Shown here one piece after another: positions 1-64,000 of a stretch of DNA of 64,000 nucleotides (its first letter is position 1; the number at the start of each line of letters is the position of its first letter). A model generated the notes under the pieces. It saw only the letters and a list, made by a program, of their open reading frames with translations. It did no database searches and was not told the origin of the DNA. The position numbers were made by a program, and so were the translations under genes. This DNA is from Patescibacteria group bacterium (GTDB taxonomy: Bacteria > Patescibacteriota > Microgenomatia > UBA8517), in assembly GCA_035291665.1 (NCBI GenBank), contig DATDRP010000004.1:22272-86271 (forward strand), given 5' to 3'.

Positions 1-1
1 G

Positions 2-397
2 GCGGTTGATATTCTGGCTTCATCATCAGTTGCGCTTGATCCGGGTCTGGTTGGCCAATTTCACTATGAAGTTGTCATAAATGCAAGAAATATTCTGAAA
101 CGTGCCGAAAGTTTGGAAAGAATAGTTTCACTGGTAGGGGAAGCTGAACTCTCGCGCGAAGATCAAATTTCTTATCGCCGGGCAAAGAGAATAAAAAATT
201 ATATGACGCAAAACTTTTTCGTTGCGGAAACGCAAAGAGGTGAAAAAGGTGATTATGTGTTACTGGACGTGGCCTTGAAAGATTTAAATGGAATTATTAT
301 GGGTAAGTATGACAAAGTACCGGAAGATGAGTTTTTATATATTAGTACTATTTCTGATATAAAAAATGCTGATCAGGCCGCTTATTTTAACAATTAA
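2..397 (+). CDS. atpD: F0F1 ATP synthase beta subunit, C-terminal part (5' end lies outside the window)
   Basis: Frame-2 translation reads ...SSVALDPGLVGQFHYEVVINARNILKRAESLERIVSLVGEAELSREDQISYRRAKRIKNYMTQNFFVAETQRG... This matches the conserved C-terminal helical domain of the F1 beta subunit (the DELSEEDK/RARKI/FFVAE pattern). The reading frame is open from position 2. Confidence 0.8.
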   Translation, partial: AVDILASSSVALDPGLVGQFHYEVVINARNILKRAESLERIVSLVGEAELSREDQISYRRAKRIKNYMTQNFFVAETQRGEKGDYVLLDVALKDLNGIIMGKYDKVPEDEFLYISTISDIKNADQAAYFNN

Positions 398-617
398 ACA
401 AAGGCAGGGTGATATTTTTCGTGGTGAAGTTGAATATGTGACTTCCATAAACGATAAAGGCAGATTTGATGTCTTACCCGAACATACGAATTTTATCTCA
501 CTGATAAAAGATTTTATAAAATATAAAATCTCAGGCGGTGATATAAAAAATATGAAGATCGAAAATGCTGTTATGAGAGTCTACGAAAGCAAAGTTGATA
601 TCTTCTTAGGTATATGA
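366..617 (+). CDS. atpC: ATP synthase epsilon subunit
   Basis: The 83-aa product overlaps the atpD end as in F-type ATPase operons. The segment ...GRFDVLPEHTNFISLIKDFIKYK... resembles the epsilon-chain beta-sandwich. The true start could be a non-ATG codon nearby. Confidence 0.65.
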   Translation: MLIRPLILTIKQRQGDIFRGEVEYVTSINDKGRFDVLPEHTNFISLIKDFIKYKISGGDIKNMKIENAVMRVYESKVDIFLGI

Positions 618-623
618 AATTCT

Positions 624-809
624 ATGCATATACTATTATATAATGAGGTTTACGCCCAATATGTGCTGACTACAAGAATATTATGCAAATTGCTTTCGGA
701 TATAAAACTCCCGAATAAGATAATTACCGTATTATTAAACAATATAGAAGAATTCAGTATTAATATTATAAGATCGACAAAAATCTTCGATGGCAAACAG
801 TTTACTTGA
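624..809 (+). CDS. hypothetical small protein (doubtful)
   Basis: 61-aa ORF in an AT-rich region with no recognisable motif. Confidence 0.15.
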   Translation: MHILLYNEVYAQYVLTTRILCKLLSDIKLPNKIITVLLNNIEEFSINIIRSTKIFDGKQFT

Positions 810-1247
810 CTGCTAATAAAATAAAAGGGTATTTTGTATTAATTTGTTGGGACTTTATCAAATATTAAAGGTGGGGAGGGGCAAAAGGATTAAATGCCAG
901 ACAACTTATTAGAGGTGGTCTGGTAAGACTTATAATATTGTCGCAAAAAAGTATATAGTACGATTCCGGTACTTGCTTGGAATCTGCGTAATTCTTACGA
1001 AATTATTTGATTGAAGGGAAGTATAACACCAATGTCAAGGAGTGCGGGGAGTCGAATTATGGTGCTTTAATTCGGCTGAATGTCGCAGATAATTACCATT
1101 AGGGAATATGCTGGGACTTGGATAAGATATTTGCATTGATTGTAGTTGCAAATTACTTAATATCCCAATATCCTAATCTCCTAATATCTTTTTCATTTTC
1201 CTCTTCTTTGAACTTACAATCCTTTGTCATATAATTAAGTACAAAAT

Positions 1248-4200
1248 ATGACTGAAATTAGAAAGTTACATAAAGCCGGATCAAGAAGAATCAGCTACAA
1301 TCATTCGGAAGTTGAGAAATACTGGCAAAAAGTTTGGGATAAAGAAGGTCTGTACACTCCCGATATTCATAAATCTGAAAACAAATTTTATAACCTTTGG
1401 ATGTTTCCCTATCCTTCGGCAGAAGGAGTTCATGTAGGAACTATCTTTTCATCAACAGGGAGTGACGTTTACGGGAGATTTATGCGTATGAACGGATATT
1501 CTGTTTTTCAACCGATTGGTTTTGATTCGTTTGGCATTCACTCTGAAAATTACGCGATTAAAATAGGGGAAAATCCACGGTTTACACTAGGTAGAACTCT
1601 GCCACACTTCAAGAATCAATTCAAAATGATAGGTCATGAGTATGATTGGACTAAAACAGTGACAACGTCCGATATAGATTACTATAGATGGACACAGTGG
1701 ATATTTGTTGAATTGTTTAAAAGCGGTCTTGCATATCGCAAATATGTCAAGGTAAATTGGTGCCCTTCGTGTAAAACTGTGATTTCGGATGAACAGGTTG
1801 TAACACCTGCCCAAGCAGGTAAGGATCCAAGGGATGAGAATGGGGAGATCGTTAAAGAGGAAGAGGGGATGCGGGTTTGCGAAAGATGCGGCTTTTTGGT
1901 TCAGGATAAAGAACTTGAACAGTGGATGTTTCGGATTACTGATTATGCAGACCGGCTTCTTGACGGTCTTGGGGGTATTGATTGGCCGGAAAAAATAAAA
2001 ACCGCGCAAAAGAATTGGATTGGAAAAAGTACCGGGGCGCTTTTGACTTTTAACCTACAACCTACAACCCACCCCCCTGCGCACAAGGCTTCGGAAGGGC
2101 AAAGTATCCTACAACCAATTACAGTCTTTACAACCCGGCCAGATACGGTATTTGGTGCAACATTTATGGTGGTTGCCCCGGAATATGCGCAAAAATATCT
2201 ACTTAAATATATATCTGAAGATAAAATAAACGATGTAACAAAATATATCAATATATCCTTAAAGAAAACAAAGGACATCAGACTATTAAATAAGGAAAAA
2301 ACCGGCATTGAAACGGGATTGTTTGCTCTTAATCCGGCAACCAAGAAAGATATTCCTATTTATGTAGCCGATTATGTATTATCAGATTACGGGACAGGGG
2401 CAATTATGGCAGTTCCTGCTCATGATGAAAGAGATTTTGCATTTGCGAAGAAATTTAATCTACCGATTCATAAGGTAATAGATCAGACCTTGGAAACGCA
2501 TACGGTTTTGATAAAAAACAGCTTGGAGGATGGTTTTTCCGATGAAATTCAAAAAAACAATTGGTATCTGACTGATTATTTTGATTGGGGTTATGGATTA
2601 GTTCTTCCAGCTTCAGATGAGCACAAATTAATTGAGGTCATTCAAAAGTTTCTAAAATCTGGTCCTTGGTATGTGCATACCGACGGAAGTCTTAAAGCTG
2701 TTATTTTTAAAGATAAAGTTTTCAGTATCGAAAATGAAAATGAGCAGGCGAAAGATTATGCAAGAGAAATTTCTGTTACTGAAGAACAAATAGACTGGGA
2801 CAACAAGGATAACTATATGTTTTGCCACAATAAGAATGGGGTATTAGTCGATTCCGGTTCATGGAATGGTTTGAAGTATCCGGAAGATTACGAAAAGATA
2901 CTCTCTGATGTAGAAAAAAATGGCTGGGGGGAAAGAAAATCACAGTATCATCTTCGGGATTGGCTGATAAGCCGTCAACGATATTGGGGACCACCGATAC
3001 CGATGGTATTTTGTAGTAACTGTAAGAGTAAGGGTAAGAGTTGGTTTACATCTGAAAAATTTGATAACTACAAAAAACATATTAGAAATTCGAAATTAGA
3101 AATTAGAAATTTCGACGATTGGTCATCGTCAGGCTGGTATCCGGAAGAGAATCTTCCTGTTGAGCTTCCCGATATTCAAAATTATCAGCCTGAAGGCAAC
3201 GGCCGGGGGCCTTTGGCGAATCATCCTGAATTTTACAAAACTAAATGCCCGGAATGCGCAAGTGTTGCTAGAAGGGAAACCGATGTATCGGATACTTTTC
3301 TTGATAGTGCATGGTATTTTCTTCGTTATCCAAGCGTAAGAATAGAAGATCAGGAGAGTAGAAGAGTAGAAGATAAAAACAACTTACCTCTTACAACCGA
3401 CAACTTACAACTTCCCTGGTCACCGGAGGTAACCAGGGAATGGCTTCCGGTTGATCTTTACTTCGGCGGAGCAGAGCATGCTGTACTTCACCTTATGTAC
3501 GCGCGGTTCGTTTGGAAAGTATTGCGGGATTTGGGATATCTTGATTCCCAAAATGACGAACCCTTCCCGCGCTTTTTTGCACACGGATTGATGATAAAAG
3601 ACGGTGCCAAAATGAGTAAAAGCAAAGGCAACGTTGTCAACCCTGACGATTATGTGGAGAAATACGGCGCAGATACTTTACGGTTATACCTGATGTTCAT
3701 GGGACCGATGGATGGATATCCCGATTTCCGGGATACCGGTATCGAGGGAATGAGAAGATTTATCGAAAAACTTTATCAAGTTTTTCAAATGTCAGACGAC
3801 AAATATCAAATCACAAATAAAAATAAATTAGAGATAAAACAACATCAAACTATAAAAAAGGTGACCGAAGAGATACAACAATTCAAATACAACACTGCAA
3901 TTGCAGCGATTATGGAATACGTGAACTCGCTCCGCGAGTCAATTTCCAATTCCAAATTTCTAATTTCTAAACAACCAAAAAATTTGACAATAAAGCGATT
4001 CAGTGGTGATAAAATGGAAGAATCACCCACTTCTCAGGTTCTACAACCTACAACCTACAACCTATATCTACAAACTCTTGCACTTCTACTTGCTCCTTTT
4101 GCTCCGCACATAACCGAAGAGGTATGGCATAAAATCCTCGGTCACAAAAGTTCTATTCATCTTGCAAAATGGCCAAAATACGATTCGGAATTGGTTAAAG

Positions 4201-4400
4201 AGGAAACTATAACTATTCCGGTTCAAATTAATGGAAAACTAAGAGGCACAATTCAAATTGAGGCTGGTAAGTCAAATGATAAAGAATATGTTTTGAGCTT
4301 AGCCAAGGAAAATGAAAAAGTAAACAAATGGCTGAGTGCAGGAACGGTTAAAAAAGAGATTTATATTGAAGGTAGACTGGTGAATTATGTGGTCAGTTGA
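1248..4400 (+). CDS. leuS: leucyl-tRNA synthetase with several lineage-specific in-frame insertions
   Basis: 1050 aa. The N-terminal class-I catalytic core, the CP1 editing region (TRPDT), GGAEHAVLHLMYARF and the KMSKSKGN motif are all present. Low-complexity inserts such as LQPTT repeats and IRNSKLEIRNF interrupt the conserved blocks. Confidence 0.95.
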   Translation: MTEIRKLHKAGSRRISYNHSEVEKYWQKVWDKEGLYTPDIHKSENKFYNLWMFPYPSAEGVHVGTIFSSTGSDVYGRFMRMNGYSVFQPIGFDSFGIHSENYAIKIGENPRFTLGRTLPHFKNQFKMIGHEYDWTKTVTTSDIDYYRWTQWIFVELFKSGLAYRKYVKVNWCPSCKTVISDEQVVTPAQAGKDPRDENGEIVKEEEGMRVCERCGFLVQDKELEQWMFRITDYADRLLDGLGGIDWPEKIKTAQKNWIGKSTGALLTFNLQPTTHPPAHKASEGQSILQPITVFTTRPDTVFGATFMVVAPEYAQKYLLKYISEDKINDVTKYINISLKKTKDIRLLNKEKTGIETGLFALNPATKKDIPIYVADYVLSDYGTGAIMAVPAHDERDFAFAKKFNLPIHKVIDQTLETHTVLIKNSLEDGFSDEIQKNNWYLTDYFDWGYGLVLPASDEHKLIEVIQKFLKSGPWYVHTDGSLKAVIFKDKVFSIENENEQAKDYAREISVTEEQIDWDNKDNYMFCHNKNGVLVDSGSWNGLKYPEDYEKILSDVEKNGWGERKSQYHLRDWLISRQRYWGPPIPMVFCSNCKSKGKSWFTSEKFDNYKKHIRNSKLEIRNFDDWSSSGWYPEENLPVELPDIQNYQPEGNGRGPLANHPEFYKTKCPECASVARRETDVSDTFLDSAWYFLRYPSVRIEDQESRRVEDKNNLPLTTDNLQLPWSPEVTREWLPVDLYFGGAEHAVLHLMYARFVWKVLRDLGYLDSQNDEPFPRFFAHGLMIKDGAKMSKSKGNVVNPDDYVEKYGADTLRLYLMFMGPMDGYPDFRDTGIEGMRRFIEKLYQVFQMSDDKYQITNKNKLEIKQHQTIKKVTEEIQQFKYNTAIAAIMEYVNSLRESISNSKFLISKQPKNLTIKRFSGDKMEESPTSQVLQPTTYNLYLQTLALLLAPFAPHITEEVWHKILGHKSSIHLAKWPKYDSELVKEETITIPVQINGKLRGTIQIEAGKSNDKEYVLSLAKENEKVNKWLSAGTVKKEIYIEGRLVNYVVS

Positions 4401-4493
4401 TCGAAATAACCAGATGTTTCATCGAGAATTTCTTTAAAGACCCCTTCGGTTGCGAAGTTATATTAAACCTATATACAATGATTCAGGTGGACT

Positions 4494-5228
4494 ATGTTAA
4501 AAGATGAGGATGGCTTAACCGATGGTGATGGTTATATGGAATTTGAGGACAAGGACACCGACTCCAAAAAAACCTCGTTTGATTTTGAGAAATTTATTAA
4601 CAAGTATAAAGTACCGCTGGCGATTTTTTTACTGGGGCTCACCCTGACGGGTCTGGGGATATTCTTCCTTAAAAATGATAGTCCGACGGGAAGACAGAAG
4701 ATCGAAGTTCTAAGCACGGCTACAGAAAGCCAAAAGACAGAAAACAAAATCGTTGTCGAAATTGCAGGTGCCGTTAAAAAACCCGGAGTTTATACTTTTG
4801 AAAATTCAGATGTCAGAATAATCGACTTAATTTCTGTGTCCGGGGGATTTTCGGATGATGCCGACACTGTTTGGATTGACAAAGTAGTAAACAAAGCAGC
4901 AAAACTTAGTGACGGTGCCAAGTATTATATTAAGTCAGTGAATGATATGGACACTCCCGGTCCCGGTAAGCAAATAGAAGAAGAGAGTGCTAATAATTTA
5001 GATATATATCAAAGTGAATCACCTGTTTTTGGGGGCAGTAACGAAGGTTTAACCAATATTAATACAGCGTCAATTGACGAACTCGATAAACTACCCGGAA
5101 TAGGCCCTGTATACGGGAAAAGTATTGTTGAACACAGGCCTTACTCAGATATTAATGAGCTAGTCACTAAAAGTGCTTTGAAGCAGTATGTCTTCGATAA
5201 GATAAAAGAACTGGTTACCGTTAATTAA
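4494..5228 (+). CDS. comEA: competence protein ComEA (SLBB domain plus helix-hairpin-helix DNA-binding domain)
   Basis: N-terminal TM helix, an SLBB-like segment (KIVVEIAGAVKKPGVYTF) and a C-terminal HhH motif (NINTASIDELDKLPGIGPVYGKSIVEHR). Confidence 0.8.
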   Translation: MLKDEDGLTDGDGYMEFEDKDTDSKKTSFDFEKFINKYKVPLAIFLLGLTLTGLGIFFLKNDSPTGRQKIEVLSTATESQKTENKIVVEIAGAVKKPGVYTFENSDVRIIDLISVSGGFSDDADTVWIDKVVNKAAKLSDGAKYYIKSVNDMDTPGPGKQIEEESANNLDIYQSESPVFGGSNEGLTNINTASIDELDKLPGIGPVYGKSIVEHRPYSDINELVTKSALKQYVFDKIKELVTVN

Positions 5229-5242
5229 TCATAAGATCTTAC

Positions 5243-6340
5243 GTGTTAAGAACAAAAGTAAAAAAGTATGACGTCCGGGAGATGGTGATTTTTATCACAA
5301 TTACTGTGATTGTAAGTCTCAAGATTGTTGTATTTTACAATTCTCAAAATAGATTGCCGGATGGGACTAAAATTAAGTTATCCGGTAAATTGACCAGCGA
5401 ACCGATACAGTATGATACGTCACAAGGGGTTTTCTTTTTGGGATATAAATTTTATTTACCTTTACAGCCAAAACTTAGTTATGGCGATGAAATAGTTGTT
5501 GTTGGGGTAACCGAAAAAGATAAATTGAAAAGTCCTCAACTGGTCCAAAACATCTCGGGTCGAATGGTGTATCAATTCCGTAATAAAATTCTGGGTTTTT
5601 ATAACAGAAGCCTTCCAAAAGACCATGCGGCACTCGTTGCCGGGGTGGTACTCGGAGCAAAATCAGGAATAGGGTACGACCTTTGGGAAAAGTTTAAATC
5701 CAGTGGAACCGCACATGTTGTCGTTGCTTCAGGTATGAATGTTACACTTGTTGCGGGATTTCTCCTGAATTTCCTTCTTCTATTTATCAAAAGACAATAT
5801 GCAATAGTATTTGCGATTATTGGTGTATGGCTGTATGCAGTGTTAAGCGGATTTGAAGCTCCGATCGTTCGTGCCTGTGTGATGGGATCTATTGCATTTA
5901 CCGCGCAAGAGTTGGGAAAACGGAATTTTGCCTATCGATCGTTATTCCTCACAGGATTTGTAATGTTATTTATTAACCCCTCATGGTTTTTTGATTTGGG
6001 ATTCTGGCTCTCATTCTTAGCAACGCTTGCGATCTTAAAATTTGAAAAGCCGATTGAATACAGGCTTCGTAAGATACCGGTTAAAGCTTTCCGTCAGGAT
6101 CTGTCAACCACACTTGCTGCCCAGATTGGTGTTTTTCCAATTCTTTATTATTTCTTCGGACAATTTAATATTTTCTCGCCTTTAATAAATGCAGTTGTTT
6201 TATGGACAATTGTACCGATAACCTTAATTGGTATGATATCCGGTTTGATTTCACTGGTATATGAACCCATCGGTACATTGATACTATATTTATCGTATCC
6301 GTTAACGAGTTGGTTTTTGACTGTCGTTAACCTCGTTTAA
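5243..6340 (+). CDS. comEC: ComEC/Rec2 membrane channel portion (competence domain), separate ORF
   Basis: Polytopic membrane protein with the ComEC competence-domain signature ...SSGTAHVVVASGMNVTLVAGFLLNFLL... It ends 17 bp before the MBL-domain ORF. Confidence 0.7.
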   Translation: MLRTKVKKYDVREMVIFITITVIVSLKIVVFYNSQNRLPDGTKIKLSGKLTSEPIQYDTSQGVFFLGYKFYLPLQPKLSYGDEIVVVGVTEKDKLKSPQLVQNISGRMVYQFRNKILGFYNRSLPKDHAALVAGVVLGAKSGIGYDLWEKFKSSGTAHVVVASGMNVTLVAGFLLNFLLLFIKRQYAIVFAIIGVWLYAVLSGFEAPIVRACVMGSIAFTAQELGKRNFAYRSLFLTGFVMLFINPSWFFDLGFWLSFLATLAILKFEKPIEYRLRKIPVKAFRQDLSTTLAAQIGVFPILYYFFGQFNIFSPLINAVVLWTIVPITLIGMISGLISLVYEPIGTLILYLSYPLTSWFLTVVNLV

Positions 6341-6356
6341 TTAGTTTTTAAAGAAA

Positions 6357-7259
6357 ATGGAAAGAAAATGGAAAATACTTTTTTCGATATTGATGCTTTG
6401 TTGCCTCACAGTCTGGTTATCAGTCTTTACAAGCAAGAGAAACCTTCATCTGATTGCTTGTGATGTCGGACAGGGAGACGCAACGCTCATTGTTTATAAA
6501 AAATATGACATTTTGATCGATGGCGGACCGAATAATAAAGTATTGGGCTGTCTATCGAAATATATGCCTTTTTGGGATAGAACAATCGAGATGGTAATTC
6601 TGACGCACCCGCAAAAAGACCATTACTTTGGACTGATAGAAGTGATGGCCAACTATAAAGTTGATTATTTCTTAGCAAATTCGATTGAATCAAGCAGTGA
6701 TGACTATCAAGTGCTAAAAAATGCAGTAGGGAGTAAGCCTACCAGAGTGGTTTCACCTGTCTTAGGCAATAGTTATAGATTGGATTTGATGTATTTGGAT
6801 ATACTTAACCCATCTCACGAGTTTATTGCACAAAATAGCCTTAAAAATAATGAGTCTGAAGGGCAGGTGCTTGGGACTTCAACAACGACAATGGATCCCA
6901 ATGAATTTTCAATTGTATTTGAGCTTAAATTTAAGGATTTTACCGGCATATTAACGGGGGACCTGAGCCCTGAAAAATCGAATGAAATAGCCTCGCTTAT
7001 AACCAATTTGGGTAATAAACCGGTTAACTATATCAAAATACCACATCATGGATCAAAGAACGGTTTATCCGAAAACTTATTGAGAATTCTTCAACCTCAG
7101 ATTGCAACGATCTCTGTAGGTAAAAATAACAGTTATGGCCACCCCAGCCCGGAAATTCTGAAAATGTTAAGTGATCAAAATGTTAAAACATTTCGAACGG
7201 ACGAGAGCGGGGATATTGTCATAGAAACCGATGGGGAGAAAATATGGGTGAATAAGTAG
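6357..7259 (+). CDS. comEC: ComEC C-terminal metallo-beta-lactamase domain, separate ORF
   Basis: HLIACDVGQGDATLIVYK, ILTHPQKDHYFGL (HxHxDH-like) and IPHHGSKNG motifs are typical of the ComEC MBL nuclease domain. An N-terminal TM helix is present. Confidence 0.75.
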   Translation: MERKWKILFSILMLCCLTVWLSVFTSKRNLHLIACDVGQGDATLIVYKKYDILIDGGPNNKVLGCLSKYMPFWDRTIEMVILTHPQKDHYFGLIEVMANYKVDYFLANSIESSSDDYQVLKNAVGSKPTRVVSPVLGNSYRLDLMYLDILNPSHEFIAQNSLKNNESEGQVLGTSTTTMDPNEFSIVFELKFKDFTGILTGDLSPEKSNEIASLITNLGNKPVNYIKIPHHGSKNGLSENLLRILQPQIATISVGKNNSYGHPSPEILKMLSDQNVKTFRTDESGDIVIETDGEKIWVNK

Positions 7260-7261
7260 GG

Positions 7262-7385
7262 AAAAGTTGTAGGGTGTAGGAAATAGGTTGTAGGAAATAA
7301 GAAGTAGGTTGTAGGAGATGGGAAATATAGTAATTAAGTAATTAAGAGAAAGAAATGGGTTGTGAGAAGTGAGATGTGAGTGGTG
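7262..7385. repeat. intergenic array of short degenerate tandem repeats: (taggttgtagga)x3, (taattaag)x2, (gtgag[a/t])x4
   Basis: Direct reading of the sequence. aggttgtag is the reverse complement of the ctacaacct motif repeated inside leuS and near 49141. Confidence 0.7.
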
Positions 7386-7414
7386 AGTATTAAGAATTTT
7401 AGACTAGAAATTTA

Positions 7415-7654
7415 CTACTGGGTACCACCCTTGGGAGGTTGTTTTGCAATCGTCAGGTCGGTATATGCCCGAAGTAAAAATCTAAAGGTGTTTTCGTATT
7501 TTATCTCTGATAAAATTACAATATCCTCTTCACTAAAACCATACTTAGGATCCCTAAGAATCCCTTCTCTTTTGACGGGATCACTTAGATCCAAACGACC
7601 ACGCTGTATAATAAAATCACTAGCTAGCTTTCCTAAGGATTCTTTTCCTGGCAT
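7415..7654 (-). CDS. hypothetical small protein (79 aa)
   Basis: Balanced charged composition. It overlaps a less protein-like plus-strand ORF (7380..7706). No motif was recognised. Confidence 0.25.
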   Translation of the reverse strand: MPGKESLGKLASDFIIQRGRLDLSDPVKREGILRDPKYGFSEEDIVILSEIKYENTFRFLLRAYTDLTIAKQPPKGGTQ

Positions 7655-7733
7655 AATTGAGACGAATTATATCACGCAAGGCATAAAAGATGCTAAAATA
7701 TATTGATTTTCATTTGATAAACAGTTTAAACCT

Positions 7734-7916
7734 GCGCCTGTAGTTTAAAGGATAAAACTTTGGGTTTTCGATACCTAAAGGTAATGAAGTTCAGCCCTCG
7801 TAGCTTAACGGACAAAGTGACAGTTTCCGGAACTGTTGATGCCAGTTCAATTCTGGCCGAGGGCACAGATCGGATTAACCCAATGACTGGAGGTTCGATT
7901 CCTCTCAGGCGCACCA
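7734..7916 (+). other. tRNA-like outer gene: tRNA-Arg(TCG) 5' half and 3' half separated by a ~105-nt insert that contains tRNA-Arg(CCG)
   Basis: - 5' half: acceptor GCGCCTG, D-arm GTTT/AAAGGATA/AAAC, anticodon arm TGGGT-TTTCGAT-ACCTA.
- 3' half at 7888..7916: T-arm GGAGG-TTCGATT-CCTCT, acceptor CAGGCGC (perfect complement of the 5' acceptor strand), discriminator A and an encoded CCA. A T8 run follows. Confidence 0.3.
7794..7865 (+). tRNA. tRNA-Arg (anticodon CCG)
   Basis: Manual cloverleaf: GCCCTCG / TA / GCTT-AACGGACA-AAGT / G / ACAGT-TTCCGGA-ACTGT / TGAT / GCCAG-TTCAATT-CTGGC / CGAGGGC / A. U33 and A37 are present, there is a GG in the D-loop, and no CCA is encoded. Confidence 0.8.
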
Positions 7917-8030
7917 GTTTTTTTTGAGCGCCAGTTGTCGAACGCGGAATTTTCAAGTTCGAAAGGACAATGCCTTTTGGAGGCAATAGCCAGTGAGATT
8001 CACGATAGCGAAAGGATTCATAATCAAAAA

Positions 8031-9881
8031 ATGGATATTAAATCACAAATAATAAACTCTCTTCGTAAGGTAACGGGTGAGGAAGTGATGAAACTCGATG
8101 TACCTGAAAGGGAAGAGTATGGAGAATACTCCTCAAACATAGCGATGCAAATATTTGCAGGGGTAAAAGACCCGCCTGCCGGACTGGCAGGGCAAGAGAG
8201 TGGAAGAGTGGAAGATAAGGGAAATGTCATTGTGAATCCGAGCTTGTCGGGGACGAAGCAATCTTATTATAACAACCCCCGTCAGTTAGCAGAAGAGATA
8301 GTGAATAAATTAAATAACGATAAGGAACTTCTTGAAGTTGTCGAAAAAATTGATGTTGCCGGACCGGGTTTTATCAATTTCCATCTAAAACCTGACGCTT
8401 TGACAACAATTCTACGGGGGGTTTTGGAAGAGGGAAGTGATTACGGTCGTCTTTTTGTTAATAAAAATAAAAAGCTTTCATTTGAGTTTGGTCAACCGAA
8501 TACTCATAAACTGCCCCATATCGGCCATTTGTTCTCATACATTTTGGGATCATCCCTGTCAAACATCCTGGAAGAAACGGGCTACGAAATTCGCCGCGCA
8601 AATTATCAAGGGGACATTGGTCCTCATGTGGCAAAGTGTCTATGGGCATTTCTTAAAGAAAACCCAACGGTACCAGAGGACCTGGAAGGTAAAGTTAAAT
8701 TACTCCAATTAATGTACCAGCATGGAAGTGCCGCCTATGAAAAAGGTGGTACGGAGAAAGACGAAATTGATAAATTAAATCAGGACATTTACAACAATGT
8801 ACCGGAGGTACAGGAAATTCTTACAAAAACAAGAGAGTGGAGTAAAACTTATTATAAACAATTTGAAAAAAGATTAGATATTGAATTTGATCGATATTAT
8901 TATGAATCGGAAGTCCATCAAAAAGGATATGAATTGGTTAAAAATAATATCGGTAAAGTATTTTCGGAAAGCGAAGGTGCAGTTATTTATGAAGGAAGTA
9001 AAGCCGGACTCCACGACCGGGTTTTTATCACTTCCAGGAATACTCCAACATATGAAGCAAAGGACGTTTGTCTTGAGATCCTGAAATATGAAGAATTTCC
9101 ATATGACAAACTGATTATCACAACCGCAAGTGAACAAAATGAGTATTTCAAGGTAATTTTTTCTGCTATTGAAAAAGTTATGCCCGAACTTAAAGGAAAG
9201 CTTGAACATATCGGTTTCGGAATGGTAAACCTGAAATCCGGTAAAATGGCTTCGAGAACCGGCGAAATTATCGGTGCTGTTGATCTTGTTGACATGGTCG
9301 TAGCCGAAATCAGGAAAATTGTTGAGGATCGAAAAGACCTTTCGGAAGCTGAAAAAGAAGAGATTGCCGAAAGTGTCGGAATAGGCGCTGTAAAATATTC
9401 GTTTTTGAAGAATTCACCGCTCAAAGATACGAAGTTTGACATTAAAGAGAGTATTTCCAAGGAGGGCAATTCCGGGCCATATCTGCAATATACTTATGCA
9501 AGAACGCAGAGCGTTTTGGAAAAAGCGAAAAAACCGTCTACAGCCAACAGTCTACAGATAACAGAAAAACAAAAAACTGTAGACAGTAGTCTGTCAGCTT
9601 TAAGCTTGAACGAAGAAGAATTAAATATTCTTCGTTCACTTCTTCATTTTCCCGAAGCTGTCGAGGCTTCAGCTATCAGTTATTCACCCAATTTAATATG
9701 TAATTATGTTTATGATCTGGCTCAGAAATATAATACTTTTTATAACAAGCACGATATTTTGGAGCAAAGAACAAAAGATAAAAAGGTAAGCGAATACCGA
9801 TTATCATTAACAAAGGCAGTTGGGATAGTGATTGAAAATAGCCTCAAACTGCTCGGGATAAAAACACTCCTTAAAATGTAA
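8031..9881 (+). CDS. argS: arginyl-tRNA synthetase (an alternative upstream ATG at 7935 would add 32 aa)
   Basis: The N-terminal Arg_tRNA_synt_N-like segment (MDIKSQIINSLRK...VPEREEYGEYSSNIAM), the class-I motif PHIGHL and the C-terminal DALR anticodon-binding domain are present. A low-complexity insert ...GQESGRVEDKGN... also occurs. Confidence 0.9.
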   Translation: MDIKSQIINSLRKVTGEEVMKLDVPEREEYGEYSSNIAMQIFAGVKDPPAGLAGQESGRVEDKGNVIVNPSLSGTKQSYYNNPRQLAEEIVNKLNNDKELLEVVEKIDVAGPGFINFHLKPDALTTILRGVLEEGSDYGRLFVNKNKKLSFEFGQPNTHKLPHIGHLFSYILGSSLSNILEETGYEIRRANYQGDIGPHVAKCLWAFLKENPTVPEDLEGKVKLLQLMYQHGSAAYEKGGTEKDEIDKLNQDIYNNVPEVQEILTKTREWSKTYYKQFEKRLDIEFDRYYYESEVHQKGYELVKNNIGKVFSESEGAVIYEGSKAGLHDRVFITSRNTPTYEAKDVCLEILKYEEFPYDKLIITTASEQNEYFKVIFSAIEKVMPELKGKLEHIGFGMVNLKSGKMASRTGEIIGAVDLVDMVVAEIRKIVEDRKDLSEAEKEEIAESVGIGAVKYSFLKNSPLKDTKFDIKESISKEGNSGPYLQYTYARTQSVLEKAKKPSTANSLQITEKQKTVDSSLSALSLNEEELNILRSLLHFPEAVEASAISYSPNLICNYVYDLAQKYNTFYNKHDILEQRTKDKKVSEYRLSLTKAVGIVIENSLKLLGIKTLLKM

Positions 9882-9927
9882 TTTTGGCTCTATTGCAAAA
9901 GAAGCAAAACGAAGAACCTAATATCAA

Positions 9928-10383
9928 TTATTTTCTGCGAGCAATGAACGCATAATCGCATCTACCTACCTCGACGAAAAACGCAGTTGAGTAAAAATTG
10001 ATCTTTGGACAATTAACTTTTTCATCTGATCCGATGGAAAGAATTTTTTTCTTATCGGAATTATCAAGAGAATGTTGAGGATCAGTCAGACTAATTTTTG
10101 TAATTAAGCCCTTTTCAACAACTTCAACCTCTGCCGGATTGGAAAATACTTTTGGAAATTGCTTAGAGGTGGATTTACCGGCTTTACAGTCAATCATCCA
10201 TTCCAAAGTCCTTAAGCGGCGGTCAACAATTAAGATCGGACTGTCAAAACTGCGGGGAAATAAAACCAATTGCGAATTTGGGGGACAATCATCAATTATT
10301 CCTTGTACAAATTCTCCCTGCGGATACACCATACCCACATTTCCTTTGTAAGCAACACCGATTTTTTCTTTATTATCAATCAT
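9928..10383 (-). CDS. hypothetical protein
   Basis: 151-aa ORF convergent with argS. No recognisable motif. Confidence 0.45.
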   Translation of the reverse strand: MIDNKEKIGVAYKGNVGMVYPQGEFVQGIIDDCPPNSQLVLFPRSFDSPILIVDRRLRTLEWMIDCKAGKSTSKQFPKVFSNPAEVEVVEKGLITKISLTDPQHSLDNSDKKKILSIGSDEKVNCPKINFYSTAFFVEVGRCDYAFIARRK

Positions 10384-10520
10384 ATTGTCCTATAATACAT
10401 ATTATATTACCAGATTATATTTTTTACCAGCGGAGAGGTTTTGTGAGTTATGGGGAACGATAAGTCCTTATTTTAATTGACATCCGATGAATAACCAGTT
10501 GTTATACTATTTTATATATA

Positions 10521-10548
10521 ATCATACATTAATATAATAATGTATTGA
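10521..10548. promoter_or_regulatory. AT-rich inverted repeat ATACATTA-N6-TAATGTAT in the long leader upstream of the P-type ATPase; candidate operator
   Basis: Perfect 8-bp inverted repeat read directly from the sequence, ~170 bp upstream of the ATPase start. Confidence 0.2.
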
Positions 10549-10714
10549 TATAGTAATATATTTAATGATCGCAGAAAATATAGCTTTTTGATGTCTTCTT
10601 CCTTAGAACATTTTAATAAAACACTGAATTATCAACTCCTTGTTTGGATTTTTTGCTGGAGAAATACAATTTAAGACCAATGACAAATGTAAGCCATATT
10701 AATATAATGAATTA

Positions 10715-13237
10715 ATGAACCATTCGGATTATGCAAGTTTGGATATAAATCAAGTGTATGGCAAATTGAAAAGCGGTAAAGAGGGTTTGACTGCTGAAGA
10801 GGCAGCAAGGAGGATCTTAATATACGGTCCGAATGCAATAAAATCAACTCAGGTTACTTATTTCCAAATATTCTTACGGCAGCTCAAGTCTCCCTTTGTG
10901 TATCTTCTCTTTGGAGCATCGGTTATATCATTTATCCTTAAAGAATTTGTGGATTCGGGTATGATTTTGGGATTTATTCTGATCAATACAGTCCTGGGGT
11001 TCTATCAGGAATACCGCTCGGAGCAAACTATTAGATTATTGAAAAAATATCTTGTCTCAAAATTGAAGATTATTCGCGACGGCGTTGAAATTATTCTTGA
11101 TGTGACAGAACTTGTACCCGGGGATTTAATTAATTTTGAACCAGGCGATATTCTTCCCTGCGATGTGAGGTTTATTGAAACCCAAAGCATGTCGATAGAT
11201 GAATCGGTTTTAACAGGTGAGTCCTTACCGGTTGAAAAATATAGTATTGTCCAGGAAGGATTGTCAGATGATATTTATAAACTACGGAATATCGGATTCT
11301 CCGGAACAACAGTAATCGGGGGATCCGGTAAGGGGATTGTAATTGCCACAGGTGAAAAAATGGTCTATGCAAAAATTGCAGACCTCGCCGCGAAAACCAG
11401 CAAGTCCAGCTCGTTCGAAAGCGAAATAAAAAGGTTTTCTGCTTTAACTTTAAAAGTTGTTGCCACAACCCTTATTATAGTAATTGCAGTTAGCCTTGCG
11501 ATAAAAGAAAAACCCAGTATATCCGAGCTCGCCCTTTTTTCCGTTGCCCTAGCAGTTTCCGTAATTCCCGAAGCACTCCCTGTGGTTTCAACTTTTTCAC
11601 TTTCAATCGGGGCGTCGAAACTGACTAAGAAAAACGTCGTTGTCCGGCGGCTTTCTGCTGTAGAAGACTTGGGGGAAATCAAAGTCCTTTGCAGTGATAA
11701 AACAGGGACTCTTACGGAAAATAAATTGACGATTGACGAAATTTATTCACAGAAAATTAATAAGACTTTGATATTGGCATATTTGTCGTCGGTTGTATCA
11801 AAAATGTCAAGAAATTCCGGTAATATTGCTTTTGAACACGCAATCAAAGAGGAAATTGACAGGCTGCGGTTGAATGGTGAATTAAGTCTTAACAGAATCA
11901 TCAAAAGCATTCCCTTCGATCCGGTCAGAAAAAGAATGAGCAGCATGGTTTTAAACGATAAAAAATATTATATTGTCAGCAAAGGTTCGTTTGAACAAAT
12001 TAAAGATATTTGTAAAATCCCGGAAAAAGATTTGAATGGTTTTGAAAAATGGTTAGCCGAGAAAGGGAAAGAGGGAAGAAGGGTGCTGGCAGTTTGCTCG
12101 AAGGCTGTGCCATCAAAGAATGCTGATATATCCAAATCCGAAAAAGAGATGGAATTTATCGGAATGATTTCTTTCATCGACCCGATAAAACCCTCTGCAC
12201 ATCTGGCAATTGCCAAAGCCAAGGAATTGGGTGTTTTGGTTAAGATCTTAACCGGCGATACAAAAGAAGTTGCGTATGATGTTGCGAAAAAAATCAATCT
12301 GATTGAGACAGAGAATGAGGTGATCACCGGTGAAGAGTTTTCAAAACTGAATATCGATGAAAAACACAAAGCGGTTGTGGATTACCAAGTCTTTGCGAGA
12401 GTTTTGCCTGAGCAAAAGTACGAAATAATAAATTTATTGAAAGAAAAATATTTCGTCGGTTTTTTGGGGGAGGGAATTAATGATGCCCCAGCCCTTAAGG
12501 CGTCTAATGTGGCAATCGTCGTTCAGGGTGCGGCTGATGTGGCCAAGGAGTCGTCCGATATTGTACTTCTCAAAAAAGGTTTGGAAGTAATCATGGATGG
12601 TATCGAGGAGGGCAGAAAAGTTTTTATTAATACATCAAAGTATATAACTTCGACGATGACATCGAATTTTGGAAATTTCTTTGCGGTTGCTTTCGTTTCT
12701 CTTTTTATAGATTTTTTACCGATGCTTCCTTTACAATTACTTCTCCTGAACTTGCTATCGGATTTTCCAATGATTTTTGTAGCTACTGATAATGTGGACC
12801 CCGAGCTTCTGAAATACCCCATGAAGTACGATCTGAAGTCGTTTCTTCTGATATCGCTACTTTTGGGAGCTATTTCGACTGCATTTGATTTTATTTACTT
12901 TGCCAGCTTCCTTCCGTTCGGGGCAAAGACTCTCCAAACGTCTTGGTTCATCGGAAGTGTACTAACCGAAATACTTTTTATTTATTCCATAAGAAGCAGA
13001 AGGTTTCTCTTAAAAGCAAAACCGGCGTCGGGATTGTTGATCCTTTTATCCGTGATTGCGATAGGATTTACTTTTGGGATTCCATATACAAACTTGGGGG
13101 ATAAAGTATTTGGATTTATAAAACCCGATTTTGTACAGGTTACGAGAATCGTAGTGATCGCAGGAATATATTTGATTCTGACTGAAGCCGCGAAACTAAC
13201 TTTTTTCAAGTATTCTTCCAGTAAAGTTACTTCCTGA
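10715..13237 (+). CDS. cation-transporting P-type ATPase (P2-type; Ca2+/Mg2+ class)
   Basis: Cation-ATPase N-terminal domain (LTAEEAARRIL.YGPN), TGES actuator motif (LTGESLPVEK), phosphorylation site CSDKTGTLT, hinge GEGINDAPALK and about 10 TM segments. Confidence 0.9.
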   Translation: MNHSDYASLDINQVYGKLKSGKEGLTAEEAARRILIYGPNAIKSTQVTYFQIFLRQLKSPFVYLLFGASVISFILKEFVDSGMILGFILINTVLGFYQEYRSEQTIRLLKKYLVSKLKIIRDGVEIILDVTELVPGDLINFEPGDILPCDVRFIETQSMSIDESVLTGESLPVEKYSIVQEGLSDDIYKLRNIGFSGTTVIGGSGKGIVIATGEKMVYAKIADLAAKTSKSSSFESEIKRFSALTLKVVATTLIIVIAVSLAIKEKPSISELALFSVALAVSVIPEALPVVSTFSLSIGASKLTKKNVVVRRLSAVEDLGEIKVLCSDKTGTLTENKLTIDEIYSQKINKTLILAYLSSVVSKMSRNSGNIAFEHAIKEEIDRLRLNGELSLNRIIKSIPFDPVRKRMSSMVLNDKKYYIVSKGSFEQIKDICKIPEKDLNGFEKWLAEKGKEGRRVLAVCSKAVPSKNADISKSEKEMEFIGMISFIDPIKPSAHLAIAKAKELGVLVKILTGDTKEVAYDVAKKINLIETENEVITGEEFSKLNIDEKHKAVVDYQVFARVLPEQKYEIINLLKEKYFVGFLGEGINDAPALKASNVAIVVQGAADVAKESSDIVLLKKGLEVIMDGIEEGRKVFINTSKYITSTMTSNFGNFFAVAFVSLFIDFLPMLPLQLLLLNLLSDFPMIFVATDNVDPELLKYPMKYDLKSFLLISLLLGAISTAFDFIYFASFLPFGAKTLQTSWFIGSVLTEILFIYSIRSRRFLLKAKPASGLLILLSVIAIGFTFGIPYTNLGDKVFGFIKPDFVQVTRIVVIAGIYLILTEAAKLTFFKYSSSKVTS

Positions 13238-13240
13238 AGA

Positions 13241-13272
13241 CTTCACCGGTAGTTGCGACCGGGTGAAGCAGT
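13241..13272 (+). terminator. possible stem-loop terminator after the ATPase gene (cttcaccgg-N9-ccgggtgaag)
   Basis: 9-bp inverted repeat with one bulge immediately after the stop codon. No strong U-tract follows. Confidence 0.3.
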
Positions 13273-13360
13273 GTCAGCAGTTTAAACATAAACTCCCTGT
13301 CAAAATATCTTTGTAAACTGTCCTACAGAAAATTATTACATTTATGTTAAAATAATTGGT

Positions 13361-13660
13361 ATGGAAAAGAATTTCTCAAGCTGGAGAGAAGCAAAAAAAG
13401 GTCTTCAACCTGTATTGGAAAGTTTGCATTTATCGGCAAAAGTAGAAGCAAGAATTGCCAACGGCGGTTCCTACTTAGTCCCCGGTGAAGACGGTAAACT
13501 GACAGTAGTTTTTGACAATGTTGCAACTGAAGAACAAAAAAGAAAAGCTTTGTATCACATAAAAGGTTTGGCTAACACATCTACTCAGCTTTCGCATGCA
13601 TTATTACAAAGAATTGACACACGGGAAGGCAGGGGTGCACATGGTGGTGGCAGGTCCTAA
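13361..13660 (+). CDS. hypothetical protein
   Basis: 99-aa ORF with no known motif. Confidence 0.4.
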   Translation: MEKNFSSWREAKKGLQPVLESLHLSAKVEARIANGGSYLVPGEDGKLTVVFDNVATEEQKRKALYHIKGLANTSTQLSHALLQRIDTREGRGAHGGGRS

Positions 13661-13783
13661 TCCCTTTAATATTAGCTTCAAATAACCTCTTTTTCCGTAC
13701 AACCACTCTGCGACGGGACACTCTTAACCCCGTACTTTTGAGACCTCATGAGAGCCATATTGACCTAAATTACATCATATTGT

Positions 13784-14239
13784 TTGAAAGTTGTTAACAG
13801 AGGATATTTATCCTATAATACAAGTATGAATTATTTTGGTTCAGAAAGCGGCTGCTTGCATGGGGGTGAAGTATGTCTTCATAAATACAAGATACCTGTA
13901 GTGAGGGAAGGAGAAGGTGCTTGTCCCTTGGGTTTAGTACTACATACTAATAGCACAGCCCAAATACAAGGAAGATGTCTTTGTGTCAACCTTGAAGGTA
14001 AAGTAAGAGATCCTTATACGGAAATGGAAGTATTTTATGTACAGGGCAGAGAAAGACCATTGGCCGAATGCCACTTCAAGAATAAAGGAAAATATTGTAC
14101 CGGGATCTCGAATGGCGGACGGGAAAGAGAGGAAAACAAAGTACCCGCTCCACAAAAAAAGCAAAATAATGAAGAGCTTATCCCGTTTGATGGCACAATA
14201 TTTGATGTAAAGAGGGTGCCTAATAAGATAAGAATTTAA
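13784..14239 (+). CDS. hypothetical Cys-rich protein
   Basis: 151 aa with multiple Cys (CLHGGEVC, GRCLCVN, ECHFKNKGKYC). No signal peptide is apparent. Confidence 0.4.
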   Translation: MKVVNRGYLSYNTSMNYFGSESGCLHGGEVCLHKYKIPVVREGEGACPLGLVLHTNSTAQIQGRCLCVNLEGKVRDPYTEMEVFYVQGRERPLAECHFKNKGKYCTGISNGGREREENKVPAPQKKQNNEELIPFDGTIFDVKRVPNKIRI

Positions 14240-14241
14240 TT

Positions 14242-14775
14242 ATGGCAGATGGAAAAGACAGAAAAATATTTTGGAATGAATATTGTAAAAGTTATTGTCG
14301 ATATTCAATAGATGCTAATGACGATGAATTAAAAATACCTGATTCTGCGGAAGTTGGTTCTGGGATCAGGCTCGATTGTCGATATACAGGCAAAAGAGTG
14401 TTGTTGACAGTACAACGAGCAACCCATGGTGGAAGGATCTTAGGATGTAATGTTTCTGAAAACGAATGCCGTAAGGCTGTAAAAGATAATAAAAAAGCAT
14501 ATACAGGCGTTAGTTTTGTACCGAACCATTCCTATTTTCCAGGAAAAGTAACGGATCAACCATCCTCAGAACCGATCAGTTTCTATCCGGGATTATTTGA
14601 AAAATCAAGTGAGGAAGAAACAACACATGACCAGGCGAGACTGAATTACGAAAAACTTGCGAAAGCTAGAAAAATACTTCACGGTAAACTTGGAAGATAT
14701 GAAACAGTAGAACTTGAGAATGGTGATGTGGTGATTAGAGATTCAAGAAATAATACTTTTCGTACATACAGTTAG
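14242..14775 (+). CDS. hypothetical protein
   Basis: 177-aa ORF that starts 3 nt after the previous stop and is Cys-containing. The two look like an operon. Confidence 0.45.
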   Translation: MADGKDRKIFWNEYCKSYCRYSIDANDDELKIPDSAEVGSGIRLDCRYTGKRVLLTVQRATHGGRILGCNVSENECRKAVKDNKKAYTGVSFVPNHSYFPGKVTDQPSSEPISFYPGLFEKSSEEETTHDQARLNYEKLAKARKILHGKLGRYETVELENGDVVIRDSRNNTFRTYS

Positions 14776-14779
14776 TTTT

Positions 14780-15454
14780 TCAGGGATTAAAATCTTTTTT
14801 CTCTTGTATCGGTCCGAGATCTTCTCTCATCGCAATTACGGGATTGATCATTGTATGTTTACCGTACCTGATATCGTTGAAAACCAACGCTGTTACACCA
14901 ATTCCGACTATAATACCAAACCATTGTGCATAGCTCCTCTCATCAGCCGGCATCGATAAAACCTTTGGCAAATCATACATCCACACAAACCCAAGCACAT
15001 TCCATATATCTTTTAATGCCTGAACATTTCTAATCGATTTGTCTCTCACGTCAGATCTTTTTTGAAAGTAAGCAACATCGATGGTTTTTAGAAGCGCCAT
15101 ACCATATGCAAAATACTGTACTAAATCACCCGAGGATGTAACTTGTACGTTTTGAAGCACATTGGACGCGATTTCAGCAACCTTGTGTGTTTTTTGCTGC
15201 CAATCAGGATTTAATAAGTTAGGATCATTCAAAACATTAACTACGATTCTTGAACCGATTTCAATTATCTCTCTGCCTCCATCGGTAGCGATTGCGCCTG
15301 CAATAGTTAATAGAGCACCGGTGGTATTCGGTCCCTTTTTTTCCACAGGCGGAGGGGTTTTATAAGGTTTACCATCGATAGTCGTTATCTCAGGGACAAT
15401 TGGAGGGGTTGCCCTTTTTGATTTTCTCGTAAGAAATCTTTCAATCATAGTCAA
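14780..15454 (-). CDS. hypothetical protein (predicted membrane-associated)
   Basis: 224-aa ORF with hydrophobic segments and no recognised family. Confidence 0.45.
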   Translation of the reverse strand: MTMIERFLTRKSKRATPPIVPEITTIDGKPYKTPPPVEKKGPNTTGALLTIAGAIATDGGREIIEIGSRIVVNVLNDPNLLNPDWQQKTHKVAEIASNVLQNVQVTSSGDLVQYFAYGMALLKTIDVAYFQKRSDVRDKSIRNVQALKDIWNVLGFVWMYDLPKVLSMPADERSYAQWFGIIVGIGVTALVFNDIRYGKHTMINPVIAMREDLGPIQEKKDFNP

Positions 15455-15521
15455 AATTTGAATAATGAATATTTTATCCTATAAGGTTGTCTAACTCAAT
15501 ATTTATTGTATAATTGCGGAT

Positions 15522-16241
15522 ATGGGAAGAAAAGAAGATTTAAATGTCTTATCGAAATTTTATCGGGAAGGATCAACTATTCATCCGGCATTTGTTGAAC
15601 TATCAAGATTGAAGTTAGTGAGAGAACAGGACGATTTATCTTTTAATTTGTGTCCAAGTTGTCCCCATTTATGCCCGGGAAGTAAACTTAAAAATCCACC
15701 GTTTCCCGATTGTCAAGAATGTAAGCTTCCGGTTAATACAGACCGAAATTTCCTGGAACTTGTGAAACTGATTTTTAACAAAGCGAGAATTGTAAGTACC
15801 GAAAAAATTAAAGATTCTGATCCGTCACTTCCTTCAGGATCTGCGATAAATGCGGTTCGCACTGTTATCGACGTTCCGGGCAGCACTAATCACATACCCC
15901 ATATCGGGACCATAAGTATTACACATTATTATGACCAGCAGGTCCAATTTGGTATGTATGAGATTAAAACAGATTCCGATAAAGATCAAACACTTTTTCC
16001 AAGTACAGTAGTCAGAAAGAAAGTCGATATTAATAAAGAACAGTGGCAAAGAATCCGGAACAATCAAAGAAAGGGATCACCAACAGATGTGGCAGTAGAA
16101 TTGAATGTAGAATTACCTCCCAATCCAACATCTAAAATTTTGAAGGGTTTGAAAGAGGAAAGTAAGAAAAGGGGTAGAGGTATTACAGCGAATGAGTCTG
16201 AAGAGAGCTTACTAGATAAGATATTTGGCAAGAAAAAATAA
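15522..16241 (+). CDS. hypothetical Cys-rich protein
   Basis: 239 aa. CPSCPHLCPG...PDCQECKLP suggests a zinc-ribbon-like N-terminus. Confidence 0.45.
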   Translation: MGRKEDLNVLSKFYREGSTIHPAFVELSRLKLVREQDDLSFNLCPSCPHLCPGSKLKNPPFPDCQECKLPVNTDRNFLELVKLIFNKARIVSTEKIKDSDPSLPSGSAINAVRTVIDVPGSTNHIPHIGTISITHYYDQQVQFGMYEIKTDSDKDQTLFPSTVVRKKVDINKEQWQRIRNNQRKGSPTDVAVELNVELPPNPTSKILKGLKEESKKRGRGITANESEESLLDKIFGKKK

Positions 16242-16326
16242 ACCCTCTAAATTTATTTCCGCGCTATAAGAGATTGGGGGAAATGAGCTTAAAGAGTATA
16301 CTTTTAAATCAAATTTTATGGATTTA

Positions 16327-17154
16327 TTACTTTTTTTGTGTTGATTGCTGCCATTCCCGATATTCTCTTGGGAATTTTCTAATAATAAATTCTCGATTAG
16401 CCGGATTGCCACCGATAGCCATCCGAATAATATCGTTATCTGGGTAATTAATATTTACCAATGCTTGCATACCTGCATTTACATCACCTTTCTCAAATAA
16501 TTTCTTGGCTTTTACTGTGGTTTCCTGCCTTCTTATTTCATCGCCGGATTTATTACTCTCATGTAAATTTATGATAGGTTTTGCAACTATCTCGCCTCCT
16601 TGTTGAGCTTTTTCAACGAAAAAACCCATTACCCCATCGATAAATTGTTTACCACTGGTCTCGTGTGCCGCTAATCCTAATGCCACAATTACATGGGCGG
16701 TTCTTAAATTAAGCGAACCATCATTTATTGAAAACCAAGTTTTCCAATCGAAAAGAGGCTTTTCACCTGCCAAATTACCATTGATAGCATGATAAACAAC
16801 TTCCCCTGATAAAATTTTTAAGCCTGTTGAGAAAATTTTTTTTGGTACATTTCTGTCCGGATCTTTTTCCACAAGTTCCTCCAAACCGAATATTGCACCT
16901 GTTATGTGACCTTTCATTACTGCCCAATCAGCATTGGAATTTGGATCTGGGGACTGACCTGTACAGGCTACGAGGGTGAGAGGCAATAATAGAGCTGCCG
17001 TTTTAATATAACCCCGGTTATCTTCGACAACATCCTTTAATATCTGTCGAGTAGATAATCCCGGTATTTTTTCTCCGTTCAATCCAAACGGATCGTCGGG
17101 ATGACCCAATTGAACGGTTTGGTCCGGAGTTATATTTGAAAATCTTTCTGGCAT
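16327..17154 (-). CDS. hypothetical protein
   Basis: 275-aa ORF with no confident family assignment. Confidence 0.45.
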   Translation of the reverse strand: MPERFSNITPDQTVQLGHPDDPFGLNGEKIPGLSTRQILKDVVEDNRGYIKTAALLLPLTLVACTGQSPDPNSNADWAVMKGHITGAIFGLEELVEKDPDRNVPKKIFSTGLKILSGEVVYHAINGNLAGEKPLFDWKTWFSINDGSLNLRTAHVIVALGLAAHETSGKQFIDGVMGFFVEKAQQGGEIVAKPIINLHESNKSGDEIRRQETTVKAKKLFEKGDVNAGMQALVNINYPDNDIIRMAIGGNPANREFIIRKFPREYREWQQSTQKK

Positions 17155-17312
17155 GAGATTATTATAAATTATAGGTCTTTTGTAGTCAATTATAATTGAA
17201 AAAACAGTTATGTAAAGAATTGATGATTAATAATATTTGAGAGCTTTTGAGAATGTTTAAGCGTGTATTATTGTTGACTTAATTAACTTAATATTATATA
17301 TTACTTTATATT

Positions 17313-18503
17313 ATGGGATTGGAATCATTAATAAATAAATTTAGAAAACAAAAACCGATTACACCCCAGCAAAGTCTGGCTCTTAAACAGCGACAAGAGA
17401 TAGCAGGTTCAATTAGAGGTGAAATCGTAAATCACACAAGGGGTCGGTTGGCCGATGCAGAACCACAGGCATTGCAAATGGGTTATCCAAATGCTTCATT
17501 GATGCAAGATACTAATGTCTGGTACGCAAGACAACTTGGAGAGATGGGTGTAGGTACAAAACTTCCCCTGATTGAAATAAAGGGGTCTTATTTTATCGGA
17601 TTAATTGAAACCGTTCTTGATCAAATGATAGAAGGTGGAAACATTATGATTCCTCTTGCGGAAACTTCTTCAAGAATTGCTGCAATTGTAAAAGAGGAAG
17701 ATCCGTATAAAAGAGCCGAAGCAGCTTTTGATATATGTAACGATGTCGTCAAGGGTCGTAATAAACGAAAAGCAAAAAATGGTTTGGAGAAATTGACCAA
17801 ATTGAATATCTATGAGCCCTTTATTGATGCCTTGAGTGAAATAGGTTCAAGAAAAGATGTAGTTTTGGATAGTATAATTGGTCTTCAGGATGCTACAAAA
17901 ATCACTGAAGCAAGTGTACACAGCATTCACGACAGTTTGTTATCCAAAAAGAATCAGTTGGAAAATAGTGTTAAAGTATATGATTCTAAAGTAGGAGTAC
18001 AGGATAATTTAATGAGAATAAAAGATGAAGCGTATGGTGCGGTTTCGGAAATGCTGGATAGGATATCCAAAGGTGAAAAAGTTGGTGACGAATTGCCCAG
18101 GCGTGCCAATGCTGCCATAGCAGAGTTAGCTAATGAATTAGATAACGGATTAGATTCAAATAAAGCTGCACAACAGACTGTTCGACAAGCAGGGAATAGA
18201 CAAGTAGATGCGATGGCGGCGGATACTGTTTTAGGTATTGATAGAGCAACCAGAATTAGTCTTGAAACAACATCGATACTAGGTGTAAGTTGTCCAATGA
18301 CTGGTTTAAAAATGGTATCTGATGCAGATACAGCTGTATCTTGGATGGCTTTGAAGATTGGTGTGGCACTTGTTCGACGCATGAACATACCTATTGATCC
18401 TTCCGGATTGAGTGATCAAAATGTTATGAATGCTATTCAACGCGAATGGGAAAGTACTAAGGGTTACCTTACATCAGGTTCGAAACAAAGCAACCAAGCT
18501 TAA
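17313..18503 (+). CDS. hypothetical protein (predicted helical or coiled-coil)
   Basis: 396-aa ORF transcribed divergently from the 16327..17154 gene. Confidence 0.5.
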   Translation: MGLESLINKFRKQKPITPQQSLALKQRQEIAGSIRGEIVNHTRGRLADAEPQALQMGYPNASLMQDTNVWYARQLGEMGVGTKLPLIEIKGSYFIGLIETVLDQMIEGGNIMIPLAETSSRIAAIVKEEDPYKRAEAAFDICNDVVKGRNKRKAKNGLEKLTKLNIYEPFIDALSEIGSRKDVVLDSIIGLQDATKITEASVHSIHDSLLSKKNQLENSVKVYDSKVGVQDNLMRIKDEAYGAVSEMLDRISKGEKVGDELPRRANAAIAELANELDNGLDSNKAAQQTVRQAGNRQVDAMAADTVLGIDRATRISLETTSILGVSCPMTGLKMVSDADTAVSWMALKIGVALVRRMNIPIDPSGLSDQNVMNAIQREWESTKGYLTSGSKQSNQA

Positions 18504-18576
18504 TAGGTAAATTCAGAAATTTTCAAATACAATCAATTTTTTAAAGATTTGAATATTATTTTTTTAAATAATAAAA

Positions 18577-18798
18577 ATGGAAAATAAAAATAAACCGGTA
18601 GAAGAAAAGACACTTGCAGAGCTACATGATGATCGAAGAGGCTTTTTTTCCGATGAAGTGCTGGAAGAACTGAGAGAAGAAAAATTACGAGAAGGATCAG
18701 AAGGTGCCGATAAAATAAATAAAGCATTTGCCAATTATCAACCCAAGCGTATTCCGGTAAGAAGAGTTGTTAAAGTCAGCGTTCCCAGAAGAGGTTAA
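18577..18798 (+). CDS. hypothetical small charged protein
   Basis: 73 aa, Lys/Glu/Arg-rich. Confidence 0.35.
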   Translation: MENKNKPVEEKTLAELHDDRRGFFSDEVLEELREEKLREGSEGADKINKAFANYQPKRIPVRRVVKVSVPRRG

Positions 18799-18974
18799 GA
18801 ATATCTTCAAAAAAGTTATTAAACCGGGCATCCGATCAATTACTCATAATTTAGCTTCAAATATAGCCGAAAGGTGAACCCCCGGTTCAGTTTGATTATT
18901 TTGATTAATCCGCATTTTAATATTTATATGATTTTATTGTTCTTATTATTATTAATTAATATTATTTTGATAAT

Positions 18975-19010
18975 GGAGTTCTACCTGATGCACGTGCATT
19001 GCATGGGCAC
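18975..19010. repeat. direct repeat copy A: atgcacgtgcattgcatgggcacccaatt, upstream of the 19066 gene
   Basis: Contains the palindromic core TGCACGTGCA. A near-identical copy lies at 19908..19945. Confidence 0.6.
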
Positions 19011-19065
19011 CCAATTATGATGTATATTATTATTGTAAACTACATATTATTAGCCTTCAAATAAG

Positions 19066-19863
19066 ATGAAAACTCATAAAAATCCAAAAAGCAATCTTTC
19101 AAAGAAAGTTTTTGAACTTACTGAAGGTGTAGCAAGCAGATTGACTGATATGGTATTGATAATGCTGTATTACGGATTTGAAGCAGCTTTCTCCAGCCGG
19201 GGGGATCTATGGCAAGCTGGTGAAAAAGTAGTTGGTGATTTTGAATATCTAAACTCTAATTCTATAAAAAATGCCTTGAAGGGTTTGAAAAAACAGGGTT
19301 TTATCGGCAATAAAGGCAGTAGTGAAAATATTTCTGTTATAACAGAAACCGGGAGAAAGAAACTGAACGCAACTATTCCTTTTTACGACAATAAACGTAC
19401 TTGGGATAAACATGTGTATCTTGTTACTTACGACCTACCGGTCAGTAAAAACAATCAACGAAATTATCTCAGGACATATCTCAGGACTATCGGATGTGGA
19501 ATGCTCCAGGAAAGCGTTTGGGTTACACCATATAACCCAACGAAGTTAATTGATGAATTTGTCACGGATTCATTTCTTGAAGACAGTATGATATTGGTAT
19601 CATCATTCGGTAATGATGGTGCAATTGGGGACATGGATTTGCGATCGCTTATGGATAAGGTCTTTAAGCTTTCTGAAATAAACAAAAGATATCGCGATTT
19701 CTTACACCGGACTAATAACGGAGGTTTTACGAAAGAACAATTAATGTTTGGATATTTGGCAATACTGAAGGATGACCCTCAAATACCTTTTGAGTTATTA
19801 CCAGGTGATTGGCTTGGAGGTAAGGCAAATCAAGTTTTCCTCGAGAAGATAAAACAGGGCTAA
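19066..19863 (+). CDS. hypothetical protein, possibly a PaaX-like or Cas2-fold transcriptional regulator
   Basis: 265 aa. The segment HVYLVTYDLPVSKNNQRNYLRTYLRTIGCGMLQESVWVTP resembles the Cas2-like/PaaX C-terminal fold. This is a weak call made from memory only. Confidence 0.4.
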   Translation: MKTHKNPKSNLSKKVFELTEGVASRLTDMVLIMLYYGFEAAFSSRGDLWQAGEKVVGDFEYLNSNSIKNALKGLKKQGFIGNKGSSENISVITETGRKKLNATIPFYDNKRTWDKHVYLVTYDLPVSKNNQRNYLRTYLRTIGCGMLQESVWVTPYNPTKLIDEFVTDSFLEDSMILVSSFGNDGAIGDMDLRSLMDKVFKLSEINKRYRDFLHRTNNGGFTKEQLMFGYLAILKDDPQIPFELLPGDWLGGKANQVFLEKIKQG

Positions 19864-19907
19864 TAAAACATTAAATTCATAAAAATAAGATAAAACAGGG
19901 TGTCTAC

Positions 19908-19945
19908 TCAATGCACGTGCATTTGATAGGCACCCCATTGACCAT
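19908..19945. repeat. direct repeat copy B: atgcacgtgcatttgataggcaccccatt, downstream of the 19066 gene
   Basis: About 25 of 29 positions are identical to copy A, in the same orientation. Confidence 0.6.
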
Positions 19946-20085
19946 AACCATCGATTTGCCGTAACAGCATAACCTATATTTATCCGTCTTTGCAGAAAAC
20001 CGTGAGCGTAAGCTAGTGGAGATTCATTCATCTTTAAATCTGATACTTTAAAGATGGGTAGTCAGACTATATAATCGTTAAGGTC

Positions 20086-21357
20086 ATGAATTACAAACTC
20101 GATAAGCTTCCGAACGGCATCAGATTAATCACCGTAGAAATTCCCAACATGGAATCTGCGACGGTTACTTTGTGGGTTGGAGTCGGTTCGAGGTTTGAAG
20201 AAGATAAAATTGCAGGACTTTCCCATTTTCTGGAGCATATGGTCTTCAAAGGTAGTAAGAAACGCCCGACAGCAAAGAAAATCTCAGAAGCGATTGATGC
20301 CTTCGGCGGAGAATTTAATGCTTCAACTTCAAAAGAGTGGACGAATTTTTATATTAAAGCCCGGAAAGAAAAGGTTGATGTAGCATTTGATGTCTTGTCC
20401 GATATGGTTTTGAACCCCATTTTGTCCGAAAAAGAAATTGAGAAAGAAAAAGGTGTTATTTGCGAGGAAATTTCGATGTACGACGACACTCCAATGGCAA
20501 AAATCGATGATATTTATGAACGATTAATTTTCAAAGGCTCTCGTCTTGGAAGGGATATTATCGGTACAAAAGAAACGGTACGTGGAGTTAAACGTTCGGA
20601 TTTTGATGCATATAGAAAAACCCATTATAAAGGAAGTAATTTTGTAGTAACAGTTGCCGGTGGTATCAAACGTAATGAAGTATTAAAACTTACAAATAAG
20701 TACCTTTCGTCAATGAAGGACGGTAAAAAAGTTGAAGAAGTACTTTACAAATCTCAACAAAAAGTACCGACGGTACTATTGGAAACAAAGAAGAATGAAC
20801 AAGGACATTTAATTCTTGGTTTTTTAGGTGATAAAAGAGACCATAAAGACAAATATGCTGAAGCGGTACTTGCTTCTGTTATCGGAGGAGGAATGAGCGC
20901 TAGAATGTTTACCGAAGTTCGGGAGAAACGGGGACTTGCATATGCGGTACGTACCGGACCGGAACATTTCAAAGAAACCGGTTACTTCGGTACATATGCC
21001 GGAGTAGATTTGAAAAGAATCGATGATGCCATAAAGGTGATACTTGATGAGCATTATAAACTGTCTTCAAAGAAAAAACCGATTTCCAAAAAGGAATTTG
21101 AGAAAGCTAAGGAATTTATGAAAGGTCATTTGGCTTTATCACTGGAAGATACAAAAGCAATCAACGGATTTTTTGGAATGAAAGAGCTGCTATTGGAGAA
21201 AATTGAAACCCCCGATGAAGTAATCAAAAAAGTTGATAAAGTCACACTCGAAGAGGTTTATGCCTACGCTCAAAGAATATTCAAGCCCGAGAGATTATCG
21301 TTGGCTGTCATTGGACCGTTTGACGACGAAAAACGCTTCATGAAGCTGCTTCACTAA
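20086..21357 (+). CDS. M16 family zinc peptidase (insulinase/pitrilysin-like)
   Basis: Inverted zinc-binding motif HFLEHMVFKGS (HxxEH) near the N-terminus and two M16 domains, 423 aa. Confidence 0.85.
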   Translation: MNYKLDKLPNGIRLITVEIPNMESATVTLWVGVGSRFEEDKIAGLSHFLEHMVFKGSKKRPTAKKISEAIDAFGGEFNASTSKEWTNFYIKARKEKVDVAFDVLSDMVLNPILSEKEIEKEKGVICEEISMYDDTPMAKIDDIYERLIFKGSRLGRDIIGTKETVRGVKRSDFDAYRKTHYKGSNFVVTVAGGIKRNEVLKLTNKYLSSMKDGKKVEEVLYKSQQKVPTVLLETKKNEQGHLILGFLGDKRDHKDKYAEAVLASVIGGGMSARMFTEVREKRGLAYAVRTGPEHFKETGYFGTYAGVDLKRIDDAIKVILDEHYKLSSKKKPISKKEFEKAKEFMKGHLALSLEDTKAINGFFGMKELLLEKIETPDEVIKKVDKVTLEEVYAYAQRIFKPERLSLAVIGPFDDEKRFMKLLH

Positions 21358-21383
21358 ATTACCGGCGCGTATACTATTTAAGC

Positions 21384-22229
21384 TTAGGGGTAATTAATAT
21401 TAATCGGTTTATTTGGTTTTGATTTATCTTTTTTTCTGGCAATGATAAAGGCGATGACAAGAATTAGTAATACCAAAATCGATCCACCAATTATAACCAA
21501 TTTATTATTAGGATTGAAAATTCCGGAAGTTGAAGTGTAAACCCTTTCACCTGCGGGTTGGTTAGTGTCGGGGTTTGTTTTCGGATTCAAGGAGGGAAGA
21601 GGTCCTTCCGCATCGATTCCTTCTGTGAGAGACGTTTCATCAACCGAATCTGACCCACCCGTTGAATTCTCCGTGGGAGTAATGAGTAGTGTATCGTTTG
21701 CTTTCGGATCGGTGTTTTGGTATATGTATCCGGAAAAATTAGAAACCCTGCTTAGAATGTCACCTGTACCTTGGGAAACTGCTATGTTTGAATCAACAGT
21801 GCTTCCGGGTTCAAAATAAAACCAGACTTTTGCATTGCCTTCTTTGATTGCCTGGAATTTAATTTTAGCAAGTTCTCCCTTTCCGTTATAAGGTTTGTCG
21901 GGTGAATTAACAACACCGGATACGGTTACGGAACCTGTGTCATTATTGAAAAAAACCGAAGGGAAGTCATCGTAAATATCAGAAGCGTCAATTGCAACTA
22001 CTTTCAAAAGATTTGAATTAAAGAACAGTTTTGCACCCGCACCAAGTGAATTTTCACCATCGGTGTTTATCATTACTGAGATATCAATAACATCATATTT
22101 CTTAAGCGATGCCGATGCTGGATCCAAATAAAATTCCGGATTGGCAGCATGAATCTCACTAAAAGATAACAAAAATAGACTTACCAAAAAGACACTAAAT
22201 ATTTTTAAGTGAAGCACTTTTTTATTCAT
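21384..22229 (-). CDS. membrane-anchored protein with one cohesin-like domain (putative anchoring scaffoldin)
   Basis: Signal peptide, then a ~150-aa beta-sandwich-like segment whose pattern (...GAGAKLFFNSNLLKVVAID...SVFFNNDTGSVTVSGV...GKGELAKIKFQAIKEGNAKVWF) parallels cohesin signatures. A Thr/Ser/Pro/Asn-rich linker, a C-terminal TM helix and a KKDKSK stop-transfer follow. Confidence 0.55.
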   Translation of the reverse strand: MNKKVLHLKIFSVFLVSLFLLSFSEIHAANPEFYLDPASASLKKYDVIDISVMINTDGENSLGAGAKLFFNSNLLKVVAIDASDIYDDFPSVFFNNDTGSVTVSGVVNSPDKPYNGKGELAKIKFQAIKEGNAKVWFYFEPGSTVDSNIAVSQGTGDILSRVSNFSGYIYQNTDPKANDTLLITPTENSTGGSDSVDETSLTEGIDAEGPLPSLNPKTNPDTNQPAGERVYTSTSGIFNPNNKLVIIGGSILVLLILVIAFIIARKKDKSKPNKPININYP

Positions 22230-22253
22230 GTAAGAGATTTTACGAAGCTAAAG

Positions 22254-24500
22254 TTAGAGCTGATCCTTCAATAGATTCCAGTTATGTCTCATGATGACAT
22301 AATCAAGGTTATTAATACTTCCGCTTCGATCCAAGTCAACCAAGGACAGAGCTGTGCCGTAGTTGGGGAGCATATTAAGCGTGTAGTCGATCTCGTTTAT
22401 TTCACCGTCTCCATTAAAGTCTCCGCCCAGAAGTATCGGGTTTGAAAGATCAAGATACGAGTTTGTGGTTGATATTACAACAGGGTTTGTATCGCTTCCG
22501 TATTTTCTCGGGAGATATCCTGCAGTCTGAATCAGGAAAACATAATTACCTGTGGCGATTGATAGGATTGCTTCTCCTGCTGTATTTGTGGTTGCGGTTG
22601 TTTGAGTGATCGTTGTTGTATTGGGTTTACGATAAGAAACTGTGATGTTCGCACTGTTACTTACCCCGGTTCTCAACTTTCCCTGCATCTTGATTTTCAA
22701 AGTAACACTTGATGGAGAAGGAGTATTCGTAGCCGATACCGATGTCGGGGTAGCAGTAGGAGGTACATTTGTAGGTGTTGCGGTTGGTACAGATGTGGGT
22801 GGAACTGCAGTCGGACTGACTATGGCTCCGGGTTGAGAATATACTTCAAATTCTGCAAGCTGGAAGTAGTAATTATTATCAGAAGCATTTATTCTCAACT
22901 TTGTTGCATTAATCCTGACATATCTTGCAGTAACTTGCGTGAAGGAGAATGACTGGACGTTACTTGTCGGAAGCGCATAATTCGTAAGGTTTGCGACAGT
23001 TGTCCAAGTCGAATTATTTTGGGAAACCTGAACTGCAAAGTCGATCGGAAAGCCTTGTCCGACGTTTGAAACGTCATTTCTGGGATAAAGATTGACTTTT
23101 CCAACTGTATAGTTTGTTCCCAAATCAACGGTTATCCATTCAGTATGGGAGACACTCAAATTACTAAAACTACTCCATCCGAATGGTGCTGCGGATGAAC
23201 TTGTGTTTCCGTCAACTGCACCTGTTTTGAACCAACCCCAGTTTTCAATTGAGCTGGATGCCAGAACTGCTTTATTGAGTGCCAAATTCAAGTTTGATTG
23301 AATCGTCGGTGTGGCTGTTGGAATTTGTGTGGGAATAGCAGTTGGCTGTACGGTAGGTTGAACAGTCGGCGTTGCTGTCGGAGTTTGGCTGCCTGTTATT
23401 ATTACGGACGTCCCGTTGACGCTTGTCAGGATATCTACCGGATCTTGAGTATTCCATGTTCCGGTAAGAACCATATTCGAGTCATTTCTACCTCCCGGAG
23501 TAAAGTCGAATGTAATCTGAGATCCGGAACTAACTGCGACTCCTTTGAAAATGATATCCCCAACATGGATATTCGATCCGTTAACAGGAGTGGTTGAGGT
23601 GCCGGATCCGACATTAACTGAAATATACGCAGTTCCGGTCGTATTATTGAAAGTTAGTCTTGGGGTTGAGGTAAATCTTGGTTCATTTCCTTTTACAACA
23701 GTCACGGCTTGAAGTACTGCCGGATTGTAGTTTACTATCGCGTCAATACCGTCAACGTTTTGTCCGGCCGTATCTCCATAGATACTTACTGTAAATTGAG
23801 TGTTCAGCGTCTTTGTGCCAGGATTTGTAAGGAAAAGCCTTGCAGAACTTACTGGATTTACGGTGATATTGGCTGGAGTTGTCTGAACACCGAGCAAAAC
23901 TGATTGCATGTTATATACTTCTGTGGATTGAGACAGGCTTACTACGGCTGTTTGATTTGAGTTTGAAGTATTTTGATCGAATGTCAGCTTTGCGATGTTG
24001 GCTATGCCGGAGAGTGGTGGTGCCGGTTGAGGAGTCGGAGTACTATCGTTATATCCGATTGCGATTACCAACCTGAAGCTACCCGTTGTATTTGCCGAGG
24101 CCATTGAAGTTTTTTGAACGACTGTCCAATATTGGGGGATTACTTGGATTTCTTGAGTAAGTTTGACCATCGTAGGATCAAAATTTCCTTGCAAATCGAC
24201 AAATCCCACCTGTTCACCCTGAGTATTAATATTAAGATCGAGTGTTGTTGAAGGAGGGACGGATGCCGTAGAAGGACTCAAGTAAAGACTAACTGTTGTG
24301 ACAGCCGCCTTCAGCCTAAGTCTGATTTCTCTTTGGACTAAATAAACTCCCACAATTGCAGAGATTGTCAGAAAAATTACCAATCCAAGCTGCATTGGAT
24401 GAAGTTTTTTAAGTTTGGCAAGCAAAACTCGAAACGCTTTTTTTAAGTCGACTACATTTTTTAACATAAATAAAAAATATGTCTTTATTAACAACATCAT
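22254..24500 (-). CDS. scaffoldin-like protein: N-terminal TM anchor, two cohesin-like domains, F5/8-type-C (discoidin/CBM32-like) domain, divergent C-terminal dockerin-like module
   Basis: - Cohesin-like patterns: VGFVDLQGNFDPTMVKL...SGIANIAKLTFD and VDGIDAIVNYNPAVLQAVTV...GDIIFKGVAVSSGSQITFDF.
- Discoidin signature: ...WSSFS...EWITVDLGTNYTVGKVNLYPRND...
- C-terminus: GGDFNGDGEINEIDY...DLDRSGSINNLDYVIM, two Ca-loop-like segments. Confidence 0.6.
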   Translation of the reverse strand: MMLLIKTYFLFMLKNVVDLKKAFRVLLAKLKKLHPMQLGLVIFLTISAIVGVYLVQREIRLRLKAAVTTVSLYLSPSTASVPPSTTLDLNINTQGEQVGFVDLQGNFDPTMVKLTQEIQVIPQYWTVVQKTSMASANTTGSFRLVIAIGYNDSTPTPQPAPPLSGIANIAKLTFDQNTSNSNQTAVVSLSQSTEVYNMQSVLLGVQTTPANITVNPVSSARLFLTNPGTKTLNTQFTVSIYGDTAGQNVDGIDAIVNYNPAVLQAVTVVKGNEPRFTSTPRLTFNNTTGTAYISVNVGSGTSTTPVNGSNIHVGDIIFKGVAVSSGSQITFDFTPGGRNDSNMVLTGTWNTQDPVDILTSVNGTSVIITGSQTPTATPTVQPTVQPTAIPTQIPTATPTIQSNLNLALNKAVLASSSIENWGWFKTGAVDGNTSSSAAPFGWSSFSNLSVSHTEWITVDLGTNYTVGKVNLYPRNDVSNVGQGFPIDFAVQVSQNNSTWTTVANLTNYALPTSNVQSFSFTQVTARYVRINATKLRINASDNNYYFQLAEFEVYSQPGAIVSPTAVPPTSVPTATPTNVPPTATPTSVSATNTPSPSSVTLKIKMQGKLRTGVSNSANITVSYRKPNTTTITQTTATTNTAGEAILSIATGNYVFLIQTAGYLPRKYGSDTNPVVISTTNSYLDLSNPILLGGDFNGDGEINEIDYTLNMLPNYGTALSLVDLDRSGSINNLDYVIMRHNWNLLKDQL

Positions 24501-24532
24501 ATTCCTGTAATGTTGTCAATAGCCTTGTTAGA

Positions 24533-25858
24533 TTATAGACTATAATTCCCAAACCAAACAATATAATCAGCGCCATTTACGATCCCGTCTCTATTAAAAT
24601 CTCCGACAATATTTCCCGAAGTTGTGGGTTTTTGATAGTTTGTAAACCAAATTAAGTAATCGGCGCCGTTTGCCTTGCCGTCTCCATTTGCATCACCGGA
24701 ATTTGACCGAATCGAAGTCGGGTATACCGAAGGCAACTGATCGCTAGCTGGGACAACCACTTCTACATAATTTGACAATACAGATTCCGATCCGTTTATA
24801 TTAACAGCCGAAACGTTATAAATATATGTTTTACCCGATGTAACGCTTGTATCGGTATACGAAGTCTGATTTGCAGTAAAATCGGGGCCGTATCCGCCAT
24901 CGTCGCGCCCAATCCGATAATGGGAAATGTAGGGAGTAGTAGATGAATTCCAGGAAAGCGATACCGATTTTGATGTGATTCCCGTGACTTTCAAATTTGA
25001 AGGAGCACATACAGCGGTTCTTATTACGTTTGCAGACGAGGATACGTTACCGGAATTATCCTGGGCTGTTACTTCATAGCTGTAAGAACCACAAGACAAC
25101 GATTTATCAGTATATTGATAGCTTTCAGTAACTTGATCCATGATCGGAGTGAAGCTGTGAATTTTTGTACCGTTACGCCAAATAGAATAATTCGGAATAT
25201 CGCGATTATCTTTGGATGCAGTGCTTGTCAATTCAAAACTGTATTGCATATAATCTGAAGTGTTCTTAACGGTCAGATACGGCGCAGTCGGAGCAGTTTT
25301 GTCGACAATATTTATTATATTGTAATCAAAAGCTTCCCATTCCTCATTAAATCCAAGGTCGGGATTGAATGCATGGGCGACAACCAAATAATCTCTAACG
25401 GGATATAAATTGCTGTCGAAAGAACAGGTGAATGGAGCTGAGAAGTCAGTACACAGTTCCCAAACGTTTGGTTTATCATAATTTTCTTCCAGTCCGAATT
25501 TGACATATTTGACATCACCTGTAGTTGTGACAGTTATGTTTACCAATCCTTCAGCACTATAACCCTCTTGGGGTGAAGTGACTGTGATTGTGATCAGACC
25601 GAGTGGGGGTGTGGGAAGCGGTGTGACGGTAGGGGTGGGAACTCCGCAAGACCAAATGCAGGATGTATCGTTTGAACAAGATGAGTACTCAAAACTTGAA
25701 CAATAGGAAGGACCTGTACAACAGGAATACGCTTCGGATCTTTCGGCGGTTTTCGGATTTTGTGTAAAAAAGATGGCTATATATAAAGTGACGGATAAGA
25801 TCCCGACTGCGGAAATCTGAAGGAATAACGGTTTTTTTAATTTGTTAAGAAAATGCAT
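24533..25858 (-). CDS. secreted Ig-like/fibronectin-III repeat protein with C-terminal dockerin-like module
   Basis: N-terminal hydrophobic anchor or signal, a Cys-rich segment and Fn3-like repeats (SNLKVTGITSKSVSLSWN...). C-terminal GDANGDGKANGADYLIWFTNY...GDFNRDGIVNGADYIVWFGNY. Confidence 0.65.
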   Translation of the reverse strand: MHFLNKLKKPLFLQISAVGILSVTLYIAIFFTQNPKTAERSEAYSCCTGPSYCSSFEYSSCSNDTSCIWSCGVPTPTVTPLPTPPLGLITITVTSPQEGYSAEGLVNITVTTTGDVKYVKFGLEENYDKPNVWELCTDFSAPFTCSFDSNLYPVRDYLVVAHAFNPDLGFNEEWEAFDYNIINIVDKTAPTAPYLTVKNTSDYMQYSFELTSTASKDNRDIPNYSIWRNGTKIHSFTPIMDQVTESYQYTDKSLSCGSYSYEVTAQDNSGNVSSSANVIRTAVCAPSNLKVTGITSKSVSLSWNSSTTPYISHYRIGRDDGGYGPDFTANQTSYTDTSVTSGKTYIYNVSAVNINGSESVLSNYVEVVVPASDQLPSVYPTSIRSNSGDANGDGKANGADYLIWFTNYQKPTTSGNIVGDFNRDGIVNGADYIVWFGNYSL

Positions 25859-25957
25859 ACTCAGGTTATTTTAAGAATATGCTTAAAAGGAATTGATTGT
25901 CAAACAAAAATATTCAAAGAGGGTAAATGAATTTCGCTATTTATACGTATTTCAAGA

Positions 25958-26074
25958 ATACCCCATCTGAAGGCAATTGCCGAAGGATGGGGATGAATTG
26001 AATTAAGAATGTAACCTCGTTTAGACGGATCCGAAAGGATACCCCGCCTGAAAGCGACAGCGAGAGGGTGGGGA
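25958..26074. repeat. tandem duplicated hairpin element (2 x ~55 bp): taCCCCaTCtgaaggcaattgccgaaggaTGGGG / taCCCCgCCtgaaagcgacagcgagagGGTGGGG
   Basis: Two adjacent stem-loops with 7-bp G/C stems sit in the intergenic gap between two minus-strand dockerin genes. The spurious 60-aa ORF 25900..26082 shows the repeat as HPxAxAFRxGIL x2. Confidence 0.55.
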
Positions 26075-26103
26075 GGTTTCATATCAATGTATAAGAAAAT
26101 AGA

Positions 26104-28005
26104 TCACTTCCCGTAATTTCCGAACCAGATGATGTAATCAGCTCCGTTAACTATGGTATCTCTATTAAAATCTCCTGCTGATGGACCTTGGCTGGTTGTT
26201 TTTTTGTAGTTATTAAACCAGATCAAGTAATCGGCTCCGTTTACTTTTCCGTCGCCATTTGCATCCCCCGGTTTTGAAGTCGCCGTCGGGGTGGCTGTTG
26301 GAGTAACACTCGGTCCGCCGGTTGGCGGAGTAGGAGTAGATGAAGCCTGCGGTGTAGGCGAGGGTGGTATCGAACCGTTTACACTTATAGCTGTTGAAAA
26401 TTCACTTGCCAGTCCCGACCACTCAACCGATTTAACTTTAAACCAGGTATTTGATGTTGATCCTTGGTATCCGATACTGCCTGTATACAACCAGACAAAA
26501 GAGTCGTTCCAATGCTCGGCCGCGGTTGATCCCAGTACTCCTCGGACCAAGCCTGTAAACGAGGTGGGGGTCCTGCCGGTATAACTGACTAGTTCATTTG
26601 GTTTTTCGGATGACAGACCGGATATCTCCAGTGTACCTTGATCTGGAAAACCTGTTGTAGAATCTACATTAATTGAAGTTTGGTTATTTGTAATTTTGCT
26701 GGGAGCGTTCAGGTACGTTAACAATGAGGGGAGCAATGCAATCTGGTTATAAGTTCCCCCCTGGCTGGTGGAACCGTATATTTGATATTCCTTAATTTCC
26801 CGATGGTTAGGAGCGGGTTTAAAAGTGACTATTACATTACCGCCCGACGAAACCGCTTTCATATCAGAAGGTGCGGCGGGTTTCTTAAAAATAACATAGT
26901 AGAGATTTTTGTTTCCAGCTTGGCGAATATCTCCGCTAAATGCAATTTTAGTCGTATCGGGACTGAAGCTGGCGTTGACATAATCCCTGCCCGCATCACT
27001 CCCGTAATTTGCCACTCTTACCGGAGCCGATCCGGAAGTTGTGAGCGGTTGCGGAACACTGAAGACAAGAACGTGACCAACCTCGCCTCCAAGGTTAGCT
27101 CCCAGAACCATCCATTTAGCGTCAGGACTGAAGTTGGTGTGATCGCCATAAACTGCACCGTTTATCATAGTTAATTGTCTGGTTGCCGTATCTCGGGCAA
27201 AAAGAGTATTTGCATATTGAAAATCCGACCCATTCCCTCCGATCCAACCTTGACCTCCACCAATCATATAAGCAGAATCGGACAGGGTAGGATGGTCAAA
27301 AAGTCCTGCCCAGGTTTGGTTCCCTACATTAAGCTGGCCAAGAAATGTACCGGTATTAACATCAAAAACCATCGGTACATCTGTATATTGTTCCCATTGG
27401 CTATTATTAAGATACCAAGCGGCATTGTTACCCAGCCAGCCGTGGGTAACATCAAACCCACCTGACTGTCTGCCGGGGGAAACATAACCACGGCAATTTG
27501 TACCGTCAAGGTTAATGAACTTAACTGTACCTGTCCCGGAGCTGATATCGTTGGAGTTAGCAATACCTGAGAGTGTCCTTCCGTCGGGGCTAAGCATAGA
27601 AAAATAAAAAGGGAGGCAGGATGAGGCATTTGGAATTTGTGAAGATATGTTAGCGGCGATTTCTGTTTGGTAGAGATTTTCTTTTGAATAGTAGAACTTG
27701 CTGTCGTGGCTCCACCATCCCATCAGACCTTCCCCGACACCGCTGGAAGGGGCGCTTAAAGTGTGATTATTGTTTCCGTCAGTATTCATAACGTTATTAG
27801 GTCCGGTGATTATATATTGGCCATTAGGACTGAATGGGTTGGAAGTGTAATAAGAGGTAGGGTAGCTTGCAGAAGTATTAGTCATTCGCCATATTTCAAA
27901 GCCGGTTTCCGGATCGGTAAAGATTTCCTTGGGAGCTGCCTGAACAGGTGAGACAAAGATGGTAATAGTTAATATTGCGATAAAAACCTTAAACCAATGT
28001 GACAT
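26104..28005 (-). CDS. secreted beta-propeller (TolB/WD40-like) plus Fn3-like protein with C-terminal dockerin-like module
   Basis: Signal peptide, repeated propeller-blade-like segments, a Fn3-like domain, a TP-rich linker (TPTATPTATSKP) and GDANGDGKVNGADYLIWFNNY...GDFNRDTIVNGADYIIWFGNYGK. Confidence 0.65.
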   Translation of the reverse strand: MSHWFKVFIAILTITIFVSPVQAAPKEIFTDPETGFEIWRMTNTSASYPTSYYTSNPFSPNGQYIITGPNNVMNTDGNNNHTLSAPSSGVGEGLMGWWSHDSKFYYSKENLYQTEIAANISSQIPNASSCLPFYFSMLSPDGRTLSGIANSNDISSGTGTVKFINLDGTNCRGYVSPGRQSGGFDVTHGWLGNNAAWYLNNSQWEQYTDVPMVFDVNTGTFLGQLNVGNQTWAGLFDHPTLSDSAYMIGGGQGWIGGNGSDFQYANTLFARDTATRQLTMINGAVYGDHTNFSPDAKWMVLGANLGGEVGHVLVFSVPQPLTTSGSAPVRVANYGSDAGRDYVNASFSPDTTKIAFSGDIRQAGNKNLYYVIFKKPAAPSDMKAVSSGGNVIVTFKPAPNHREIKEYQIYGSTSQGGTYNQIALLPSLLTYLNAPSKITNNQTSINVDSTTGFPDQGTLEISGLSSEKPNELVSYTGRTPTSFTGLVRGVLGSTAAEHWNDSFVWLYTGSIGYQGSTSNTWFKVKSVEWSGLASEFSTAISVNGSIPPSPTPQASSTPTPPTGGPSVTPTATPTATSKPGDANGDGKVNGADYLIWFNNYKKTTSQGPSAGDFNRDTIVNGADYIIWFGNYGK

Positions 28006-28058
28006 GGAAGTAATTTAATAATCCATCAAAGTGAGGGTTGATGTCAATAAAATTCAAT

Positions 28059-30686
28059 TTATTTCCCGTAATTCCCGAACCAGATGATGTAATCAGCTCC
28101 GTTAACTATGGTATCTCCATTAAAATCTCCTGCTGATGGACCTTGGCTGGTTGATTTTTTATAGTTATTAAACCAGATCAAGTAATCGGCTCCGTTTACT
28201 TTTCCGTCGCCATTTGCATCCCCCGGTTTTGAAGTCGCCGTCGGGGTGGCTGTCGGTATGATCGTCGGTATGGGAGTAGATATTCCGGTTGGGAAGGCCG
28301 TTGGTATAGGTGTGGATGTTGGTACGGGACTTCCGGTGTGGACTGCTTTGATGGCAATATCTTTATTAAGACCGCTTACGGGTATGGACAATGTACCTCC
28401 AGACGAGATTACACTGGTTGTAACTGCACCGGTATAAGTATTCCAGTACTCAATATTATATGTTCCCGCCTGAAGGTTCGGGATAGAAACGGTCGGATTG
28501 ATCGTCCCTGGTGTACCGGTATTTGACCAAATATAATCCCGATGCTGTACCCAAAGATATGCCCGGTAGCGGTCTCCGCTCACCAGTGCAAAGGCGCGGG
28601 TTTTACCTCCGGTATCGTTTTGGACAGAAAGCGTAGTACCGGTGTATCCGGATGGGGTGTCGGCCGCAGTCATGACGGAGGTGAAATTACTGGTTGAAAA
28701 ACTGATATTCTGAAAGAAATTTTTCATTACAAGTTTTTCCTGATTTACTAAATTTGAATATGAGCTGTCGTTTTGATTGTCATACCAGAATATGGGAGTG
28801 GTAGCCATTGGTGAGAACAGTCCGGTCCAGGCTCCATTATGATGTGCCCGGTGGGCACCCTCTCCGGTGGTTCCCTGCGGATTTGGCTGGTTCCATTCCG
28901 TCGTTCCCACACCGATTTCACCCCAGACAAACGGGCGGGGAGCCGATCCGGGTGTCCAATCGGTGCTGTCGCCGATACCCAAACCGTCGCAGTAATATTT
29001 ACCATACTGTCGGCCGTAGAGACACCAGGCAAAACGATGCACGAAGTTGACTTCATCGTTAGTAAGAGCGGAAGAGTAGCGGCTGATCATCATATAATCA
29101 TGGTAATTGGTGAGGTTGAATGCAGGGGAGGACCAGAATGCCGGACTGAATGCCTGAGATCCCTGGGAAGTGGTGCGCATGTGCTGGTAAATATCGGTTT
29201 GCTTCTGATAATCAGCATACTGTTGGAAGAAATTAAATATTGATGTATTTGGAAGAACATGGCCAAGCTCATTATGGTTTTCCCAGGCAAGAATTGATGT
29301 TGCGTATCCCCACCGGGCCACACGGTAACGGAAATTCCGCTGCCAGCTTTTCAGTACCCACGGTTGCGACCAGTCCCAGGAATCAGGCGATTCAGGGTTA
29401 CCCGGCCAGGTAAACCAGGGACCCGAGCAGGAACAAAGCTGGATATAGACACTATTGGTTACTCCTGCGTCGATATACTGATCTTGCAGCCAGCATTCTT
29501 CCGGATTGAAGTAATTACCTAACGGACGGGGTAGCGTTGTATTCGAATTCGGATCGTTATTGACATTATCCTTGGCGAAATGCCGTTCCATATCACCGTC
29601 TGTTACTATCGAATAAAGGATGTTTCCCTGCGCGTCTACCGGTCCGAATTCAACATCATCAACATAACCACTACCTTGGAAGTAGACTACTAGATCCGAT
29701 GAAGGAGTATATGTGCGTTCTGAAAGGGTATAACTGGTGGAGTTGGCGTCGATCTGGGTGCCGGAGATTACGCTTCCCGGAAGCACCCCATTCAGTGACC
29801 TGAGGGATACGGTGACAGTGCCTTTGGTCCAGACTTTTAATTTATGGGAGCGGTTGGGTTCGGTGACAGCTAAACGTTGATACCAGGCTGTTCCGGGTTG
29901 AGCTGCCCTCATACCGGAATGGGTATTAGTATTGATTGTTACTCCGACGGCAGCCCCGTCTGTCGTGGAAGCATTAATCCAGGTTGTATGAGCGCCTTCG
30001 ACCCCCAGTGAAAAATCATTCTGGTCCCAAATCCGGATCAAATTAATTCCGTACTGCTTATCCTGAACAAATCTGCTTTCGTAGTTATCTCCCCAGGGAT
30101 ACCCGCGGGAAAGGGGGACATATGACGAGCCGTTGTCAAACACCATGTACCGGGGATCCTGTGGATTAGGCTTTATAAATCCCGGATTGGAATTGTCGGC
30201 TGTGATGCTGAAAGTTTGGGCAGAGGTTTGGGTCTTACCTTCTTTATCTTCAGCACTGACAGTATAAGAATAAGTTCCGACCTCCGACCAGGTGAACCGT
30301 CCTTTCCACACGGGAAGACCGGACTTACCCATAACATTTCTGCTTCCGACAATGTGCCGGGTGTAATCCTGGTAAAAGAATGCCGGAAGTACAAGCTGTT
30401 TACCGCTGGGTGTAGTGATGTTGATATTAACGGTTACTCCATCCACACCAAACCATGTCATACGCGACGGGTTTGCTGCCTGGGTGTCAGACGGATCGTA
30501 GAAATAATAAGGATTGGGGTACGTTTTGGATAGATTAAATGAGAATTCGATTTTCTGATATTTTTTAACCGATGCTGACGAAGGAGAAACCGTAACAGGT
30601 CCGGTAACCTGCGGGGCGGCTGCCTTTACCGGTACAGAAGAAATAGCAAGAAATAAAAAAATTAGAATAGCTTTTTTATATAGCAT
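28059..30686 (-). CDS. secreted putative glycoside hydrolase (N-terminal beta-sandwich plus TIM-barrel-like domain) with C-terminal dockerin-like module
   Basis: Signal peptide. An internal segment LAWENHNELGH is reminiscent of a clan GH-A catalytic NE motif, but the family is unassigned. The C-terminal linker and dockerin are nearly identical to those of the 26104 gene. Confidence 0.55.
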   Translation of the reverse strand: MLYKKAILIFLFLAISSVPVKAAAPQVTGPVTVSPSSASVKKYQKIEFSFNLSKTYPNPYYFYDPSDTQAANPSRMTWFGVDGVTVNINITTPSGKQLVLPAFFYQDYTRHIVGSRNVMGKSGLPVWKGRFTWSEVGTYSYTVSAEDKEGKTQTSAQTFSITADNSNPGFIKPNPQDPRYMVFDNGSSYVPLSRGYPWGDNYESRFVQDKQYGINLIRIWDQNDFSLGVEGAHTTWINASTTDGAAVGVTINTNTHSGMRAAQPGTAWYQRLAVTEPNRSHKLKVWTKGTVTVSLRSLNGVLPGSVISGTQIDANSTSYTLSERTYTPSSDLVVYFQGSGYVDDVEFGPVDAQGNILYSIVTDGDMERHFAKDNVNNDPNSNTTLPRPLGNYFNPEECWLQDQYIDAGVTNSVYIQLCSCSGPWFTWPGNPESPDSWDWSQPWVLKSWQRNFRYRVARWGYATSILAWENHNELGHVLPNTSIFNFFQQYADYQKQTDIYQHMRTTSQGSQAFSPAFWSSPAFNLTNYHDYMMISRYSSALTNDEVNFVHRFAWCLYGRQYGKYYCDGLGIGDSTDWTPGSAPRPFVWGEIGVGTTEWNQPNPQGTTGEGAHRAHHNGAWTGLFSPMATTPIFWYDNQNDSSYSNLVNQEKLVMKNFFQNISFSTSNFTSVMTAADTPSGYTGTTLSVQNDTGGKTRAFALVSGDRYRAYLWVQHRDYIWSNTGTPGTINPTVSIPNLQAGTYNIEYWNTYTGAVTTSVISSGGTLSIPVSGLNKDIAIKAVHTGSPVPTSTPIPTAFPTGISTPIPTIIPTATPTATSKPGDANGDGKVNGADYLIWFNNYKKSTSQGPSAGDFNGDTIVNGADYIIWFGNYGK

Positions 30687-30696
30687 TTATTTTGAT

Positions 30697-33342
30697 TTAT
30701 TTTATAGTAATTTGACTCGGATCGGTGGCGAATATCACCGGATCACCTTGGAAAAATTCCACTTTACCTTCAACCCAAATTGATTGGTGAAGCTGGTAGT
30801 CTTTTTCTATATTTGGGAAGTTGCTTAATTGTTCAACCGGGATTAAAACCTGTAACAACTGACTGTGAGGCTCATCGCAACTAAGGTAATAGTAACGGCT
30901 GCTTTTATGAATATATTTTATTTCGCAAGATGTTTTTATGTTTTGGAATTCGTATCCGATTGCGTAAAAGTAGGCAATAGATTGTGGTGGTCCTGATTCG
31001 ATATCAGCACCCAGCTGAATATTGGAAATCCCTGCAACCTCCGGAGATGATATTGTATTTGTATCAGCTTGAGTTCCTACATCTTTCAGAACAAAAATGG
31101 TGTTATTTATACTTTTGACTATAATATATTTTCCGCTTACCAGAACATATGGATTGATTGTCCAACCCCGCCCGTCAGCGTAAAATCCGTCGGGATAGCT
31201 ACGGTTACCACCTTCTGCACAGAGGTTAGTACACCAATGTGTAGTAGTGTTACAATTGCCGCACTGCTCCGCTGAAACGAATGGAGTATAAGAACCATTA
31301 ATAGGGTTTGTAAAAGTGGCACCGCGACTGTCACTTCTGTCAGTGATTTTCAGCCCTTCCAGTACAGCCAACCAGTGTGAGTGAAAAACCATATCACTGG
31401 AACCGGAAACCATACCCTGTTCATCCGTTTGGATATCAATAAACTTAACAAATCGAGCATCACCTCCGGTATATCCGGTGACAGTAGAATTATCCAAGAC
31501 CATTTCACCCATGGTGGCATCCTCACGGTAATCACACCAACCGCTGGCACAGGTTTGACCATTGCTATAGATTATGTACGCCACCTGCTTACCATTAGAA
31601 AGAGTACGGACAGCTGGTTGGGGACCGGAATAAAGCCAACCATTACCAAAAGCTCCAAATTTAATGGCTGGGGTAAACATTCGGGCACCTGTGTCCAAAC
31701 TCAAAGCGAAGAGGGTTTGATAATTAGGATTCGCATCAAGGGTTTGTTTAATACCGGCGTTTGTGGTCGGCATGGGAGAAGCAAAATACATTGCATTGTA
31801 ACCATGGCGCATTCGCATGAGTACAATTCCTGTATTGTCAGCGATGACAGGCCAGTTATGTCGGAATTCGTAACAGGCGCTACCTTCTCCGTCCGAGCCA
31901 CAATACCAATTGTTTGTTGTTGGTTTTACATTCCATCGGAGGGTACTACTACTATTGTTGATCGCTCTGACTCGTAAATCCGGATCAGTTGCATAAACAA
32001 TCACATCATACCGGGCGGAATATGAAGGCATGGTAACTTGATTAATACCTGAACCGGGGTTATACGGCCACCCGCCACCCGGAGAACTAAGGTTCGCTGT
32101 AGAAAGTTTATGTAATTTTCCATCATTGGCGGTAAAATAAACATAGTTTCCAGCAATTAACGGGGAAGTGGTTAAACTTGCTCCGGCATTAAAACTATTG
32201 AGCGTTGTACCGTTTGATCCGTTTAATTTGTATAATGTATTTCCAGATGCAACAAAAACTGCATCTGTACCCGAATCATATGCTGCCGAACTGTTAAGAC
32301 CTCCAAGACTTTTTGTCCAAATATTTGATCCATTGGTAAGATTCAGTGCGTACAAAGTTCCGTTTCCAGCCGGTACATATACTCGATTATTTCCGACAGT
32401 CGGGTAGACTTGATACTCAGAAACGGAATCTACATCGCTTCTCATCCATTGGTAAGCCCAACTATTTGAAAGGTCAACGGTATTCCATCCGGTTCTCTGA
32501 GCGTTAAAAGCGTGTTGGCTCCATTCGGTGGTGGGATTACTTGGCATCAGAGTCGGGGTTGGACCACTTGGTGTGGGGGTTGGCTGTTGGACTGTCGGAG
32601 TCGGAGGGACAGGTGTATTGGTTGCATTGGGAACAGGCGTATTTGTCGGATTGGGTGTGGGATTGGGTCCTGATGTATTTATGGTAATTCTATCAATGTC
32701 GGGTGCATACCCTGTATTATTAAGGAACCTTATAGTGTTATTTCCGGATGCAAGACTTACCGATATAGCTTTTGATGCAACTGTTGTCCAGCTTCCTGAA
32801 TTGGCGAATGAGTACAAAGCTGCAGCACTGCCGTTTATGCTTATTGACACATCCCGGTTGGGATCGCCGCTAATATAATATACAGTCATCGTGTAGGCAG
32901 CTTGTGAAAGAGAACTAATATTATTAAATTGAAGGTAATTCCCCGAACCTCCACCTATCCAGCCTACAATTTGTCCGCCTGAACATGTTGTACAGCTTCT
33001 TGCAGCAACAGCTCCCGCAAATGTATTTGAAGTTGATTCCGCTTCATATGAGGCAGTTCCTCCACCTATCGGAGTTGGAGTGGGGCCAACCTTACCGTAA
33101 TTATTAAACCAGATGAGGTAATCGGCTCCGTTCACTATGGTGTCACCATTAAAATCACCGGCTGATGCTCCCTGACTGGTTGACTTTTTATAATTGTTAA
33201 ACCAGACAATATAGTCGGCTCCATTTACTTTCCCGTCACCATTAGCATCTCCGGGAAGCGGTGATTGAGCTGCAGCATAATTGGAGCATGTTAAAAATAT
33301 TAAGGAAAATACCAATACAATCTTAAAATAAAGATTTCTCAT
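30697..33342 (-). CDS. secreted PQQ-like beta-propeller protein with N-terminal dockerin-like module
   Basis: Signal peptide, then PGDANGDGKVNGADYIVWFNNYKK...GDFNGDTIVNGADYLIWFNNYGK, a TP linker, PQQ-like repeats (YALNLTNGSNIWT...) and a Cys-rich C-terminal domain (WCDYREDATMGEMVLD). Confidence 0.7.
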   Translation of the reverse strand: MRNLYFKIVLVFSLIFLTCSNYAAAQSPLPGDANGDGKVNGADYIVWFNNYKKSTSQGASAGDFNGDTIVNGADYLIWFNNYGKVGPTPTPIGGGTASYEAESTSNTFAGAVAARSCTTCSGGQIVGWIGGGSGNYLQFNNISSLSQAAYTMTVYYISGDPNRDVSISINGSAAALYSFANSGSWTTVASKAISVSLASGNNTIRFLNNTGYAPDIDRITINTSGPNPTPNPTNTPVPNATNTPVPPTPTVQQPTPTPSGPTPTLMPSNPTTEWSQHAFNAQRTGWNTVDLSNSWAYQWMRSDVDSVSEYQVYPTVGNNRVYVPAGNGTLYALNLTNGSNIWTKSLGGLNSSAAYDSGTDAVFVASGNTLYKLNGSNGTTLNSFNAGASLTTSPLIAGNYVYFTANDGKLHKLSTANLSSPGGGWPYNPGSGINQVTMPSYSARYDVIVYATDPDLRVRAINNSSSTLRWNVKPTTNNWYCGSDGEGSACYEFRHNWPVIADNTGIVLMRMRHGYNAMYFASPMPTTNAGIKQTLDANPNYQTLFALSLDTGARMFTPAIKFGAFGNGWLYSGPQPAVRTLSNGKQVAYIIYSNGQTCASGWCDYREDATMGEMVLDNSTVTGYTGGDARFVKFIDIQTDEQGMVSGSSDMVFHSHWLAVLEGLKITDRSDSRGATFTNPINGSYTPFVSAEQCGNCNTTTHWCTNLCAEGGNRSYPDGFYADGRGWTINPYVLVSGKYIIVKSINNTIFVLKDVGTQADTNTISSPEVAGISNIQLGADIESGPPQSIAYFYAIGYEFQNIKTSCEIKYIHKSSRYYYLSCDEPHSQLLQVLIPVEQLSNFPNIEKDYQLHQSIWVEGKVEFFQGDPVIFATDPSQITIK

Positions 33343-33466
33343 ACTATGTACGGAAGTTTAATATACTTCTTAAGTCTATCTTACGAAGAATTTAATTATC
33401 AAGGACTAATTTGTAATTGGCCACAGAAGCCTGATATAAGAGTATATAAATAGTATTGGAAAGTTA
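33343..33466 (-). promoter_or_regulatory. conserved intergenic promoter region upstream of the 30697..33342 gene (duplicate of 37169..37291)
   Basis: The ~120-bp intergenic sequence is about 90% identical to the region upstream of the paralogous PQQ gene. On the minus strand it contains TTGATA...TATATT-like elements. Confidence 0.35.
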
Positions 33467-34699
33467 TTATTTGTTGTAGTTACTAAACCATACAATATAG
33501 TCAGCTCCGTTAACTATGGTATCTCTATTAAAATCTCCTGCTGATGGACCTTGACTGGTTGATTTTTTATAATTTGCAAACCAGATCAAATAATCCGCTC
33601 CGTTAACTTTCCCGTCACCATTTGCATCTCCGGGTTTGGAAGTCGCCGTTGGGGTGGCTGTCGGTATGATTGTCGGTGTGGGAGTAGGAGTATTGATAAC
33701 TCCGGATGTCGGAGTCGGGGAGGGGGGGCGCACTGTTGGTGTGGGAGACGGATTAACAGAAATTCCCGCGTTGGTCAGAATTTCCGTATCAGAAAAGAGT
33801 GTAAACGTTTGTGCGTATTTGCTGTTCATTGGTTCCATGAAGAGCTTATTTGAAAGCATGCCGTTAAGAACCGTACCCATATGACTGTCACTCATTACAG
33901 CGTTGTGAGGTTCATTATTGAATGAAGTAAGGCTTATTGTTTCGCCGGCAATCGTAAAACTGGTTCCGGCAAGTTGTGTACTTGCCCATTTATTAAAATC
34001 AAATAACGCGAGATTCCGTTGGGAAGCAATTGTTGCTATTCCCTGATTGACTGTATTAATAGCCTGGGTGGCACGTTGGCGTCCGGTTGCATTTGGGTAA
34101 AGCGATTGGATAAGCAAAAACTGCCCGGGATCACCGATGTTGGCAATTATTATTGGTATGTTTTTGGTGTTCAGGATTGTATCAACAGCGGTAGTAATAT
34201 TTGCAAGAATTCCGTTTATTTTTGATTGAATTTGGGCATCAGTCATTGTGCCGTTGTAAATTGGATCGTACGTGGCAACAGCAGGGTTAGGACTGAAATC
34301 ATTTGTTCCGATCCAAATTACTGCATGGGTAACCAATCCTTGTTGTACTTGTGAAGCCAAACCTGTATGTTGTCCCGAAGTAATCATGGATGACGCGTTA
34401 GCGGCAGTTCTTGCCCAATTGTATGCATACCCGCACCGTCTTGGTTCCGAACGGCATCCCCAAGCTCCCGCATTAACACCCCGGTATTTCACCAAAAGCT
34501 CTAACCAATTATAAGTTGTTGCACTATAGCTTCCACCCCGGTTATCATCAGCCCTGTATTCATCGGTATTGCTATCACCCAATATACCCAGCCCGGTAAT
34601 CGGCGCCCCTAATACTTTACCTGTAAAAAAGAGCTGGAAAATGAGTACCAGTAAGAAAATTTTAATTTTTGAGTTTTTCAATTTCAATTTAAGGTTCAT
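33467..34699 (-). CDS. secreted SGNH/GDSL-family hydrolase (esterase/lipase-like) with C-terminal dockerin-like module
   Basis: Signal peptide, a GDSNTD block-I motif (ILGDSNTDEY) and WIGTNDF. C-terminal TPTPT linker and dockerin. Confidence 0.7.
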   Translation of the reverse strand: MNLKLKLKNSKIKIFLLVLIFQLFFTGKVLGAPITGLGILGDSNTDEYRADDNRGGSYSATTYNWLELLVKYRGVNAGAWGCRSEPRRCGYAYNWARTAANASSMITSGQHTGLASQVQQGLVTHAVIWIGTNDFSPNPAVATYDPIYNGTMTDAQIQSKINGILANITTAVDTILNTKNIPIIIANIGDPGQFLLIQSLYPNATGRQRATQAINTVNQGIATIASQRNLALFDFNKWASTQLAGTSFTIAGETISLTSFNNEPHNAVMSDSHMGTVLNGMLSNKLFMEPMNSKYAQTFTLFSDTEILTNAGISVNPSPTPTVRPPSPTPTSGVINTPTPTPTIIPTATPTATSKPGDANGDGKVNGADYLIWFANYKKSTSQGPSAGDFNRDTIVNGADYIVWFSNYNK

Positions 34700-34855
34700 A
34701 TAATTTTCCGCTTAGTAATTTCTTGGTTATTGCTATTATTTATATTACCCTGTTATGGAATATTTTTAAACTGTCTTTAAAAAACCCTTCCTGGGCGGTG
34801 AGTATTTCATAAGTAAAGAGAGCGGCCTTTGAAAACCATAGATATTAAAGTTGGA

Positions 34856-37168
34856 TCATTCGACTATTTCTAACTGCCTTGGATCAGTCAGTATGATTTC
34901 CGGGTCAACGTTTTCGGGCCAATAAAGAGTTATTTTACCTGTTACCTGGACATTTTTACCCTTTAACGTCATTGGATCAAAAGTAAATTTTGACAGGTCT
35001 TGTGCAAAAATCCGAAGCAACAAATATCCGTCATGCGGATCAGTAAATCCAAGGTAAATCGCTTTCGGTAGATTATCTTTCGCTGAAACGATGCGTCCGG
35101 TTATGGTTACAACTTTATTAATATAGTTATCTGCTTCGTCATAAGTTATAACCGGGATTCCAGAATCGCTATTTTGTACTCCCAGGACTGTTTGATCTGA
35201 ACCAGTATCTGTTATCAGATTTTCGCTATCGGCATTTGCTGTTGGGCTGCCGTTTTCAAAAACCATTAAAGCGCCGTCGTTGGTTTTAAGAAGAACCTGA
35301 TTTGCGGATACGATTGTATACGGGCTAGAACCCCCATTTCTGTCGTTCATATACTCGTAAAAACCCGGAGGGTATGATCTTGTATCGCCATATGAATAAA
35401 GACCTTGCGAACAATATCTTGATGATGATAACGTGCAGCTGCTTTGACATACGGGAGGATTCGAGCAGCCCGGGTAATCGCAAGGAGACGTACAGCCGGC
35501 AACCCCGCCGGGACAGGTACATTGTCTCCAGATAACAAACGGTACATTTTCACTTGCAATTGGATTTGTAAATGTTAAACCCAAGTTTGAACTTCTATTC
35601 GTGATTCTAGCTGCAGCGTTAATCAACCAATGTCCATGAAAAATAATATCTTTAGACATCGTCAAATTCATCATCTCGTCGGTTTGGGTGTCCTGATATT
35701 TGATAAACCGTACATCTCCTGCCTGGTAACCGGAAACGGAGCTCGCATCCAAAACCATTTCACCCATTGTTGCATCCTCCCGGCCGTCGCACCATTGTCC
35801 GCTCGGCGGCGGGCAATTGCCGGGCGTAGAACAGCCTCCGCAGGTTAAAGCATTCCGCCAGATGATATAAACTACTTCTTTCCCGTCGCTCGTGATTGCA
35901 ACTACCGGCTTCGGGCCTAGCGATAAACTGCCTCCATCACCCGAGCCTCCGTTGCCAACTGCAGGCGGTACGTACGATGTTGCATCGCTCCAGCTTGTTG
36001 TTTTGCCTGAAACTGGCCATGCCGGAAGCCCGCTATCCAGATTTATGGCAAATAATGCTTGATCACCGGGTTTACCCTGAAGGTAACTTTTAATCTCACT
36101 ATTAGTATTGGGAAACATCTTATCCGTCCAAGTTGTCCATGGCAAGCGATACCGGACAAAGACTATGCCGTGGTTTTCAGCCACCACAGGCCAACTGTTG
36201 TTAAATTCTATTGATCCGGCAGAGTAAGTATTGATGGTAGGTTTAACTTTCCAAACCTGCGCCCCTGTTACTGCATTCACAGCATGTACATACAAATCCT
36301 GTGAATTGGCAATCAACAAATTCCGAGATGTTGAATAAGCTGGAGCGGTTACCAAAGTGTTGCCGGAATTATATGACCATACTTGCGTCATGTTGTCGGT
36401 ATTTACGGAAATTAAATTGGTAACAGCGGATAAATAAATTCTGTTATTAACAAGAAGGGGAGCGTAATTCAAAGCCTTCCCTGAGTTGAAAGTTCCGGTG
36501 ATTGCCCCGGTCGAGGCGTTGATTTTGTATAAATTGCCATTTGTTGAGGCAACATAAAGAAGCTCATTATTATAAACCGGCGAGGAATTCAGAGCTCCAA
36601 GTGCTGTATTCGACCACATAACGTTTCCGTTCGTTTTGTTCAAAGCATAAACTCCACCTTCTGAAACCATATAAATTCTACTTCCGCCGGTTATCGGTTG
36701 GACCAATCCCGGGACGCTCAAATGTCCTGTCTGAGTTTTTGCATCACTACCAGACCCGTTCCATTGCCAAATATGTTTCCAAGGTAAAGCTACAGTTTGG
36801 GTGGTAAAATTTGTCCTTTGTACGTCGTGTCCGAATTGAGTCCACTCACTTATTGTTGCCGGAACCGGAGTAGGTGTTGGTCCGGATGGTGTTGGAGTGG
36901 GCGAGATCCGTCCGTAATTATTAAACCAGATGAGGTAATCGGCTCCGTTTACCATGGTATCCCCATTAAAATCACCGGCTAGTGCGCCCTGACTAGTCGA
37001 CTTTTTATAGTTATTAAACCAGACCAAATAATCAGCTCCGTTTACTTTCCCGTCACCATTTGCATCTCCGGGTAGGGAAGATTGAGCTAATGCATAATTG
37101 GAACACGAAAGTAATAGTATTGAGGATATCAGTATCGTTTTAAGATGTAGATTACTAATCTTTTTCAT
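34856..37168 (-). CDS. secreted PQQ-like beta-propeller protein with N-terminal dockerin-like module (paralog of 30697..33342)
   Basis: Same architecture as its paralog, and they share WCDGREDATMGEMVLD and N-terminal dockerin sequences. Confidence 0.7.
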   Translation of the reverse strand: MKKISNLHLKTILISSILLLSCSNYALAQSSLPGDANGDGKVNGADYLVWFNNYKKSTSQGALAGDFNGDTMVNGADYLIWFNNYGRISPTPTPSGPTPTPVPATISEWTQFGHDVQRTNFTTQTVALPWKHIWQWNGSGSDAKTQTGHLSVPGLVQPITGGSRIYMVSEGGVYALNKTNGNVMWSNTALGALNSSPVYNNELLYVASTNGNLYKINASTGAITGTFNSGKALNYAPLLVNNRIYLSAVTNLISVNTDNMTQVWSYNSGNTLVTAPAYSTSRNLLIANSQDLYVHAVNAVTGAQVWKVKPTINTYSAGSIEFNNSWPVVAENHGIVFVRYRLPWTTWTDKMFPNTNSEIKSYLQGKPGDQALFAINLDSGLPAWPVSGKTTSWSDATSYVPPAVGNGGSGDGGSLSLGPKPVVAITSDGKEVVYIIWRNALTCGGCSTPGNCPPPSGQWCDGREDATMGEMVLDASSVSGYQAGDVRFIKYQDTQTDEMMNLTMSKDIIFHGHWLINAAARITNRSSNLGLTFTNPIASENVPFVIWRQCTCPGGVAGCTSPCDYPGCSNPPVCQSSCTLSSSRYCSQGLYSYGDTRSYPPGFYEYMNDRNGGSSPYTIVSANQVLLKTNDGALMVFENGSPTANADSENLITDTGSDQTVLGVQNSDSGIPVITYDEADNYINKVVTITGRIVSAKDNLPKAIYLGFTDPHDGYLLLRIFAQDLSKFTFDPMTLKGKNVQVTGKITLYWPENVDPEIILTDPRQLEIVE

Positions 37169-37291
37169 ACTATATACGGAAGTTTTGTATAATTGTTAAG
37201 TCTATCTTACGAAGAATTTGATTATCAAGGACTAATTTGAGTTTAGCCACCAGCAAACGATATACATATATATAGTAGTATGGTAAAGGTA
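37169..37291 (-). promoter_or_regulatory. conserved intergenic promoter region upstream of the 34856..37168 gene (duplicate of 33343..33466)
   Basis: See the 33343..33466 entry. Confidence 0.35.
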
Positions 37292-39649
37292 CTATTTGTT
37301 GTAGTTACTAAACCAGACAATATAGTCGGCTCCGTTAACTATCGTATCTCCATTAAAATCTCCGGCTGATGGGCCTTGTGTCGTTGACTTTTTATAGTTA
37401 TTAAACCAAACCAAATAATCGGCTCCGTTTACTTTTCCGTCACCATTGGCATCCCCCGGTTTTGCAGCATTTGTAGGAGTAGCAGTTGGAGTAAGACTGG
37501 GTCCGCCGGTTGGGGGAATAGGGGTCGGACTGATCGGGGAGATTTGGGTTGGTACAACAAGGTAAAGGGGAAATCGGGTATCTGTAGAAACCCGGACCGT
37601 ACCCGCATTTGCATCAAATACCGTGTTAAGCTGTACCACTGTTCCGTCATCGTTCACACCGGATATATTTAGATTTTTACCACCGGTTGCAAAGGTAATG
37701 GTAAAAGAGGTAGGAACAACCAAACGCGTATTTGATTCACTACCCCAACTGGTCACTGTTTCACCGTCGACCGTACCGGTGAATCCCGCAGCATTGGTAA
37801 CAGTCTGGTAAGAGTGAACAAACAGTTTGGCCGATCCGGAGAATAAGGGATAATTGGCATCACTCCTGATCATAACTAATGCGTTTTCCATAGGTGTTAC
37901 CCCTGACAGGGTCATCGGACCGATGGTGGTGTTTTTAAGATCGTTGACTAAACCGACGACTGCCGGGGCGTTAATTGTCACGCCGGTGCTTTTGGCAAAT
38001 ACCTGGCCTCCCGGAATCTGTATACCTGCTGCAAATTGTGTATCTGTTACTTTAGGATAATTACTAACATTTTGTGGAGAACCAAAGCTCATATAGAGCC
38101 GTTTGAGCCAATATCCGCGTTCAGAACCATCCCAGCCGTTTTGAAAGGAAAATGGAGAGAGAGCTAGTGATCCTTTAGACACTTGTTGGGCAAGATATTG
38201 AGAATTTTCAAATACGGAAACATGTTTTTCCGGCAGAGGATTTATAAACCTATATTCGACGATTGGCCCTGCTAATAGATCGCCCAAGCGGCGTGACGGA
38301 GCACCTACATGATGGTGGATATACTGGATACCTGACGCTTTTGCCTGATATAACGCTTGAGATTCATTGAAAACCAAAAATCCCGATGTTTGTTGCAGAC
38401 TATGGACAATAGCCTCCAGGATTGTCCTCTCGTAATCCCAGCGGTTAAGACCGTAATCGCCGACTTCCGGAACAGTGAATGGTGTATTTTCTAAACGACT
38501 GCCATCCATCGCCATACTCCAAAAGAAACCATTCGGATCCCGAAGAATACTTGTGCGCGTCTGGTAATTAGGCGGGTTGGTGATGGCATCACCTGAAGGA
38601 ACCCGTGCATAAATATGGCGGGAAGAAATATTGGTATTGGCAAGCACATGCCCGTCCATATAATTAAAAGTATTCATTACAACCAGAATATTGGGATTTA
38701 AGGATTTGAACCAGTCATACATATCTTTTGAATATTCGATCTCAGTATCACTCATAAACTTCACGAAATTTGATTTGTCTGTTGTAGTCCACCCATTGTA
38801 TGTGCTTTTTGCAGGAAACTGATTACCGGGAAGTGTCCAGCCTTTACCGGCATAATACGTACGGATCTTCGTATCAAGCTCCGGTTTCCAATACGCATTG
38901 GGGTCTGACGGATTAAGGATATTGTCAAACCATCCATTATGGCTGAAATATGCATCGGACAATCCATCTTCATTATACGGTTGCCAGATTATTCCGGGAT
39001 TATCTTTATATTTGATGCCTGTCTGGGTATTGATCCGATCGGCAAACCGTAGAATATGGACCTTTGCGATTTTATCTCGAAATTCCCTGCTCCAACTCAT
39101 ACCAAATGATCTGTAAACACCGACCGGATATCCTGACCGTGCTGCTGCATTTTCAAAAAAGAAACCTCCCATCCAGATCTGCATTCCCATTTGGTTGGCC
39201 CGGGCAATGGTTTTATCAAGCTGTACCATGCATTTTTCGGAAAGATCAGTTCCGGTTGGACCAGCCCAACAGCTATAACTGGCTGCGGAAGTGGTCATAT
39301 CCTTGACGTCATATCCCATCACACGTATAGTATTGAAACCTGCTGCGGCAATTCGTTTGATAGTTTTCAGATTATCTTCATCCGTCATATAACTGGTTGC
39401 GCCGATAGCAGCTGAGCCTTCATTTAATCCGGTACCAAAAATAATGAATTCCTTGCCACTGCGCATTAGTTTGCCGTTTTCAACAGTTAACCAGGATGTG
39501 ATTGGTGGCCGAGATGGTGCAGCCGCCTGACCGAAACTGCTGTCCCAGGCTGGATTCCAATCGATAAGCACAGATTGGGCATTTAGTGATGAAATAGGAA
39601 ATAAAAGAAAGAAAGAGGTCACCAGAAAACAGCGAAAAAAAGTTTTCAT
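37292..39649 (-). CDS. secreted glycoside hydrolase family 5-like protein with C-terminal dockerin-like module
   Basis: Signal peptide. GH5-like blocks AGFNTIRVMGYD and IWQPYNEDG (NE acid/base) in a TIM-barrel-sized N-domain. C-terminal beta-rich domain, linker and dockerin. Confidence 0.55.
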   Translation of the reverse strand: MKTFFRCFLVTSFFLLFPISSLNAQSVLIDWNPAWDSSFGQAAAPSRPPITSWLTVENGKLMRSGKEFIIFGTGLNEGSAAIGATSYMTDEDNLKTIKRIAAAGFNTIRVMGYDVKDMTTSAASYSCWAGPTGTDLSEKCMVQLDKTIARANQMGMQIWMGGFFFENAAARSGYPVGVYRSFGMSWSREFRDKIAKVHILRFADRINTQTGIKYKDNPGIIWQPYNEDGLSDAYFSHNGWFDNILNPSDPNAYWKPELDTKIRTYYAGKGWTLPGNQFPAKSTYNGWTTTDKSNFVKFMSDTEIEYSKDMYDWFKSLNPNILVVMNTFNYMDGHVLANTNISSRHIYARVPSGDAITNPPNYQTRTSILRDPNGFFWSMAMDGSRLENTPFTVPEVGDYGLNRWDYERTILEAIVHSLQQTSGFLVFNESQALYQAKASGIQYIHHHVGAPSRRLGDLLAGPIVEYRFINPLPEKHVSVFENSQYLAQQVSKGSLALSPFSFQNGWDGSERGYWLKRLYMSFGSPQNVSNYPKVTDTQFAAGIQIPGGQVFAKSTGVTINAPAVVGLVNDLKNTTIGPMTLSGVTPMENALVMIRSDANYPLFSGSAKLFVHSYQTVTNAAGFTGTVDGETVTSWGSESNTRLVVPTSFTITFATGGKNLNISGVNDDGTVVQLNTVFDANAGTVRVSTDTRFPLYLVVPTQISPISPTPIPPTGGPSLTPTATPTNAAKPGDANGDGKVNGADYLVWFNNYKKSTTQGPSAGDFNGDTIVNGADYIVWFSNYNK

Positions 39650-39733
39650 AATAAAGCCTTATATCATTTTGTTGCGGTTGAACATTGAAGTCAAGTGGTG
39701 TCAATGTTGTTTATCTCGAATATTAACAAAAAC

Positions 39734-40897
39734 TTACTTTCCGTAATTACCAAACCAAACTAAATAGTCTCCACCATTAACAAATCCATCCTCGTTAAAG
39801 TCTCCTGCTAATGCTCCCTGGCTGGTTGATTTTTTATAGTTATTAAACCAGACCAAATAATCCGCTCCGTTTACTTTCCCGTCGCCATTAGCATCCCCCG
39901 GTTTTACAGCAATTATCGGGGTAGCTGTTGGAGTAAGACTGGGTCCGCCGGTTGGGGGAGTAGAAGCACCGGGGATTGAACTTGCAATCCAAACAGATCC
40001 TTGCCGAAGATCGCCGGTTATACCGTTACCACTAGCGTCATTCAAAATATATCCCGTCCCATTACCCTCATCCAGGTGATATAAAAGTAGTGTATTTATA
40101 TCATTAATGTATGGATTTGAGGGAGGAGTAAAACTTCCCTGATACCGTAAATTATTTGAGATCCTCAGTTCATCAAAATAACCGTTGTATGATGGATATT
40201 GACTTCCTGCATCATGTTTTTCAGCAGCAATGACAAGGTATGGGTCGCTCTCATTACAACTCGGTCCGGTTGAAAGATTAGTACAGCAGGTTGAACAGGG
40301 GACTGCGTTATCGGGATAAGATATTACTCCGTCAGGTCCGTCTGCTTCTGCCCTGACAATCCCGTCAACAAAGATCCACATATATCCATCCGATATTCGT
40401 CTCTCAATGGCAACATGGTGCCAAATGTCGTCAAGTACGGTATTACCACCGCAGATTGTGCGGTTTCCCGTACCGTTACCGCTGACGCCGAAAACCAATT
40501 TTCCGCCGGCAATTGATAAGCCGAATTTTCTGTCCTGGTTAAATCGGTCGCGGTCGATGACAATATTTCCGAATATCCAGTTGTCATTTGTTCCGCATGC
40601 GACGGATGAAGATGTATTATCAGCGCTTTTTGCTCTCATCCAAAATTCCAATGTAAAATCAGTATCTCCGATATCAGCAGCAGTACTTTCTGAATTTTGA
40701 CCATTAATTGGAATTTTAATCCGATCGAGCTGATTTGTGCCGGTTCCGTTAAACTTGAGAGCCGATCCAAAATCTGCGTAAGCTTTATTAAAGTTTGATA
40801 TTAAAAGAAAGAAAGCCGTAAGAAAAATAGTTAATAATCTCAACTGAAGGCTAATTGTAATTTTGTTTTTGAAGCGCTTTGTTAACATGATGTTCAA
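39734..40897 (-). CDS. secreted LamG/concanavalin-A-like lectin domain protein with C-terminal dockerin-like module
   Basis: Signal peptide. LamG-like pattern (LEFWMRAKS...DDIWHHVAIER...FDELRISN). C-terminal linker and dockerin (GDANGDGKVNGADYLVWFNNY...GDFNEDGFVNGGDYLVWFGNYGK). Confidence 0.7.
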   Translation of the reverse strand: MNIMLTKRFKNKITISLQLRLLTIFLTAFFLLISNFNKAYADFGSALKFNGTGTNQLDRIKIPINGQNSESTAADIGDTDFTLEFWMRAKSADNTSSSVACGTNDNWIFGNIVIDRDRFNQDRKFGLSIAGGKLVFGVSGNGTGNRTICGGNTVLDDIWHHVAIERRISDGYMWIFVDGIVRAEADGPDGVISYPDNAVPCSTCCTNLSTGPSCNESDPYLVIAAEKHDAGSQYPSYNGYFDELRISNNLRYQGSFTPPSNPYINDINTLLLYHLDEGNGTGYILNDASGNGITGDLRQGSVWIASSIPGASTPPTGGPSLTPTATPIIAVKPGDANGDGKVNGADYLVWFNNYKKSTSQGALAGDFNEDGFVNGGDYLVWFGNYGK

Positions 40898-41018
40898 GTA
40901 TCAGGGAAAATAAAACCATAATCAATGGTATTTTTATCAACTACTGGACAGTGAAGGGGAGTTATTGGATAATGTAAGGAATTTGTTTGTGGGTAAGAAA
41001 TATTAATTTTTAATATAT

Positions 41019-42128
41019 ATGAAAGGACTCGAATTTCCGATAATAGGCACAAAAGCTTCTTCAACCGGTGATGTATATTCCAATTCAGGGAGCGGAAAAA
41101 TCGAAAAATTTGATATCAATTCACCGGGCGGCAGGAAAGAATATTTTGAGGCAAAAGTCGGAGATGAGATCAATCATATCAAAGATTTCTTAAAAGACAG
41201 GACTTTTATTGCCTATATGCTTGGTAAAAAGGGGTCCGGTAAAGGTACGTATTCAAAACTTTTAACTGAGGTTTTTGGTGAAGATAAAATGGTAACAGTA
41301 TCTGTTGGGGATTTGATTCGGGAAGCCGATGATTGGGAAAATTTCAAAAAAACCGAGAAATATGAAAAATTACGGAAATACTATCGGGGGTATGTTTCAT
41401 TTGATGAGGCAGTTAAGGCGCACCTTTCCAGAAGTACTTCAAAATTGCTGCCAACAGAATTTATTCTGGCTCTGGTTAAAGCTCACATTGACGGATTACA
41501 GCGTAAATCAATTTTTATTGACGGATTGCCAAGGGATTTGGATCAGGTATCCTACTCGCTTTATTTTCGCGACTTAATTGCTTACCGGGATGACCCCGAT
41601 ATGTTTGTCTTGATTGATATTCCGGAATCAGTAATCGACGCCAGAATAAAAACAAGGGTTATCTGCCCAAAATGCAGCCTATCGCGTAATTTGAAACTTC
41701 TTCCGACCAATAATGTCGGTTTTGATTCCAAAAAAAGAAAGTTTTATTTACTTTGTGATAACACTGATTGTGAAGGTAACGGTACAGAAATAATGGTAGG
41801 AAAAGAGGGAGATGACAAAGGCATAGATCCGATCAGGAAGCGGTTGGATAAAGATGAAGAAATTCTCAAAAAAGCATTCGATCTTTACGGTATTCCGAAG
41901 ATACTGCTTCGTAACCACGTACCGGCAACAGAGGCAGGCAAGTACTTTGATAGTTACGAGCTCACACCTGATTTTGATTATACGATCGACAAAAAAGGCA
42001 AAATTAAAAAGACCGAAAAACATTGGACGTTTAAGGACGATAACGGTATTGAATCGTACTCTCTTATGGCAGCAGCGGTTGTTGCAGTCTTCATAAAGCA
42101 GCTTGCAGAAGTATTAGGGGAAATTTAA
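41019..42128 (+). CDS. adk: adenylate kinase family protein with N- and C-terminal extensions and a Cys4 zinc LID
   Basis: - P-loop: GKKGSGKGT.
- NMP-binding core: FILALVKAHIDGLQRKSIFIDGLPRDLDQ.
- LID: ICPKCS...CDNTDC.
- C-terminal: RKRLDKDEEILKKAFDLY.
These are collinear with canonical Adk, but the protein is 369 aa. Confidence 0.7.
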   Translation: MKGLEFPIIGTKASSTGDVYSNSGSGKIEKFDINSPGGRKEYFEAKVGDEINHIKDFLKDRTFIAYMLGKKGSGKGTYSKLLTEVFGEDKMVTVSVGDLIREADDWENFKKTEKYEKLRKYYRGYVSFDEAVKAHLSRSTSKLLPTEFILALVKAHIDGLQRKSIFIDGLPRDLDQVSYSLYFRDLIAYRDDPDMFVLIDIPESVIDARIKTRVICPKCSLSRNLKLLPTNNVGFDSKKRKFYLLCDNTDCEGNGTEIMVGKEGDDKGIDPIRKRLDKDEEILKKAFDLYGIPKILLRNHVPATEAGKYFDSYELTPDFDYTIDKKGKIKKTEKHWTFKDDNGIESYSLMAAAVVAVFIKQLAEVLGEI

Positions 42129-42134
42129 ACCTCT

Positions 42135-42195
42135 TCTCTCGTATCACGTATCACGTTTCTCGTATTTCGTTTTTCGTATTTAGTTTTGTACAATG
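42135..42195. repeat. short degenerate tandem repeat (cgtatcacgtatcacgtttctcgtatttcgtttttcgtattt)
   Basis: Direct reading. It lies in the gap between adk and the GGDEF gene. Confidence 0.6.
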
Positions 42196-42200
42196 GATAG

Positions 42201-43142
42201 ATGGATGAGAATGCTGAAAATCCGATTGATGTTCATGATACCCTGGAACGTCGGGAATCACCCGTGATAAAACCTCTTTATGATTTGAGAAGTCCTGTTA
42301 TAACCCCTAAATTTATATTAGGAAGCTTGGATCTTGATATTAAAAATGCATCTGATCAATATAAACCCAAGTTAACATTAAGGAAGAATTATTATACAAG
42401 ACTTTTTGAAACAGAGTTTCGTAGTCTTCAAACGGAAAAGATCGAAAACCCCAAGGAAGTTGAAAAACAGTTTATTAAAAAAACCAAAGAACTTTTGGAT
42501 CAAAAAATGGGTATGGCTGTAACAAGGGAAGAAGTTGACAGAGCCCAAGCCAATAGCGAGTATTTTGACGGAATGATTTCTGATGCAAGAGAGGGCAGGG
42601 ATCCTTTGACCGGTTTGTACAACAGATATGGATTTGTTGAGATGATGACGCAAATTATGAGAGACCCCGTAAAAATGTATGGAGAACAAGGTGCAAAACA
42701 TTTAATGGATAAAAAGGTTGCAGTTATTATTACTGATATTGATGATTTTGGTTTGTTTAACAAAAAACATGGTATGGAAGTTGGGGATGCAGTATTGGAA
42801 ACAACAGCATTGGCTATGCGTGAAGGAGTAAGACCATCAGATGTAGTTTGCCGGCATGGCGGAGAAGAAAATGTGGTTGTTGCATTTGATGTTGACCCAA
42901 AGCTAATTTATAAAAGGATGAATGAAAAGCTCAATAATTTCGGAAATACTTTTGGAATTACTTTTAGTGCAGGCGCAGTCGAAGTAGAATGGGAAGAACT
43001 AAAGAAAATTTTTACTGCAGAAGGCGCTTGGGAAGATAAAGCAAAACAATTTGACAATTTAATTTTAAAACAAGCCGACAATGAATTGAGAATTGTAAAA
43101 AGCCGGGGTAAAAATAATATCAAAGTAGCCGGGACTGATTGA
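42201..43142 (+). CDS. GGDEF-domain protein (putative diguanylate cyclase)
   Basis: LTGLYNRYGF, an I-site RPSD and the A-site RHGGEEN (GGEEF variant) with canonical spacing. Confidence 0.65.
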   Translation: MDENAENPIDVHDTLERRESPVIKPLYDLRSPVITPKFILGSLDLDIKNASDQYKPKLTLRKNYYTRLFETEFRSLQTEKIENPKEVEKQFIKKTKELLDQKMGMAVTREEVDRAQANSEYFDGMISDAREGRDPLTGLYNRYGFVEMMTQIMRDPVKMYGEQGAKHLMDKKVAVIITDIDDFGLFNKKHGMEVGDAVLETTALAMREGVRPSDVVCRHGGEENVVVAFDVDPKLIYKRMNEKLNNFGNTFGITFSAGAVEVEWEELKKIFTAEGAWEDKAKQFDNLILKQADNELRIVKSRGKNNIKVAGTD

Positions 43143-43164
43143 TTAAGTTATAACAGCGTTCAAG

Positions 43165-43262
43165 AAAACCACGTTCAGTTTACATGAACGTGGATGAATT
43201 GAACTGTGATATGTCATCCTCCTTAGGGGAACCCCCGAGTTGACTCGGGGGAGGATGTCATG
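43165..43262. terminator. compound stem-loop region (ccacgttca-N7-tgaacgtgg, then cccccgagt-tga-ctcggggg nested in gtcatcctcc/ggaggatgtc); likely a bidirectional terminator
   Basis: Perfect 9-bp and 8-9-bp inverted repeats located between the GGDEF gene and a weak minus-strand ORF. Confidence 0.45.
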
Positions 43263-43774
43263 GAGTTTCTTTAAATGATATTCCCCAAGTATTGATGCAA
43301 ACCCGGTTTTGCTCGAAGTATCTTTCCCGGATCTGCTTGGAGGTTAAAAAAGCATTGCAATTCGGTACCAGAGGTACAACCCCGTTGGTTGGTTTGACTC
43401 CGAATTCTTCTGGAGAATTGCTCATACACATATGTCCGCAGGTATTGAATCCTGTTTCCGAGTGGAAATTACAGGTAATAAAAGATCTTTGTACTGGAGT
43501 AAAAGTGAGCCTTCTATCTACCATATAACTACAATAATATTGGCAATTATACGACTATGAGTCAACTAATATTATATGATATAAAGTATCAAATAGTGCA
43601 ACATAATAAATCAGGAATTCGATAATATAGGTATTAAATTAATTATACTCGTGAAATAAAAACTCAAAAAATTTAAAAAAAGGGATTTGGTTTTACTGAC
43701 GTTGAAGCAAATTTAAACTGCATTTTTAAGAGGCAACTCTAATTGTAGTCATATACCAAAATAAATATCAAGAA

Positions 43775-44110
43775 TTGAATTATTATAGACATAAATTGTT
43801 TAGTGTAAGGGTGGCAGAAATATATAACGGCTACGATAGAATTATGGCGTTGCCCCGTAACCAGAGGATTCAGGATGAGGAGGGAGACGTGCGGGAAGTT
43901 CAAGAACTACTGGGTTTTGATAATCCAAAATTAGCGAAACAATTAATTCAAAGAGGAGTCGATTTGAATGCATTAAGCATAAATGTAGATGAAGCAATGC
44001 TTACTTTTGGACCGGAAGTTGTTAAAAAGTTTCTTTGCTCCCGTTTTGTGAGACGTGACGGTCGAATAAAAAGTCACAAATTAGCCCCTGCGATAAAAAA
44101 CGGAGTCTGA
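43775..44110 (+). CDS. hypothetical protein
   Basis: 111-aa ORF with no motif recognised. Confidence 0.4.
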   Translation: MNYYRHKLFSVRVAEIYNGYDRIMALPRNQRIQDEEGDVREVQELLGFDNPKLAKQLIQRGVDLNALSINVDEAMLTFGPEVVKKFLCSRFVRRDGRIKSHKLAPAIKNGV

Positions 44111-44163
44111 CTAAAAAGAAACACTCTTCACAATTGCTTCAAAGTGTTAAAATACTTCAACTA

Positions 44164-44235
44164 CGGGGTGTAGTGAATCGGTATCACGCTACGTTCGGGA
44201 CGTAGAAACACTGGGTTCAATTCCCAGCACCCCGA
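44164..44235 (+). tRNA. tRNA-Pro (anticodon CGG)
   Basis: Manual cloverleaf: CGGGGTG / TA / GTGA-ATCGGTA-TCAC / G / CTACG-TTCGGGA-CGTAG / AAACA / CTGGG-TTCAATT-CCCAG / CACCCCG / A. The C1-G72 pair is typical of tRNA-Pro. Confidence 0.8.
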
Positions 44236-44335
44236 CAAATCATGACAATTTCAGTAACGCTTCCCGGAAGGAACAAAATTTGTTAAACAAATTTACAAAT
44301 CCGGGCACCCCGACTGATGTGGATTTGGCATGCTA

Positions 44336-44956
44336 TTATGATTTGAGTATTTCCTGAAGTTTATCGACGCTATTACAAAATACTAGTTCATCAATTTTAT
44401 CCATAAATCTTTCAGATTCATCTTTTACCGCTTCGGAATAATTACCTTTTTGGGTTTTCTCGTTTAACGATCTTTCGTCTGCCCTAAAAAACAGTATTAT
44501 ATTAATCATCGTAGGTAAAGTATTAGTTGAGAATTGGTGTTGAAGTCTATCATTCCCAGCGGGTAAATGAATCAATTCTAAGCCTTTTATCAATGCATCA
44601 CAGGCGGCAACTACCGCTATTTGTGGAAGATACATAGGAGGTAAATTAGGATCTTTTTGAAAATTTTTTGTAAGATCATTCTTTGTGAATTTGTTCATGG
44701 TATACCCTCTTGGTAGGTTAAGTGGGCGATAGGGAGTACTGCCTTTTTGCGATTGAATAAAATTGGTTATTTCCCCGGCAATGAAAATTGAGGCATTCAG
44801 ATTATCAATTAAATGATTTGCTATTTCTTTTTCCTTCACTACAACCGGATGTTTGCCAAGCATTTCAACTAATTGCTCGAACGTGGTTTCTTTACTTTTA
44901 ATCATAACTTGTTCGGAAAAGTAGCTCATAGTACTGCAACCGTTTATTGTAGTCAA
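44336..44956 (-). CDS. hypothetical protein
   Basis: 206-aa ORF with no recognised family. Confidence 0.45.
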   Translation of the reverse strand: MTTINGCSTMSYFSEQVMIKSKETTFEQLVEMLGKHPVVVKEKEIANHLIDNLNASIFIAGEITNFIQSQKGSTPYRPLNLPRGYTMNKFTKNDLTKNFQKDPNLPPMYLPQIAVVAACDALIKGLELIHLPAGNDRLQHQFSTNTLPTMINIILFFRADERSLNEKTQKGNYSEAVKDESERFMDKIDELVFCNSVDKLQEILKS

Positions 44957-44964
44957 ATTCTGGT

Positions 44965-45609
44965 TTAATAAGTTTTCAGGTCTACCGGTTTATTTGGATC
45001 AGTAGTTGGGGTGGGTTCTGTCAGATTCAGCTCCTTACTGGCCTGCTCATAAATTTCAGTATAAAGATTTCCGTTTTGTATTATTCTTGAAACTGTCATA
45101 GAAAAAACACCGATATTAACAAGCCAGATCAAAAGGAGTATCAAAATTCCCAAAACCGGTGTAAATAAGTTGCGTTTTACGACAACTGTTTTTCCGATTA
45201 AATCATGCCAAGTGCGCTTTTTTTGATCCTTGAACATATGAAAATATCCCAAGCCAAAAAAAGCACCGGAAACAACATAACCGACCGTCAGCCGAAAGAT
45301 TGATTCCCAAAAGGTCAAAAACATTCCATCGCTTTTAATAATCTTTTGGGCTGTGAGAATCTTTCCGAATGTACCGCCAAAACGAGATGTAAGAAATGCT
45401 TCAACCGGAAGGATCAGAACGGTCGTTGTTAGAAAGAAGATCATCAAGTTAAGAATTCCGTTTAAAAGCTGGTTCATTTCAGTACTGAAGCTGACAGAGT
45501 ACAAGAGAAATAAGAAAACAAGAGAAAATAAACCAGCATCAATTAGCTTTGAAATTAACCGGTCATAAAAGGTTGAGTATTTATTATTATTTTTCATTTT
45601 CTTTTTCAA
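44965..45609 (-). CDS. RDD-family membrane protein
   Basis: TM helices plus the conserved C-terminal WHDLIGKTVVV motif typical of the RDD family. Confidence 0.6.
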   Translation of the reverse strand: MKKKMKNNNKYSTFYDRLISKLIDAGLFSLVFLFLLYSVSFSTEMNQLLNGILNLMIFFLTTTVLILPVEAFLTSRFGGTFGKILTAQKIIKSDGMFLTFWESIFRLTVGYVVSGAFFGLGYFHMFKDQKKRTWHDLIGKTVVVKRNLFTPVLGILILLLIWLVNIGVFSMTVSRIIQNGNLYTEIYEQASKELNLTEPTPTTDPNKPVDLKTY

Positions 45610-46624
45610 ACAACAGATAATCTGAATAAAGCTGATTCCAATTTGAGTAATTAAAGACTGTCAAAGTTGCCCGCAGGATCATACTCAATGCTAAAAACAG
45701 TAAGAAGGCCAGGCATATTAAAATGATAAGTATTATCGAAATTTCACCCGATTTTTTATAAATAAAATAGGTGATTAGGGATGGAACGCCGAGTGAAACA
45801 CCAAGGATGATTATGCTTAAGCAGCCTACGGCCATTGTGATTGCTTGGTTTACAATTCCGGTTACGATTGTCGGGATTAAGGAATTTTTCCCCATCCGGA
45901 TAGCCGTTGACCAAGCTTTTGTTGGTGAGTAATTTTCCAAAACAATCAACCGTTCAGCGTAGATACGGCTTATGGTAAGAAGCATAATAGCTGCGAAAAA
46001 TAAAATTACAGAAGAAATGCCTCCGATGATGATCCATAATGTTTTTAATATTTCAAAACTTTTCAAAATATAAAAAATAACTGCCCAAACCATAGGTATT
46101 ACAGTTACCAATCCAAAGCTTAAAAGTCCCAACAATAAAGAAAAATATATAAGATTTTTAAGCCTTTTTATTCCTTGTGGGGAAGTGTTTTCCAGTGTTG
46201 GTGTTTCTTTTTTGGTAAGAGCCATATCAAGGCCGGCGATAAGTGATCCTTTTGCCCAATTAGTTATTAAGAGACTTACTGATATACCCAAAATAATAAG
46301 AAGTAAAGTAAGAAGTGCAATGAGTACCCAGGTTCCGATTGGAATGGAAACTGCCCAATCCCGGAGATTGCCGGTGAATGTGCCCAAAACTGAGTTAGCC
46401 ATATCAGGTAAATTTTCATCAGGTTTTAGAGGGTTTTCCATTTCCAAGTTTTGTGGATTTTCAATGGAATCGGATAGGGAATTGGCAATTCTATATGACC
46501 CGGCACCCGTGGAACTTGATAGAATGAAACCCAAAATCCATAACCATTTATACTTTTTTACGATTTCAAACGATGTTTTTATGTATTTTGAATAATCAGG
46601 AAGTTTCATATTATGCTCTGACAA
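45587..46624 (-). CDS. hypothetical polytopic membrane protein
   Basis: 345 aa with about 6 predicted TM segments. It overlaps its neighbours by a few codons, which suggests an operon. Confidence 0.5.
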   Translation of the reverse strand: MSEHNMKLPDYSKYIKTSFEIVKKYKWLWILGFILSSSTGAGSYRIANSLSDSIENPQNLEMENPLKPDENLPDMANSVLGTFTGNLRDWAVSIPIGTWVLIALLTLLLIILGISVSLLITNWAKGSLIAGLDMALTKKETPTLENTSPQGIKRLKNLIYFSLLLGLLSFGLVTVIPMVWAVIFYILKSFEILKTLWIIIGGISSVILFFAAIMLLTISRIYAERLIVLENYSPTKAWSTAIRMGKNSLIPTIVTGIVNQAITMAVGCLSIIILGVSLGVPSLITYFIYKKSGEISIILIILICLAFLLFLALSMILRATLTVFNYSNWNQLYSDYLLFEKENEK

Positions 46625-47348
46625 CTATTGTACCAGCTATTTTGTCATGCCAGGTCTGTTTTTCCTTATCTTTGATCGCAACAACATATCCGAGTCCGAA
46701 TAATATAGATGACAAGAATTTACCGACAAACTCCCTAAGAAATGCTTTAATATACCCGGGCGCTTCGTCGGTCTCTTTATCTACAACTTTGATCTTGAGA
46801 ATTGCCTTACCCGGTGTTGCGCCGGATTTTCCGATGAAATAAATAGGGTAAAGTACTCCCACCAGCCATCCAATGGATGACAAGGCAATATTAACGGGGT
46901 CAGTTTGGGCAGGGATTGTAAAATTCGGGTTAATCGGAAGGCTTGAGGTGGCAGCTAAGTTTGTTGAATCAGAAAACGCTTTTAATATTTGAGTAAAATA
47001 AGGAAGATTAAAAACAGCGGTTATAAGACTGATGATAATTCCGTCGACAAGAATTGCAAAATACCGTCTCGGAATCGAAGCGTAAATTGATTCGATACCC
47101 GGTTCGGTTTTCTGGGTGATGATTTTTGCCTGGCTTATTGTTTTGAGTTCCGACGGGGAAGCATTTACAACTGTTTGTTCAGGTAAATCAGATTGTTCGT
47201 ATTCAGCCTGTAATTCTGCTTCCTTTTTCTCGGGGAACTGATTTGAAAAAGACATAGTGTTTTTCACTGTTTGTCCCGAGTTCATCGTATCGGATGCAGT
47301 TGGGTTTTGTGAGTCATCAGCCTGAACTTTATTTGGATTTTTCTCCAT
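46611..47348 (-). CDS. RDD-family membrane protein with Ser/Thr/Gln-rich N-terminal region
   Basis: RRYFAILVDGII...GATPGKAILKIKVVDKE...TWHDKIAGTIVV (RDD signature). Confidence 0.6.
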   Translation of the reverse strand: MEKNPNKVQADDSQNPTASDTMNSGQTVKNTMSFSNQFPEKKEAELQAEYEQSDLPEQTVVNASPSELKTISQAKIITQKTEPGIESIYASIPRRYFAILVDGIIISLITAVFNLPYFTQILKAFSDSTNLAATSSLPINPNFTIPAQTDPVNIALSSIGWLVGVLYPIYFIGKSGATPGKAILKIKVVDKETDEAPGYIKAFLREFVGKFLSSILFGLGYVVAIKDKEKQTWHDKIAGTIVVRA

Positions 47349-47523
47349 CTTGATTTCACCTGTATTTAAGTCTATTTGATTTTCCGATTGCTTGTCAATC
47401 GTGTTTGGAATTGCAATGTTTTAAAGGACTAATAGCTATTATGGTTGAGATCGGTACCGAACCTGTAAATTTCAAATCACAAAAATATGCGGTGTTAAGA
47501 TAGAATCTATTTACTGTATATAA

Positions 47524-47895
47524 ATGAGAAGTGAAATTGTGAACGGCAGATACAAAACCAAACCGATCTTCAGGCCTACGGAAGAGGCAGCGTTTGGAAA
47601 TATTGACGCCGAAAAGGATATCTATGAACTTTTCAGAATGTTTTCCGGTGTTGACTCACAAAATAAGAAGCCAGCTCTTGAGCAAATGTTGGTTTTTTGG
47701 CTGCATTATCCATGTCGACTTCCCCAACATGAAATTGCAGTACACTTGGGAATAAGCGATAAGGCTGCCAATAATAGAATTTACGAAGCAAGAAAGAAGG
47801 CATTAAAAGTATTGGGTAATAAACTTACGGAAAGAGAATTTGAAGAAAAGTGGAATATGAGGTTAAATAGCGATAAGGGTAAAACATTTGAATGA
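47524..47895 (+). CDS. small HTH DNA-binding protein (sigma-70 region-4/LuxR-like helix-turn-helix)
   Basis: The segment LPQHEIAVHLGISDKAANNRIYEARKKALKVLG is HTH-like. It overlaps the rsmI start by 4 nt. Confidence 0.45.
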   Translation: MRSEIVNGRYKTKPIFRPTEEAAFGNIDAEKDIYELFRMFSGVDSQNKKPALEQMLVFWLHYPCRLPQHEIAVHLGISDKAANNRIYEARKKALKVLGNKLTEREFEEKWNMRLNSDKGKTFE

Positions 47896-48581
47896 CAGGA
47901 ATACTCTACATAGTTGCAACACCAATCGGAAACCTTGAAGACATTACACTTCGGGCAATCAAAACGCTTAAAAGTGTTGATATCGTCTTGGCTGAAGATA
48001 CAAGAGTTTCAAAGAAATTATTGGATTCCCTATATTCCATACACCATATACCAAGTACTAAATTGGTGAGTTATCACCAGCACTCAAACGAGACAAAGAA
48101 GTTGTGGATATTAAATGAGCTTTTGGGTGGCAAAGATATAGCTTTGGTTACAGATGCCGGAACTCCAGGGATTTCGGATCCGGGTAACGAACTTATTTCA
48201 TACCTTTTACTACATTATCCCGATTTAAAAATAATTCCCATACCCGGACCAAGTGCAATAACAACAACACTTTCTGTAACAGGTTTTGATGTTAACAGAT
48301 TTGTATTTATTGGTTTTATGCCGAAAAAGAAAAAAAATAAACTTCTGACGTGGCTGAAAGAGGGTAAAACCACCTTTGCTTACTATGACTCGCCTCATAG
48401 AGTAATAAAAAATCTTGAGGAAATAAAAACGTTATTCGGATCTGATATAAAAGTATTTGTGGCACGGGAACTTACCAAAATTCACGAAACTTTATATCGG
48501 GGTGCAATTGATGAAGTAATCGCAAAACTGCAAAACGATGTATTGAAAGGTGAGTTGGTGGTTGTGGTCAATCGAAATTAA
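47892..48581 (+). CDS. rsmI: 16S rRNA (cytidine1402-2'-O)-methyltransferase
   Basis: The N-terminal LYIVATPIGNLEDITLRAIKTLKSVDIVLAEDTRVSKKLL is diagnostic of RsmI-type tetrapyrrole-methylase-fold MTases. Confidence 0.85.
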   Translation: MTGILYIVATPIGNLEDITLRAIKTLKSVDIVLAEDTRVSKKLLDSLYSIHHIPSTKLVSYHQHSNETKKLWILNELLGGKDIALVTDAGTPGISDPGNELISYLLLHYPDLKIIPIPGPSAITTTLSVTGFDVNRFVFIGFMPKKKKNKLLTWLKEGKTTFAYYDSPHRVIKNLEEIKTLFGSDIKVFVARELTKIHETLYRGAIDEVIAKLQNDVLKGELVVVVNRN

Positions 48582-48847
48582 ACTTGATTCCACTTATTCA
48601 ATTTTCTGAAAATACTTTTGGAGGTTTGGAAACTTGAGGAAATTTTATTATCGAGAAAGTTTTCGATCATGATGCGAGTTCAAGGCTGCCTCATTTCGTC
48701 TATTACCTCGATTCCTTTTTTATGTGCCTCTGGGGGGAATTGACAATTTCGATTCGATCGGAATTGGTTGTTCTCCCGAATCCCTGCCTGCCGTAGGCAG
48801 GTTACCCTGACGTGTACTTTGTACACTTATATAAGTTGCAGATTTTG

Positions 48848-48919
48848 TGTCCCTGGGTAGAATCGAACTACCATTTAAGGTTTAGGAAACCTCCGTTCTG
48901 TCCGTTGAACTACAGGGAC
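48848..48919 (-). tRNA. tRNA-Arg (anticodon CCT)
   Basis: Reverse-complement cloverleaf: GTCCCTG / TA / GTTC-AACGGACA-GAAC / G / GAGGT-TTCCTAA-ACCTT / AAAT / GGTAG-TTCGATT-CTACC / CAGGGAC / A. The D-loop is identical to that of tRNA-Arg(CCG) at 7794. Confidence 0.75.
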
Positions 48920-49174
48920 AAGTTTGATTTTTGATCTGCAACTCATACAGGACAGGTCAATTCCTGTCCGCCTGTCCCGTTAGAAGCGCAAGCTTTCTAA
49001 TGGGATTGAGCTACAGAGGCGTATCCAGACATATTTTATCATGATAAAGGATAAATCCGCTATGGATTTGATAAGAGATTGTATATTTTGGAATGTAACT
49101 ACCGGTGTATGATGGAGTTGTTTCCTATGTTTTTTTCTACCTACAACCGACAACCTAAAACCTATTTCCTAAAC

Positions 49175-50389
49175 TTACTTTATCGTTAAGTAGTATAAAT
49201 TTGGAGTTGTTGTTGCTCCGCCGAGGTTTGTGAGAATCAATAACCTGTCCTGACTCATAATTGAAAATGCAAAAGGGGAGAGATAGCTCCCATGATAGAT
49301 TTCCTGACGATTTGTACCGTCATAATCCAATATGGTAATTTTATCTTCTTCCGAAAGGACCAGATGCCGGGAGGTTGGGAACCACATCAGTTTACGGGTA
49401 GCGGTACTTATGACTCCGTCACCCACGACAAGATTTTTGGAATCCTCATCGATCAAAAAGTTTTTATCTTCTTTGATGTCATAAACATAAGTATGACCAT
49501 CCGTAAGATTGCGGTTTTGTTCCTGTGAAGATGATCCGGGTAGAGGTTTAACCAGATCATTGGGAATTGTTGCTGAACCGCTAGCAGTATAAACAAGCAT
49601 GTCTTCGTCCGGTGAGAATAGTATGGAAGAGGCCTTTCTGTTTAGGATTGATTCAAGCTCATCCGGAAGCTTTTTCATTTTATTTTGAAGTATTAGTTTT
49701 GTTTCATCATCCCATTCCTTTAAAGTAAGCTGTTTGGTTGCAATAATATTTACCCGTTGAGATTGGGGAGTAAATGTACCGGCATCAAGAAGATACGCAC
49801 CATTCAATGTTGTCAGTAAAATTTGTCTTCCGTCAGGAGACCAAGTCCAGCTGGCATTAGTAAGATTTCCATCGGTCACCTGCCTTGGGTCACGGGTAAA
49901 ACCGATAGGCAAGTTTACTGTTTCCATCACCCACAAGCCAAGTTTATCTGAATTATCTCCCGTTAAATCAGGAAGTACCGCGTAGGCAATTTTACCCATA
50001 TCGGTAGTAGATACCGGATTAGTACTACCGTAAAAAGTTATTGCTGAGAGGGACGGTGCGGATTTGAAAAGTGTAGCGGTAATTTCCGTTACTTCCTCTT
50101 CCTTGATATCAATTCTTTTATTCCAGGTGATGTAACCTTCTTTTTTTATTTCCACATCGTATGAATTGGGGCTTAAAGTGAGGGTAGTATTAGTTGCACT
50201 TTCCAGATTGCCATTCATAAAAATTTGAGCTGAATCAGGTGTGGATTTTGCAACAAGGATTCCGTGGGGTTCAAGTTTTCCGTCGTCGGGATTAAATCTG
50301 AAGCCTCTCGCGTACATTACAGCAAAGTAAGCTCCGAATCCGACAACGAAAAGAGTTAATAGAAATATTAAAATGCGAGTTCTAGCCAT
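49175..50389 (-). CDS. membrane-anchored PEGA-like domain plus beta-propeller (TolB-like) protein
   Basis: N-terminal TM helix, a PEGA-like beta-sandwich (IFMNGN...YDVEIKKEGY) and a WSPDGRQILLT propeller signature. Confidence 0.45.
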   Translation of the reverse strand: MARTRILIFLLTLFVVGFGAYFAVMYARGFRFNPDDGKLEPHGILVAKSTPDSAQIFMNGNLESATNTTLTLSPNSYDVEIKKEGYITWNKRIDIKEEEVTEITATLFKSAPSLSAITFYGSTNPVSTTDMGKIAYAVLPDLTGDNSDKLGLWVMETVNLPIGFTRDPRQVTDGNLTNASWTWSPDGRQILLTTLNGAYLLDAGTFTPQSQRVNIIATKQLTLKEWDDETKLILQNKMKKLPDELESILNRKASSILFSPDEDMLVYTASGSATIPNDLVKPLPGSSSQEQNRNLTDGHTYVYDIKEDKNFLIDEDSKNLVVGDGVISTATRKLMWFPTSRHLVLSEEDKITILDYDGTNRQEIYHGSYLSPFAFSIMSQDRLLILTNLGGATTTPNLYYLTIK

Positions 50390-50501
50390 GATCAGTTAAG
50401 AATAATTATATATGAAATGTATTTTTTATAACAGTTGTTGAGAGGAGGTTATGCTGGTTTTGGATTTTTATAAAATGCGTCGGTTATTGTTTTAAATCTG
50501 A

Positions 50502-50867
50502 TCAATATTTTTTTATAGTCCAAGGCATTGCCATCACTTGCGCTCCACGGTTTGTTCCAAAACTGGTTCTCAATTTTCCGTCATACCTGAAAGTTCCTTT
50601 TTTTGGCAAAAGCATCTCCGTAACAATACCATATTTATCAAGCACCTTTACAAAAACCTGGTCGTTTTTGTGTATTCCATATTCAATTATTTCTCCTCTT
50701 ACATCGGATGCAGCTCCCTGGTTTTTCGAATGTACGTAAACTCTATCACCGACATCTGCCCCCAAATATTGTCGAGCAACTAATGGAACAATAGATAAGG
50801 CGCATCCGCAACTGAGTTCAGCAGCATAAGCAAAATCTTCGGCTTTTGATTTTATTTTCTCAATCAT
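50502..50867 (-). CDS. hypothetical protein, paralog A of a tandem pair
   Basis: 121 aa. It shares YLGADVGDRVYV...GTFRYDGKLRTSFG..R with its neighbour (QGAEVGDVVVI...GTFRPDGKIRTSMG). Confidence 0.5.
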   Translation of the reverse strand: MIEKIKSKAEDFAYAAELSCGCALSIVPLVARQYLGADVGDRVYVHSKNQGAASDVRGEIIEYGIHKNDQVFVKVLDKYGIVTEMLLPKKGTFRYDGKLRTSFGTNRGAQVMAMPWTIKKY

Positions 50868-50885
50868 AATAAGACATTATTACTA

Positions 50886-51263
50886 TCAAGAATTATTAGT
50901 TCTTTTGAAATCAGATTTGGACGGATAAAAATTTGGTCTCAGACTGTCCGGTAAAGCTACGATCCTTATGCTTCTGTGAAATCCCATACTTGTTCTGATT
51001 TTTCCATCAGGTCGAAAAGTACCTATTTGCGGAACTGATTGCTCCACTTCATAACCCTCGTTCGTCAGGATTTTAACGTAAGTTTCATTGTTGCTTTTTC
51101 TTCTGCCGTAGCCAACTACCATACCTTCTACCGAAAGATGATGGGATCTGGAATCAAACTCTCTGCTTATTACAACTACATCACCGACTTCAGCACCTTG
51201 ATATTGTCTTATAAGTTTCTTTAAAGCGGTGACGGCAGACTTATCCTTTTGTTCGGAACTCAT
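50886..51263 (-). CDS. hypothetical protein, paralog B of a tandem pair
   Basis: 125 aa. See the previous entry. Confidence 0.5.
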   Translation of the reverse strand: MSSEQKDKSAVTALKKLIRQYQGAEVGDVVVISREFDSRSHHLSVEGMVVGYGRRKSNNETYVKILTNEGYEVEQSVPQIGTFRPDGKIRTSMGFHRSIRIVALPDSLRPNFYPSKSDFKRTNNS

Positions 51264-51625
51264 AACGACCTATATTATATTCCGGCTGAATATGAAGTCA
51301 AGAATTCCAAGAACTTAGAGAATAGCGAAAAGAGAAAAGCAGGGGAACATATCAACAAATTGAAAATCGGAAATAATTTTAAAATTTTTTAGTTTTCTGA
51401 GTGTTTTACCTTCTTGTTAGTGATTGATCTAATTAATATAATGACTCAAATGATGAGCCTTGATTAATGTATCGGAATATGTTGAAAGCATAACAAAGTA
51501 TATAAGCGAAAAGGGAAAAGTAAAAAAGCGATACGTAACAAGTCACAAGTGACAAGAAGAAGAAACCAAGTGTTCAAAAAACCTAGCAATTTGTAAATAA
51601 TTTAATAATTTAGCAATTTAATTGT

Positions 51626-52633
51626 ATGTTTAGAAAAAAACTGGCTATAGATCTTGGAACGGCCAATACCCTTGTATGGGTTGCTGGTGAGGGAATAGTG
51701 GCCAATGAACCGACGGTTGTGGCAATTTCTGCTGACGACAACCGTGTTGTTGCGGTTGGGGAGGATGCCAAAAGGATGCTGGGAAGAACTCCGGAAGCGC
51801 TCATCGCCAGTAGACCAATGCGTGAGGGGGTAATTGCTGACTATCAGGTAACCGAAGCAATGCTCAAATACTTCATCGGGAATGCAATCGGGCGTTTTAT
51901 AATTCTTAAGCCTGATGTAATGATATGCGTTCCAGCCGGTTGCACCCAGGTTGAACGGCGGGCTGCTCTGGATGCAACTCTTTCAGCGGGAGCCTCGCAT
52001 GCGTATTTGATTGACGAACCTTTGGCAGCTGCAATTGGAGCCGGAGTACCAGTGTCGGCACCCAGCGGGAATATGATATTAGATATCGGCGGAGGCGCTG
52101 CTGAGGCAGCTGTGATTTCTTTGGGGGGAGTTGTTGTTCATAAAAGCGTACGTGTTGCCGGAAATAAGATCGATGAAGCTATTCAGGAGTATTTAAAAAC
52201 AAAATTCAATCTTATAGTCGGAGATCAAACTGCAGAGCACCTGAAAATAAAAATAGGATCTGCTTTGAAACTTAAAAAAGAGGAGAAGATGGAAATATCC
52301 GGACGAGATTTGGTTTTCGGACTCCCCAGAAGTGTTATTGTAGGTTCAAACGATATCACACTTGCGATCAGAGCCACTCTGATGCAAATTATAGGAGCTG
52401 TAAAAGGAGTTTTGGAGGACACACCACCGGAATTGGCGGCAGATATTATTGATAAAGGGATTACGATGAGCGGCGGCACCTCGTCTTTACGGAATTTTGA
52501 TCAGTTAATCGTTGAAGAAACGGGTGTTCCTGCGCACGTTGCAGAAGACCCTTTGCTTTGCGTTGTACGAGGCACCGGAGTCGTTTTGGAGAATATTGAT
52601 CTTTGGAAGAGGAGTGTTACCTCAAGGACATAG
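51626..52633 (+). CDS. mreB: rod-shape-determining actin homologue MreB
   Basis: LAIDLGTANTLVWV, a phosphate-1/2 actin fold and DEPLAAAIGAG across 335 aa. Confidence 0.9.
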   Translation: MFRKKLAIDLGTANTLVWVAGEGIVANEPTVVAISADDNRVVAVGEDAKRMLGRTPEALIASRPMREGVIADYQVTEAMLKYFIGNAIGRFIILKPDVMICVPAGCTQVERRAALDATLSAGASHAYLIDEPLAAAIGAGVPVSAPSGNMILDIGGGAAEAAVISLGGVVVHKSVRVAGNKIDEAIQEYLKTKFNLIVGDQTAEHLKIKIGSALKLKKEEKMEISGRDLVFGLPRSVIVGSNDITLAIRATLMQIIGAVKGVLEDTPPELAADIIDKGITMSGGTSSLRNFDQLIVEETGVPAHVAEDPLLCVVRGTGVVLENIDLWKRSVTSRT

Positions 52634-52976
52634 TAACCTCTAGTAAATTGCGGTACAAAATAAATATTGGGGACAAGTTGAGCATAACCTATTTTGTTTA
52701 GCCTTATTTATTGTTCAAGTATTTTATACAAATTCGTGGATATCTTGATAAAATAGAATAAAGTAGATAGTATATAGTAATTGAGATAAAATAGTGAAAT
52801 TTAAGAAATATTCAAAGAAAAAGTAAGATAATTTTCAATAATATAGGTTGAATTAATTTTGAATTTAGAGGGATATGAATTGACTTCCTGCCAAGCGAAA
52901 TACATTATTTCATGGTAAAATTTGATAATGTACCGGAGGAATTGAGCTTTAATCAATTTTTTTTCAAATAATTAAT

Positions 52977-53918
52977 ATGACAAAAACCCCGTCGGATGGC
53001 AATATTTTGGGAATAACATTGACTGGCAATCAGAAGATGGATCTGCTAAGTGAGATCGAATATTTTTTAGTTAAAAAAGATAAAAGAGGTAGCAGATCAG
53101 CTTCAGTTTTCGGCCGATTTATACCCGGAAAACTTTTTATTACAACGCCAAATCCCGAACAGATGGTTATTGCATCCCAAGACCCCAAATTTAAAAAAAT
53201 ACTTTTAGCCTCAGACGTGAGGCTGTGTGATGGTGTGGGATTAGCCGCCTGGTCAAAATTTTTGAATCTCCCAAAGACAAATGTCCAAGTTTTGAAACCC
53301 ATATTTTACTTACTACAGGGTTTGTATATTGAAATGTCGATAATCTTCAATAGAAATATGCTTGAAAAACACCAAACTGTTATAAAAGGAAGGGAAATGT
53401 TTCTTGATTTACTACGACTAGCCAATAAACACCAATGGAAAATATTTTTGCTTGGTGGAAGAAAATCAGTAAACGAAAAAGCTGTTTCTGTCTTAACGAA
53501 AAAATACAAAAAAATAATATTCCAGGAAGAATCCGGCCCACTTTTAAATGTCAATGGTGTACCGTTGAACGGCGAAGAGTTACGAGTCGATCAAATTGCC
53601 GTACAAAAAATTAATAAGTTTAAACCAGACCTTTTGTTTGTCGGGTTTGGTGCACCCAAACAGGAAAAATGGGTTTATCAACGGCTAGCAAAGCTAAATA
53701 TTAGCGGTACAATGGTTATTGGAGGCACATTGGATCAAATTGCCGGTACAAGACTGAATGTACCATCACTTATAAATAATTTTGGTTTGGAATGGTTGTG
53801 GAGACTTTTTACCGGTTCGCAAAATTTGGAAAGAATATATAACGCTGTCATCCGTTTTCCGATTTTGGTTTATCAGGAGAAATTAAGAATGAACTTAGTG
53901 AGAGGGTTTGAGAATTGA
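52977..53918 (+). CDS. WecB/TagA/CpsF-family glycosyltransferase (N-acetylmannosaminyltransferase-like)
   Basis: The segments ...TPNPEQMVIASQDPKFKKILLASDVRLCDGVGL... and ...KPDLLFVGFGAPKQEKW... match the family core. One internal insertion is present. Confidence 0.65.
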   Translation: MTKTPSDGNILGITLTGNQKMDLLSEIEYFLVKKDKRGSRSASVFGRFIPGKLFITTPNPEQMVIASQDPKFKKILLASDVRLCDGVGLAAWSKFLNLPKTNVQVLKPIFYLLQGLYIEMSIIFNRNMLEKHQTVIKGREMFLDLLRLANKHQWKIFLLGGRKSVNEKAVSVLTKKYKKIIFQEESGPLLNVNGVPLNGEELRVDQIAVQKINKFKPDLLFVGFGAPKQEKWVYQRLAKLNISGTMVIGGTLDQIAGTRLNVPSLINNFGLEWLWRLFTGSQNLERIYNAVIRFPILVYQEKLRMNLVRGFEN

Positions 53919-53966
53919 ATTTATGTATCATATCAATTATTAAAAAACTAGAAAGGTGGTGTTAGC

Positions 53967-54188
53967 ATGACAGGTATAAAAGTTGAGTTGGAAGGAGGAC
54001 CGGTTATAGAAGGACAGGAATATCCGAGAATTACTCCCGACGGAAGAGTTATCGCAGCTGATCCGAGTAAAGTTCACACGATGCGTAGGGGTTTCGCATT
54101 TAATCACGACGGAACAGCAAAATCTACGGCAGAAATAGAAGGAAAGAATTTTGTTCCCGGACCTGATGATGGCTATAAGCTGGGATAA
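53967..54188 (+). CDS. hypothetical small protein
   Basis: 73 aa with protein-like composition, located between the tagA-like gene and fni. Confidence 0.35.
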   Translation: MTGIKVELEGGPVIEGQEYPRITPDGRVIAADPSKVHTMRRGFAFNHDGTAKSTAEIEGKNFVPGPDDGYKLG

Positions 54189-54216
54189 ATTAAAAATAAT
54201 CATCTACAATTAGTTT

Positions 54217-55305
54217 GTGACATCCAACAATATTTCTCAACGAAAAGTCGATCATCTGAAAATCGCACTTTCGGATCAGGTTCAGATTGGCTCTGCCGGT
54301 TTTAAAAATTATTCTTTTACTCATAATGCTTTACCTGAATTGAATTTTGAAGATATTGACACCTCAACCGAATTCTTGGGTAAGAAAGTTAATTATCCGT
54401 TTTTTATTTCTTGCATGACGGGTGGTGTCGAAAAAGGATCAATTATTAACAAAAATTTGGCTATTGCTGCCCAAAAACACAAAATCCCGATGGGAGTGGG
54501 CTCCCAACGCTCAGCAATAGAAAATCCTGAATATGCAAAATCATATGCGGTTGTTCGTAAGTACGCAGTTGATATCCCTGTTATGGCAAATGTCGGACTT
54601 GTACAGCTGAATTATGGATTTGGATTAAAGGAGATTGAGGCAATAATAAAAATGGTAGATGCGGATGCTTTAGTATTTCACATCAATCCGGTTCAGGAAG
54701 TAATACAACCCGAAGGCGACCGGAATTTTGGAAAATTAATTGGAAAGCTTGAGAAAATAATCGATAAGATAAAAGTACCGGTTATTGCGAAAGAAGTCGG
54801 GTTCGGTTTGTCGTTTGAAGTAGTGGAAAAGTTATATCAGGCGGGAGTGAGAATTTTTGATACTGCTGGTTGGGGAGGCACAAATTGGGCAATGGTTGAG
54901 GGTTTAAGAGAGAAGGCAGATCTGAAACTGGCTCAATTATTTTCAAATTGGGGAATACCGACTACAGAATCGATTATACAATGCAAGAAGTTTTCTGATA
55001 GCTTGCAAAAACGGACCCTGAAATTGGGAAAAAGTAACAGTAATAGTAAGAGTAAGAGGAGGGAAGATGTTGTTATATTAGGCTCCGGTGGAGTCAGATC
55101 CGGGGTTGATGTAGCCAAAGCCCTCGCACTTGGTGCAGATTTGGCAGGAATTGCCGCTCCTTTTGCCAAAAAGGCGCTTGTTTCGGCTCACGAGGTTGAA
55201 AAATTAATTTTAAGCTACGCAACTGAGCTGCGGGTGGCTATGTTTGCCACCGGTTCAAAAAATATCAAAAAACTGAAAAATACGAGGCTTCTAAAATTGA
55301 AATAA
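54217..55305 (+). CDS. fni: isopentenyl-diphosphate delta-isomerase type 2 (FMN-dependent), with an in-frame low-complexity insertion
   Basis: RKVDHLKIAL, FISCMTGG, MGVGSQR, VIAKEVGFG and ILGSGGVRSGVDVAKALALGA are collinear with IDI-2. The insert KLGKSNSNSKSKRRED is encoded by an (agtaaN)n repeat. Confidence 0.88.
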   Translation: MTSNNISQRKVDHLKIALSDQVQIGSAGFKNYSFTHNALPELNFEDIDTSTEFLGKKVNYPFFISCMTGGVEKGSIINKNLAIAAQKHKIPMGVGSQRSAIENPEYAKSYAVVRKYAVDIPVMANVGLVQLNYGFGLKEIEAIIKMVDADALVFHINPVQEVIQPEGDRNFGKLIGKLEKIIDKIKVPVIAKEVGFGLSFEVVEKLYQAGVRIFDTAGWGGTNWAMVEGLREKADLKLAQLFSNWGIPTTESIIQCKKFSDSLQKRTLKLGKSNSNSKSKRREDVVILGSGGVRSGVDVAKALALGADLAGIAAPFAKKALVSAHEVEKLILSYATELRVAMFATGSKNIKKLKNTRLLKLK

Positions 55306-55384
55306 TCCTCTTCGCTATTGTATAATATAGGATATATTCTATCTTGATTGTTTGTGAGATTAAATAGTAAGGAAAATATATAAT

Positions 55385-56275
55385 ATGGCTGTAGAAAATA
55401 GCCGTTTCCTACAAACTATAGAAAGCCAAGCATTTGCTGTTCATGCTGATGTTGCGAAATTCTTAACTCTTTTTTTTATTTCAACGGGTGAAATTCCTTC
55501 ACCAAAAAGGATAAATCTGCTTTATAGTTTTGTTAAACTTTCCCTTGAACAGGGGAGTGGCGGTTTTGACGCGCTTGCTGACAAAGTAGCTTTATCGGGT
55601 TCTTCACATTCAGTTATTACAAAAACTTACTGGCAGGATAGGCAAGTTGAAAGTTTTAAGGGAATTTTGGATAAAGCAAACTTTACATATTCATCGAAAA
55701 ATCAAATAACAGCTTCAAAAGAAGCAATGGCCTCATGGTGGAAAGTTTTTCATTACCACGAGTTGAATTCGAGAGGGGTTGAACCACCGTTTCCTTTGAG
55801 GGCTGAGTTTATATCTGAAGCCGAAGAAGATAATATCAGGTATCGTGAATCTACAAACGGGAGTTATGTGAACGCTATGCTTGGGATTGTGCGGCCTGCA
55901 ACGGATGAAAAAATAAAAAAAGAGAATGAGAAAATATTGAATGGAGTAATGAAGCCGGTGTTAATGGCTTATCAGGCAGTAACAGACGGCACGCAACTGG
56001 ATTTGGAATGTCAGAAACAAAAACCCTGTCTGATAAATTTAAATGAAGCCGGATTAGAAGGATTAAGTAAACCCCAAAGATTGGAGAGGTTGAAGAGTTT
56101 AATCCAACATGAAGTCAAAAGATATTTGGTGGATTTGGAATTTCCTATGAAAATTTTTGGAATGGGAATGAGAAAAAAATTTACTGGATTTGCGATTAAT
56201 CTTAATTTAATACTGGAAATGACGAAATATCAGGAAAATGGATTCAAGAAGGAACGTTACCCTCAGATGGTTTGA
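55385..56275 (+). CDS. hypothetical protein
   Basis: 296-aa ORF with no recognised family. Confidence 0.45.
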   Translation: MAVENSRFLQTIESQAFAVHADVAKFLTLFFISTGEIPSPKRINLLYSFVKLSLEQGSGGFDALADKVALSGSSHSVITKTYWQDRQVESFKGILDKANFTYSSKNQITASKEAMASWWKVFHYHELNSRGVEPPFPLRAEFISEAEEDNIRYRESTNGSYVNAMLGIVRPATDEKIKKENEKILNGVMKPVLMAYQAVTDGTQLDLECQKQKPCLINLNEAGLEGLSKPQRLERLKSLIQHEVKRYLVDLEFPMKIFGMGMRKKFTGFAINLNLILEMTKYQENGFKKERYPQMV

Positions 56276-56468
56276 TATATCTCAAAGTTATGTCTATTTG
56301 TCCTTCATTTTTAATATAAATCCCTATTGACAAGAAGTGTTTGTCTTTGATACCTTGTGTATAGGATAAATAGATTAAAGTAGTAGATCAGGCACAAAAC
56401 TAGTACTAAATAGTAGTAAATGTATAGCGTAACATCTTAGTATCCTATATACTCGAAATTTTTGAAAT

Positions 56469-56681
56469 ATGGCCGAGCCAAAGAAAAAAATAAAACTTGA
56501 TGAACTTCCGGACCTTCTTACCGTTAGGGAGGTTGCTGACATACTTCGGGTTTCACCTCTAACAATTAAAAGATGGGGAAAGCGTGGAAAATTACCGGCA
56601 ATAAGAATCAACTCCAGAGGGGATCGGAGATATAAAAAAGAAGCCGTATTGTGGCTTTTAGGCATCCAAGAGAAAGAATAA
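56469..56681 (+). CDS. excisionase/MerR-like helix-turn-helix DNA-binding protein
   Basis: The segment LTVREVADILRVSPLTIKRWGKRGKLPAIRI matches the HTH_17/excisionase family pattern. Confidence 0.55.
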   Translation: MAEPKKKIKLDELPDLLTVREVADILRVSPLTIKRWGKRGKLPAIRINSRGDRRYKKEAVLWLLGIQEKE

Positions 56682-56815
56682 GGATAGCTTTTCAAAACAA
56701 CCTCAGATATTAATTTAGTATTCTTGCCCCGCAAAATCGCTCTTTCGACGTAAACGCGAAGCATTTGAGAGAAAGTAAGATATTTTCTTACGTACAAGAA
56801 CAGTCCTTGCAACAA

Positions 56816-57514
56816 TTAAAGTAAAAATTTCTGAATGATTCCTTTTGCCAATATAATGATTGTCTTATAGAGAATTTTGATGTCGTCTGAAATTGTTCCC
56901 GAATTGATATATTTTTTATCGAGCTCCATCCATTCGGAAAAACTCATACTGTGAGCGCCTGAGACGACCCAGGAACTGGTGATCCCCGGTTTGACCAGTC
57001 TTCGTACTTTATGAACATTTTTAAGCTTGTTCTCTTCGTCAACCGGCAATGGGCGCGGGCCGACTATGCTCATTTCACCTTTGAGTACATTCCAAAGCTG
57101 CGGAATTTCATCAAGTCCTGTTTGAAATAAAATTTTTCCAATCGGTGTCAAGCGGGGATCGTTTCTGATTTTGAATACAGGTCCATCAGCTTCGTTGAGC
57201 TTTTTAAATTTTACTTGAAGCTTATGGGAGCCTTCTTTCATGGTACGGAACTTGAACATCCTGAAATTTTTGCCGTTTTTTCCAACCCTTTCCTGAATAA
57301 AAATTACGGGTCCGCCGTTTGCGAGCTTGAGAAGCAGGAAAATAATTAAATTAGGAGGCAGTAAAATAATCAGTCCCAGAATTGAAAGCGTCAGATCAAA
57401 AAGCCTTTTGCTCAAAGAAACATGATATAAACTAACGGTAGATTTGTTTGACATCACGTAAGTATAAATGCAGAAGCGCGTGGATGTGAAGAATTGAATG
57501 TAAATTGATTGCAA
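56816..57514 (-). CDS. bacterial sugar transferase (polyprenyl-phosphate hexose-1-phosphate transferase, WbaP/PglC family)
   Basis: N-terminal TM helix and the catalytic-domain motifs KLRTMK-like (FKFRTMK) and SIVGPRPLP. Confidence 0.85.
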   Translation of the reverse strand: MQSIYIQFFTSTRFCIYTYVMSNKSTVSLYHVSLSKRLFDLTLSILGLIILLPPNLIIFLLLKLANGGPVIFIQERVGKNGKNFRMFKFRTMKEGSHKLQVKFKKLNEADGPVFKIRNDPRLTPIGKILFQTGLDEIPQLWNVLKGEMSIVGPRPLPVDEENKLKNVHKVRRLVKPGITSSWVVSGAHSMSFSEWMELDKKYINSGTISDDIKILYKTIIILAKGIIQKFLL

Positions 57515-57576
57515 TAGATTACTAATATTCTCGCCAATAACTTTTCTATGAAGACTTAAATTAAGATTTAGTATCT

Positions 57577-57981
57577 CTAATGGATCAATTGACGGTTCAT
57601 GGGAATTACAGGAATATTAAAATCATCAAGATATTTCTCATCTGGATGCGCAACGAACCCCATTGAATTCCAGAATTTTATATCAATTGTTGCATCTTTC
57701 TTATTCGGGAGATAAGAAGCACGAACTTCAGCGAAATCTCCTCTTTGCAGCAATTTTATATACGACTCTACAAGCATCCTTCTATGATTTACATCTTTTG
57801 CTGAAGCTTCGACAATTGTTCCTGATTTCTCTGATACTGTTCCTATGAGATATCCAACCCTGTTCCCGTCAGTGTCATATACATGCAGAACTTGAATTTT
57901 TCCGTCTACATCCTGCACTACAATACGATCTTGATCAAGACCAATAATTTTACGATCTTTTGGTGACTCGCTGGCTGACAT
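57577..57981 (-). CDS. hypothetical protein
   Basis: 134-aa ORF with no confident family. Confidence 0.4.
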   Translation of the reverse strand: MSASESPKDRKIIGLDQDRIVVQDVDGKIQVLHVYDTDGNRVGYLIGTVSEKSGTIVEASAKDVNHRRMLVESYIKLLQRGDFAEVRASYLPNKKDATIDIKFWNSMGFVAHPDEKYLDDFNIPVIPMNRQLIH

Positions 57982-58167
57982 ATTATTAGCGCGACTTTAT
58001 CACAACTTAGTTTGTAAGACAACTTTTTACAATATCTTTTATGAAGAAGTAGTCGAAAAGACAACCAATTGAAGCTATTAAATTCAATAATTATTATTGA
58101 CAATTGAAACATTATAAAATAATAACGTTCTGCTTTGTGCGAGGAATAATAATTTTATTTAAAATAA

Positions 58168-59154
58168 GTGAAATATTCATATCATAAAAGATTGCCAAAA
58201 AAACACGGATTTGGGATGCACTTCTCAATAGTGATTCCAACACGGAACAGGTGTTTATTTTTGGAAAGTTTGTTGAAAAATATATCCCGACTTGAATATG
58301 ACAAAAATAAGATTGAGCTGATCGTTGTTGATAACAGGAGTATTGATGACACTCGAAAAATTGTAAAAATATTTATAAAAAATAATCCTAAGCTCACGAC
58401 TTATTATTTATATAAAGCAGAAATAGGACCATCGTATGCGAGAAACTCCGGTATTAAAAAAGCGAAATTTTCTCATGTTGTATGCATCGATGACGATGTT
58501 TTGATAGAAAAAGACCTTCTTTTGAGGCTTGCTTCGATATTTGAAAGACATCCGAAGGCAGCACTCGTGGGCGGAAAAAACATTGCCATATCGCCTTACA
58601 ACAAAAGATTAGAATATTTTATGAAGCTATTAAACAAAGATGTTTGGGTGTTTGCCCATACTGTACGGAAAGAAAAAAGCGTATCTGAACTTCAATATCC
58701 GGATATGCTTATGTCGGCTTGTATTTGCATAAATAGAAATGTTTTTGATGGTTTTTTTTCTGAAAATTTTGGCAGGGAATATGGAAATTTTATGATTTTT
58801 GCAGAAGATACGGAATTATGTTTCAGGTTAATCCTTGAAGGTAAAATTGTAATTTATGACCCATCACTGGTAAGCAAACATGTGATATCGGAAAATAAGC
58901 TTACCTTCAAATATATTTTAAAAAGATTTTATCAAACGGGGGTTGAGCAAAGAATTCTTGATGATATGTTATCGAAAAAAGGATTGAGTATGATCTTCCA
59001 AAAAAACTTATATGAAATATACGGATATGTAAAATTGGCTATGAAGCTAAAAAACATTGAATGTATTGTAGTATTAGCAAAAGAAATTACTCTTTTATTG
59101 GGATATAAATCATTGAGAGCCAAAGAAATATTAAAGGAAATTAATCTGCATTAG
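58168..59154 (+). CDS. glycosyltransferase family 2
   Basis: FSIVIPTRNR...ELIVVDNRSIDDT...DDDV (DxD), a GT-A fold signature. Confidence 0.8.
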   Translation: MKYSYHKRLPKKHGFGMHFSIVIPTRNRCLFLESLLKNISRLEYDKNKIELIVVDNRSIDDTRKIVKIFIKNNPKLTTYYLYKAEIGPSYARNSGIKKAKFSHVVCIDDDVLIEKDLLLRLASIFERHPKAALVGGKNIAISPYNKRLEYFMKLLNKDVWVFAHTVRKEKSVSELQYPDMLMSACICINRNVFDGFFSENFGREYGNFMIFAEDTELCFRLILEGKIVIYDPSLVSKHVISENKLTFKYILKRFYQTGVEQRILDDMLSKKGLSMIFQKNLYEIYGYVKLAMKLKNIECIVVLAKEITLLLGYKSLRAKEILKEINLH

Positions 59155-59182
59155 TTTCCGAATGTGTTTTTACCGTGGGAGT

Positions 59183-59902
59183 TTACAAAGTAAAACTGAA
59201 AAGTACAAGTTCAAAAAATCCTTGAAGAGCTCCATTGAATATTTTCAGACCATTTGTTTTTTTATGAGGATTTCTGTATTCAACCGGTATGTGGTGCAAA
59301 TTAATTTTATCCTTTGCAGCCAGTATTGAGAGATGTATATTCGGTGCAAAAACTTCAGTTTTCACTTTTGGAAGCAGCTTGCGAAGATATGAAGTCTTTA
59401 TCAATCGAAAAGGAATATTTGCATCTTTGATATGGACTCTGAAAGATAAAGTTATCCAGTATTTAATTACTGCGGTTAAAATTTTACGAAAAAACGGATC
59501 GTCTCTTCTTTCACGATGCCCCAAAATAAAAGGGGAGGTGTTTCTGACATCCCAAAGCTTGTAAAAATCACTTGGAGTGAAATGGCAATCCGAATCAGTC
59601 TGAAAAACCCAAAAATGTTTTGATTTTACTGCCAAATCATACCCGGACCTTATCGTTTTTCCATGACCTTCATTAATTTTATTGATAATTTTCAGGAATT
59701 TATATTTTTTCTTGAGTTTGCCAAGTAAATATTTTGTTTTATCTGTTGATCCGTCGTTGACCACAAGCATTTCCGAAAAAGGTAACGATTTTATAACCGG
59801 TGCCCAGGATGTGATACAGCGTGTAATATTTTTTTCTTCATTAAAAGCAGGGATTATGAATATTACAGTTTCTTTTCGTTTCAATTTTGTTATCCTATTC
59901 AC
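59183..59902 (-). CDS. glycosyltransferase family 2 (Dpm1/GtrB-like)
   Basis: IIPAFNEEKNI...LVVNDGSTDKT...QTDSDC, a GT-A fold. Confidence 0.8.
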   Translation of the reverse strand: MNRITKLKRKETVIFIIPAFNEEKNITRCITSWAPVIKSLPFSEMLVVNDGSTDKTKYLLGKLKKKYKFLKIINKINEGHGKTIRSGYDLAVKSKHFWVFQTDSDCHFTPSDFYKLWDVRNTSPFILGHRERRDDPFFRKILTAVIKYWITLSFRVHIKDANIPFRLIKTSYLRKLLPKVKTEVFAPNIHLSILAAKDKINLHHIPVEYRNPHKKTNGLKIFNGALQGFFELVLFSFTL

Positions 59903-59905
59903 AGA

Positions 59906-60724
59906 ATGAAATACAAAAAATCCTTTACGTCTTCAAGAATATACCAGCTTATTTCTAAAGAGAAGGTGGAATATCTGCGTTATTATTTTGATTTTTTATG
60001 GGCGATGACCGAAAAAGAAATTAAGGCCCGCTACAAAAAAGCTGTTTTCGGATTTTTATGGGTGATTCTTAATCCGATTTTACAAATGGTAGTGATAGGA
60101 TTAATTTTTTCTTATTTTATTAAAATTCCAAACTATTTCTTATTCTTGTTCTCGGGACTTCTGCCATGGCAATTTTTTTCCTTATCGCTTTCAAAAGCAA
60201 CTCCTTCAATTGTCTACGAGCGGACACTTCTACAAAAAGCCAGGTTTCCAATTGAAGCCATTCCACTCTCGTTGATTTTATCAAATTTTATCAATATGAT
60301 TATTTCATTTGTTCTCTTGATCATCGTATTATCTTTTTGGCAAAAAGTTATATTCCCTCAGATATTACTACTCATTCCTGCTTTATTATGGCTTTTAATT
60401 TTTACAATAGGATTATCGCTTCTGACGACCAGCTTGAATGTAAAGTGGAGAGATGTGAGTTTTTTTATACAAACTGTGCTTATATTATGGTTTTATGCAA
60501 CTCCCATTTTATATCATCTTTCTCTAATACCGCGAATCCTACATCCTGTCTTTAATTTGAACCCTTTAACTTCAGTTTTTGAGTTGGTGCACATCTCACT
60601 TATAAATCAGGGATTTTTAGATTTTCAAACTCTGCTACTTAATTTATTATTGACGATTATAGTACTTATTGCCGGGATACTGGTTTTTAGGAAAGAGAGT
60701 AAATATTTTAGCGATTGGCTATGA
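59906..60724 (+). CDS. ABC-2 type polysaccharide/teichoic-acid export permease (Wzm/TagG-like)
   Basis: The signature EIKARYKKAVFGFLWVILNPILQM and 6 TM segments. Confidence 0.85.
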   Translation: MKYKKSFTSSRIYQLISKEKVEYLRYYFDFLWAMTEKEIKARYKKAVFGFLWVILNPILQMVVIGLIFSYFIKIPNYFLFLFSGLLPWQFFSLSLSKATPSIVYERTLLQKARFPIEAIPLSLILSNFINMIISFVLLIIVLSFWQKVIFPQILLLIPALLWLLIFTIGLSLLTTSLNVKWRDVSFFIQTVLILWFYATPILYHLSLIPRILHPVFNLNPLTSVFELVHISLINQGFLDFQTLLLNLLLTIIVLIAGILVFRKESKYFSDWL

Positions 60725-61455
60725 GAAATTCTTATGTAATTGAAGTCAAAAATATTGGTAAAAAGTACATTCTGCACCACGAAAAACCCACTTTGGTTGA
60801 AAGTGTAATTGCAAAAAGTAAGAAGGAGGAATTTTGGGCATTAAGACATGTCAATTTGAATGTTAGAAAGGGCGAGCGAGTGGGTATAATTGGTTCAAAC
60901 GGTTCAGGAAAAACTACACTTCTTAGAATAATTGTAGGAATAACCAATCCAACAGAAGGCAGTGTAGAAACTTCTGGGAAAATAGTTTCACTTATTGATT
61001 TGGAGGCAGGTTTCCATCCTGAATTAACAGGAGAAGAAAATATTTATTTGAACGGAATGCTCGTTGGAATGTCAAAAAAGGAGATCGGTCTAAAATACAG
61101 AAAAATTATAAGTTTTTCCGGAATCGGTAAATTTATAGACACTCCGTATTATATGTATTCGTCCGGGATGAAATTAAGACTCGGTTTTTCTGTTGCAATA
61201 AATTCCGATCCGGAAATTTTGATATTGGATGAAAATATATCGGTAGGAGATCAGGAATTCAGAGAGGAATCGTTCAAGAAATTGAATGAACTATTCAGGA
61301 ACAAGAAGACAATAATAACAGTTTCGCATGACCTTTGGTTTATCAAAAACAGTTGCGACCGAATCATTTGGTTCGATAGAGGAATTATAAAAAAAGACAG
61401 TAGGGGAAAAGGTATTTTGCGCCAATATCAGGAGTATTCGAGTAGAAATAATTAA
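60715..61455 (+). CDS. ABC transporter ATP-binding protein (Wzt/TagH-like)
   Basis: Walker A GSNGSGKTTLL, the signature YSSGMKLRL and Walker B ILILDE. It overlaps the permease by 10 nt. Confidence 0.85.
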   Translation: MAMRNSYVIEVKNIGKKYILHHEKPTLVESVIAKSKKEEFWALRHVNLNVRKGERVGIIGSNGSGKTTLLRIIVGITNPTEGSVETSGKIVSLIDLEAGFHPELTGEENIYLNGMLVGMSKKEIGLKYRKIISFSGIGKFIDTPYYMYSSGMKLRLGFSVAINSDPEILILDENISVGDQEFREESFKKLNELFRNKKTIITVSHDLWFIKNSCDRIIWFDRGIIKKDSRGKGILRQYQEYSSRNN

Positions 61456-61514
61456 TCCTCCAATATTTGTCAAAATGGAATTAAGATCTACGTGTCCAAA
61501 TAAAATGAAATAAT

Positions 61515-62792
61515 TTATTTTTCAGTTCCGGAAATAATATGTGTGTTTGTCTTGTGAATCGGTTTTAGAAATTTCTGAATATTCGCTTTTGCTTTTTCGT
61601 AACTGTATTTTTCCTTTACGGTTATTATCGCACTAGAGGTTATTTTCTTAATCTCAGCTGAATTTAGATTTCGAACCTGTCTGAGTGAATTGAGAATTTC
61701 ATCCTGACCAGGAGATGTTAAAAAACCGTTTTTTCCATGCTTTATGATTTCCTTTCCGCCACCTTTATTGCTGGCTATAACGATAAATCCCATGGCCATA
61801 GCCTCGATGGTAGTAAGTCCGAATGGTTCATGTCTCGACGGAAAAACTGCAATTCCTTTAAGATTTGTCAATAATTCAATCAGGGTTTCTTTTTGGTCAA
61901 ACCTGGGAAAGACGAAAATTCGCTCAAAAATATTCTGTGGAATTTTTAGTGTGCCTAGAAATTGATCGAACGAAACCTTAGTATTGCGCACAAGAAAGTT
62001 GTTTTTTTTATCACCGATTAGAAACAATTTAATATTACGATCTTTTCTTGCTAACGTTGCGAATGCGCGGATTAATAAATCAACCCCTTTTCGATATTCC
62101 AAACGTCCAAAATGAATCAGGTTATTCGAATTTAATTTTTTGTAATTTATGTAAATATTTGGGTCAATAAAGTTAGGTAATATTGAAACATTTTCAGATA
62201 GTTGAGGAAATAATTTTGATACATAATCTTTTACATTTTTACTGCATGCGATGTATCTACCGGTCTTGAATTGAATAAATTTGTGCTCCAATAAGGATAG
62301 GAGTCGATCATCAGTATTTGGCCGATTATATTTATTGATAGAACTTTGTAAACCCTGCAGATATAAATAAGAAATGGGTTCTTTGTAAAAAAGTCTAATT
62401 AAGAATGCAGGAAAATCATATGAGGGGGAGTGAATTGCGTCAAATTTATATTTTTTATGATATTCACGGAAATATAATAATGAAAATACGTTCCAATCGA
62501 TTACGAATATTAGGTGTGGAATAAATCTCTTTAAAAAACTTCTTATTACCCCAAAAGGGATCCTGTAATATATAAAATTAAATATTTTATTTTCAGTTTT
62601 AAACGGTACATAAATGACGGTAAATTTGTCTTTGTTATCAATTTTGCGAAGAGTATCCGATGGGTTACAAGTAAATACAAAAACCTTATATCCCAGACTT
62701 GAAAGTATCTGAGCTAATCCCAAATTAAAAGTCGCAATTCCACCCCAATTAGTAAATGGAGGAAATTCGGGGGAAATAATTGCAATGTTCAT
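61515..62792 (-). CDS. glycosyltransferase family 4 (GT-B, group 1)
   Basis: C-terminal EPFGLTTIEAMAMGFIVIAS (EX7E motif region). Confidence 0.8.
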   Translation of the reverse strand: MNIAIISPEFPPFTNWGGIATFNLGLAQILSSLGYKVFVFTCNPSDTLRKIDNKDKFTVIYVPFKTENKIFNFIYYRIPFGVIRSFLKRFIPHLIFVIDWNVFSLLYFREYHKKYKFDAIHSPSYDFPAFLIRLFYKEPISYLYLQGLQSSINKYNRPNTDDRLLSLLEHKFIQFKTGRYIACSKNVKDYVSKLFPQLSENVSILPNFIDPNIYINYKKLNSNNLIHFGRLEYRKGVDLLIRAFATLARKDRNIKLFLIGDKKNNFLVRNTKVSFDQFLGTLKIPQNIFERIFVFPRFDQKETLIELLTNLKGIAVFPSRHEPFGLTTIEAMAMGFIVIASNKGGGKEIIKHGKNGFLTSPGQDEILNSLRQVRNLNSAEIKKITSSAIITVKEKYSYEKAKANIQKFLKPIHKTNTHIISGTEK

Positions 62793-62888
62793 TTTTTATT
62801 GAGTCCGACTGAATGGTTTCTCTTTTGATTTTTTATTCAAAATTAAAGATTTGACTGATAAGAGTTCAGTATTGCAGTGCATATTAAA

Positions 62889-63914
62889 TTAATTGATCAC
62901 CTTTACGATATCAGATACCTTTTTCTCCCAGCTATTGTTCTTAGCCAACAACTTTTGTTTTAATTGATAATTTCGAGGCCATGCATTAGACAATAACGAT
63001 TTGATTATATTTTCCCATTCTTTACTACTGTTACCGATTTTTACAAATCTTGGAAATCTTTTTAATTCTTTAATGGGGGTAGAAACAACAGGTATCCCGA
63101 TATAAAAATATTCAAACACTTTCATCGGATAACTATATTTATTAAAATTCATTGAAACATCGTAAGGTATGACTCCCATATCGAAATATTTAATTATTTC
63201 TTTTACAACCTTTTTGCTTGAAGTTCTTGGTATCATATAGACATTTTGTAAAGAAATTAATATTTTAATATTCTCTTCTAATTTTGTTTTTAGTTTATCT
63301 TCACCCGTCTGTTCAAAAGATTTAGTAAATACGAAAGAAATATGAGGTAGCCTGCGAATAGTGTTTATAAGAAGATCGTAATCCAATCTAAAATTCAAAT
63401 TTCCTATATAACCAACAATTGGCTTCGGAATTTTTTTAAATATTTGTTTTAACTTATCTAATTCTCCTTTTTCATAATTCGATGGAGTCTGGTTTTTTTG
63501 ATATGTATCCAAATCAAAACCCTGGGGTACAATAGATGTTGGGGTTTTTGTTTTGCGTTTAAGATTATAAAGTGTGTGCGAGTTAACAAAAAAATAATCA
63601 ACTTTTTTTATTAACCTTCTTTCTGATTCGTGAACTATTTTTGCGAGTTTATTATTCGAGGAGGTAAAAAAATCGACACAGTCATATAAAGTAATAGATT
63701 TGTTTTTCATAAAGTTAGCTAATAAATAATTTTGAAAGTCGAAATTCCAGATAATGGGCTTTTCAAAATGCAATCTTATCCAAGTCGCTAAAATAAAGCT
63801 ACTTATAAAAATATCAATAGAAGCTATTGTTTGATATCTATGAAATCTTAGTGGTGTTAGCCTGACAGGGTAGTGTACAAAAATTTGTGAACTCTTTTTT
63901 AACACTTCACTCAT
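62889..63914 (-). CDS. glycosyltransferase, group 1-like (GT-B)
   Basis: C-terminal FEYFYIGIPVVST-like block and the overall GT-B layout. This is a weaker match. Confidence 0.5.
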   Translation of the reverse strand: MSEVLKKSSQIFVHYPVRLTPLRFHRYQTIASIDIFISSFILATWIRLHFEKPIIWNFDFQNYLLANFMKNKSITLYDCVDFFTSSNNKLAKIVHESERRLIKKVDYFFVNSHTLYNLKRKTKTPTSIVPQGFDLDTYQKNQTPSNYEKGELDKLKQIFKKIPKPIVGYIGNLNFRLDYDLLINTIRRLPHISFVFTKSFEQTGEDKLKTKLEENIKILISLQNVYMIPRTSSKKVVKEIIKYFDMGVIPYDVSMNFNKYSYPMKVFEYFYIGIPVVSTPIKELKRFPRFVKIGNSSKEWENIIKSLLSNAWPRNYQLKQKLLAKNNSWEKKVSDIVKVIN

Positions 63915-64000
63915 AAATGTGGCTGAAAGTTTATGTTTCGGTTTACTCCTAAAGACCCACTTAGAGTTTTGTAACGGGATTATTATAACAATGTACCCCT

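Follow-up and report, generated by a model that had tools for sequence, protein, structure and literature searches.

Heptanucleotide repeat arrays as in-frame inserts in the leucyl-tRNA synthetase gene of a Patescibacteria bacterium

In our study, the leucyl-tRNA synthetase (LeuRS) gene, leuS, of an uncultured, small-genome Microgenomates/Woesebacteria-like Patescibacteria bacterium was found to contain four lineage-specific in-frame inserts (S1 to S4) carrying arrays of short repeat units, typically of 7 nucleotides. The inserts probably belong to a dispersed family of heptanucleotide arrays that are generated or copied and then retained by selection only where the reading frame is kept, no stop codon is introduced, and the site is a loop, with near-neutral encoded peptides. 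The window, that is the whole stretch of DNA analysed, was 64 kb long, and leuS occupied 4.9% of it.

The product of leuS contained the Pfam domains tRNA-synt_1, LeuRS editing domain, and Anticodon_1 (PF00133, PF13603, PF08264), and the catalytic core, CP1 editing domain, and anticodon-binding domain of a bacterial class Ia LeuRS were all found in it. It matched the T. thermophilus LeuRS structure 1h3n over all domains (E = 4.5e-176) and was a 100% match to the NCBI entry 'leucine--tRNA ligase [Patescibacteria group bacterium]'. The KMSKS signature was present, and the HIGH signature read HVGT with an invariant first His. Over 6153 bp, the Logan assembly of SRR3989307 and an ENA assembly showed 100% identity to the window. 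Eight contigs carried the exact protein, and its 90%-identity cluster contained a single member; no length variants of the inserts were found among these 8 contigs or in the cluster.

Boundaries and units of the arrays were resolved with Tandem Repeats Finder (TRF) and are given in Table 1.

Table 1. Inserts, arrays, and related features of the window.
Feature	Position	Strand	Description
Intergenic array	1158..1188	.	TAATATCC x3.9, 8-nt unit; 60-90 nt upstream of leuS start (TRF)
leuS	1248..4400	+	Intact ORF, 1050 aa; bacterial-type leucyl-tRNA synthetase
Insert S1	2052..2120	+	~+14 aa; encodes LQPTTHPPAHKASEGQSILQP; start of editing domain
Extra domain, predicted to be folded	2475..2825	+	aa ~410-526, after editing domain; not repeat-derived
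Insert S2	3081..3111	+	Exact 31-mer ATTAGAAATTCGAAATTAGAAATTAGAAATT; ATTAGAA x4.4; IRNSKLEIRN; ~+11 aa
Perfect small hairpin	3114..3130	+	GACGAT-TGGTC-ATCGTC; 2 nt past 31-mer; encodes DDWSSS
Insert S3a	3338..3373	+	AAGAGTAG x4.5, 8-nt unit; encodes RIEDQESRRVED (TRF)
Insert S3b	3379..3413	+	ACAACTT x5.0; encodes NNLPLTTDNLQL (TRF)
Weak period-7 array	3799..3826	+	ACAAATA x4.1; DKYQITNKNK; TRF 77% matches
Insert S4a	3941..3970	+	AATTTCT x4.3; encodes SNSKFLISK (TRF)
S4 unique core	3971..4040	+	70 nt; QPKNLTIKRFSGDKMEESPTSQV; weak hairpin GGTGAT...ATCACC
Insert S4b	4041..4064	+	CTACAAC x3.4, perfect array; encodes LQPTTYNL (TRF, 100% matches)
Intergenic run	7266..7380	.	~14 phased heptamers: GTTGTAG, then GAAATAG, GAAATAA ... 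GTGAGAA (TRF)
argS	7935-9881	+	Carries two in-frame inserts
argS insert 1	8185..8215	+	Hairpin CCTGCC..GGCAGG, then AGAGTGGA x2.4
argS insert 2	9532..9590	+	GTCTACA-type heptamers plus inverted copy, forming a palindrome; fold z-score -2.19
Intergenic array	49139..49164	.	ACCTACA x3.7, CTACAAC family (TRF and pattern match)

In S1, TRF resolved AACCTAC x2.6 (2052-2069) and a single additional CTACAACC unit (2108-2115), on either side of a unique core of 38 nt; the core showed 87% identity over 30 nt to L066:545-574. The S1 site measured 25 aa here versus a modal 11 aa in 99 of the 120 orthologues. In S2, the single C of the 31-mer removes an in-frame TAG. The small hairpin beside S2 was also perfect in the array-bearing orthologues (8-bp stem in L034, 11-bp stem in L045) and was absent at that position from the array-less orthologues. 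The S3 site, 29 aa long versus a modal 12 aa (~+17 aa), contained two arrays; S3a is related to an argS insert, and the ACAACTT unit of S3b is CTACAAC with one base changed. Other orthologues carried other arrays at this site, e.g. IGNWKLEI and LQPTTHKLQL. In S4 (~+35 aa as a whole) two arrays flank a unique core, which was partly common to the closest relative, L044, in pairwise alignment. S4a was found to be a degenerate copy of the ATTAGAA array in reverse orientation: the S2 motif on the minus strand matched 3950-3966, and S4a was 87% identical to the reverse complement of S2 over 30 nt. An 18-mer of S4b recurred identically in S1. With a length of 7 nt the unit does not fit the codon, so that it is read in all three frames and seven codons are completed only after three units (21 nt); CTACAAC is read as LQPTTYN and ATTAGAA as IRNSKLE. 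The predicted peptides across the insert junctions read, e.g., ...FNLQPTTHPP... and ...HIRNSKLEIRNF....

The initial annotation had described four in-frame inserts in leuS, placed between conserved LeuRS blocks and apparently in surface loops. All four were recovered in place, in frame within one intact ORF, and alignment with 1h3n and with sets of 45, 37, and 120 orthologues put each of them between conserved blocks. The loop placement agreed with the AlphaFold2 model (mean pLDDT 84), in which all four inserts were predicted as low-confidence coil (pLDDT ~62 in S1, ~67 in S2, and below 50 for aa 701-719 in S3 and aa 908-933 in S4). The repeat units had been read as 8 and 9 nt; by TRF they were 7 nt, with one array of 8 nt. 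The inserts had been said to expand the protein to 1050 aa. Against the modal lengths of the family they added 14, 11, 17, and 35 aa, in sum ~77 aa, and ~98 further extra residues were supplied by the domain at aa 410-526. This domain was conserved in L044 and five other orthologues and had a pLDDT of ~90 in the model of the whole protein and of 82.5 in a model of the domain by itself; it had no Pfam match, and no PDB fold match below E = 0.03. On these models it is a real folded domain, and for this segment the reading as an ancient domain is accepted.

Several other segments of leuS were considered. The segment 3022-3041 (GTAAGA x3.3, CKSKGKS) was rejected as a fifth insert, its peptide being conserved in the closest relative and lying in a conserved block, and 2242-2257 (AATATATC x2) was rejected since the KYINIS peptide also occurred in L006. 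The weak array at 3799-3826 left its site without net length change (22 aa vs a modal 24 aa), and L019 also has an array there; it is possibly a chance array or an old one. In the Rfam scan of the window only three tRNAs reached the gathering threshold, none of them in leuS. A known structured RNA, intron, or intein was rejected, as no Rfam family was found in leuS and the inserts, at 10-35 aa, are far below intein size.

The repeat family was also present elsewhere in the window and exceeded chance expectation. With up to 2 mismatches allowed, CTACAACCTACAACC had 6 matches versus 0.06 expected and AAATTAGAAATTAGAAA had 4 versus 0.14 expected. Fourteen period-7 arrays were observed in the window versus 1.55 expected under a 3rd-order Markov model, an excess of about 9-fold, and 6 of the 14 lay in leuS (Poisson P ~1e-4, by hand arithmetic). 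The initial annotation had matched the insert units to intergenic repeats. This holds for the CTACAAC family, to which alone the intergenic copies within the window belonged (49139-49164, and 7265-7300 on the minus strand); GTTGTAG is the reverse complement of CTACAAC, and the CTACAAC pattern matched the minus strand at 7265-7279. It does not hold for the ATTAGAA family, which was intergenic only in relatives, or for AAGAGTAG, whose motif recurred in the coding DNA of argS. In argS, AGAGTGGA x2.4 at 8197-8215 encodes QESGRVEDKGN, insert 1 had a fold z-score of -2.79, and the Pfam domain Arg_tRNA_synt_N spanned 118 aa for 84 model positions.

The inserts were found to be repeat-derived, lineage-specific, and located at length-variable sites, in partial support of the initial interpretation. 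The closest relative found in the collections (L044/P0002; 61% identity, same gene order) lacked S1 and the CTACAAC array of S4 and carried different arrays at S2 and S3. Among the 120 nearest LeuRS, IRNSKLEIRN occurred in only 2 and LQPTT in only 2, and the inserts are not ancient domains. The sites themselves were expanded in 12 (S1), 40 (S2), 34 (S3), and 79 (S4) of the 120 orthologues, with unrelated content, and in 37 leuS genes the period-7 arrays clustered at ~7 sites. In another lineage, two ~97% identical LeuRS genes differed almost only at array sites, which shows that turnover is fast; here a resident array had been replaced by an array of a different unit and equal length (AATTTCC to AAAGTTA). 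At the S3 site, L045 carried (TCCAAAG) x4.1 versus one copy in L048, a difference of exactly 21 nt, which points to local change in steps of three units. In L004 one composite element was inserted twice in leuS, and likewise another in L007, whose leuS carries twice a 75-bp element with terminal inverted repeats. The initial annotation had taken the insertions to be recent. At 61% identity the closest relative is too distant to date the inserts here, and the first part of S4 is weakly common to that relative and is therefore older.

In related loci totalling 598 kb, 172 period-7 arrays were found. By crude longest-ORF gene calls, and with a count biased by seeded loci, 116 of the 172 lay inside ORFs, and array density was 0.55 per kb in non-coding versus 0.23 per kb in coding DNA. 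The idea of an insertion of intergenic repeats appears too simple, the dispersed family lying, by these counts, mostly inside genes in the sampled relatives. With seeded copies excluded, 31 of 99 coding arrays fell in a distinct size mode of 4.3-4.7 units (30-35 bp), so that the related loci showed a preference for about four units, and perfectly homogeneous arrays of many unrelated units all had 4.1-4.7 copies. Of 47 coding arrays, 30 had a consensus unit free of stops on the sense strand and 16 on the antisense strand (P = 0.007); among intergenic strands the figure was 15 of 40.

The exact 31-mer of S2 was present on 28 metagenome contigs in unrelated contexts. In ~25 of the 28 a long ORF ran through it in the sense frame and read it as IRNSKLEIRN, i.e. 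a conserved multi-copy sequence inserted in frame into unrelated genes. The host genes, assigned from flanking peptides alone, we take to be ValRS-, TsaD-, SufC-, UvrC-, and ComF-like. The single C of the 31-mer leaves it free of stops in just one frame on each strand. Exact copies occurred about once per contig, also where the contig was 237-796 kb long, and no shared flank, flank consensus, or target-site duplication was found among the 28 copies. The identical 31-mer occupied the same LeuRS site in L034 and L045 (45-57% identity), in which the codons for identical residues matched only in 42-51% of cases; a single recent random insertion does not fit S2, and random insertion followed by selection does not predict this identity. 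A phage origin was considered and rejected, IMG/VR containing no exact match to the 31-mer. CTACAAC x3 was found on 10 viral contigs as 3-5-unit arrays (GC 0.32-0.62); as flanks were not shared among distinct contigs and GC was very different, these are uninformative on origin.

On the reading we regard as probable, the four leuS segments would be copies, inserted in frame, of very short repeats that form a family spread over the genome. An array would typically measure 30-33 nt, with ~3-5 units of 7 nt, and would sometimes be joined to another array or to a short unique or hairpin segment. The arrays would be generated, and mainly copied between sites, by a short-patch process, for which gene conversion, template switching, or a tiny non-autonomous mobile element are candidates; local gain or loss in steps of three units would also occur. 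In a genome that is ~88% coding, selection would keep a copy only if it lengthens the gene by a multiple of three, if the sense frame runs through it without a stop, and if it falls in a loop that is exposed to solvent and tolerant of length change, in a large protein such as LeuRS or ArgRS. What the copies encode is most likely disordered loop sequence, assumed to be near-neutral, and not functional domains. The occurrence of the imperfect 31-mer on 28 contigs, the doubled composites of L004 and L007, and the replacement of one array by another argue for copying and not only for local slippage. The stop-free sense frame of the 31-mer, together with the stop-free bias of the units, is the expected signature of translation. 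No enzyme, target-site duplication, or conserved flank that would explain the copying was found in these data, and about one 31-mer per contig is a low number if the element is mobile and active. The sharp mode at 4.3-4.7 units points to a local generative mechanism, which copying leaves unexplained.

Purely local microsatellite dynamics, in which slippage or template switching acts on chance proto-repeats and identical sequences arise by convergence from AT-rich seeds and selection against stops, would account for this mode. Homogeneous arrays of 4.1-4.7 copies equal a seed of 1.x units plus three units, the smallest in-frame step, and L045 and L048 differ at S3 by exactly three units. Perfect hairpins abut the arrays, as in quasi-palindrome correction by template switching, and the CTACAAC arrays on viral contigs of such different GC and the four-unit preference of the Xanthomonas and Nostoc heptamers (PMC4692102) agree with it. 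However, the interruption of the 31-mer is TCG, one specific change out of ~8 possible single-step fixes that break the stop, and it is identical in all 28 contexts. Composite elements of hairpin and array occur twice in one gene, at separate sites, the replacement of AATTTCC by AAAGTTA at equal array length is beyond slippage, and a jump from one to four copies is not classical slippage. Local dynamics as the whole explanation is a possibility that we regard as rather doubtful.

We also consider, tentatively, that Microgenomates carry ~31-nt heptanucleotide-array cassettes of a kind so far undescribed, which a dedicated mechanism would actively copy or convert into the few sites that permit it, among them loops of essential proteins that are the same even in species of deep divergence. 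Footprints of such a mechanism might then be seen in the exact 31-mer and its nucleotide identity at orthologous sites, in the fixed size of ~4.5 units, and in the perfect hairpins that abut the arrays. A templated polymerase, a reverse transcriptase, or a recombinase might provide the machinery.

It is unlikely that the arrays, and the 31-mer especially, are functional motifs at the level of nucleic acid, such as binding sites of a host protein or RNA or an oriented signal of the chromosome, which selection on the DNA or RNA would maintain and which are translatable by accident. The nucleotide identity at orthologous sites of genes that are 44-57% identical, with so few matching codons, speaks for such motifs, as do the strong sense-strand orientation bias, the phased CTA-NNN-C heptamers of intergenic runs, and the frequent location of intergenic arrays just upstream or downstream of genes. 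Yet the units are very diverse and lack a single motif, the exact 31-mers number about one per contig, unrelated arrays replace one another between close strains, and neither an Rfam match nor significant structure was found for the inserts. The orientation bias is equally well explained by the hydrophobic antisense peptide FLISNFEFL, which would be less tolerated.

An adaptive role, with the inserts selected as disordered linkers or interaction surfaces for the reduced-genome (CPR) lifestyle, is quite unlikely. The same loops are expanded in many orthologues, the insert peptides are hydrophilic, and the disordered regions of Borg tandem repeats have been proposed to be functional (PMC9879509), but close relatives have inserts of unrelated content, the family as a whole shows no conservation at the amino-acid level, and the same DNA is found in proteins of unrelated function and between genes.

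Miniature elements mobilised by a transposase (MITE or Rickettsia palindromic element, RPE) and inserted in frame are very unlikely to be the source. In-frame insertion in unrelated housekeeping genes does resemble that of RPEs (PMC10969869), the 75-bp element of L007 has terminal inverted repeats, and both argS inserts have hairpin or palindromic structure. The leuS inserts, in contrast, were without terminal inverted repeats or significant palindromic structure (DNA fold z-scores +1.26, -1.34, +1.14, and -1.46 for S1 to S4, the last also that of the S4 core); target-site duplications were not seen around the copies of the 31-mer, ~31 nt is far below MITE size, and no transposase was found in the annotated part of the window.

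An artefact of assembly or sequencing, or ancient conserved LeuRS domains in S1 to S4, is hardly credible in spite of the low complexity of the inserts and the presence of S2 in two distant relatives, since independent assemblies agree and the protein recurs on 8 contigs, the arrays, at 31 nt or less, fit within a typical short sequencing read, and 118 of the 120 nearest orthologues are without the inserts.

The arrays may reflect a possibly unreported mutational or mobile process, by which essential, slowly evolving enzymes of the CPR are continuously remodelled at a few loops by a unit that is not a multiple of three. They provide a system for an old question, which dates from 1990, namely for what reason heptamer arrays of about four units build up in bacteria. 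The constraints of the reading frame make the process legible here, as three-unit steps, orientation bias, and substitutions that break stops. Few known dispersed elements would be as small as the 31-mer if the arrays are actively copied; if a dedicated cassette machinery exists, it might explain the heptamer repeats of cyanobacteria and Xanthomonas as well. In practice, the inserts inflate protein lengths and cause unrelated proteins to match spuriously through low complexity, and they can mislead alignment, phylogeny, and domain annotation of the CPR.

In the full texts of the literature searched, no description of heptamer arrays in CPR genes was found. The nearest known systems include the short tandemly repeated repetitive (STRR) sequences of heterocystous cyanobacteria, reportedly described by Mazel in 1990 and by Mrazek in 2007. 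The small dispersed repeats (SDR) of Nostocaceae, which Elhai and colleagues are said to have described in 2008, are reportedly dispersed, apparently mobile sequences of 21-27 nt that are associated with hairpins and often lie in heptamer arrays, with no mobilising enzyme known. SDR sequences have a conserved sequence and secondary structure and are not known outside Nostocaceae, whereas here the dispersed unit is the heptamer array itself, which is without significant structure, belongs to Patescibacteria, and lies mostly in frame in ORFs. GGGAATC repeats were reported in Xanthomonas and GGGGA(C/T)T repeats in Nostoc (Rehm et al., 2015; PMC4692102). The arrays of our study resemble these heptanucleotide repeats (SSR) and STRR sequences in their head-to-tail 7-nt units, which in the window were dispersed over leuS, argS, and intergenic DNA, in being genome-wide and over-represented, and in the preference for about four units. 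The known heptanucleotide repeats are G-rich, are thought to form G-quadruplexes, and are mostly intergenic and under-represented in coding DNA, whereas the Patescibacteria arrays are AT-rich and of very diverse units, lie by the crude gene calls mostly in genes, including the essential ones of aminoacyl-tRNA synthetases, where they are apparently translated, and include one imperfect 31-mer that recurs exactly.

RPEs are selfish in-frame inserts in unrelated housekeeping genes, with a peptide that the fold and function of the host protein can accommodate (Ogata et al., 2000, 2002, as given in PMC10969869); as described there, they are palindromic and ~150 bp long, and each family encodes a conserved peptide, in contrast to the 20-35-nt non-palindromic leuS arrays of many units. 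The tandem repeats of Borgs are fast-evolving, keep the reading frame, and encode disordered regions, and in related proteins they occur in similar places (Schoelmerich et al., 2023; PMC9879509). Their units within ORFs are divisible by three and occur in many perfect copies; the leuS arrays were rejected as repeats of this type, with units of 7 nt (one of 8 nt) in ~4 copies, in core cellular enzymes, where only the total length keeps the frame. Contingency loci such as neuO and HMW1A reportedly have heptanucleotide repeats in or near genes, the copy number of which shifts frame or expression (PMC13001214, PMC8262952). Such loci are long perfect tracts in surface or virulence genes that vary within populations, whereas the arrays described here are short (up to 5 units), often interrupted, and located in essential genes such as leuS, so that a phase-variable contingency locus was rejected.

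The four inserts in the leuS gene of the window are in-frame members of a dispersed family of heptanucleotide-array repeats. The initial annotation had described four repeat-built inserts in this gene (S1-S4), and these were confirmed, with corrections, by Tandem Repeats Finder (TRF) and by comparison with the 120 nearest leucyl-tRNA synthetase (LeuRS) proteins. The repeat units, earlier given as 8 and 9 nt, were found to be 7 nt long, with 8 nt in one array, and the two S4 arrays flanked a unique 70-nt core. Three units make 21 nt, or seven codons, and a 7-nt unit thereby passes through each of the three reading frames (LQPTTYN from CTACAAC, IRNSKLE from ATTAGAA).

Positions of leuS, argS and the repeat features in the window (arrays at S1-S4 by TRF)
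Feature	Position	Strand	Description
leuS	1248-4400	+	one intact ORF, 1050 aa, bacterial-type leucyl-tRNA synthetase
S1 array	2052-2069		AACCTAC x2.6, with one further unit at 2108-2115
Extra LeuRS domain	2475-2825		aa ~410-526, ~110 aa, inserted after the editing domain
S2 array	3081-3111		ATTAGAA x4.4
Hairpin near S2	3114-3130		6-bp stem, 2 nt downstream of the S2 31-mer
S3 first array	3338-3373		AAGAGTAG x4.5, 8-nt unit
S3 second array	3379-3413		ACAACTT x5.0
S4 first array	3941-3970		AATTTCT x4.3
S4 second array	4041-4064		CTACAAC x3.4
Heptamer run	7266-7380	opposite	~14 phased CTACAAC-type heptamers, intergenic
argS	7935-9881		arginyl-tRNA synthetase gene with two in-frame repeat inserts
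argS insert 1	8185-8215		GC hairpin and AGAGTGGA x2.4; peptide near-identical to part of leuS S3
argS insert 2	9532-9590		palindromic pair of GTCTACA heptamers
CTACAAC-type array	49139-49164		intergenic

S1, S2, S3 and S4 measured 25, 43, 29 and 49 aa, against modal site lengths of 11, 32, 12 and 14 aa in the 120 orthologues, and the sites were expanded in 12, 40, 34 and 79 of them, respectively, with unrelated content. IRNSKLEIRN and LQPTT were each present in only 2 of the 120. In the leuS of the closest relative (L044; 61% identity, with the same atp operon-leuS-comEA gene order), S1 and the S4 array of CTACAAC units were missing; S2 was occupied by another insert, and S3 by an (AATTGGA) x4.6 array. 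This gene (L044:6001-9270) also carried inserts of its own, among them an N-terminal tandem duplication (FYKRSLQNGKP/FYNRSLQNGKP) and, C-terminally, LGIRHKALGIRRKQNTSSYKFVISD, whose coding DNA is a TTAGGCA x4.7 array. In 37 leuS genes of species-representative genomes, period-7 arrays clustered at about seven sites, including the four of the window. The AlphaFold2 model of the window LeuRS (mean pLDDT 84, pTM 0.78) showed all four inserts as coil, with pLDDT below 50 in S3 (701-719) and S4 (908-933), about 62 in S1 and about 67 in S2.

The length of 1050 aa had been attributed to the inserts, which was true in part: S1-S4 add about 77 aa over the modal lengths, and a further excess of about 98 aa is a non-repeat domain at aa 410-526, distinct from the inserts. 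This domain was confidently folded (pLDDT about 90) and common to the closest relative and five other orthologues; it had no Pfam hit and no significant fold match in the PDB, where only weak PII/ACT-like matches were found. The corresponding position in LeuRS proteins of other Microgenomates held a NUDIX domain in P0007 and P0012 and another domain, about 140 aa long, in P0022 and P0087, and the site after the editing domain looks like a hot spot of domain insertion. The Pfam domains of the enzyme were the class-I catalytic core, the LeuRS editing domain and the anticodon-binding domain, and its match to 1h3n, the LeuRS structure of T. thermophilus, had an E-value of 4.5e-176. A protein of a Patescibacteria metagenome-assembled genome in NCBI was 100% identical, and the next homologues, with no more than 61% identity, were enzymes of Woesebacteria/Microgenomates. 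The HIGH signature (window 1425-1445, aa 60-66) was HVGT, with threonine in place of the second histidine; it was HMGT in the closest relative, and the family consensus is HAGH.

An assembly artefact was ruled out and the inserts were upheld, because over 6153 bp the window was identical to two other assemblies, one from Logan (SRR3989307) and one from ENA, and the exact LeuRS protein was found on 8 contigs; its 90%-identity cluster held one sequence, and no length variants were on record in this cluster or on these contigs. The arrays were far in excess of chance. The CTACAAC dimer pattern was observed 6 times in the window (0.06 expected), the ATTAGAA pattern 4 times (0.14 expected) and period-7 arrays 14 times (1.55 expected under a third-order Markov model). 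Six of these 14 arrays were in leuS, which occupies 4.9% of the window (Poisson P about 1e-4 by our own arithmetic). An 18-mer was identical between S1 and S4, and the 8-nt motif of S3 was found again in argS, with the peptide QESGRVEDKGN in argS and QESRRVEDKNN in leuS.

CTACAAC arrays of 3-5 units were also found on 10 viral contigs of IMG/VR (L073-L082; G+C 0.32-0.62), apparently mostly outside long ORFs, and short arrays of about four heptamers may be widespread. In an adenylate-kinase-like ORF of 369 aa (41019-42128), 146 positions of the ADK domain model were stretched across residues 67-290, which suggests large insertions in this protein also. Conserved 18-mers unrelated to the heptamer arrays, such as TAGTTTGATGCATTTTGA and CCACTGTGTCCATCTATA, recurred in 7-11 different loci among L001-L072, and may be either a conserved piece of a gene or a further dispersed element. 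A compositional island may lie at about 26000-40000, where G+C was 0.43-0.48 (0.36-0.39 elsewhere) and the minus strand carried six large ORFs (410-881 aa).

The S2 array is a 31-mer (ATTAGAAATTCGAAATTAGAAATTAGAAATT), and a nucleotide-identical copy was found at the same site in the LeuRS of L034, a Woesebacteria protein 57% identical to that of the window and picked up independently of the motif; the codon-identity comparison of this pair is free of ascertainment bias. Since orthologue pairs at 44-57% amino acid identity shared matching codons for only 42-51% of their identical residues, ten identical codons have a P of about 1e-4 to 1e-3, given the identical peptide. When the metagenome collection was scanned for exact matches, the 31-mer turned up on 28 contigs with unrelated flanks; by our reading of the flanking peptides, its probable hosts included a third LeuRS (same site) and ValRS-, TsaD-, SufC-, UvrC- and ComF-like genes. 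A perfect ATTAGAA array has stops in every frame of both strands, and the single C of the 31-mer leaves exactly one open frame per strand; about 25 of the 28 contexts were long ORFs in the IRNSKLEIRN frame. Imperfect relatives, with T or other substitutions and shifted boundaries, were present on the same contigs, and the exact 31-mer occurred only about once per contig, even at 237-796 kb. Its sequence was the same in deeply diverged genes at orthologous sites, yet the closest relative lacked it.

When the arrays used to pick the comparison loci were left out, coding period-7 arrays showed a distinct length mode of 30-35 bp, or 4.3-4.7 units (31 of 99). Arrays of 21-29 bp were few and those longer than 36 bp all but absent, and perfectly homogeneous arrays of unrelated units were among those in the mode. 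The G-rich heptamers of Xanthomonas and Nostoc likewise prefer four units (PMC4692102). Two LeuRS proteins about 97% identical (L045, L048) differed almost only at array sites: one array was x4.1 in one and a single copy in the other, exactly 21 nt, and two others were swapped for arrays of different units and similar length. Double insertions of one element, in the same frame but at two different sites of a single leuS gene, were found in L004 (hairpin TCCCGC-CAT-GCGGGA followed by a GAAAATG array; L004:5414-5659 and L004:5849-5974) and in L007 (a GC-rich element of 75 bp, its termini inverted as GCCGAGT...ACTCGGC; L007:2988-3089 and L007:3603-3743). Of the 28 copies of the 31-mer, 5 were directly abutted by a perfect hairpin (stem of at least 8 bp), which only 1.8% of control windows contained. 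These hairpins (L034, L045, L046, L055, L067) lay immediately 3', were unrelated in sequence and had stems of 8-19 bp, and array-less orthologues had no hairpin at S2. Consensus units were stop-free in 30 of 47 coding arrays on the sense strand, against 16 of 47 on the antisense strand (P = 0.007) and 15 of 40 in intergenic DNA. These stop-avoidance signatures support, at the level of sequence, translation of the insert peptides.

The earlier reading of the inserts, as repeat-mediated insertions tolerated in surface loops, was largely right but incomplete. Copying of arrays between sites is documented by the exact 31-mer, unit sharing within the genome, double insertions and array replacement, and local change of three units by the 21-nt difference between L045 and L048. 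The leuS inserts more probably stem from copying, by a putative mechanism, with local modulation. Selection would retain only copies that keep the frame, lack sense-frame stops and lie in disordered loops of large proteins where changes in length are tolerated. From location and rapid turnover only, we infer that the insert peptides are neutral. The leuS inserts of the window had no terminal inverted repeats, no significant secondary structure (S1-S4) and no Rfam match, and no target duplication was visible around the 28 copies of the 31-mer. Given the identity and absence pattern of the 31-mer, the fixed size of about 4.5 units and the abutting hairpins, a more novel but less likely reading is that a dedicated machinery writes such heptamer-array cassettes.

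In form, the leuS arrays most resemble the STRR heptanucleotide repeats known from cyanobacteria and Xanthomonas; the SDR of Nostocaceae, very small dispersed repeats reportedly described by Elhai in 2008, are also close. The STRR-type repeats are mostly intergenic, G-rich and likewise unexplained (PMC4692102). Closest in their consequences are the in-frame insertions of Rickettsia palindromic elements in housekeeping genes (PMC10969869) and the Borg tandem repeats, which give rise to disordered regions (PMC9879509). A full-text search of a limited literature collection found no description of such arrays in Patescibacteria genes. The leuS arrays differ from all four systems in their tiny size, in a unit length indivisible by three, in not being palindromic, in the diversity of their units, and in their hosts, which are essential aminoacyl-tRNA synthetase genes of Patescibacteria.

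Follow-up and report, generated by a model that had tools for sequence, protein, structure and literature searches.

In a 64-kb stretch of DNA (64,000 nucleotides, hereafter the window) from a Woesebacteria-like Patescibacterium (CPR), two unrelated essential genes, those for leucyl- and arginyl-tRNA synthetase, contain the same short motif in the same reading frame, which raises the question of what process placed it there. Both genes lie on the forward strand. The leuS open reading frame (1248-4400) encodes 1050 residues with Pfam tRNA-synt_1 domains; its product matches, at 100%, a Patescibacteria MAG protein that bears the name leucine--tRNA ligase, and aligns with the structure of PDB 1h3n (E 4.5e-176). 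The argS gene (8031-9881, from the ATG at 8031) encodes 616 residues and its product is an exact match to HLE49122.1, named arginine--tRNA ligase.

The degenerate 23-mer GAGAGTRGAAGAGTRGAAGATAA, common to leuS (3354-3376) and argS (8196-8218), has exactly two matches in the window at three or fewer mismatches, compared with 0.00 expected from 100 dinucleotide shuffles. Over a slightly longer stretch (leuS 3351-3377, argS 8193-8219), 23 of 27 nt are identical, all four differences being A/G transitions, and the translations QESRRVEDKN and QESGRVEDKG are alike at 8 of 10 residues, where ca. 0.006 peptide pairs with 8/10 identities would be expected between the LeuS and ArgS proteins. Read directly, the motif takes the form GAGTAGAAGAGTAGAAGATAA in leuS (3356-3376) and GAGTGGAAGAGTGGAAGATAAG in argS (8198-8219), with offsets of at most 4 nt from the positions given in an earlier note on this DNA (3352-3375 and 8196-8220). 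The observations from which that note set out are borne out here: one motif is present in both genes, both copies encode RVEDK in frame as part of QES(R/G)RVEDK, and both are inserts relative to homologues, with 17 extra residues in ArgS and ca. 20 in LeuS, the latter relative to the Thermus thermophilus LeuRS (1h3n). At the codon level, the pair is identical at 5 of 8 positions, which is not above expectation given the shared peptide (P=0.27), and the case for an origin at the level of DNA therefore rests on the 8-nt tandem structure of the two sites.

This structure identifies the motif as the best-preserved part, or core, of two tandem arrays of the octamer AAGAGTRG. In leuS the array, (AAGAGTAG)x4.5, encodes VRIEDQESRRVEDK and spans 3338-3376 (TRF and lag-8 analysis; TRF span 3338-3373), containing the shared motif at 3354-3376. 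It departs from the repeat, with GAT AAA, exactly where perfect continuation would give an in-frame TAG, and its flanks resemble decayed units, with a 24-nt (three-unit) periodicity seen in the peptide as RIEDQ.../RVEDK.... In argS the array, (AGAGTGGA)x2.4, together with the shared flanks, occupies 8193-8219 (TRF and motif search; TRF span 8197-8215), encodes GQESGRVEDKG and lies within a 17-aa insertion, GQESGRVEDKGNVIVNP, that is a gap in all 17 relatives compared by tblastn and alignment and is unique to this genome. The A/G variant is uniform within each array (TAG, TAG in leuS; TGG, TGG in argS), the homogenisation that local slippage predicts. The ending AAGATAA and the preceding CAR are shared by this pair alone.

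The octamer array is one of seven period-7/8 arrays on the coding strand of leuS, which are distributed over five hypervariable loops. Directly adjoining it is a heptamer array (3379-3413; (ACAACTT / ACAACCG)x5, peptide NNLPLTTDNLQLP; TRF, repeat family D7) whose unit is a variant of AACCTAC. The perfect arrays at 2052-2069 ((AACCTAC)x2.6, NLQPTT) and 4041-4064 ((CTACAAC)x3.4, LQPTTYNL; TRF) share one common unit. TRF further identifies (ACAAATA)x4.1 at 3799-3826 (YQITNKNK), (ATTAGAA)x4.4 at 3081-3111 (IRNSKLEIRN), in which one TAG is replaced by TCG, and (AATTTCT)x4.3 at 3941-3970 (ISNSKFLISK), the unit of the last being the reverse complement of the ATTAGAA unit. The array at 3081-3111 is identical over its 31 nt to the array at the same loop of a related locus (L002), where the LeuS proteins are ca. 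55% identical. In argS, a second variable loop carries a period 7/14 array on the coding strand (9532-9564; GTCTACA / AACAGTCTACAGAC, peptide STANSLQITEKQ).

Arrays of the same kind are found between genes. A cluster at 7266-7380 comprises a period 7/14/21 array with GTAGGTT, the reverse complement of AACCTAC, followed by (AGTAATTA)x2.2 and (GTGAGAA)x2.7, and an (ACCTACA)x3.7 array at 49139-49164 has the same unit as the leuS arrays, AACCTAC being present at five sites in the window. The heptamer arrays CGTATCA / TCGTATT at 42139-42186 (TRF) end 15 nt ahead of the next ORF start (42201). One unit is thus present in both orientations within leuS (3081 and 3941), and units found in genes recur in non-coding DNA (7266 and 49139), which indicates a process at work on DNA rather than on peptides. 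A scan of the window and four loci against Rfam at gathering thresholds found tRNAs alone.

The earlier note had set beside the leuS/argS motif an in-frame simple-repeat insert in fni (ORF 54217-55305). The insert is indeed there, on the coding strand: TRF reports (AGTAAG)x4.3 at 55033-55058, the (AGTAAN)4 stretch AGTAACAGTAATAGTAAGAGTAAG is read directly at 55033-55056, and the encoded SNSNSKSK, which lies in a variable linker and belongs to an insert of 21 aa relative to 2zru, is missing from all 14 aligned relatives. With a period of 6, however, this array belongs to the general class of simple repeats and stands outside the period-7/8 family. The positions of inserts are based on sequence alignments to 1h3n and 2zru; an AlphaFold2 model of LeuS, built from an 18-sequence alignment to see if the arrays form disordered loops at the surface, was too poor for use (mean pLDDT 57.8, pTM 0.36).

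In Patescibacteria of the Woesebacteria type (CPR), the octamer arrays are part of a lineage-specific, microsatellite-like population in which period 7 overwhelmingly prevails and period 8 is the minority. Within the window, 10 regions have period 7 (0.03 in shuffles) and 3 have period 8 (0.03 in shuffles), while period 14 accounts for 6 regions and periods that are not multiples of 7 for three or fewer. Across 762 kb, comprising this genome and 40 related leuS loci, 41 arrays of period 7 were found, compared with at most 2 for each of the other periods from 4 to 12; three outgroup loci contained no arrays. The distribution among genomes is patchy, and in a poorly resolved neighbour-joining tree of LeuS the array-rich genomes are dispersed among array-poor sisters. 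The units also recur, in that 67 non-overlapping heptamer arrays are built from 44 distinct units where 64 would be expected (P<0.0005), and the commonest unit occurs 6 times, compared with ca. 2 expected. Perfect arrays in the leuS and argS genes of relatives, such as (AATTGGA)x4.6, (CGAAGCA)x3.9 and (TCACAAA)x4.9, point to recent expansion. Two related loci, L007 and L008, are two octamer units apart in array length at one orthologous non-coding site.

Also significant is where the arrays lie. Their density is 0.63 per kb in leuS, 0.91 in argS, 0.47 in intergenic DNA and 0.07 in other ORFs, so that leuS and argS together carry arrays at about ten times the density of other coding sequence. 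All leuS and argS arrays of the window are situated, by alignment, in loops that vary in both length and sequence among relatives, and all array-bearing synthetase ORFs examined, in the window and in relatives, are intact. Of 46 synthetase arrays, 10 have a unit with a stop codon when read circularly, compared with 38% of background heptamers; these arrays are never longer than 3.0 perfect copies, and those of open units go up to 4.9. The median perfect-run length does not differ significantly between the two classes (P=0.29), and of this comparison only the 3.0-copy ceiling and the under-representation of stop-containing units are drawn on; the TAG replaced by TCG in the (ATTAGAA) array bears on the same point. 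The possibility that heptamer units correspond to anticodon loops, or to cognate codons for Leu or Arg, was rejected: each of these amino acids has six codons, and as a consequence about half of random heptamers would match.

Octamer arrays in five genomes, those of the window included, have the irregular core ..GCNGGAGAGTRG.. in common at six sites that are not orthologous, against an expectation of 0.05; the pattern is [AG][AG][GT]CN[AG]GAGAGT[AG][GT]A?AG, also seen as ..AAGAGCNG/GAGAGTRG... The sites are at LeuS residues ca. 638 and ca. 700, in three ArgS loops (for the window, one close to the N-terminus; for L003, at residue 488; for L025, at residue 596) and in a loop of a T-box-like leader, the latter scoring 24.9 bits in Rfam against a threshold of 93. 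Every copy runs in the sense direction; the five that are coding are read in a common frame, and their peptides are charged and resemble one another. In the window leuS and in the argS of L003 the octamer array directly abuts a heptamer array. Similar arrays are found in frame in RecR-like and Pol I 5'-3' exonuclease-domain-like proteins (named by eye from their translations) on low-GC metagenome contigs, and a metagenome scan with RAGAGTRGAAGAGTRGAAGA returned more than 120 contigs of 27-69% GC and mixed context. The reading of these contigs as a special, widespread octamer family was set aside in view of permuted controls: viral contigs contain 5 matches to the octamer and 64, 55 and 13 to permuted purine-rich octamers. 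Because the controls are as common or commoner, the wide occurrence of the unit is no evidence of mobility.

Four other accounts of the leuS/argS likeness have to be weighed against these data. The coding strand is purine-rich, GAA, AGA, AAA and GAT are preferred codons and large databases contain many purine-rich octamer repeats, so that two stretches coding for Glu, Arg, Ser, Val and Lys might come to look alike by chance in an AT-rich genome; the shuffle and peptide-pair expectations given above, the construction of both copies as tandem repeats of one unit and the recurrence of the family in relatives (0.05 expected) make this extremely improbable, in agreement with the earlier note, which had also set chance aside. 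Equally improbable is phase variation, in which the repeats would switch genes on and off by frameshift. As at classical contingency loci, the units have lengths not divisible by three, but leuS and argS are essential and appear to be single-copy in the window, their arrays are short and interrupted, the array-bearing synthetase ORFs examined are all intact, and the identical LeuS protein is present in four assemblies; strain variants with other copy numbers were sought for the window genome, and only alternative start codons came to light. A third account is convergence at the level of the protein. Both the charged segment (..ESxRVE[DE]..) and the remaining peptides encoded by repeats would then be kept for synthetase function, as flexible charged linkers or for contacts with RNA or a partner protein, as is consistent with the common frame and similar peptides of the five coding octamer copies, with an array density in leuS and argS that exceeds that of other coding sequence some ten-fold and also that of intergenic DNA, with the retention of the identical 31-nt (ATTAGAA) array between LeuS proteins otherwise ca. 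55% identical, and with a codon identity in the window pair equal to what the shared peptide alone gives. A period of 7 or 8 nt is, however, meaningless at the protein level. The same units, moreover, run in both orientations, yielding unrelated peptides, and are also present between genes and in the loop of an RNA leader, while in any given loop the relatives have unrelated sequence, other lengths or nothing, the window ArgS insert being missing from 17 of 17. Selection for a peptide module is very unlikely to be the origin of the arrays.

Dispersal by copying is a possible, if doubtful, alternative. It would follow the pattern suggested for very small dispersed repeats of cyanobacteria: the inserts in leuS and argS, like the octamer arrays of relatives, would be copies of one purine-rich element of ca. 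24-40 nt, moved by templated repair, by ectopic gene conversion or by a micro-mobile-element mechanism, which was the idea put forward in the earlier note. In its favour are the irregular core at six non-orthologous positions in five genomes, the uniform orientation and frame of the copies, the AAGATAA and CAR shared by the window pair alone, the in-frame arrays in RecR-like and exonuclease-domain-like proteins, unit vocabularies specific to a genome (such as AACCTAC at five window sites) and the juxtaposition of octamer and heptamer arrays in the window leuS and the L003 argS. The structure of the sites is nevertheless not that of an element. No terminal inverted repeat or hairpin was reported at 3338-3413 or 8193-8219, one strand being purine-rich, and inspection of the flanks of both copies revealed no target-site duplication beyond chance (AGGG..AGGG in argS) or the array periodicity itself (GAAGAT..GAAGAT in leuS). 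Related copies do occur at non-orthologous sites (six or seven octamer copies, in LeuS and ArgS loops and an RNA leader), but the seven copies range from ca. 2 to 4.5 units, with differing ends and decayed edges. No third copy or donor is present within the 64-kb window, and no candidate enzyme was found among the window ORFs scanned. The two A/G differences are concerted between units, as local homogenisation predicts, the pair agrees in its codons no more than the peptide predicts (P=0.27), and the permuted octamers in viral contigs are equally common or commoner. Of the proposal in the earlier note, what stands is a match beyond chance and a DNA-level process that puts the same short sequences into unrelated essential genes; the discrete 21-nt insert does not. 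That note had also held that its idea would fail if the motif were confined to two sites, or if relatives had unrelated sequence of no repeat structure at the same positions. The exact motif is indeed found twice only in the window, although its octamer family extends to relatives and more than 120 metagenome contigs, and relatives do have unrelated sequence or a gap at these positions, although many of those inserts are themselves repeat arrays.

The arrays are probably best explained by a microsatellite-type expansion at the level of DNA, filtered by reading frame, stop codons and the tolerance of loops. In such a process, arrays would start and lengthen by strand slippage or local template switching. 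Neither 7 nor 8 is a multiple of three, and only changes that restore the frame, for example by three units (21 or 24 nt), would persist in an essential gene; survival would further be limited to arrays free of in-frame stops and to loops that tolerate extra residues. The survivors would presumably be translated into short low-complexity peptides of no specific role and would then decay through point mutation. Tandem structure, period-7 specificity, restriction to variable loops, intact frames, the ceiling on stop-containing units, the recurrence of units and the occurrence of one unit in both orientations and in non-coding DNA are the observed features on which this reading is built. Plain slippage does not explain the recurrence of the same units (44 where 64 are expected, and the six-site core). 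Avoidance of a stop accounts for the shared AAGATAA ending in the leuS copy but not in the argS copy, and simple tolerance does not predict an array density in leuS and argS above the intergenic 0.47 per kb. The strain search for this genome yielded no polymorphic alleles, which would have been direct evidence of slippage under way. Taken together, the period-7 preference, the recurring units and the roughly ten-fold synthetase excess suggest more than generic slippage.

Several known systems resemble the arrays in part. Rickettsia palindromic elements are likewise found in frame in unrelated essential genes, where they are translated as extra surface peptides at permissive sites, but these are palindromic, of fixed length (about 100-150 bp) and dispersed as whole units, whereas the arrays described here are of 20-50 nt, non-palindromic, tandem and variable in length. 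The small dispersed repeats (SDR) of Nostoc, which are similarly very short, are reportedly defined sequences of 21-27 nt, some with predicted hairpins, which are nested in other repeats and said to have spread to many loci without machinery of their own in heptamer-rich genomes; by that description, they differ from the present arrays, which have neither defined sequences nor hairpins. The repeats of Plasmodium, a eukaryote, are mostly codon-based (period 3) and rich in Asn and Lys, in contrast to the primarily 7- or 8-nt periods found here. The likeness to Plasmodium lies in an AT-rich genome with simple-repeat peptide inserts between the conserved blocks of housekeeping proteins, synthetases included, the apicoplast enzymes having numerous idiosyncratic insertions (PMC6310243).

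The closest parallel is with the long heptanucleotide SSRs of bacteria and the STRR of cyanobacteria (Calothrix, Nostoc), which are head-to-tail heptamers with an excess of period 7, a patchy distribution among lineages and a few recurring units per genome, typically in 2-7 copies. The excess of heptanucleotide repeats in other bacteria is documented, and polymerase slippage has been proposed, the ca. 7 nt corresponding to the segment held at the polymerase active site (Mrazek 2007, as reported in PMC4692102 and PMC4679880). The present population agrees in its tandem 7-nt units, with perfect arrays of up to 4.9 copies (the leuS/argS motif arrays themselves being of period 8), in the over-representation of period 7 (41 versus at most 2 in 762 kb; 10 versus 0.03 in the window) and in a limited set of recurring units (AACCTAC at five sites within 64 kb of this genome). 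Heptanucleotide SSRs are, however, mainly intergenic and under-represented in coding sequence (PMC4692102), whereas the arrays here are mostly within ORFs, in frame, and in two synthetase genes, the densities in leuS (0.63 per kb) and argS (0.91) both exceeding the intergenic value (0.47). The host, moreover, belongs to the CPR. The units are varied and rich in A/T, 44 different ones being used in 67 arrays, and octamers form a family beside the heptamers. Also comparable are the TAACTGA repeats of marine Beggiatoaceae, cyanobacteria and Bacteroidetes, a single heptamer at many loci in unrelated lineages with no evident transfer mechanism, some copies of which lie just upstream of start codons (PMC4679880), a position comparable to that of the window arrays at 42139-42186. 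In that system the one unit lies for the most part in 5' leaders, with a suggested regulatory role (PMC4679880), in contrast to the many, mostly intragenic units found here. Literature searches on CPR bacteria and their synthetases returned nothing specific on heptamer arrays or on inserts made of repeats, and the in-frame arrays in CPR synthetase genes look like a new form of a heptamer excess already known elsewhere in bacteria.

The arrays illustrate how essential genes can take in repeats of a unit length not divisible by three, given the filters of frame, stop codons and loop tolerance. They explain part of the unusual length of these CPR synthetases (LeuS has 1050 residues, compared with 878 in the T. 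thermophilus LeuRS), although a separate insert of ca. 115 residues makes up much of that difference, and such inserts can distort alignments of CPR marker proteins, phylogenies and structure predictions. They also offer a compact setting in which the old polymerase-footprint hypothesis of heptamer repeats can be put to the test. It is rather unlikely, but would be of wider consequence, that a subset of Woesebacteria-like CPR bacteria possesses an active, unit-specific process that seeds heptamer and octamer arrays and spreads them between loci, with a strong preference for, or retention in, synthetase genes; template-switch repair between arrays and an enzyme with a 7-nt ruler are candidates. 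If true, such spreading would supply the core enzymes of translation with new surface peptides and would provide a tractable bacterial model for the origin of dispersed heptamer families such as the cyanobacterial STRR.

The motif that an earlier note had reported in two aminoacyl-tRNA synthetase (aaRS) genes is confirmed in both, as GAGTAGAAGAGTAGAAGATAA at 3356-3376 in leuS (within a 1050-aa ORF, 1248-4400) and GAGTGGAAGAGTGGAAGATAAG at 8198-8219 in argS (within an ORF ending at 9881), the positions of these two octamer motifs having been off by at most 4 nt. LeuS shows a 100% match to a Patescibacteria MAG protein named leucine--tRNA ligase and also matches PDB 1h3n, and ArgS is an exact match to HLE49122.1. 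In both genes the insert is a tandem array of one octamer, detected by Tandem Repeats Finder as (AAGAGTAG)x4.5 at 3338-3373 in leuS and (AGAGTGGA)x2.4 at 8197-8215 in argS. In the window, a degenerate 23-mer occurs exactly twice with up to 3 mismatches allowed (0.00 expected). The two copies share 23 identities over 27 nt, all four differences being A/G transitions, and encode QESRRVEDKN (LeuS) and QESGRVEDKG (ArgS) in one common frame; about 0.006 peptide pairs this alike are expected by chance. Codon identity (5 of 8) is as codon usage predicts once the peptide is shared (P=0.27), so that codon matching alone is no proof of an origin at the DNA level. Only the leuS/argS pair of the window has the common ending AAGATAA, which stop avoidance explains for the TAG of leuS but not for the TGG of argS.

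The in-frame repeat noted in fni (AGTAACAGTAATAGTAAGAGTAAG, 55033-55056, within ORF 54217-55305) is also present; with its period of 6 it is codon-compatible and of the ordinary simple-repeat kind. Fni is an exact match to HLE49160.1, with a PDB match to 2zru; the Fni alignment places the insert in a variable linker, and none of the relatives aligned has the SNSNSKSK stretch. One relative, P0122, is encoded on a contig of 1.8 kb. Its first 205 or so residues are those of the window Fni, but the remainder diverges far more; either the protein is recombinant or the contig is chimeric.

The octamer arrays are accompanied by many heptamer arrays. Directly after the leuS octamer array lies (ACAACTT)x5 (3379-3413), and leuS contains five further period-7 arrays, with the units AACCTAC (2052 and 4041), ATTAGAA (3081, and as its reverse complement at 3941) and ACAAATA (3799). 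Between genes, the AACCTAC unit recurs at 49139 and, as its reverse complement, at 7266-7327. A lag analysis of the window gives 10 regions of period 7 and 3 of period 8 (0.03 in shuffles for each), 6 of period 14, a multiple of 7, and at most 3 for any remaining period. Two intergenic arrays (42139-42186 and 51596-51622) stop 15 and 4 nt short of the start codons of ORFs at 42201 and 51626, resembling the Beggiatoaceae heptamer repeats near starts. Of three tRNA genes (7794-7865, +; 44164-44235, +; 48848-48919, -), the first sits between an intergenic array cluster (7266-7380) and argS.

Elsewhere in the window, a region at 24533-40897 (- strand; GC 43-46% versus 37-39% elsewhere) holds eight adjacent genes with a type I dockerin (six C-terminal, two N-terminal) joined to fn3, CBM6, PQQ-type beta-propeller, GDSL lipase and Laminin_G_3 domains, and a 207-nt direct-repeat family corresponds to the dockerin-coding part; such a cellulosome-like protein set seems unusual in a CPR bacterium. 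The adenylate kinase encoded at 41019-42128 (+) has 369 aa, well above the 190-220 aa or so typical of bacterial Adk, and the spread of its ADK profile over residues 67-290 implies large inserts.

The arrays extend to related genomes. The relatives' leuS and argS contain many, including the perfect arrays (AATTGGA)x4.6, (CGAAGCA)x3.9, (TTTCGGA)x3.7 and (TCACAAA)x4.9. In a 762-kb census of the window and 40 related leuS loci, period 7 accounts for 41 arrays and every other period from 4 to 12 for at most 2; three outgroup loci have zero arrays, and the distribution is patchy, with array-poor sister genomes beside array-rich ones. Counting arrays with at least 3 copies, the density is 0.63 per kb in leuS, 0.91 in argS, 0.47 in intergenic DNA and 0.07 in all other ORFs, a roughly ten-fold enrichment in the two aaRS genes that the expansion model favoured below does not explain.

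Among LeuS relatives, the closest come from Woesebacteria and Microgenomates and are at most 61% identical, and the order atp operon, leuS, comEA, comEC, MBL, argS is kept among relatives. The LeuS arrays of the window occupy five loops that every relative has in a different length and sequence. The loop with the ArgS array is missing from six ArgS proteins and is about 20 aa long in others, its 17 residues GQESGRVEDKGNVIVNP being found in the window alone. Some Microgenomates LeuS proteins (P0007, P0012; alignment columns ~600-800) carry an inserted NUDIX domain (PF00293); at that site, a different insert, of ~115 aa, is conserved in the window LeuS (aa ~412-527) and in relatives P0002-P0005.

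The products of repeat expansion would be filtered by frame, stop codons and loop tolerance. All array-carrying aaRS ORFs are intact. A heptamer or octamer run passes through all three frames, so that a unit containing TAA, TAG or TGA (read circularly) meets a stop by its third copy. Of 46 aaRS arrays, 10 have a unit of this kind, versus 38% of background heptamers; these units reach at most 3.0 perfect copies, versus up to 4.9 for open units. The (ATTAGAA) array reads ATT AGA AAT TCG AAA TTA GAA ATT AGA AAT, with TCG in the place of TAG, and ends ahead of the next in-frame TAG. Similarly, the leuS octamer array leaves the repeat pattern (GAT AAA) exactly where GAG TAG is due. Units are found in both orientations within genes and also in non-coding DNA, and the process therefore works on DNA rather than on peptides.

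Excess heptanucleotide repeats are known in bacteria, for instance STRR in cyanobacteria, GGGAATC in Xanthomonas and TAACTGA in Beggiatoaceae, and one proposal for their origin is that the polymerase slips over a footprint of ~7 nt (PMC4692102, PMC4679880). The arrays described here share with these the tandem heptamers, the period-7 excess and the recurrent units, but differ in location, since the same two papers describe the known repeats as mostly intergenic, with coding regions under-represented. No published account of arrays like these in CPR genomes or CPR synthetases was found.

The earlier note read the shared motif as templated insertion, a reading that is partly supported. Copy-type dispersal of pre-formed arrays is a serious, if less probable, rival to local expansion, and several observations keep a templated or copying process in play: recurring units, a shared core, the AAGATAA ending and an identical array. 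Among 67 non-overlapping heptamer arrays there are 44 distinct units versus 64 expected, the commonest, AAATTGG, occurring 6 times versus ~2 expected. AAGAGTRG-type arrays sit at non-orthologous sites, namely at aa ~700 of the window LeuS, in the N-terminal loop of the window ArgS, at aa 638 of LeuS (L001), at aa 488 and aa 596 of ArgS (L003 and L025, respectively) and in a loop of a T-box-like leader (L007 and L008); six fit the irregular core [AG][AG][GT]CN[AG]GAGAGT[AG][GT]A?AG (0.05 expected), all run in the sense direction, and a single frame is common to the five coding copies. Furthermore, the (ATTAGAA) array of the KSWF...DWSS loop is the same at 31 of 31 nt, including the TAG-to-TCG interruption, in the window (3081-3111) and in L002 (7815-7847), whose LeuS proteins are only ~55% identical; either a DNA-level constraint operates, or the array arose on two occasions, limited in the same way by stop codons.

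On the other side, neither target-site duplications nor inverted termini or hairpins were seen, array length is not fixed, and the 64-kb window yielded no donor copy; of the tested hallmarks of miniature transposable elements, the arrays show only dispersal to non-orthologous sites. The A/G variant is homogenised inside each array, which favours local expansion. The octamer motif is widespread, with hits in over 120 metagenome contigs whose GC spans 27-69%, and long (AAGAGTGG)n arrays are present in many of these. In viral contigs, however, it occurs 5 times versus 64, 55 and 13 for permuted purine-rich octamer controls, so that wide occurrence is no evidence for a single mobile family. A few metagenome arrays are in frame on low-GC contigs, in a RecR-like protein and one resembling the Pol I 5'-3' exonuclease domain, both assigned by eye.

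The T-box-like leader (L007, 18650-19070; L008, 16528-16773) has a conserved AAGGGTGGTACCG box and scores 24.9 bits (E 0.0012) against Rfam RF00230, short of the gathering cutoff. Downstream of it come an unknown 431-aa ORF and then a DIT1/PvcA-like gene. Its array sits in the antiterminator loop, where L007 has two units more than L008.

Plain slippage does not account for units that recur or for an array that distant relatives share nucleotide for nucleotide. The reading that we consider most likely, with moderate confidence, is a microsatellite-type expansion in some Woesebacteria-like genomes, with a strong preference for period 7 and a period-8 minority. Its products, filtered by reading frame, by stop codons and by what the loops tolerate, would be low-complexity peptide inserts, probably without function.

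Follow-up and report, generated by a model that had tools for sequence, protein, structure and literature searches.

Heptanucleotide tandem repeats in spacers and aminoacyl-tRNA synthetase loops of a Woesebacteria genome

Short, imperfect tandem repeats occupy the spacer that follows the comEC metallo-beta-lactamase (MBL) ORF in a Patescibacteria genome, which raises the question of whether they constitute a mini-element, a protein-binding motif or the product of a mutational process that acts on the whole genome. This spacer was analyzed within a stretch of 64,000 nucleotides (the window), whose host belongs to the Woesebacteria (CPR/Patescibacteria), its LeuS (1050 aa, encoded by leuS at 1248-4400) being 43-57% identical to the LeuS of Candidatus Woesebacteria, Microgenomates and Patescibacteria MAGs. 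The gene order leuS, comEA, comEC, MBL ORF, variable spacer and argS is kept in approximately 30 related loci. In the window, the MBL ORF (stop at 7259) is the 5' neighbour of the focal region, which is bordered on its 3' side by an orphan ORF of 79 aa (orf79, 7415-7654, - strand), followed by tRNA-Arg(CCG) at 7794 and then by argS. No homologue of orf79 was found in 42 related loci, and it may not be a gene. The window has a GC content of 38% and a monotonic cumulative GC skew, and it includes a GC-richer block (21.4-40.9 kb, GC 0.433 vs 0.368) that codes for large dockerin, PQQ-propeller and F5/8 proteins. The only other copies of this stretch (ENA ERZ27254851 and JGI 3300002503) are 100% identical over 14.4 kb, and the next-closest LeuS is only 61% identical.

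The focal region lies in a tract of 174 nt without any C (7230-7403; A68 G61 T45 on the + strand) that comprises the last 30 nt of the MBL ORF and the entire repeat cluster. Four C-less runs of at least 60 nt are present in the window, against a mean of 0.22 and a maximum of 1 in 50 shuffles. The first part of the cluster (7266-7327, + strand) consists of nine in-register heptamers of the form GNNNTAG (GTTGTAG, GGTGTAG, GAAATAG, GTTGTAG, GAAATAA, GAAGTAG, GTTGTAG, GAGATGG and GAAATAT), detected by Tandem Repeats Finder (TRF) with periods of 7, 14 and 21. Units of GTTGTAG, complementary to CTACAAC, and units resembling GAAATAG take turns, generating a 21-nt higher-order repeat of three copies; the array matches the CTACAAC family (family D2) in reverse complement and forms inverted pairs (I1-I5) with leuS 4025-4069. 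It is followed by an octamer array, (AGTAATTA)x2.2 (7329-7346, + strand; 100% matches in TRF), and by four heptamers of the form GTGAGNN (GTGAGAA, GTGAGAT, GTGAGTG and GTGAGTA; 7362-7391, + strand) that were read in the sequence and that TRF calls at 7362-7380 with period 7 and 2.7-4 copies.

Nothing in the focal tract resembles a structured non-coding RNA, a riboswitch or a terminator. RNA folding gave a minimum free energy (MFE) of 0 for the - strand and a z-score of 0.22 for the + strand, no better than shuffles, and the Rfam search at E<=1 returned nothing but the tRNA and, antisense to it, one match far below threshold. Promoter-like and terminator-like sites numbered two each in a scan, near the shuffle expectation, and none of the terminator-like ones lies in 7260-7414. 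The 21-nt periodicity (three copies, 76-78% identity, 7266-7327) is reminiscent of iterons, but the neighbours are comEC and tRNA-Arg/argS, the GC skew is monotonic and the repeat is absent from the syntenic spacers, which takes it out of that class. In the 10 relatives inspected, the MBL-argS spacer lacks the cluster and contains at most one weak array of two to three copies. The focal cluster is therefore best read as a lineage-specific unstructured spacer expansion, without demonstrable function of its own.

Degenerate tandem repeats were confirmed, both by reading the sequence and with TRF, at all five sites where the original prediction had placed them. Octamers (TAATATCC)x3.9 (1158-1188, + strand) lie 60 nt upstream of leuS, within a 61-nt G-less tract (1149-1209). 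Six heptamers of the form CGTWTYW (CGTATCA/TCGTATT, period 7/14; 42139-42186, + strand) fill the 72-nt spacer between two + strand genes, and a CTACAAC-family array (CTACCTACAACCGACAACCTAAAACCTATTTCCTAAA; 49139-49173, + strand), which includes the TRF row (ACCTACA)x3.7 at 49139-49164, is found 11 nt past the stop of a - strand gene. A divergent spacer holds (ACAAGTC)x2.7 (51538-51556, + strand) together with an AGAGAAA array (51317-51339) and a AATAATTT array (51596-51622), and a 68-nt C-less spacer contains an (ATAGTAT)/14-mer array (52748-52779, + strand). Arrays often take up all the DNA from one stop to the following start, and several are near start codons. Their orientation relative to the flanking genes is mixed.

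The repeats clearly exceed what base composition would produce. TRF, which had been proposed as a check and was run here on the window against 30 dinucleotide shuffles of it, reported 59 rows of all periods vs 14.0±3.7 in the shuffles. The excess is concentrated at period 7 (19 rows vs 1.8±1.1, approximately tenfold), followed by period 14 (5 vs 0.43) and period 8 (9 vs 2.4), while periods 10 and 11 hardly differ from the shuffles and some two-copy rows scoring 30-33 are at chance level. The predicted unit size of 7-12 nt thus narrows to a dominant unit of 7 nt, although some longer ones (8, 14 and 21) do occur. Relatives also show the excess: period-7 arrays pooled over 42 of them amount to 111 vs 18.7 expected, and the individual figures are 18 vs 0.3 (L004), 14 vs 0.7 (L014), 12 vs 0.5 (L008), 9 vs 1.0 (L035), 8 vs 0.5 (L007) and 5 vs 0.2 (L044). 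The observed-to-expected ratio is 10-60 in seven related genomes, and approximately 17 other loci have no period-7 array at all.

Coding DNA holds most of these arrays. In leuS (all on the + strand), (AACCTAC)x2.6 (2052-2069) codes for NLQPTT within an insertion relative to homologues, and (GTAAGA)x3.3 (3022-3041) codes for KSKGKS, its DNA being identical in L044, the nearest relative. The (ATTAGAA)x4.4 array (3081-3111) codes for IRNSKLEIRN; one of its units reads ATTCGAA, precisely at the position that would otherwise bring TAG into frame. All of its 31 nt are shared with the leuS of L034 (31/31), where the flanking codons have diverged and the proteins are about 55% identical. The (AAGAGTAG)x4.5 array (3338-3373) codes for IEDQESRRVEDK and has CAG or AAA in place of in-frame TAG; its unit is also found in L004 at 18923, outside the leuS match of that locus. 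Further downstream are (ACAACTT)x5 (3379-3413; family D1), a one-base variant of the CTACAAC family; (ACAAATA)x4.1 (3799-3826), located in a variable loop of the alignment; (AATTTCT)x4.3 (3941-3970), the reverse complement of the 3081 array, with inverted pairs I6, I7 and I9 that are 87-95% complementary; and a perfect (CTACAAC)x3.4 (4041-4064), which codes for LQPTTYNL. In argS, (AGAGTGGA)x2.4 (8197-8215, + strand; QESGRVEDK, also written QESRRVEDK) and a (GTCTACA)/14-mer array (9532-9564, + strand) are both in variable loops, and likewise each of the eight period-7/8 arrays of leuS falls where an alignment of ten Woesebacteria LeuS shows gaps or hypervariability, in segments that do not align to Thermus thermophilus LeuRS. 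An AlphaFold2 model of LeuS (10-sequence alignment, mean pLDDT of 54) was too poor to place the arrays in disordered loops. A 21-nt direct repeat between leuS 3803 and argS 8035 (D5) was set aside after a rough estimate put it near chance for AT-rich sequence.

This distribution modifies the description of the repeats as scattered through intergenic regions, which holds for density but not for numbers. Inside ORFs are 31 of the 48 repeat clusters of the window and, in 11 repeat-rich genomes, 92 of 131 arrays of period 7, 8, 14 or 21 (70%), a proportion due to ORFs making up 91% of the DNA; the density of period-7 arrays per base is approximately 3.4 times higher in intergenic DNA than in ORFs. 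The most frequent period is 7 in spacers (20 arrays) and also in ORFs, where 60 arrays have this period vs 12, 22 and 11 with the in-frame periods 6, 9 and 12, suggesting a mutational bias and not selection for in-frame units. Arrays are also unevenly spread along the window: only 1 of 27 falls in the GC-richer block (p=0.001), and leuS holds 8 of the 27 period-7/8/14/21 clusters (p=3e-5).

Taken as a whole, these arrays are probably heptanucleotide SSRs of the cyanobacterial STRR type, created by 7-nt-biased slippage or tandem duplication and subsequently filtered by selection. They would originate from slipped-strand or tandem-duplication events taking place throughout the genome with a strong 7-nt register, less often with one of 8 nt, the periods of 14 and 21 being presumably higher orders. 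Judging from the period spectrum, the composition of the units and the contrast with the GC-richer block, the generating process may prefer AT-rich, low-complexity seeds. PMC4692102, which cites Mrazek et al. (2007), reports that heptameric SSRs are in excess in many bacteria, together with the hypothesis that polymerase slippage produces them. The arrays persist where they do little harm, such as short spacers (e.g., 7260-7414) and the tolerant variable loops of leuS and argS, and those that are in frame in loops are predicted to encode low-complexity peptides. In-frame stops within arrays have been removed by single substitutions (TAG to TCG, CAG or AAA) and, among coding arrays, 41% have no G in the sense strand vs a background of 16%, a pattern that selection against stops has probably produced, as a strand without G cannot form TAG or TGA. 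Slippage of this kind is the simplest origin of each array, contrary to the view that a shared process should replace independent slippage, and only the recurrence of some units calls for more.

The units are rich in AAAT, AATT, AAAA and TTAG but poor in words that contain CG, and units lacking either G or C are over-represented (67% vs 44%). This three-letter composition was considered as a structural signature and discarded, given that in ORFs it mostly amounts to stop avoidance on the sense strand and that spacers (n=33) show no more than a weak bias; what is still striking is the 174-nt C-less tract alone. HutP-like (UAG-N4)n arrays, or a shared 'TAR-R' core, were likewise rejected, TAG/CTA being mildly enriched (26% vs 16%) and AT-rich words far more so.

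Several units recur at unlinked places. The motif CTACAACCT is present in exact form in leuS (2055, 4041, 4048 and 4055, + strand) and in the focal cluster (7285 and 7306, - strand), with one-mismatch copies at 49141-49163; allowing up to one mismatch, the window has 30 matches vs 10.4±3.2 in shuffles (maximum 17), which bears out the claim that it recurs in both orientations at unlinked sites and inside leuS. The CTACAAC family as a whole occupies five loci within 50 kb, on both strands. The 19-mer CTACAACCTATTTCCTACA (7275-7293, - strand) has a two-mismatch copy at 49155-49173 (+ strand), where none is expected, and four matches at up to three mismatches, again vs 0 expected, two of them, at 0 and 2 mismatches, being unlinked spacer arrays in opposite orientation. 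Among 123 period-7 arrays, 80 pairs share the same unit, whereas 10.5 would be expected from the plain 7-mer background and 23.6±5.2 (maximum 47) under a null of random seeds that was GC-matched and array-masked. One unit, AAATTAG (ATTAGAA/AATTTCT), contributes 36 of the 80 pairs, and the remainder are within about twofold of the null. Arrays of ATTAGAA number nine and are spread over six genomes, where they lie in leuS, argS (that of L008 included) and spacers and on both strands; (TTAGAAA)n directly precedes start codons in L004, L008 and L044.

Local slippage from random seeds does not by itself predict the excess of same-unit pairs, the 19-nt composite, the 31/31 identity between the window and L034 or the argS array of L008. 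The invariance of LeuS, in 9 contigs and in its 90% cluster, also counts against slippage. The shared generating process of the original prediction is thus partly supported: there is a single class of arrays, with period 7 modal in coding and non-coding DNA, and some units come back at unlinked loci, on either strand, more often than composition predicts, which suggests that local slippage is supplemented from time to time by ectopic copying from one array to another. A more radical alternative is that the arrays are minimal mobile or trans-templated DNA, whose units pass from one locus to another unlinked one, and even from genome to genome, and then expand locally; template switching, gene conversion or the addition of repeats at breaks by a reverse-transcriptase- or telomerase-like activity are possible routes. 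It accommodates the five CTACAAC loci, the shared 19-mer, the ATTAGAA arrays at nine sites in six genomes, the AAGAGTAG arrays in leuS and argS of the window and at L004 18923, the pair excess that survives the GC-matched null and the patchy phylogeny. Nevertheless, we regard it as unlikely, since the copies share no flanks, terminal repeats, fixed length or target duplications, the gene calls covering the window list no reverse-transcriptase or transposase domain, nearly half of the pairs come from one unit, and some of the apparent conservation of DNA follows from stop avoidance in a fixed frame. A discrete mini-element, as in the original prediction, is not supported, the copies of the CTACAAC family having no common flanks, terminal inverted repeats, constant length or fold. 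In metagenomes, (GAAATTA)3 is present in at least 120 contigs with a GC of 0.25 to 0.63, but in viral contigs it is no commoner (54) than two composition-matched controls (39 and 57; CTACAAC, 14), so ATTAGAA is not globally special and a universal ATTAGAA element was dropped as a candidate. A sequence-selective, trans-acting process in some Woesebacteria, which would seed certain heptamers (ATTAGAA and its GAAATTN relatives across genomes, and here CTACAAC) at unlinked sites in either orientation, aminoacyl-tRNA synthetase loops included, is similarly improbable. It might consist of ectopic template switching or of a templated polymerase or reverse transcriptase working at breaks; if real, it would make these arrays the smallest type of mobile DNA, one that drives the growth of protein loops in CPR.

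Alternatively, the arrays could bind a protein that recognises unstructured single-stranded RNA or DNA in steps of 7 nt (S1, cold-shock, CsrA-like or Rho-type) and acts in translation initiation or termination at gene boundaries. Applied to the focal tract, this hypothesis would cast the - strand transcript of 7230-7403, free of G but containing C, as a Rho-utilisation-like tract located downstream of orf79. The three- to fourfold higher density per base in spacers, the frequent filling of the gap between stop and start, the (TTAGAAA)n arrays just 5' of start codons in three relatives and the lack of structure on both strands of the focal tract are all consistent with binding, and a similar role was proposed for the TAACTGA heptamers of Beggiatoaceae (PMC4679880). 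On the other hand, units vary by site and by genome, their orientation to the flanking genes is mixed, ORFs contain 70% of the arrays, which can run either way, relatives have no arrays in the syntenic spacer, and orf79 may be no gene. This makes a binding function quite improbable. Nor does anything point to a conserved protein-binding site as a form of the motif originally envisaged: the cluster is absent from the MBL-argS spacer of the 10 relatives inspected, and the units are also present in coding DNA in either orientation.

A very remote alternative is that the arrays are phase-variable contingency loci, in which gain or loss of a 7-nt unit switches genes or alters promoters. Their unit is not a multiple of three, as in classical contingency SSRs, and several arrays are near start codons, but the main hosts (leuS and argS) are essential single-copy genes in which a change of one unit would be lethal, and the arrays are short (2-5 units) and degenerate, with fixed stop-avoiding substitutions, instead of long and near-perfect as in phase-variable SSRs. 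Furthermore, LeuS is invariant in 9 contigs, its 90% cluster is free of variants, and a collection of 15 billion proteins holds no length variant or near-identical variant of it; this, together with the identity of the two assemblies, suggests that the coding arrays are stable and not phase-variable. Chance low complexity in an AT-rich genome or an assembly artefact is scarcely credible, despite the GC content of 38% and the rows and periods at chance level, because the tenfold period-7 excess and a C-less run far beyond the shuffles refute it for the period-7, 14 and 21 class, independent assemblies are identical, so the repeats are not an assembly artefact, and the arrays (<=62 nt) are likely to be shorter than typical sequencing reads.

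The canonical units of cyanobacterial STRR1-3 are CCCCAGT, TTGGTCA and CAACAGT. Neither these nor the G-rich GGGAATC and GGGGAYT form a tandem pair in the window, where TAACTGA is present as 8 single occurrences, never in tandem; the arrays described here are therefore of the same kind as STRR but not of the same sequence family. They are head-to-tail 7-nt units at many dispersed loci, above chance and above other unit lengths, as is typical of STRR. STRR (short tandemly repeated repetitive) heptanucleotides were described in cyanobacteria by Mazel et al. (1990), cited in PMC4692102, and STRR and heptameric SSRs share with the present arrays the dispersed tandem 7-nt units, over-represented with respect to other lengths and enriched per base in intergenic DNA, as well as adjacent arrays of different units, the use of both strands and inverted pairs. 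Unlike those cases, the host is neither a cyanobacterium nor Xanthomonas but a CPR bacterium (Woesebacteria), and, unlike STRR, the arrays are short (2-9 units), have varied AT-rich units and are mostly in-frame insertions in ORFs, predicted to be translated and concentrated in aminoacyl-tRNA synthetase loops. A literature search, still incomplete, found no paper on heptamer repeats in CPR/Patescibacteria.

Direct repeats of the TAACTGA heptamer are known from marine Beggiatoaceae, cyanobacteria and Bacteroidetes (MacGregor 2015, PMC4679880) and resemble the arrays of the window in having 2-6 copies at many loci, a patchy phylogeny, some positions by start codons and others at tolerated places in ORFs, and in that units with stops in all frames are constrained in their placement. 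In that system, however, one unit dominates, related heptamers are rarely repeated and most arrays are directly upstream of starts in one orientation, whereas here there are dozens of units, without consistent orientation and mostly in coding DNA. The tandem repeats of Borgs, which create intrinsically disordered protein regions according to Schoelmerich et al. (2023, PMC9879509), are similarly pervasive, lineage-specific and found in spacers and ORFs, where they add low-complexity peptide and where the same loop can be a hotspot in homologues. According to that paper, Borg ORF repeats are under strong selection, are perfect at the amino-acid level and affect mainly extracellular proteins, in contrast to the degenerate arrays with ad hoc stop repair in housekeeping enzymes seen here. 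A 7-nt unit is out of frame and hence gives a peptide repeat only every 21 nt.

Work by Elhai and colleagues in 2008 reportedly described SDR/MITEs of Nostoc, of approximately 20-27 nt, dispersed in both orientations and associated with tandem heptameric repeats. The composite CTACAAC-CTATTTC-CTACA (19-21 nt), present in two spacers, is of that reported size. Nonetheless, it has no conserved boundaries or predicted hairpin, it has 2-3 related copies in 64 kb and it consists of three degenerate heptamers. Compared with mobile mini-elements in general (MITE/REP/SDR), the arrays do have copies dispersed in both orientations beyond chance, but not defined ends, constant length, a TIR or hairpin, or a TSD.

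The over-representation of heptanucleotides in bacteria has been known since 1990 and 2007, and the present arrays extend an excess known from cyanobacteria and others to a new lineage, the Woesebacteria. The phenomenon thus occurs in reduced CPR genomes, where a few units have spread in a manner beyond simple slippage. Translated arrays that lengthen the surface loops of LeuRS and ArgRS would provide a concrete route to the lineage-specific insertions of CPR proteins, and they account for odd peptides that annotation finds in otherwise conserved proteins (IRNSKLEIRN, LQPTTYNL and QESRRVEDK). The distribution is patchy among close lineages: in a neighbour-joining tree of LeuS, the window groups with L004 and L044, both rich in arrays, while other rich genomes stand beside poor ones. 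With related bacteria of small genome size differing in this way, the replication or repair factor responsible can feasibly be sought by comparison. Individual spacers differ as well, even within the group of the window, as in the atpA-atpG spacer, which consists of 218 nt of arrays in L044 but is only 26 nt long in the window genome.

Two pairs of heptamer arrays with like units (short degenerate tandem repeats of 7 nt) are arranged in inverted orientation. The first, with ATTAGAA and AATTTCT units, lies entirely within leuS (1248-4400), where the arrays at 3081-3111 and 3941-3970 are separated by 836 nt, and the second, of the CTACAAC family, links leuS (4025-4069) with the spacer between the metallo-beta-lactamase ORF and argS (MBL-argS spacer; 7265-7309), over a distance of 3.2 kb. 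Complementarity within these inverted pairs is 76-95%, and in the LeuS proteins of two relatives (P0004 and P0026) both orientations of the array adjoin each other, as RNSNSENLKSFGFRISDFDI. The leuS gene of the nearest relative (L044) carries heptamer arrays of its own (AATTGGA, CAAATTC and TTAGGCA), in loops that coincide partly with those used in the leuS of the window, together with a 33-nt tandem duplication (2.3 copies, at 10199-10274 of L044) near its 5' end that encodes FYKRSLQNGKP repeats.

In environmental DNA, (GAAATTA)n arrays of 3-11 units were found in at least 120 metagenome contigs (among them L045-L124) with a GC content of 0.25-0.63, frequently flanked by related arrays (GGAAATT, GGAATTC, TAGAATT, GGAAACT). 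Viral contigs (L165-L218), including giant-virus MAGs, contain such arrays as well. Composition-matched control heptamers were about as common as (GAAATTA)n and, therefore, it is as a class that heptamer arrays appear to be widespread in environmental DNA.

LeuS also contains an insertion of about 110 aa (aa 416-526, window 2493-2825), C-terminal to the editing domain, which does not align to Thermus thermophilus LeuRS and is common to a subset of Woesebacteria LeuS proteins (P0002-P0005). The LeuS protein P0007 has a different, longer insert at this site, and a NUDIX (PF00293) match is present in both P0007 and P0012. In CPR LeuRS, the site after the editing domain thus seems to be a hotspot for domain swapping.

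Further downstream, comEC is divided into two adjoining ORFs (5243-7259), one for the Competence domain (5243-6340) and one for the metallo-beta-lactamase domain (6357-7259), and an 11-nt tandem repeat, (AAAGAAAATGG)x2.3, straddles their junction and the second start codon. The two parts are likewise separate, adjacent tblastn matches in relatives. The MBL-argS spacer that follows forms a variable position within a gene order that is otherwise conserved; among relatives (L001-L041), its length lies between about 8 nt and several kb. A tRNA-Arg(CCG) is retained there in three of them (L003, L008 and L012), and the spacer of several relatives looks large enough to accommodate other, unrelated ORFs. 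In the window it holds a predicted 79-aa ORF (7415-7654, minus strand) with no Pfam match and no homologue among 42 related loci.

Heptamer arrays are nearly absent from a block at 21384-40897, where eight minus-strand genes code for large proteins (410-881 aa) and the GC content is 0.433, versus 0.368 in the remaining window. These proteins give weak dockerin matches, as well as PQQ beta-propeller, F5/8 type C, fn3, Laminin_G3, CBM6 and GDSL-lipase domains. Possibly the block is an island that was acquired recently, or else different constraints act on its genes. It also includes a 281-aa ORF without a domain match.
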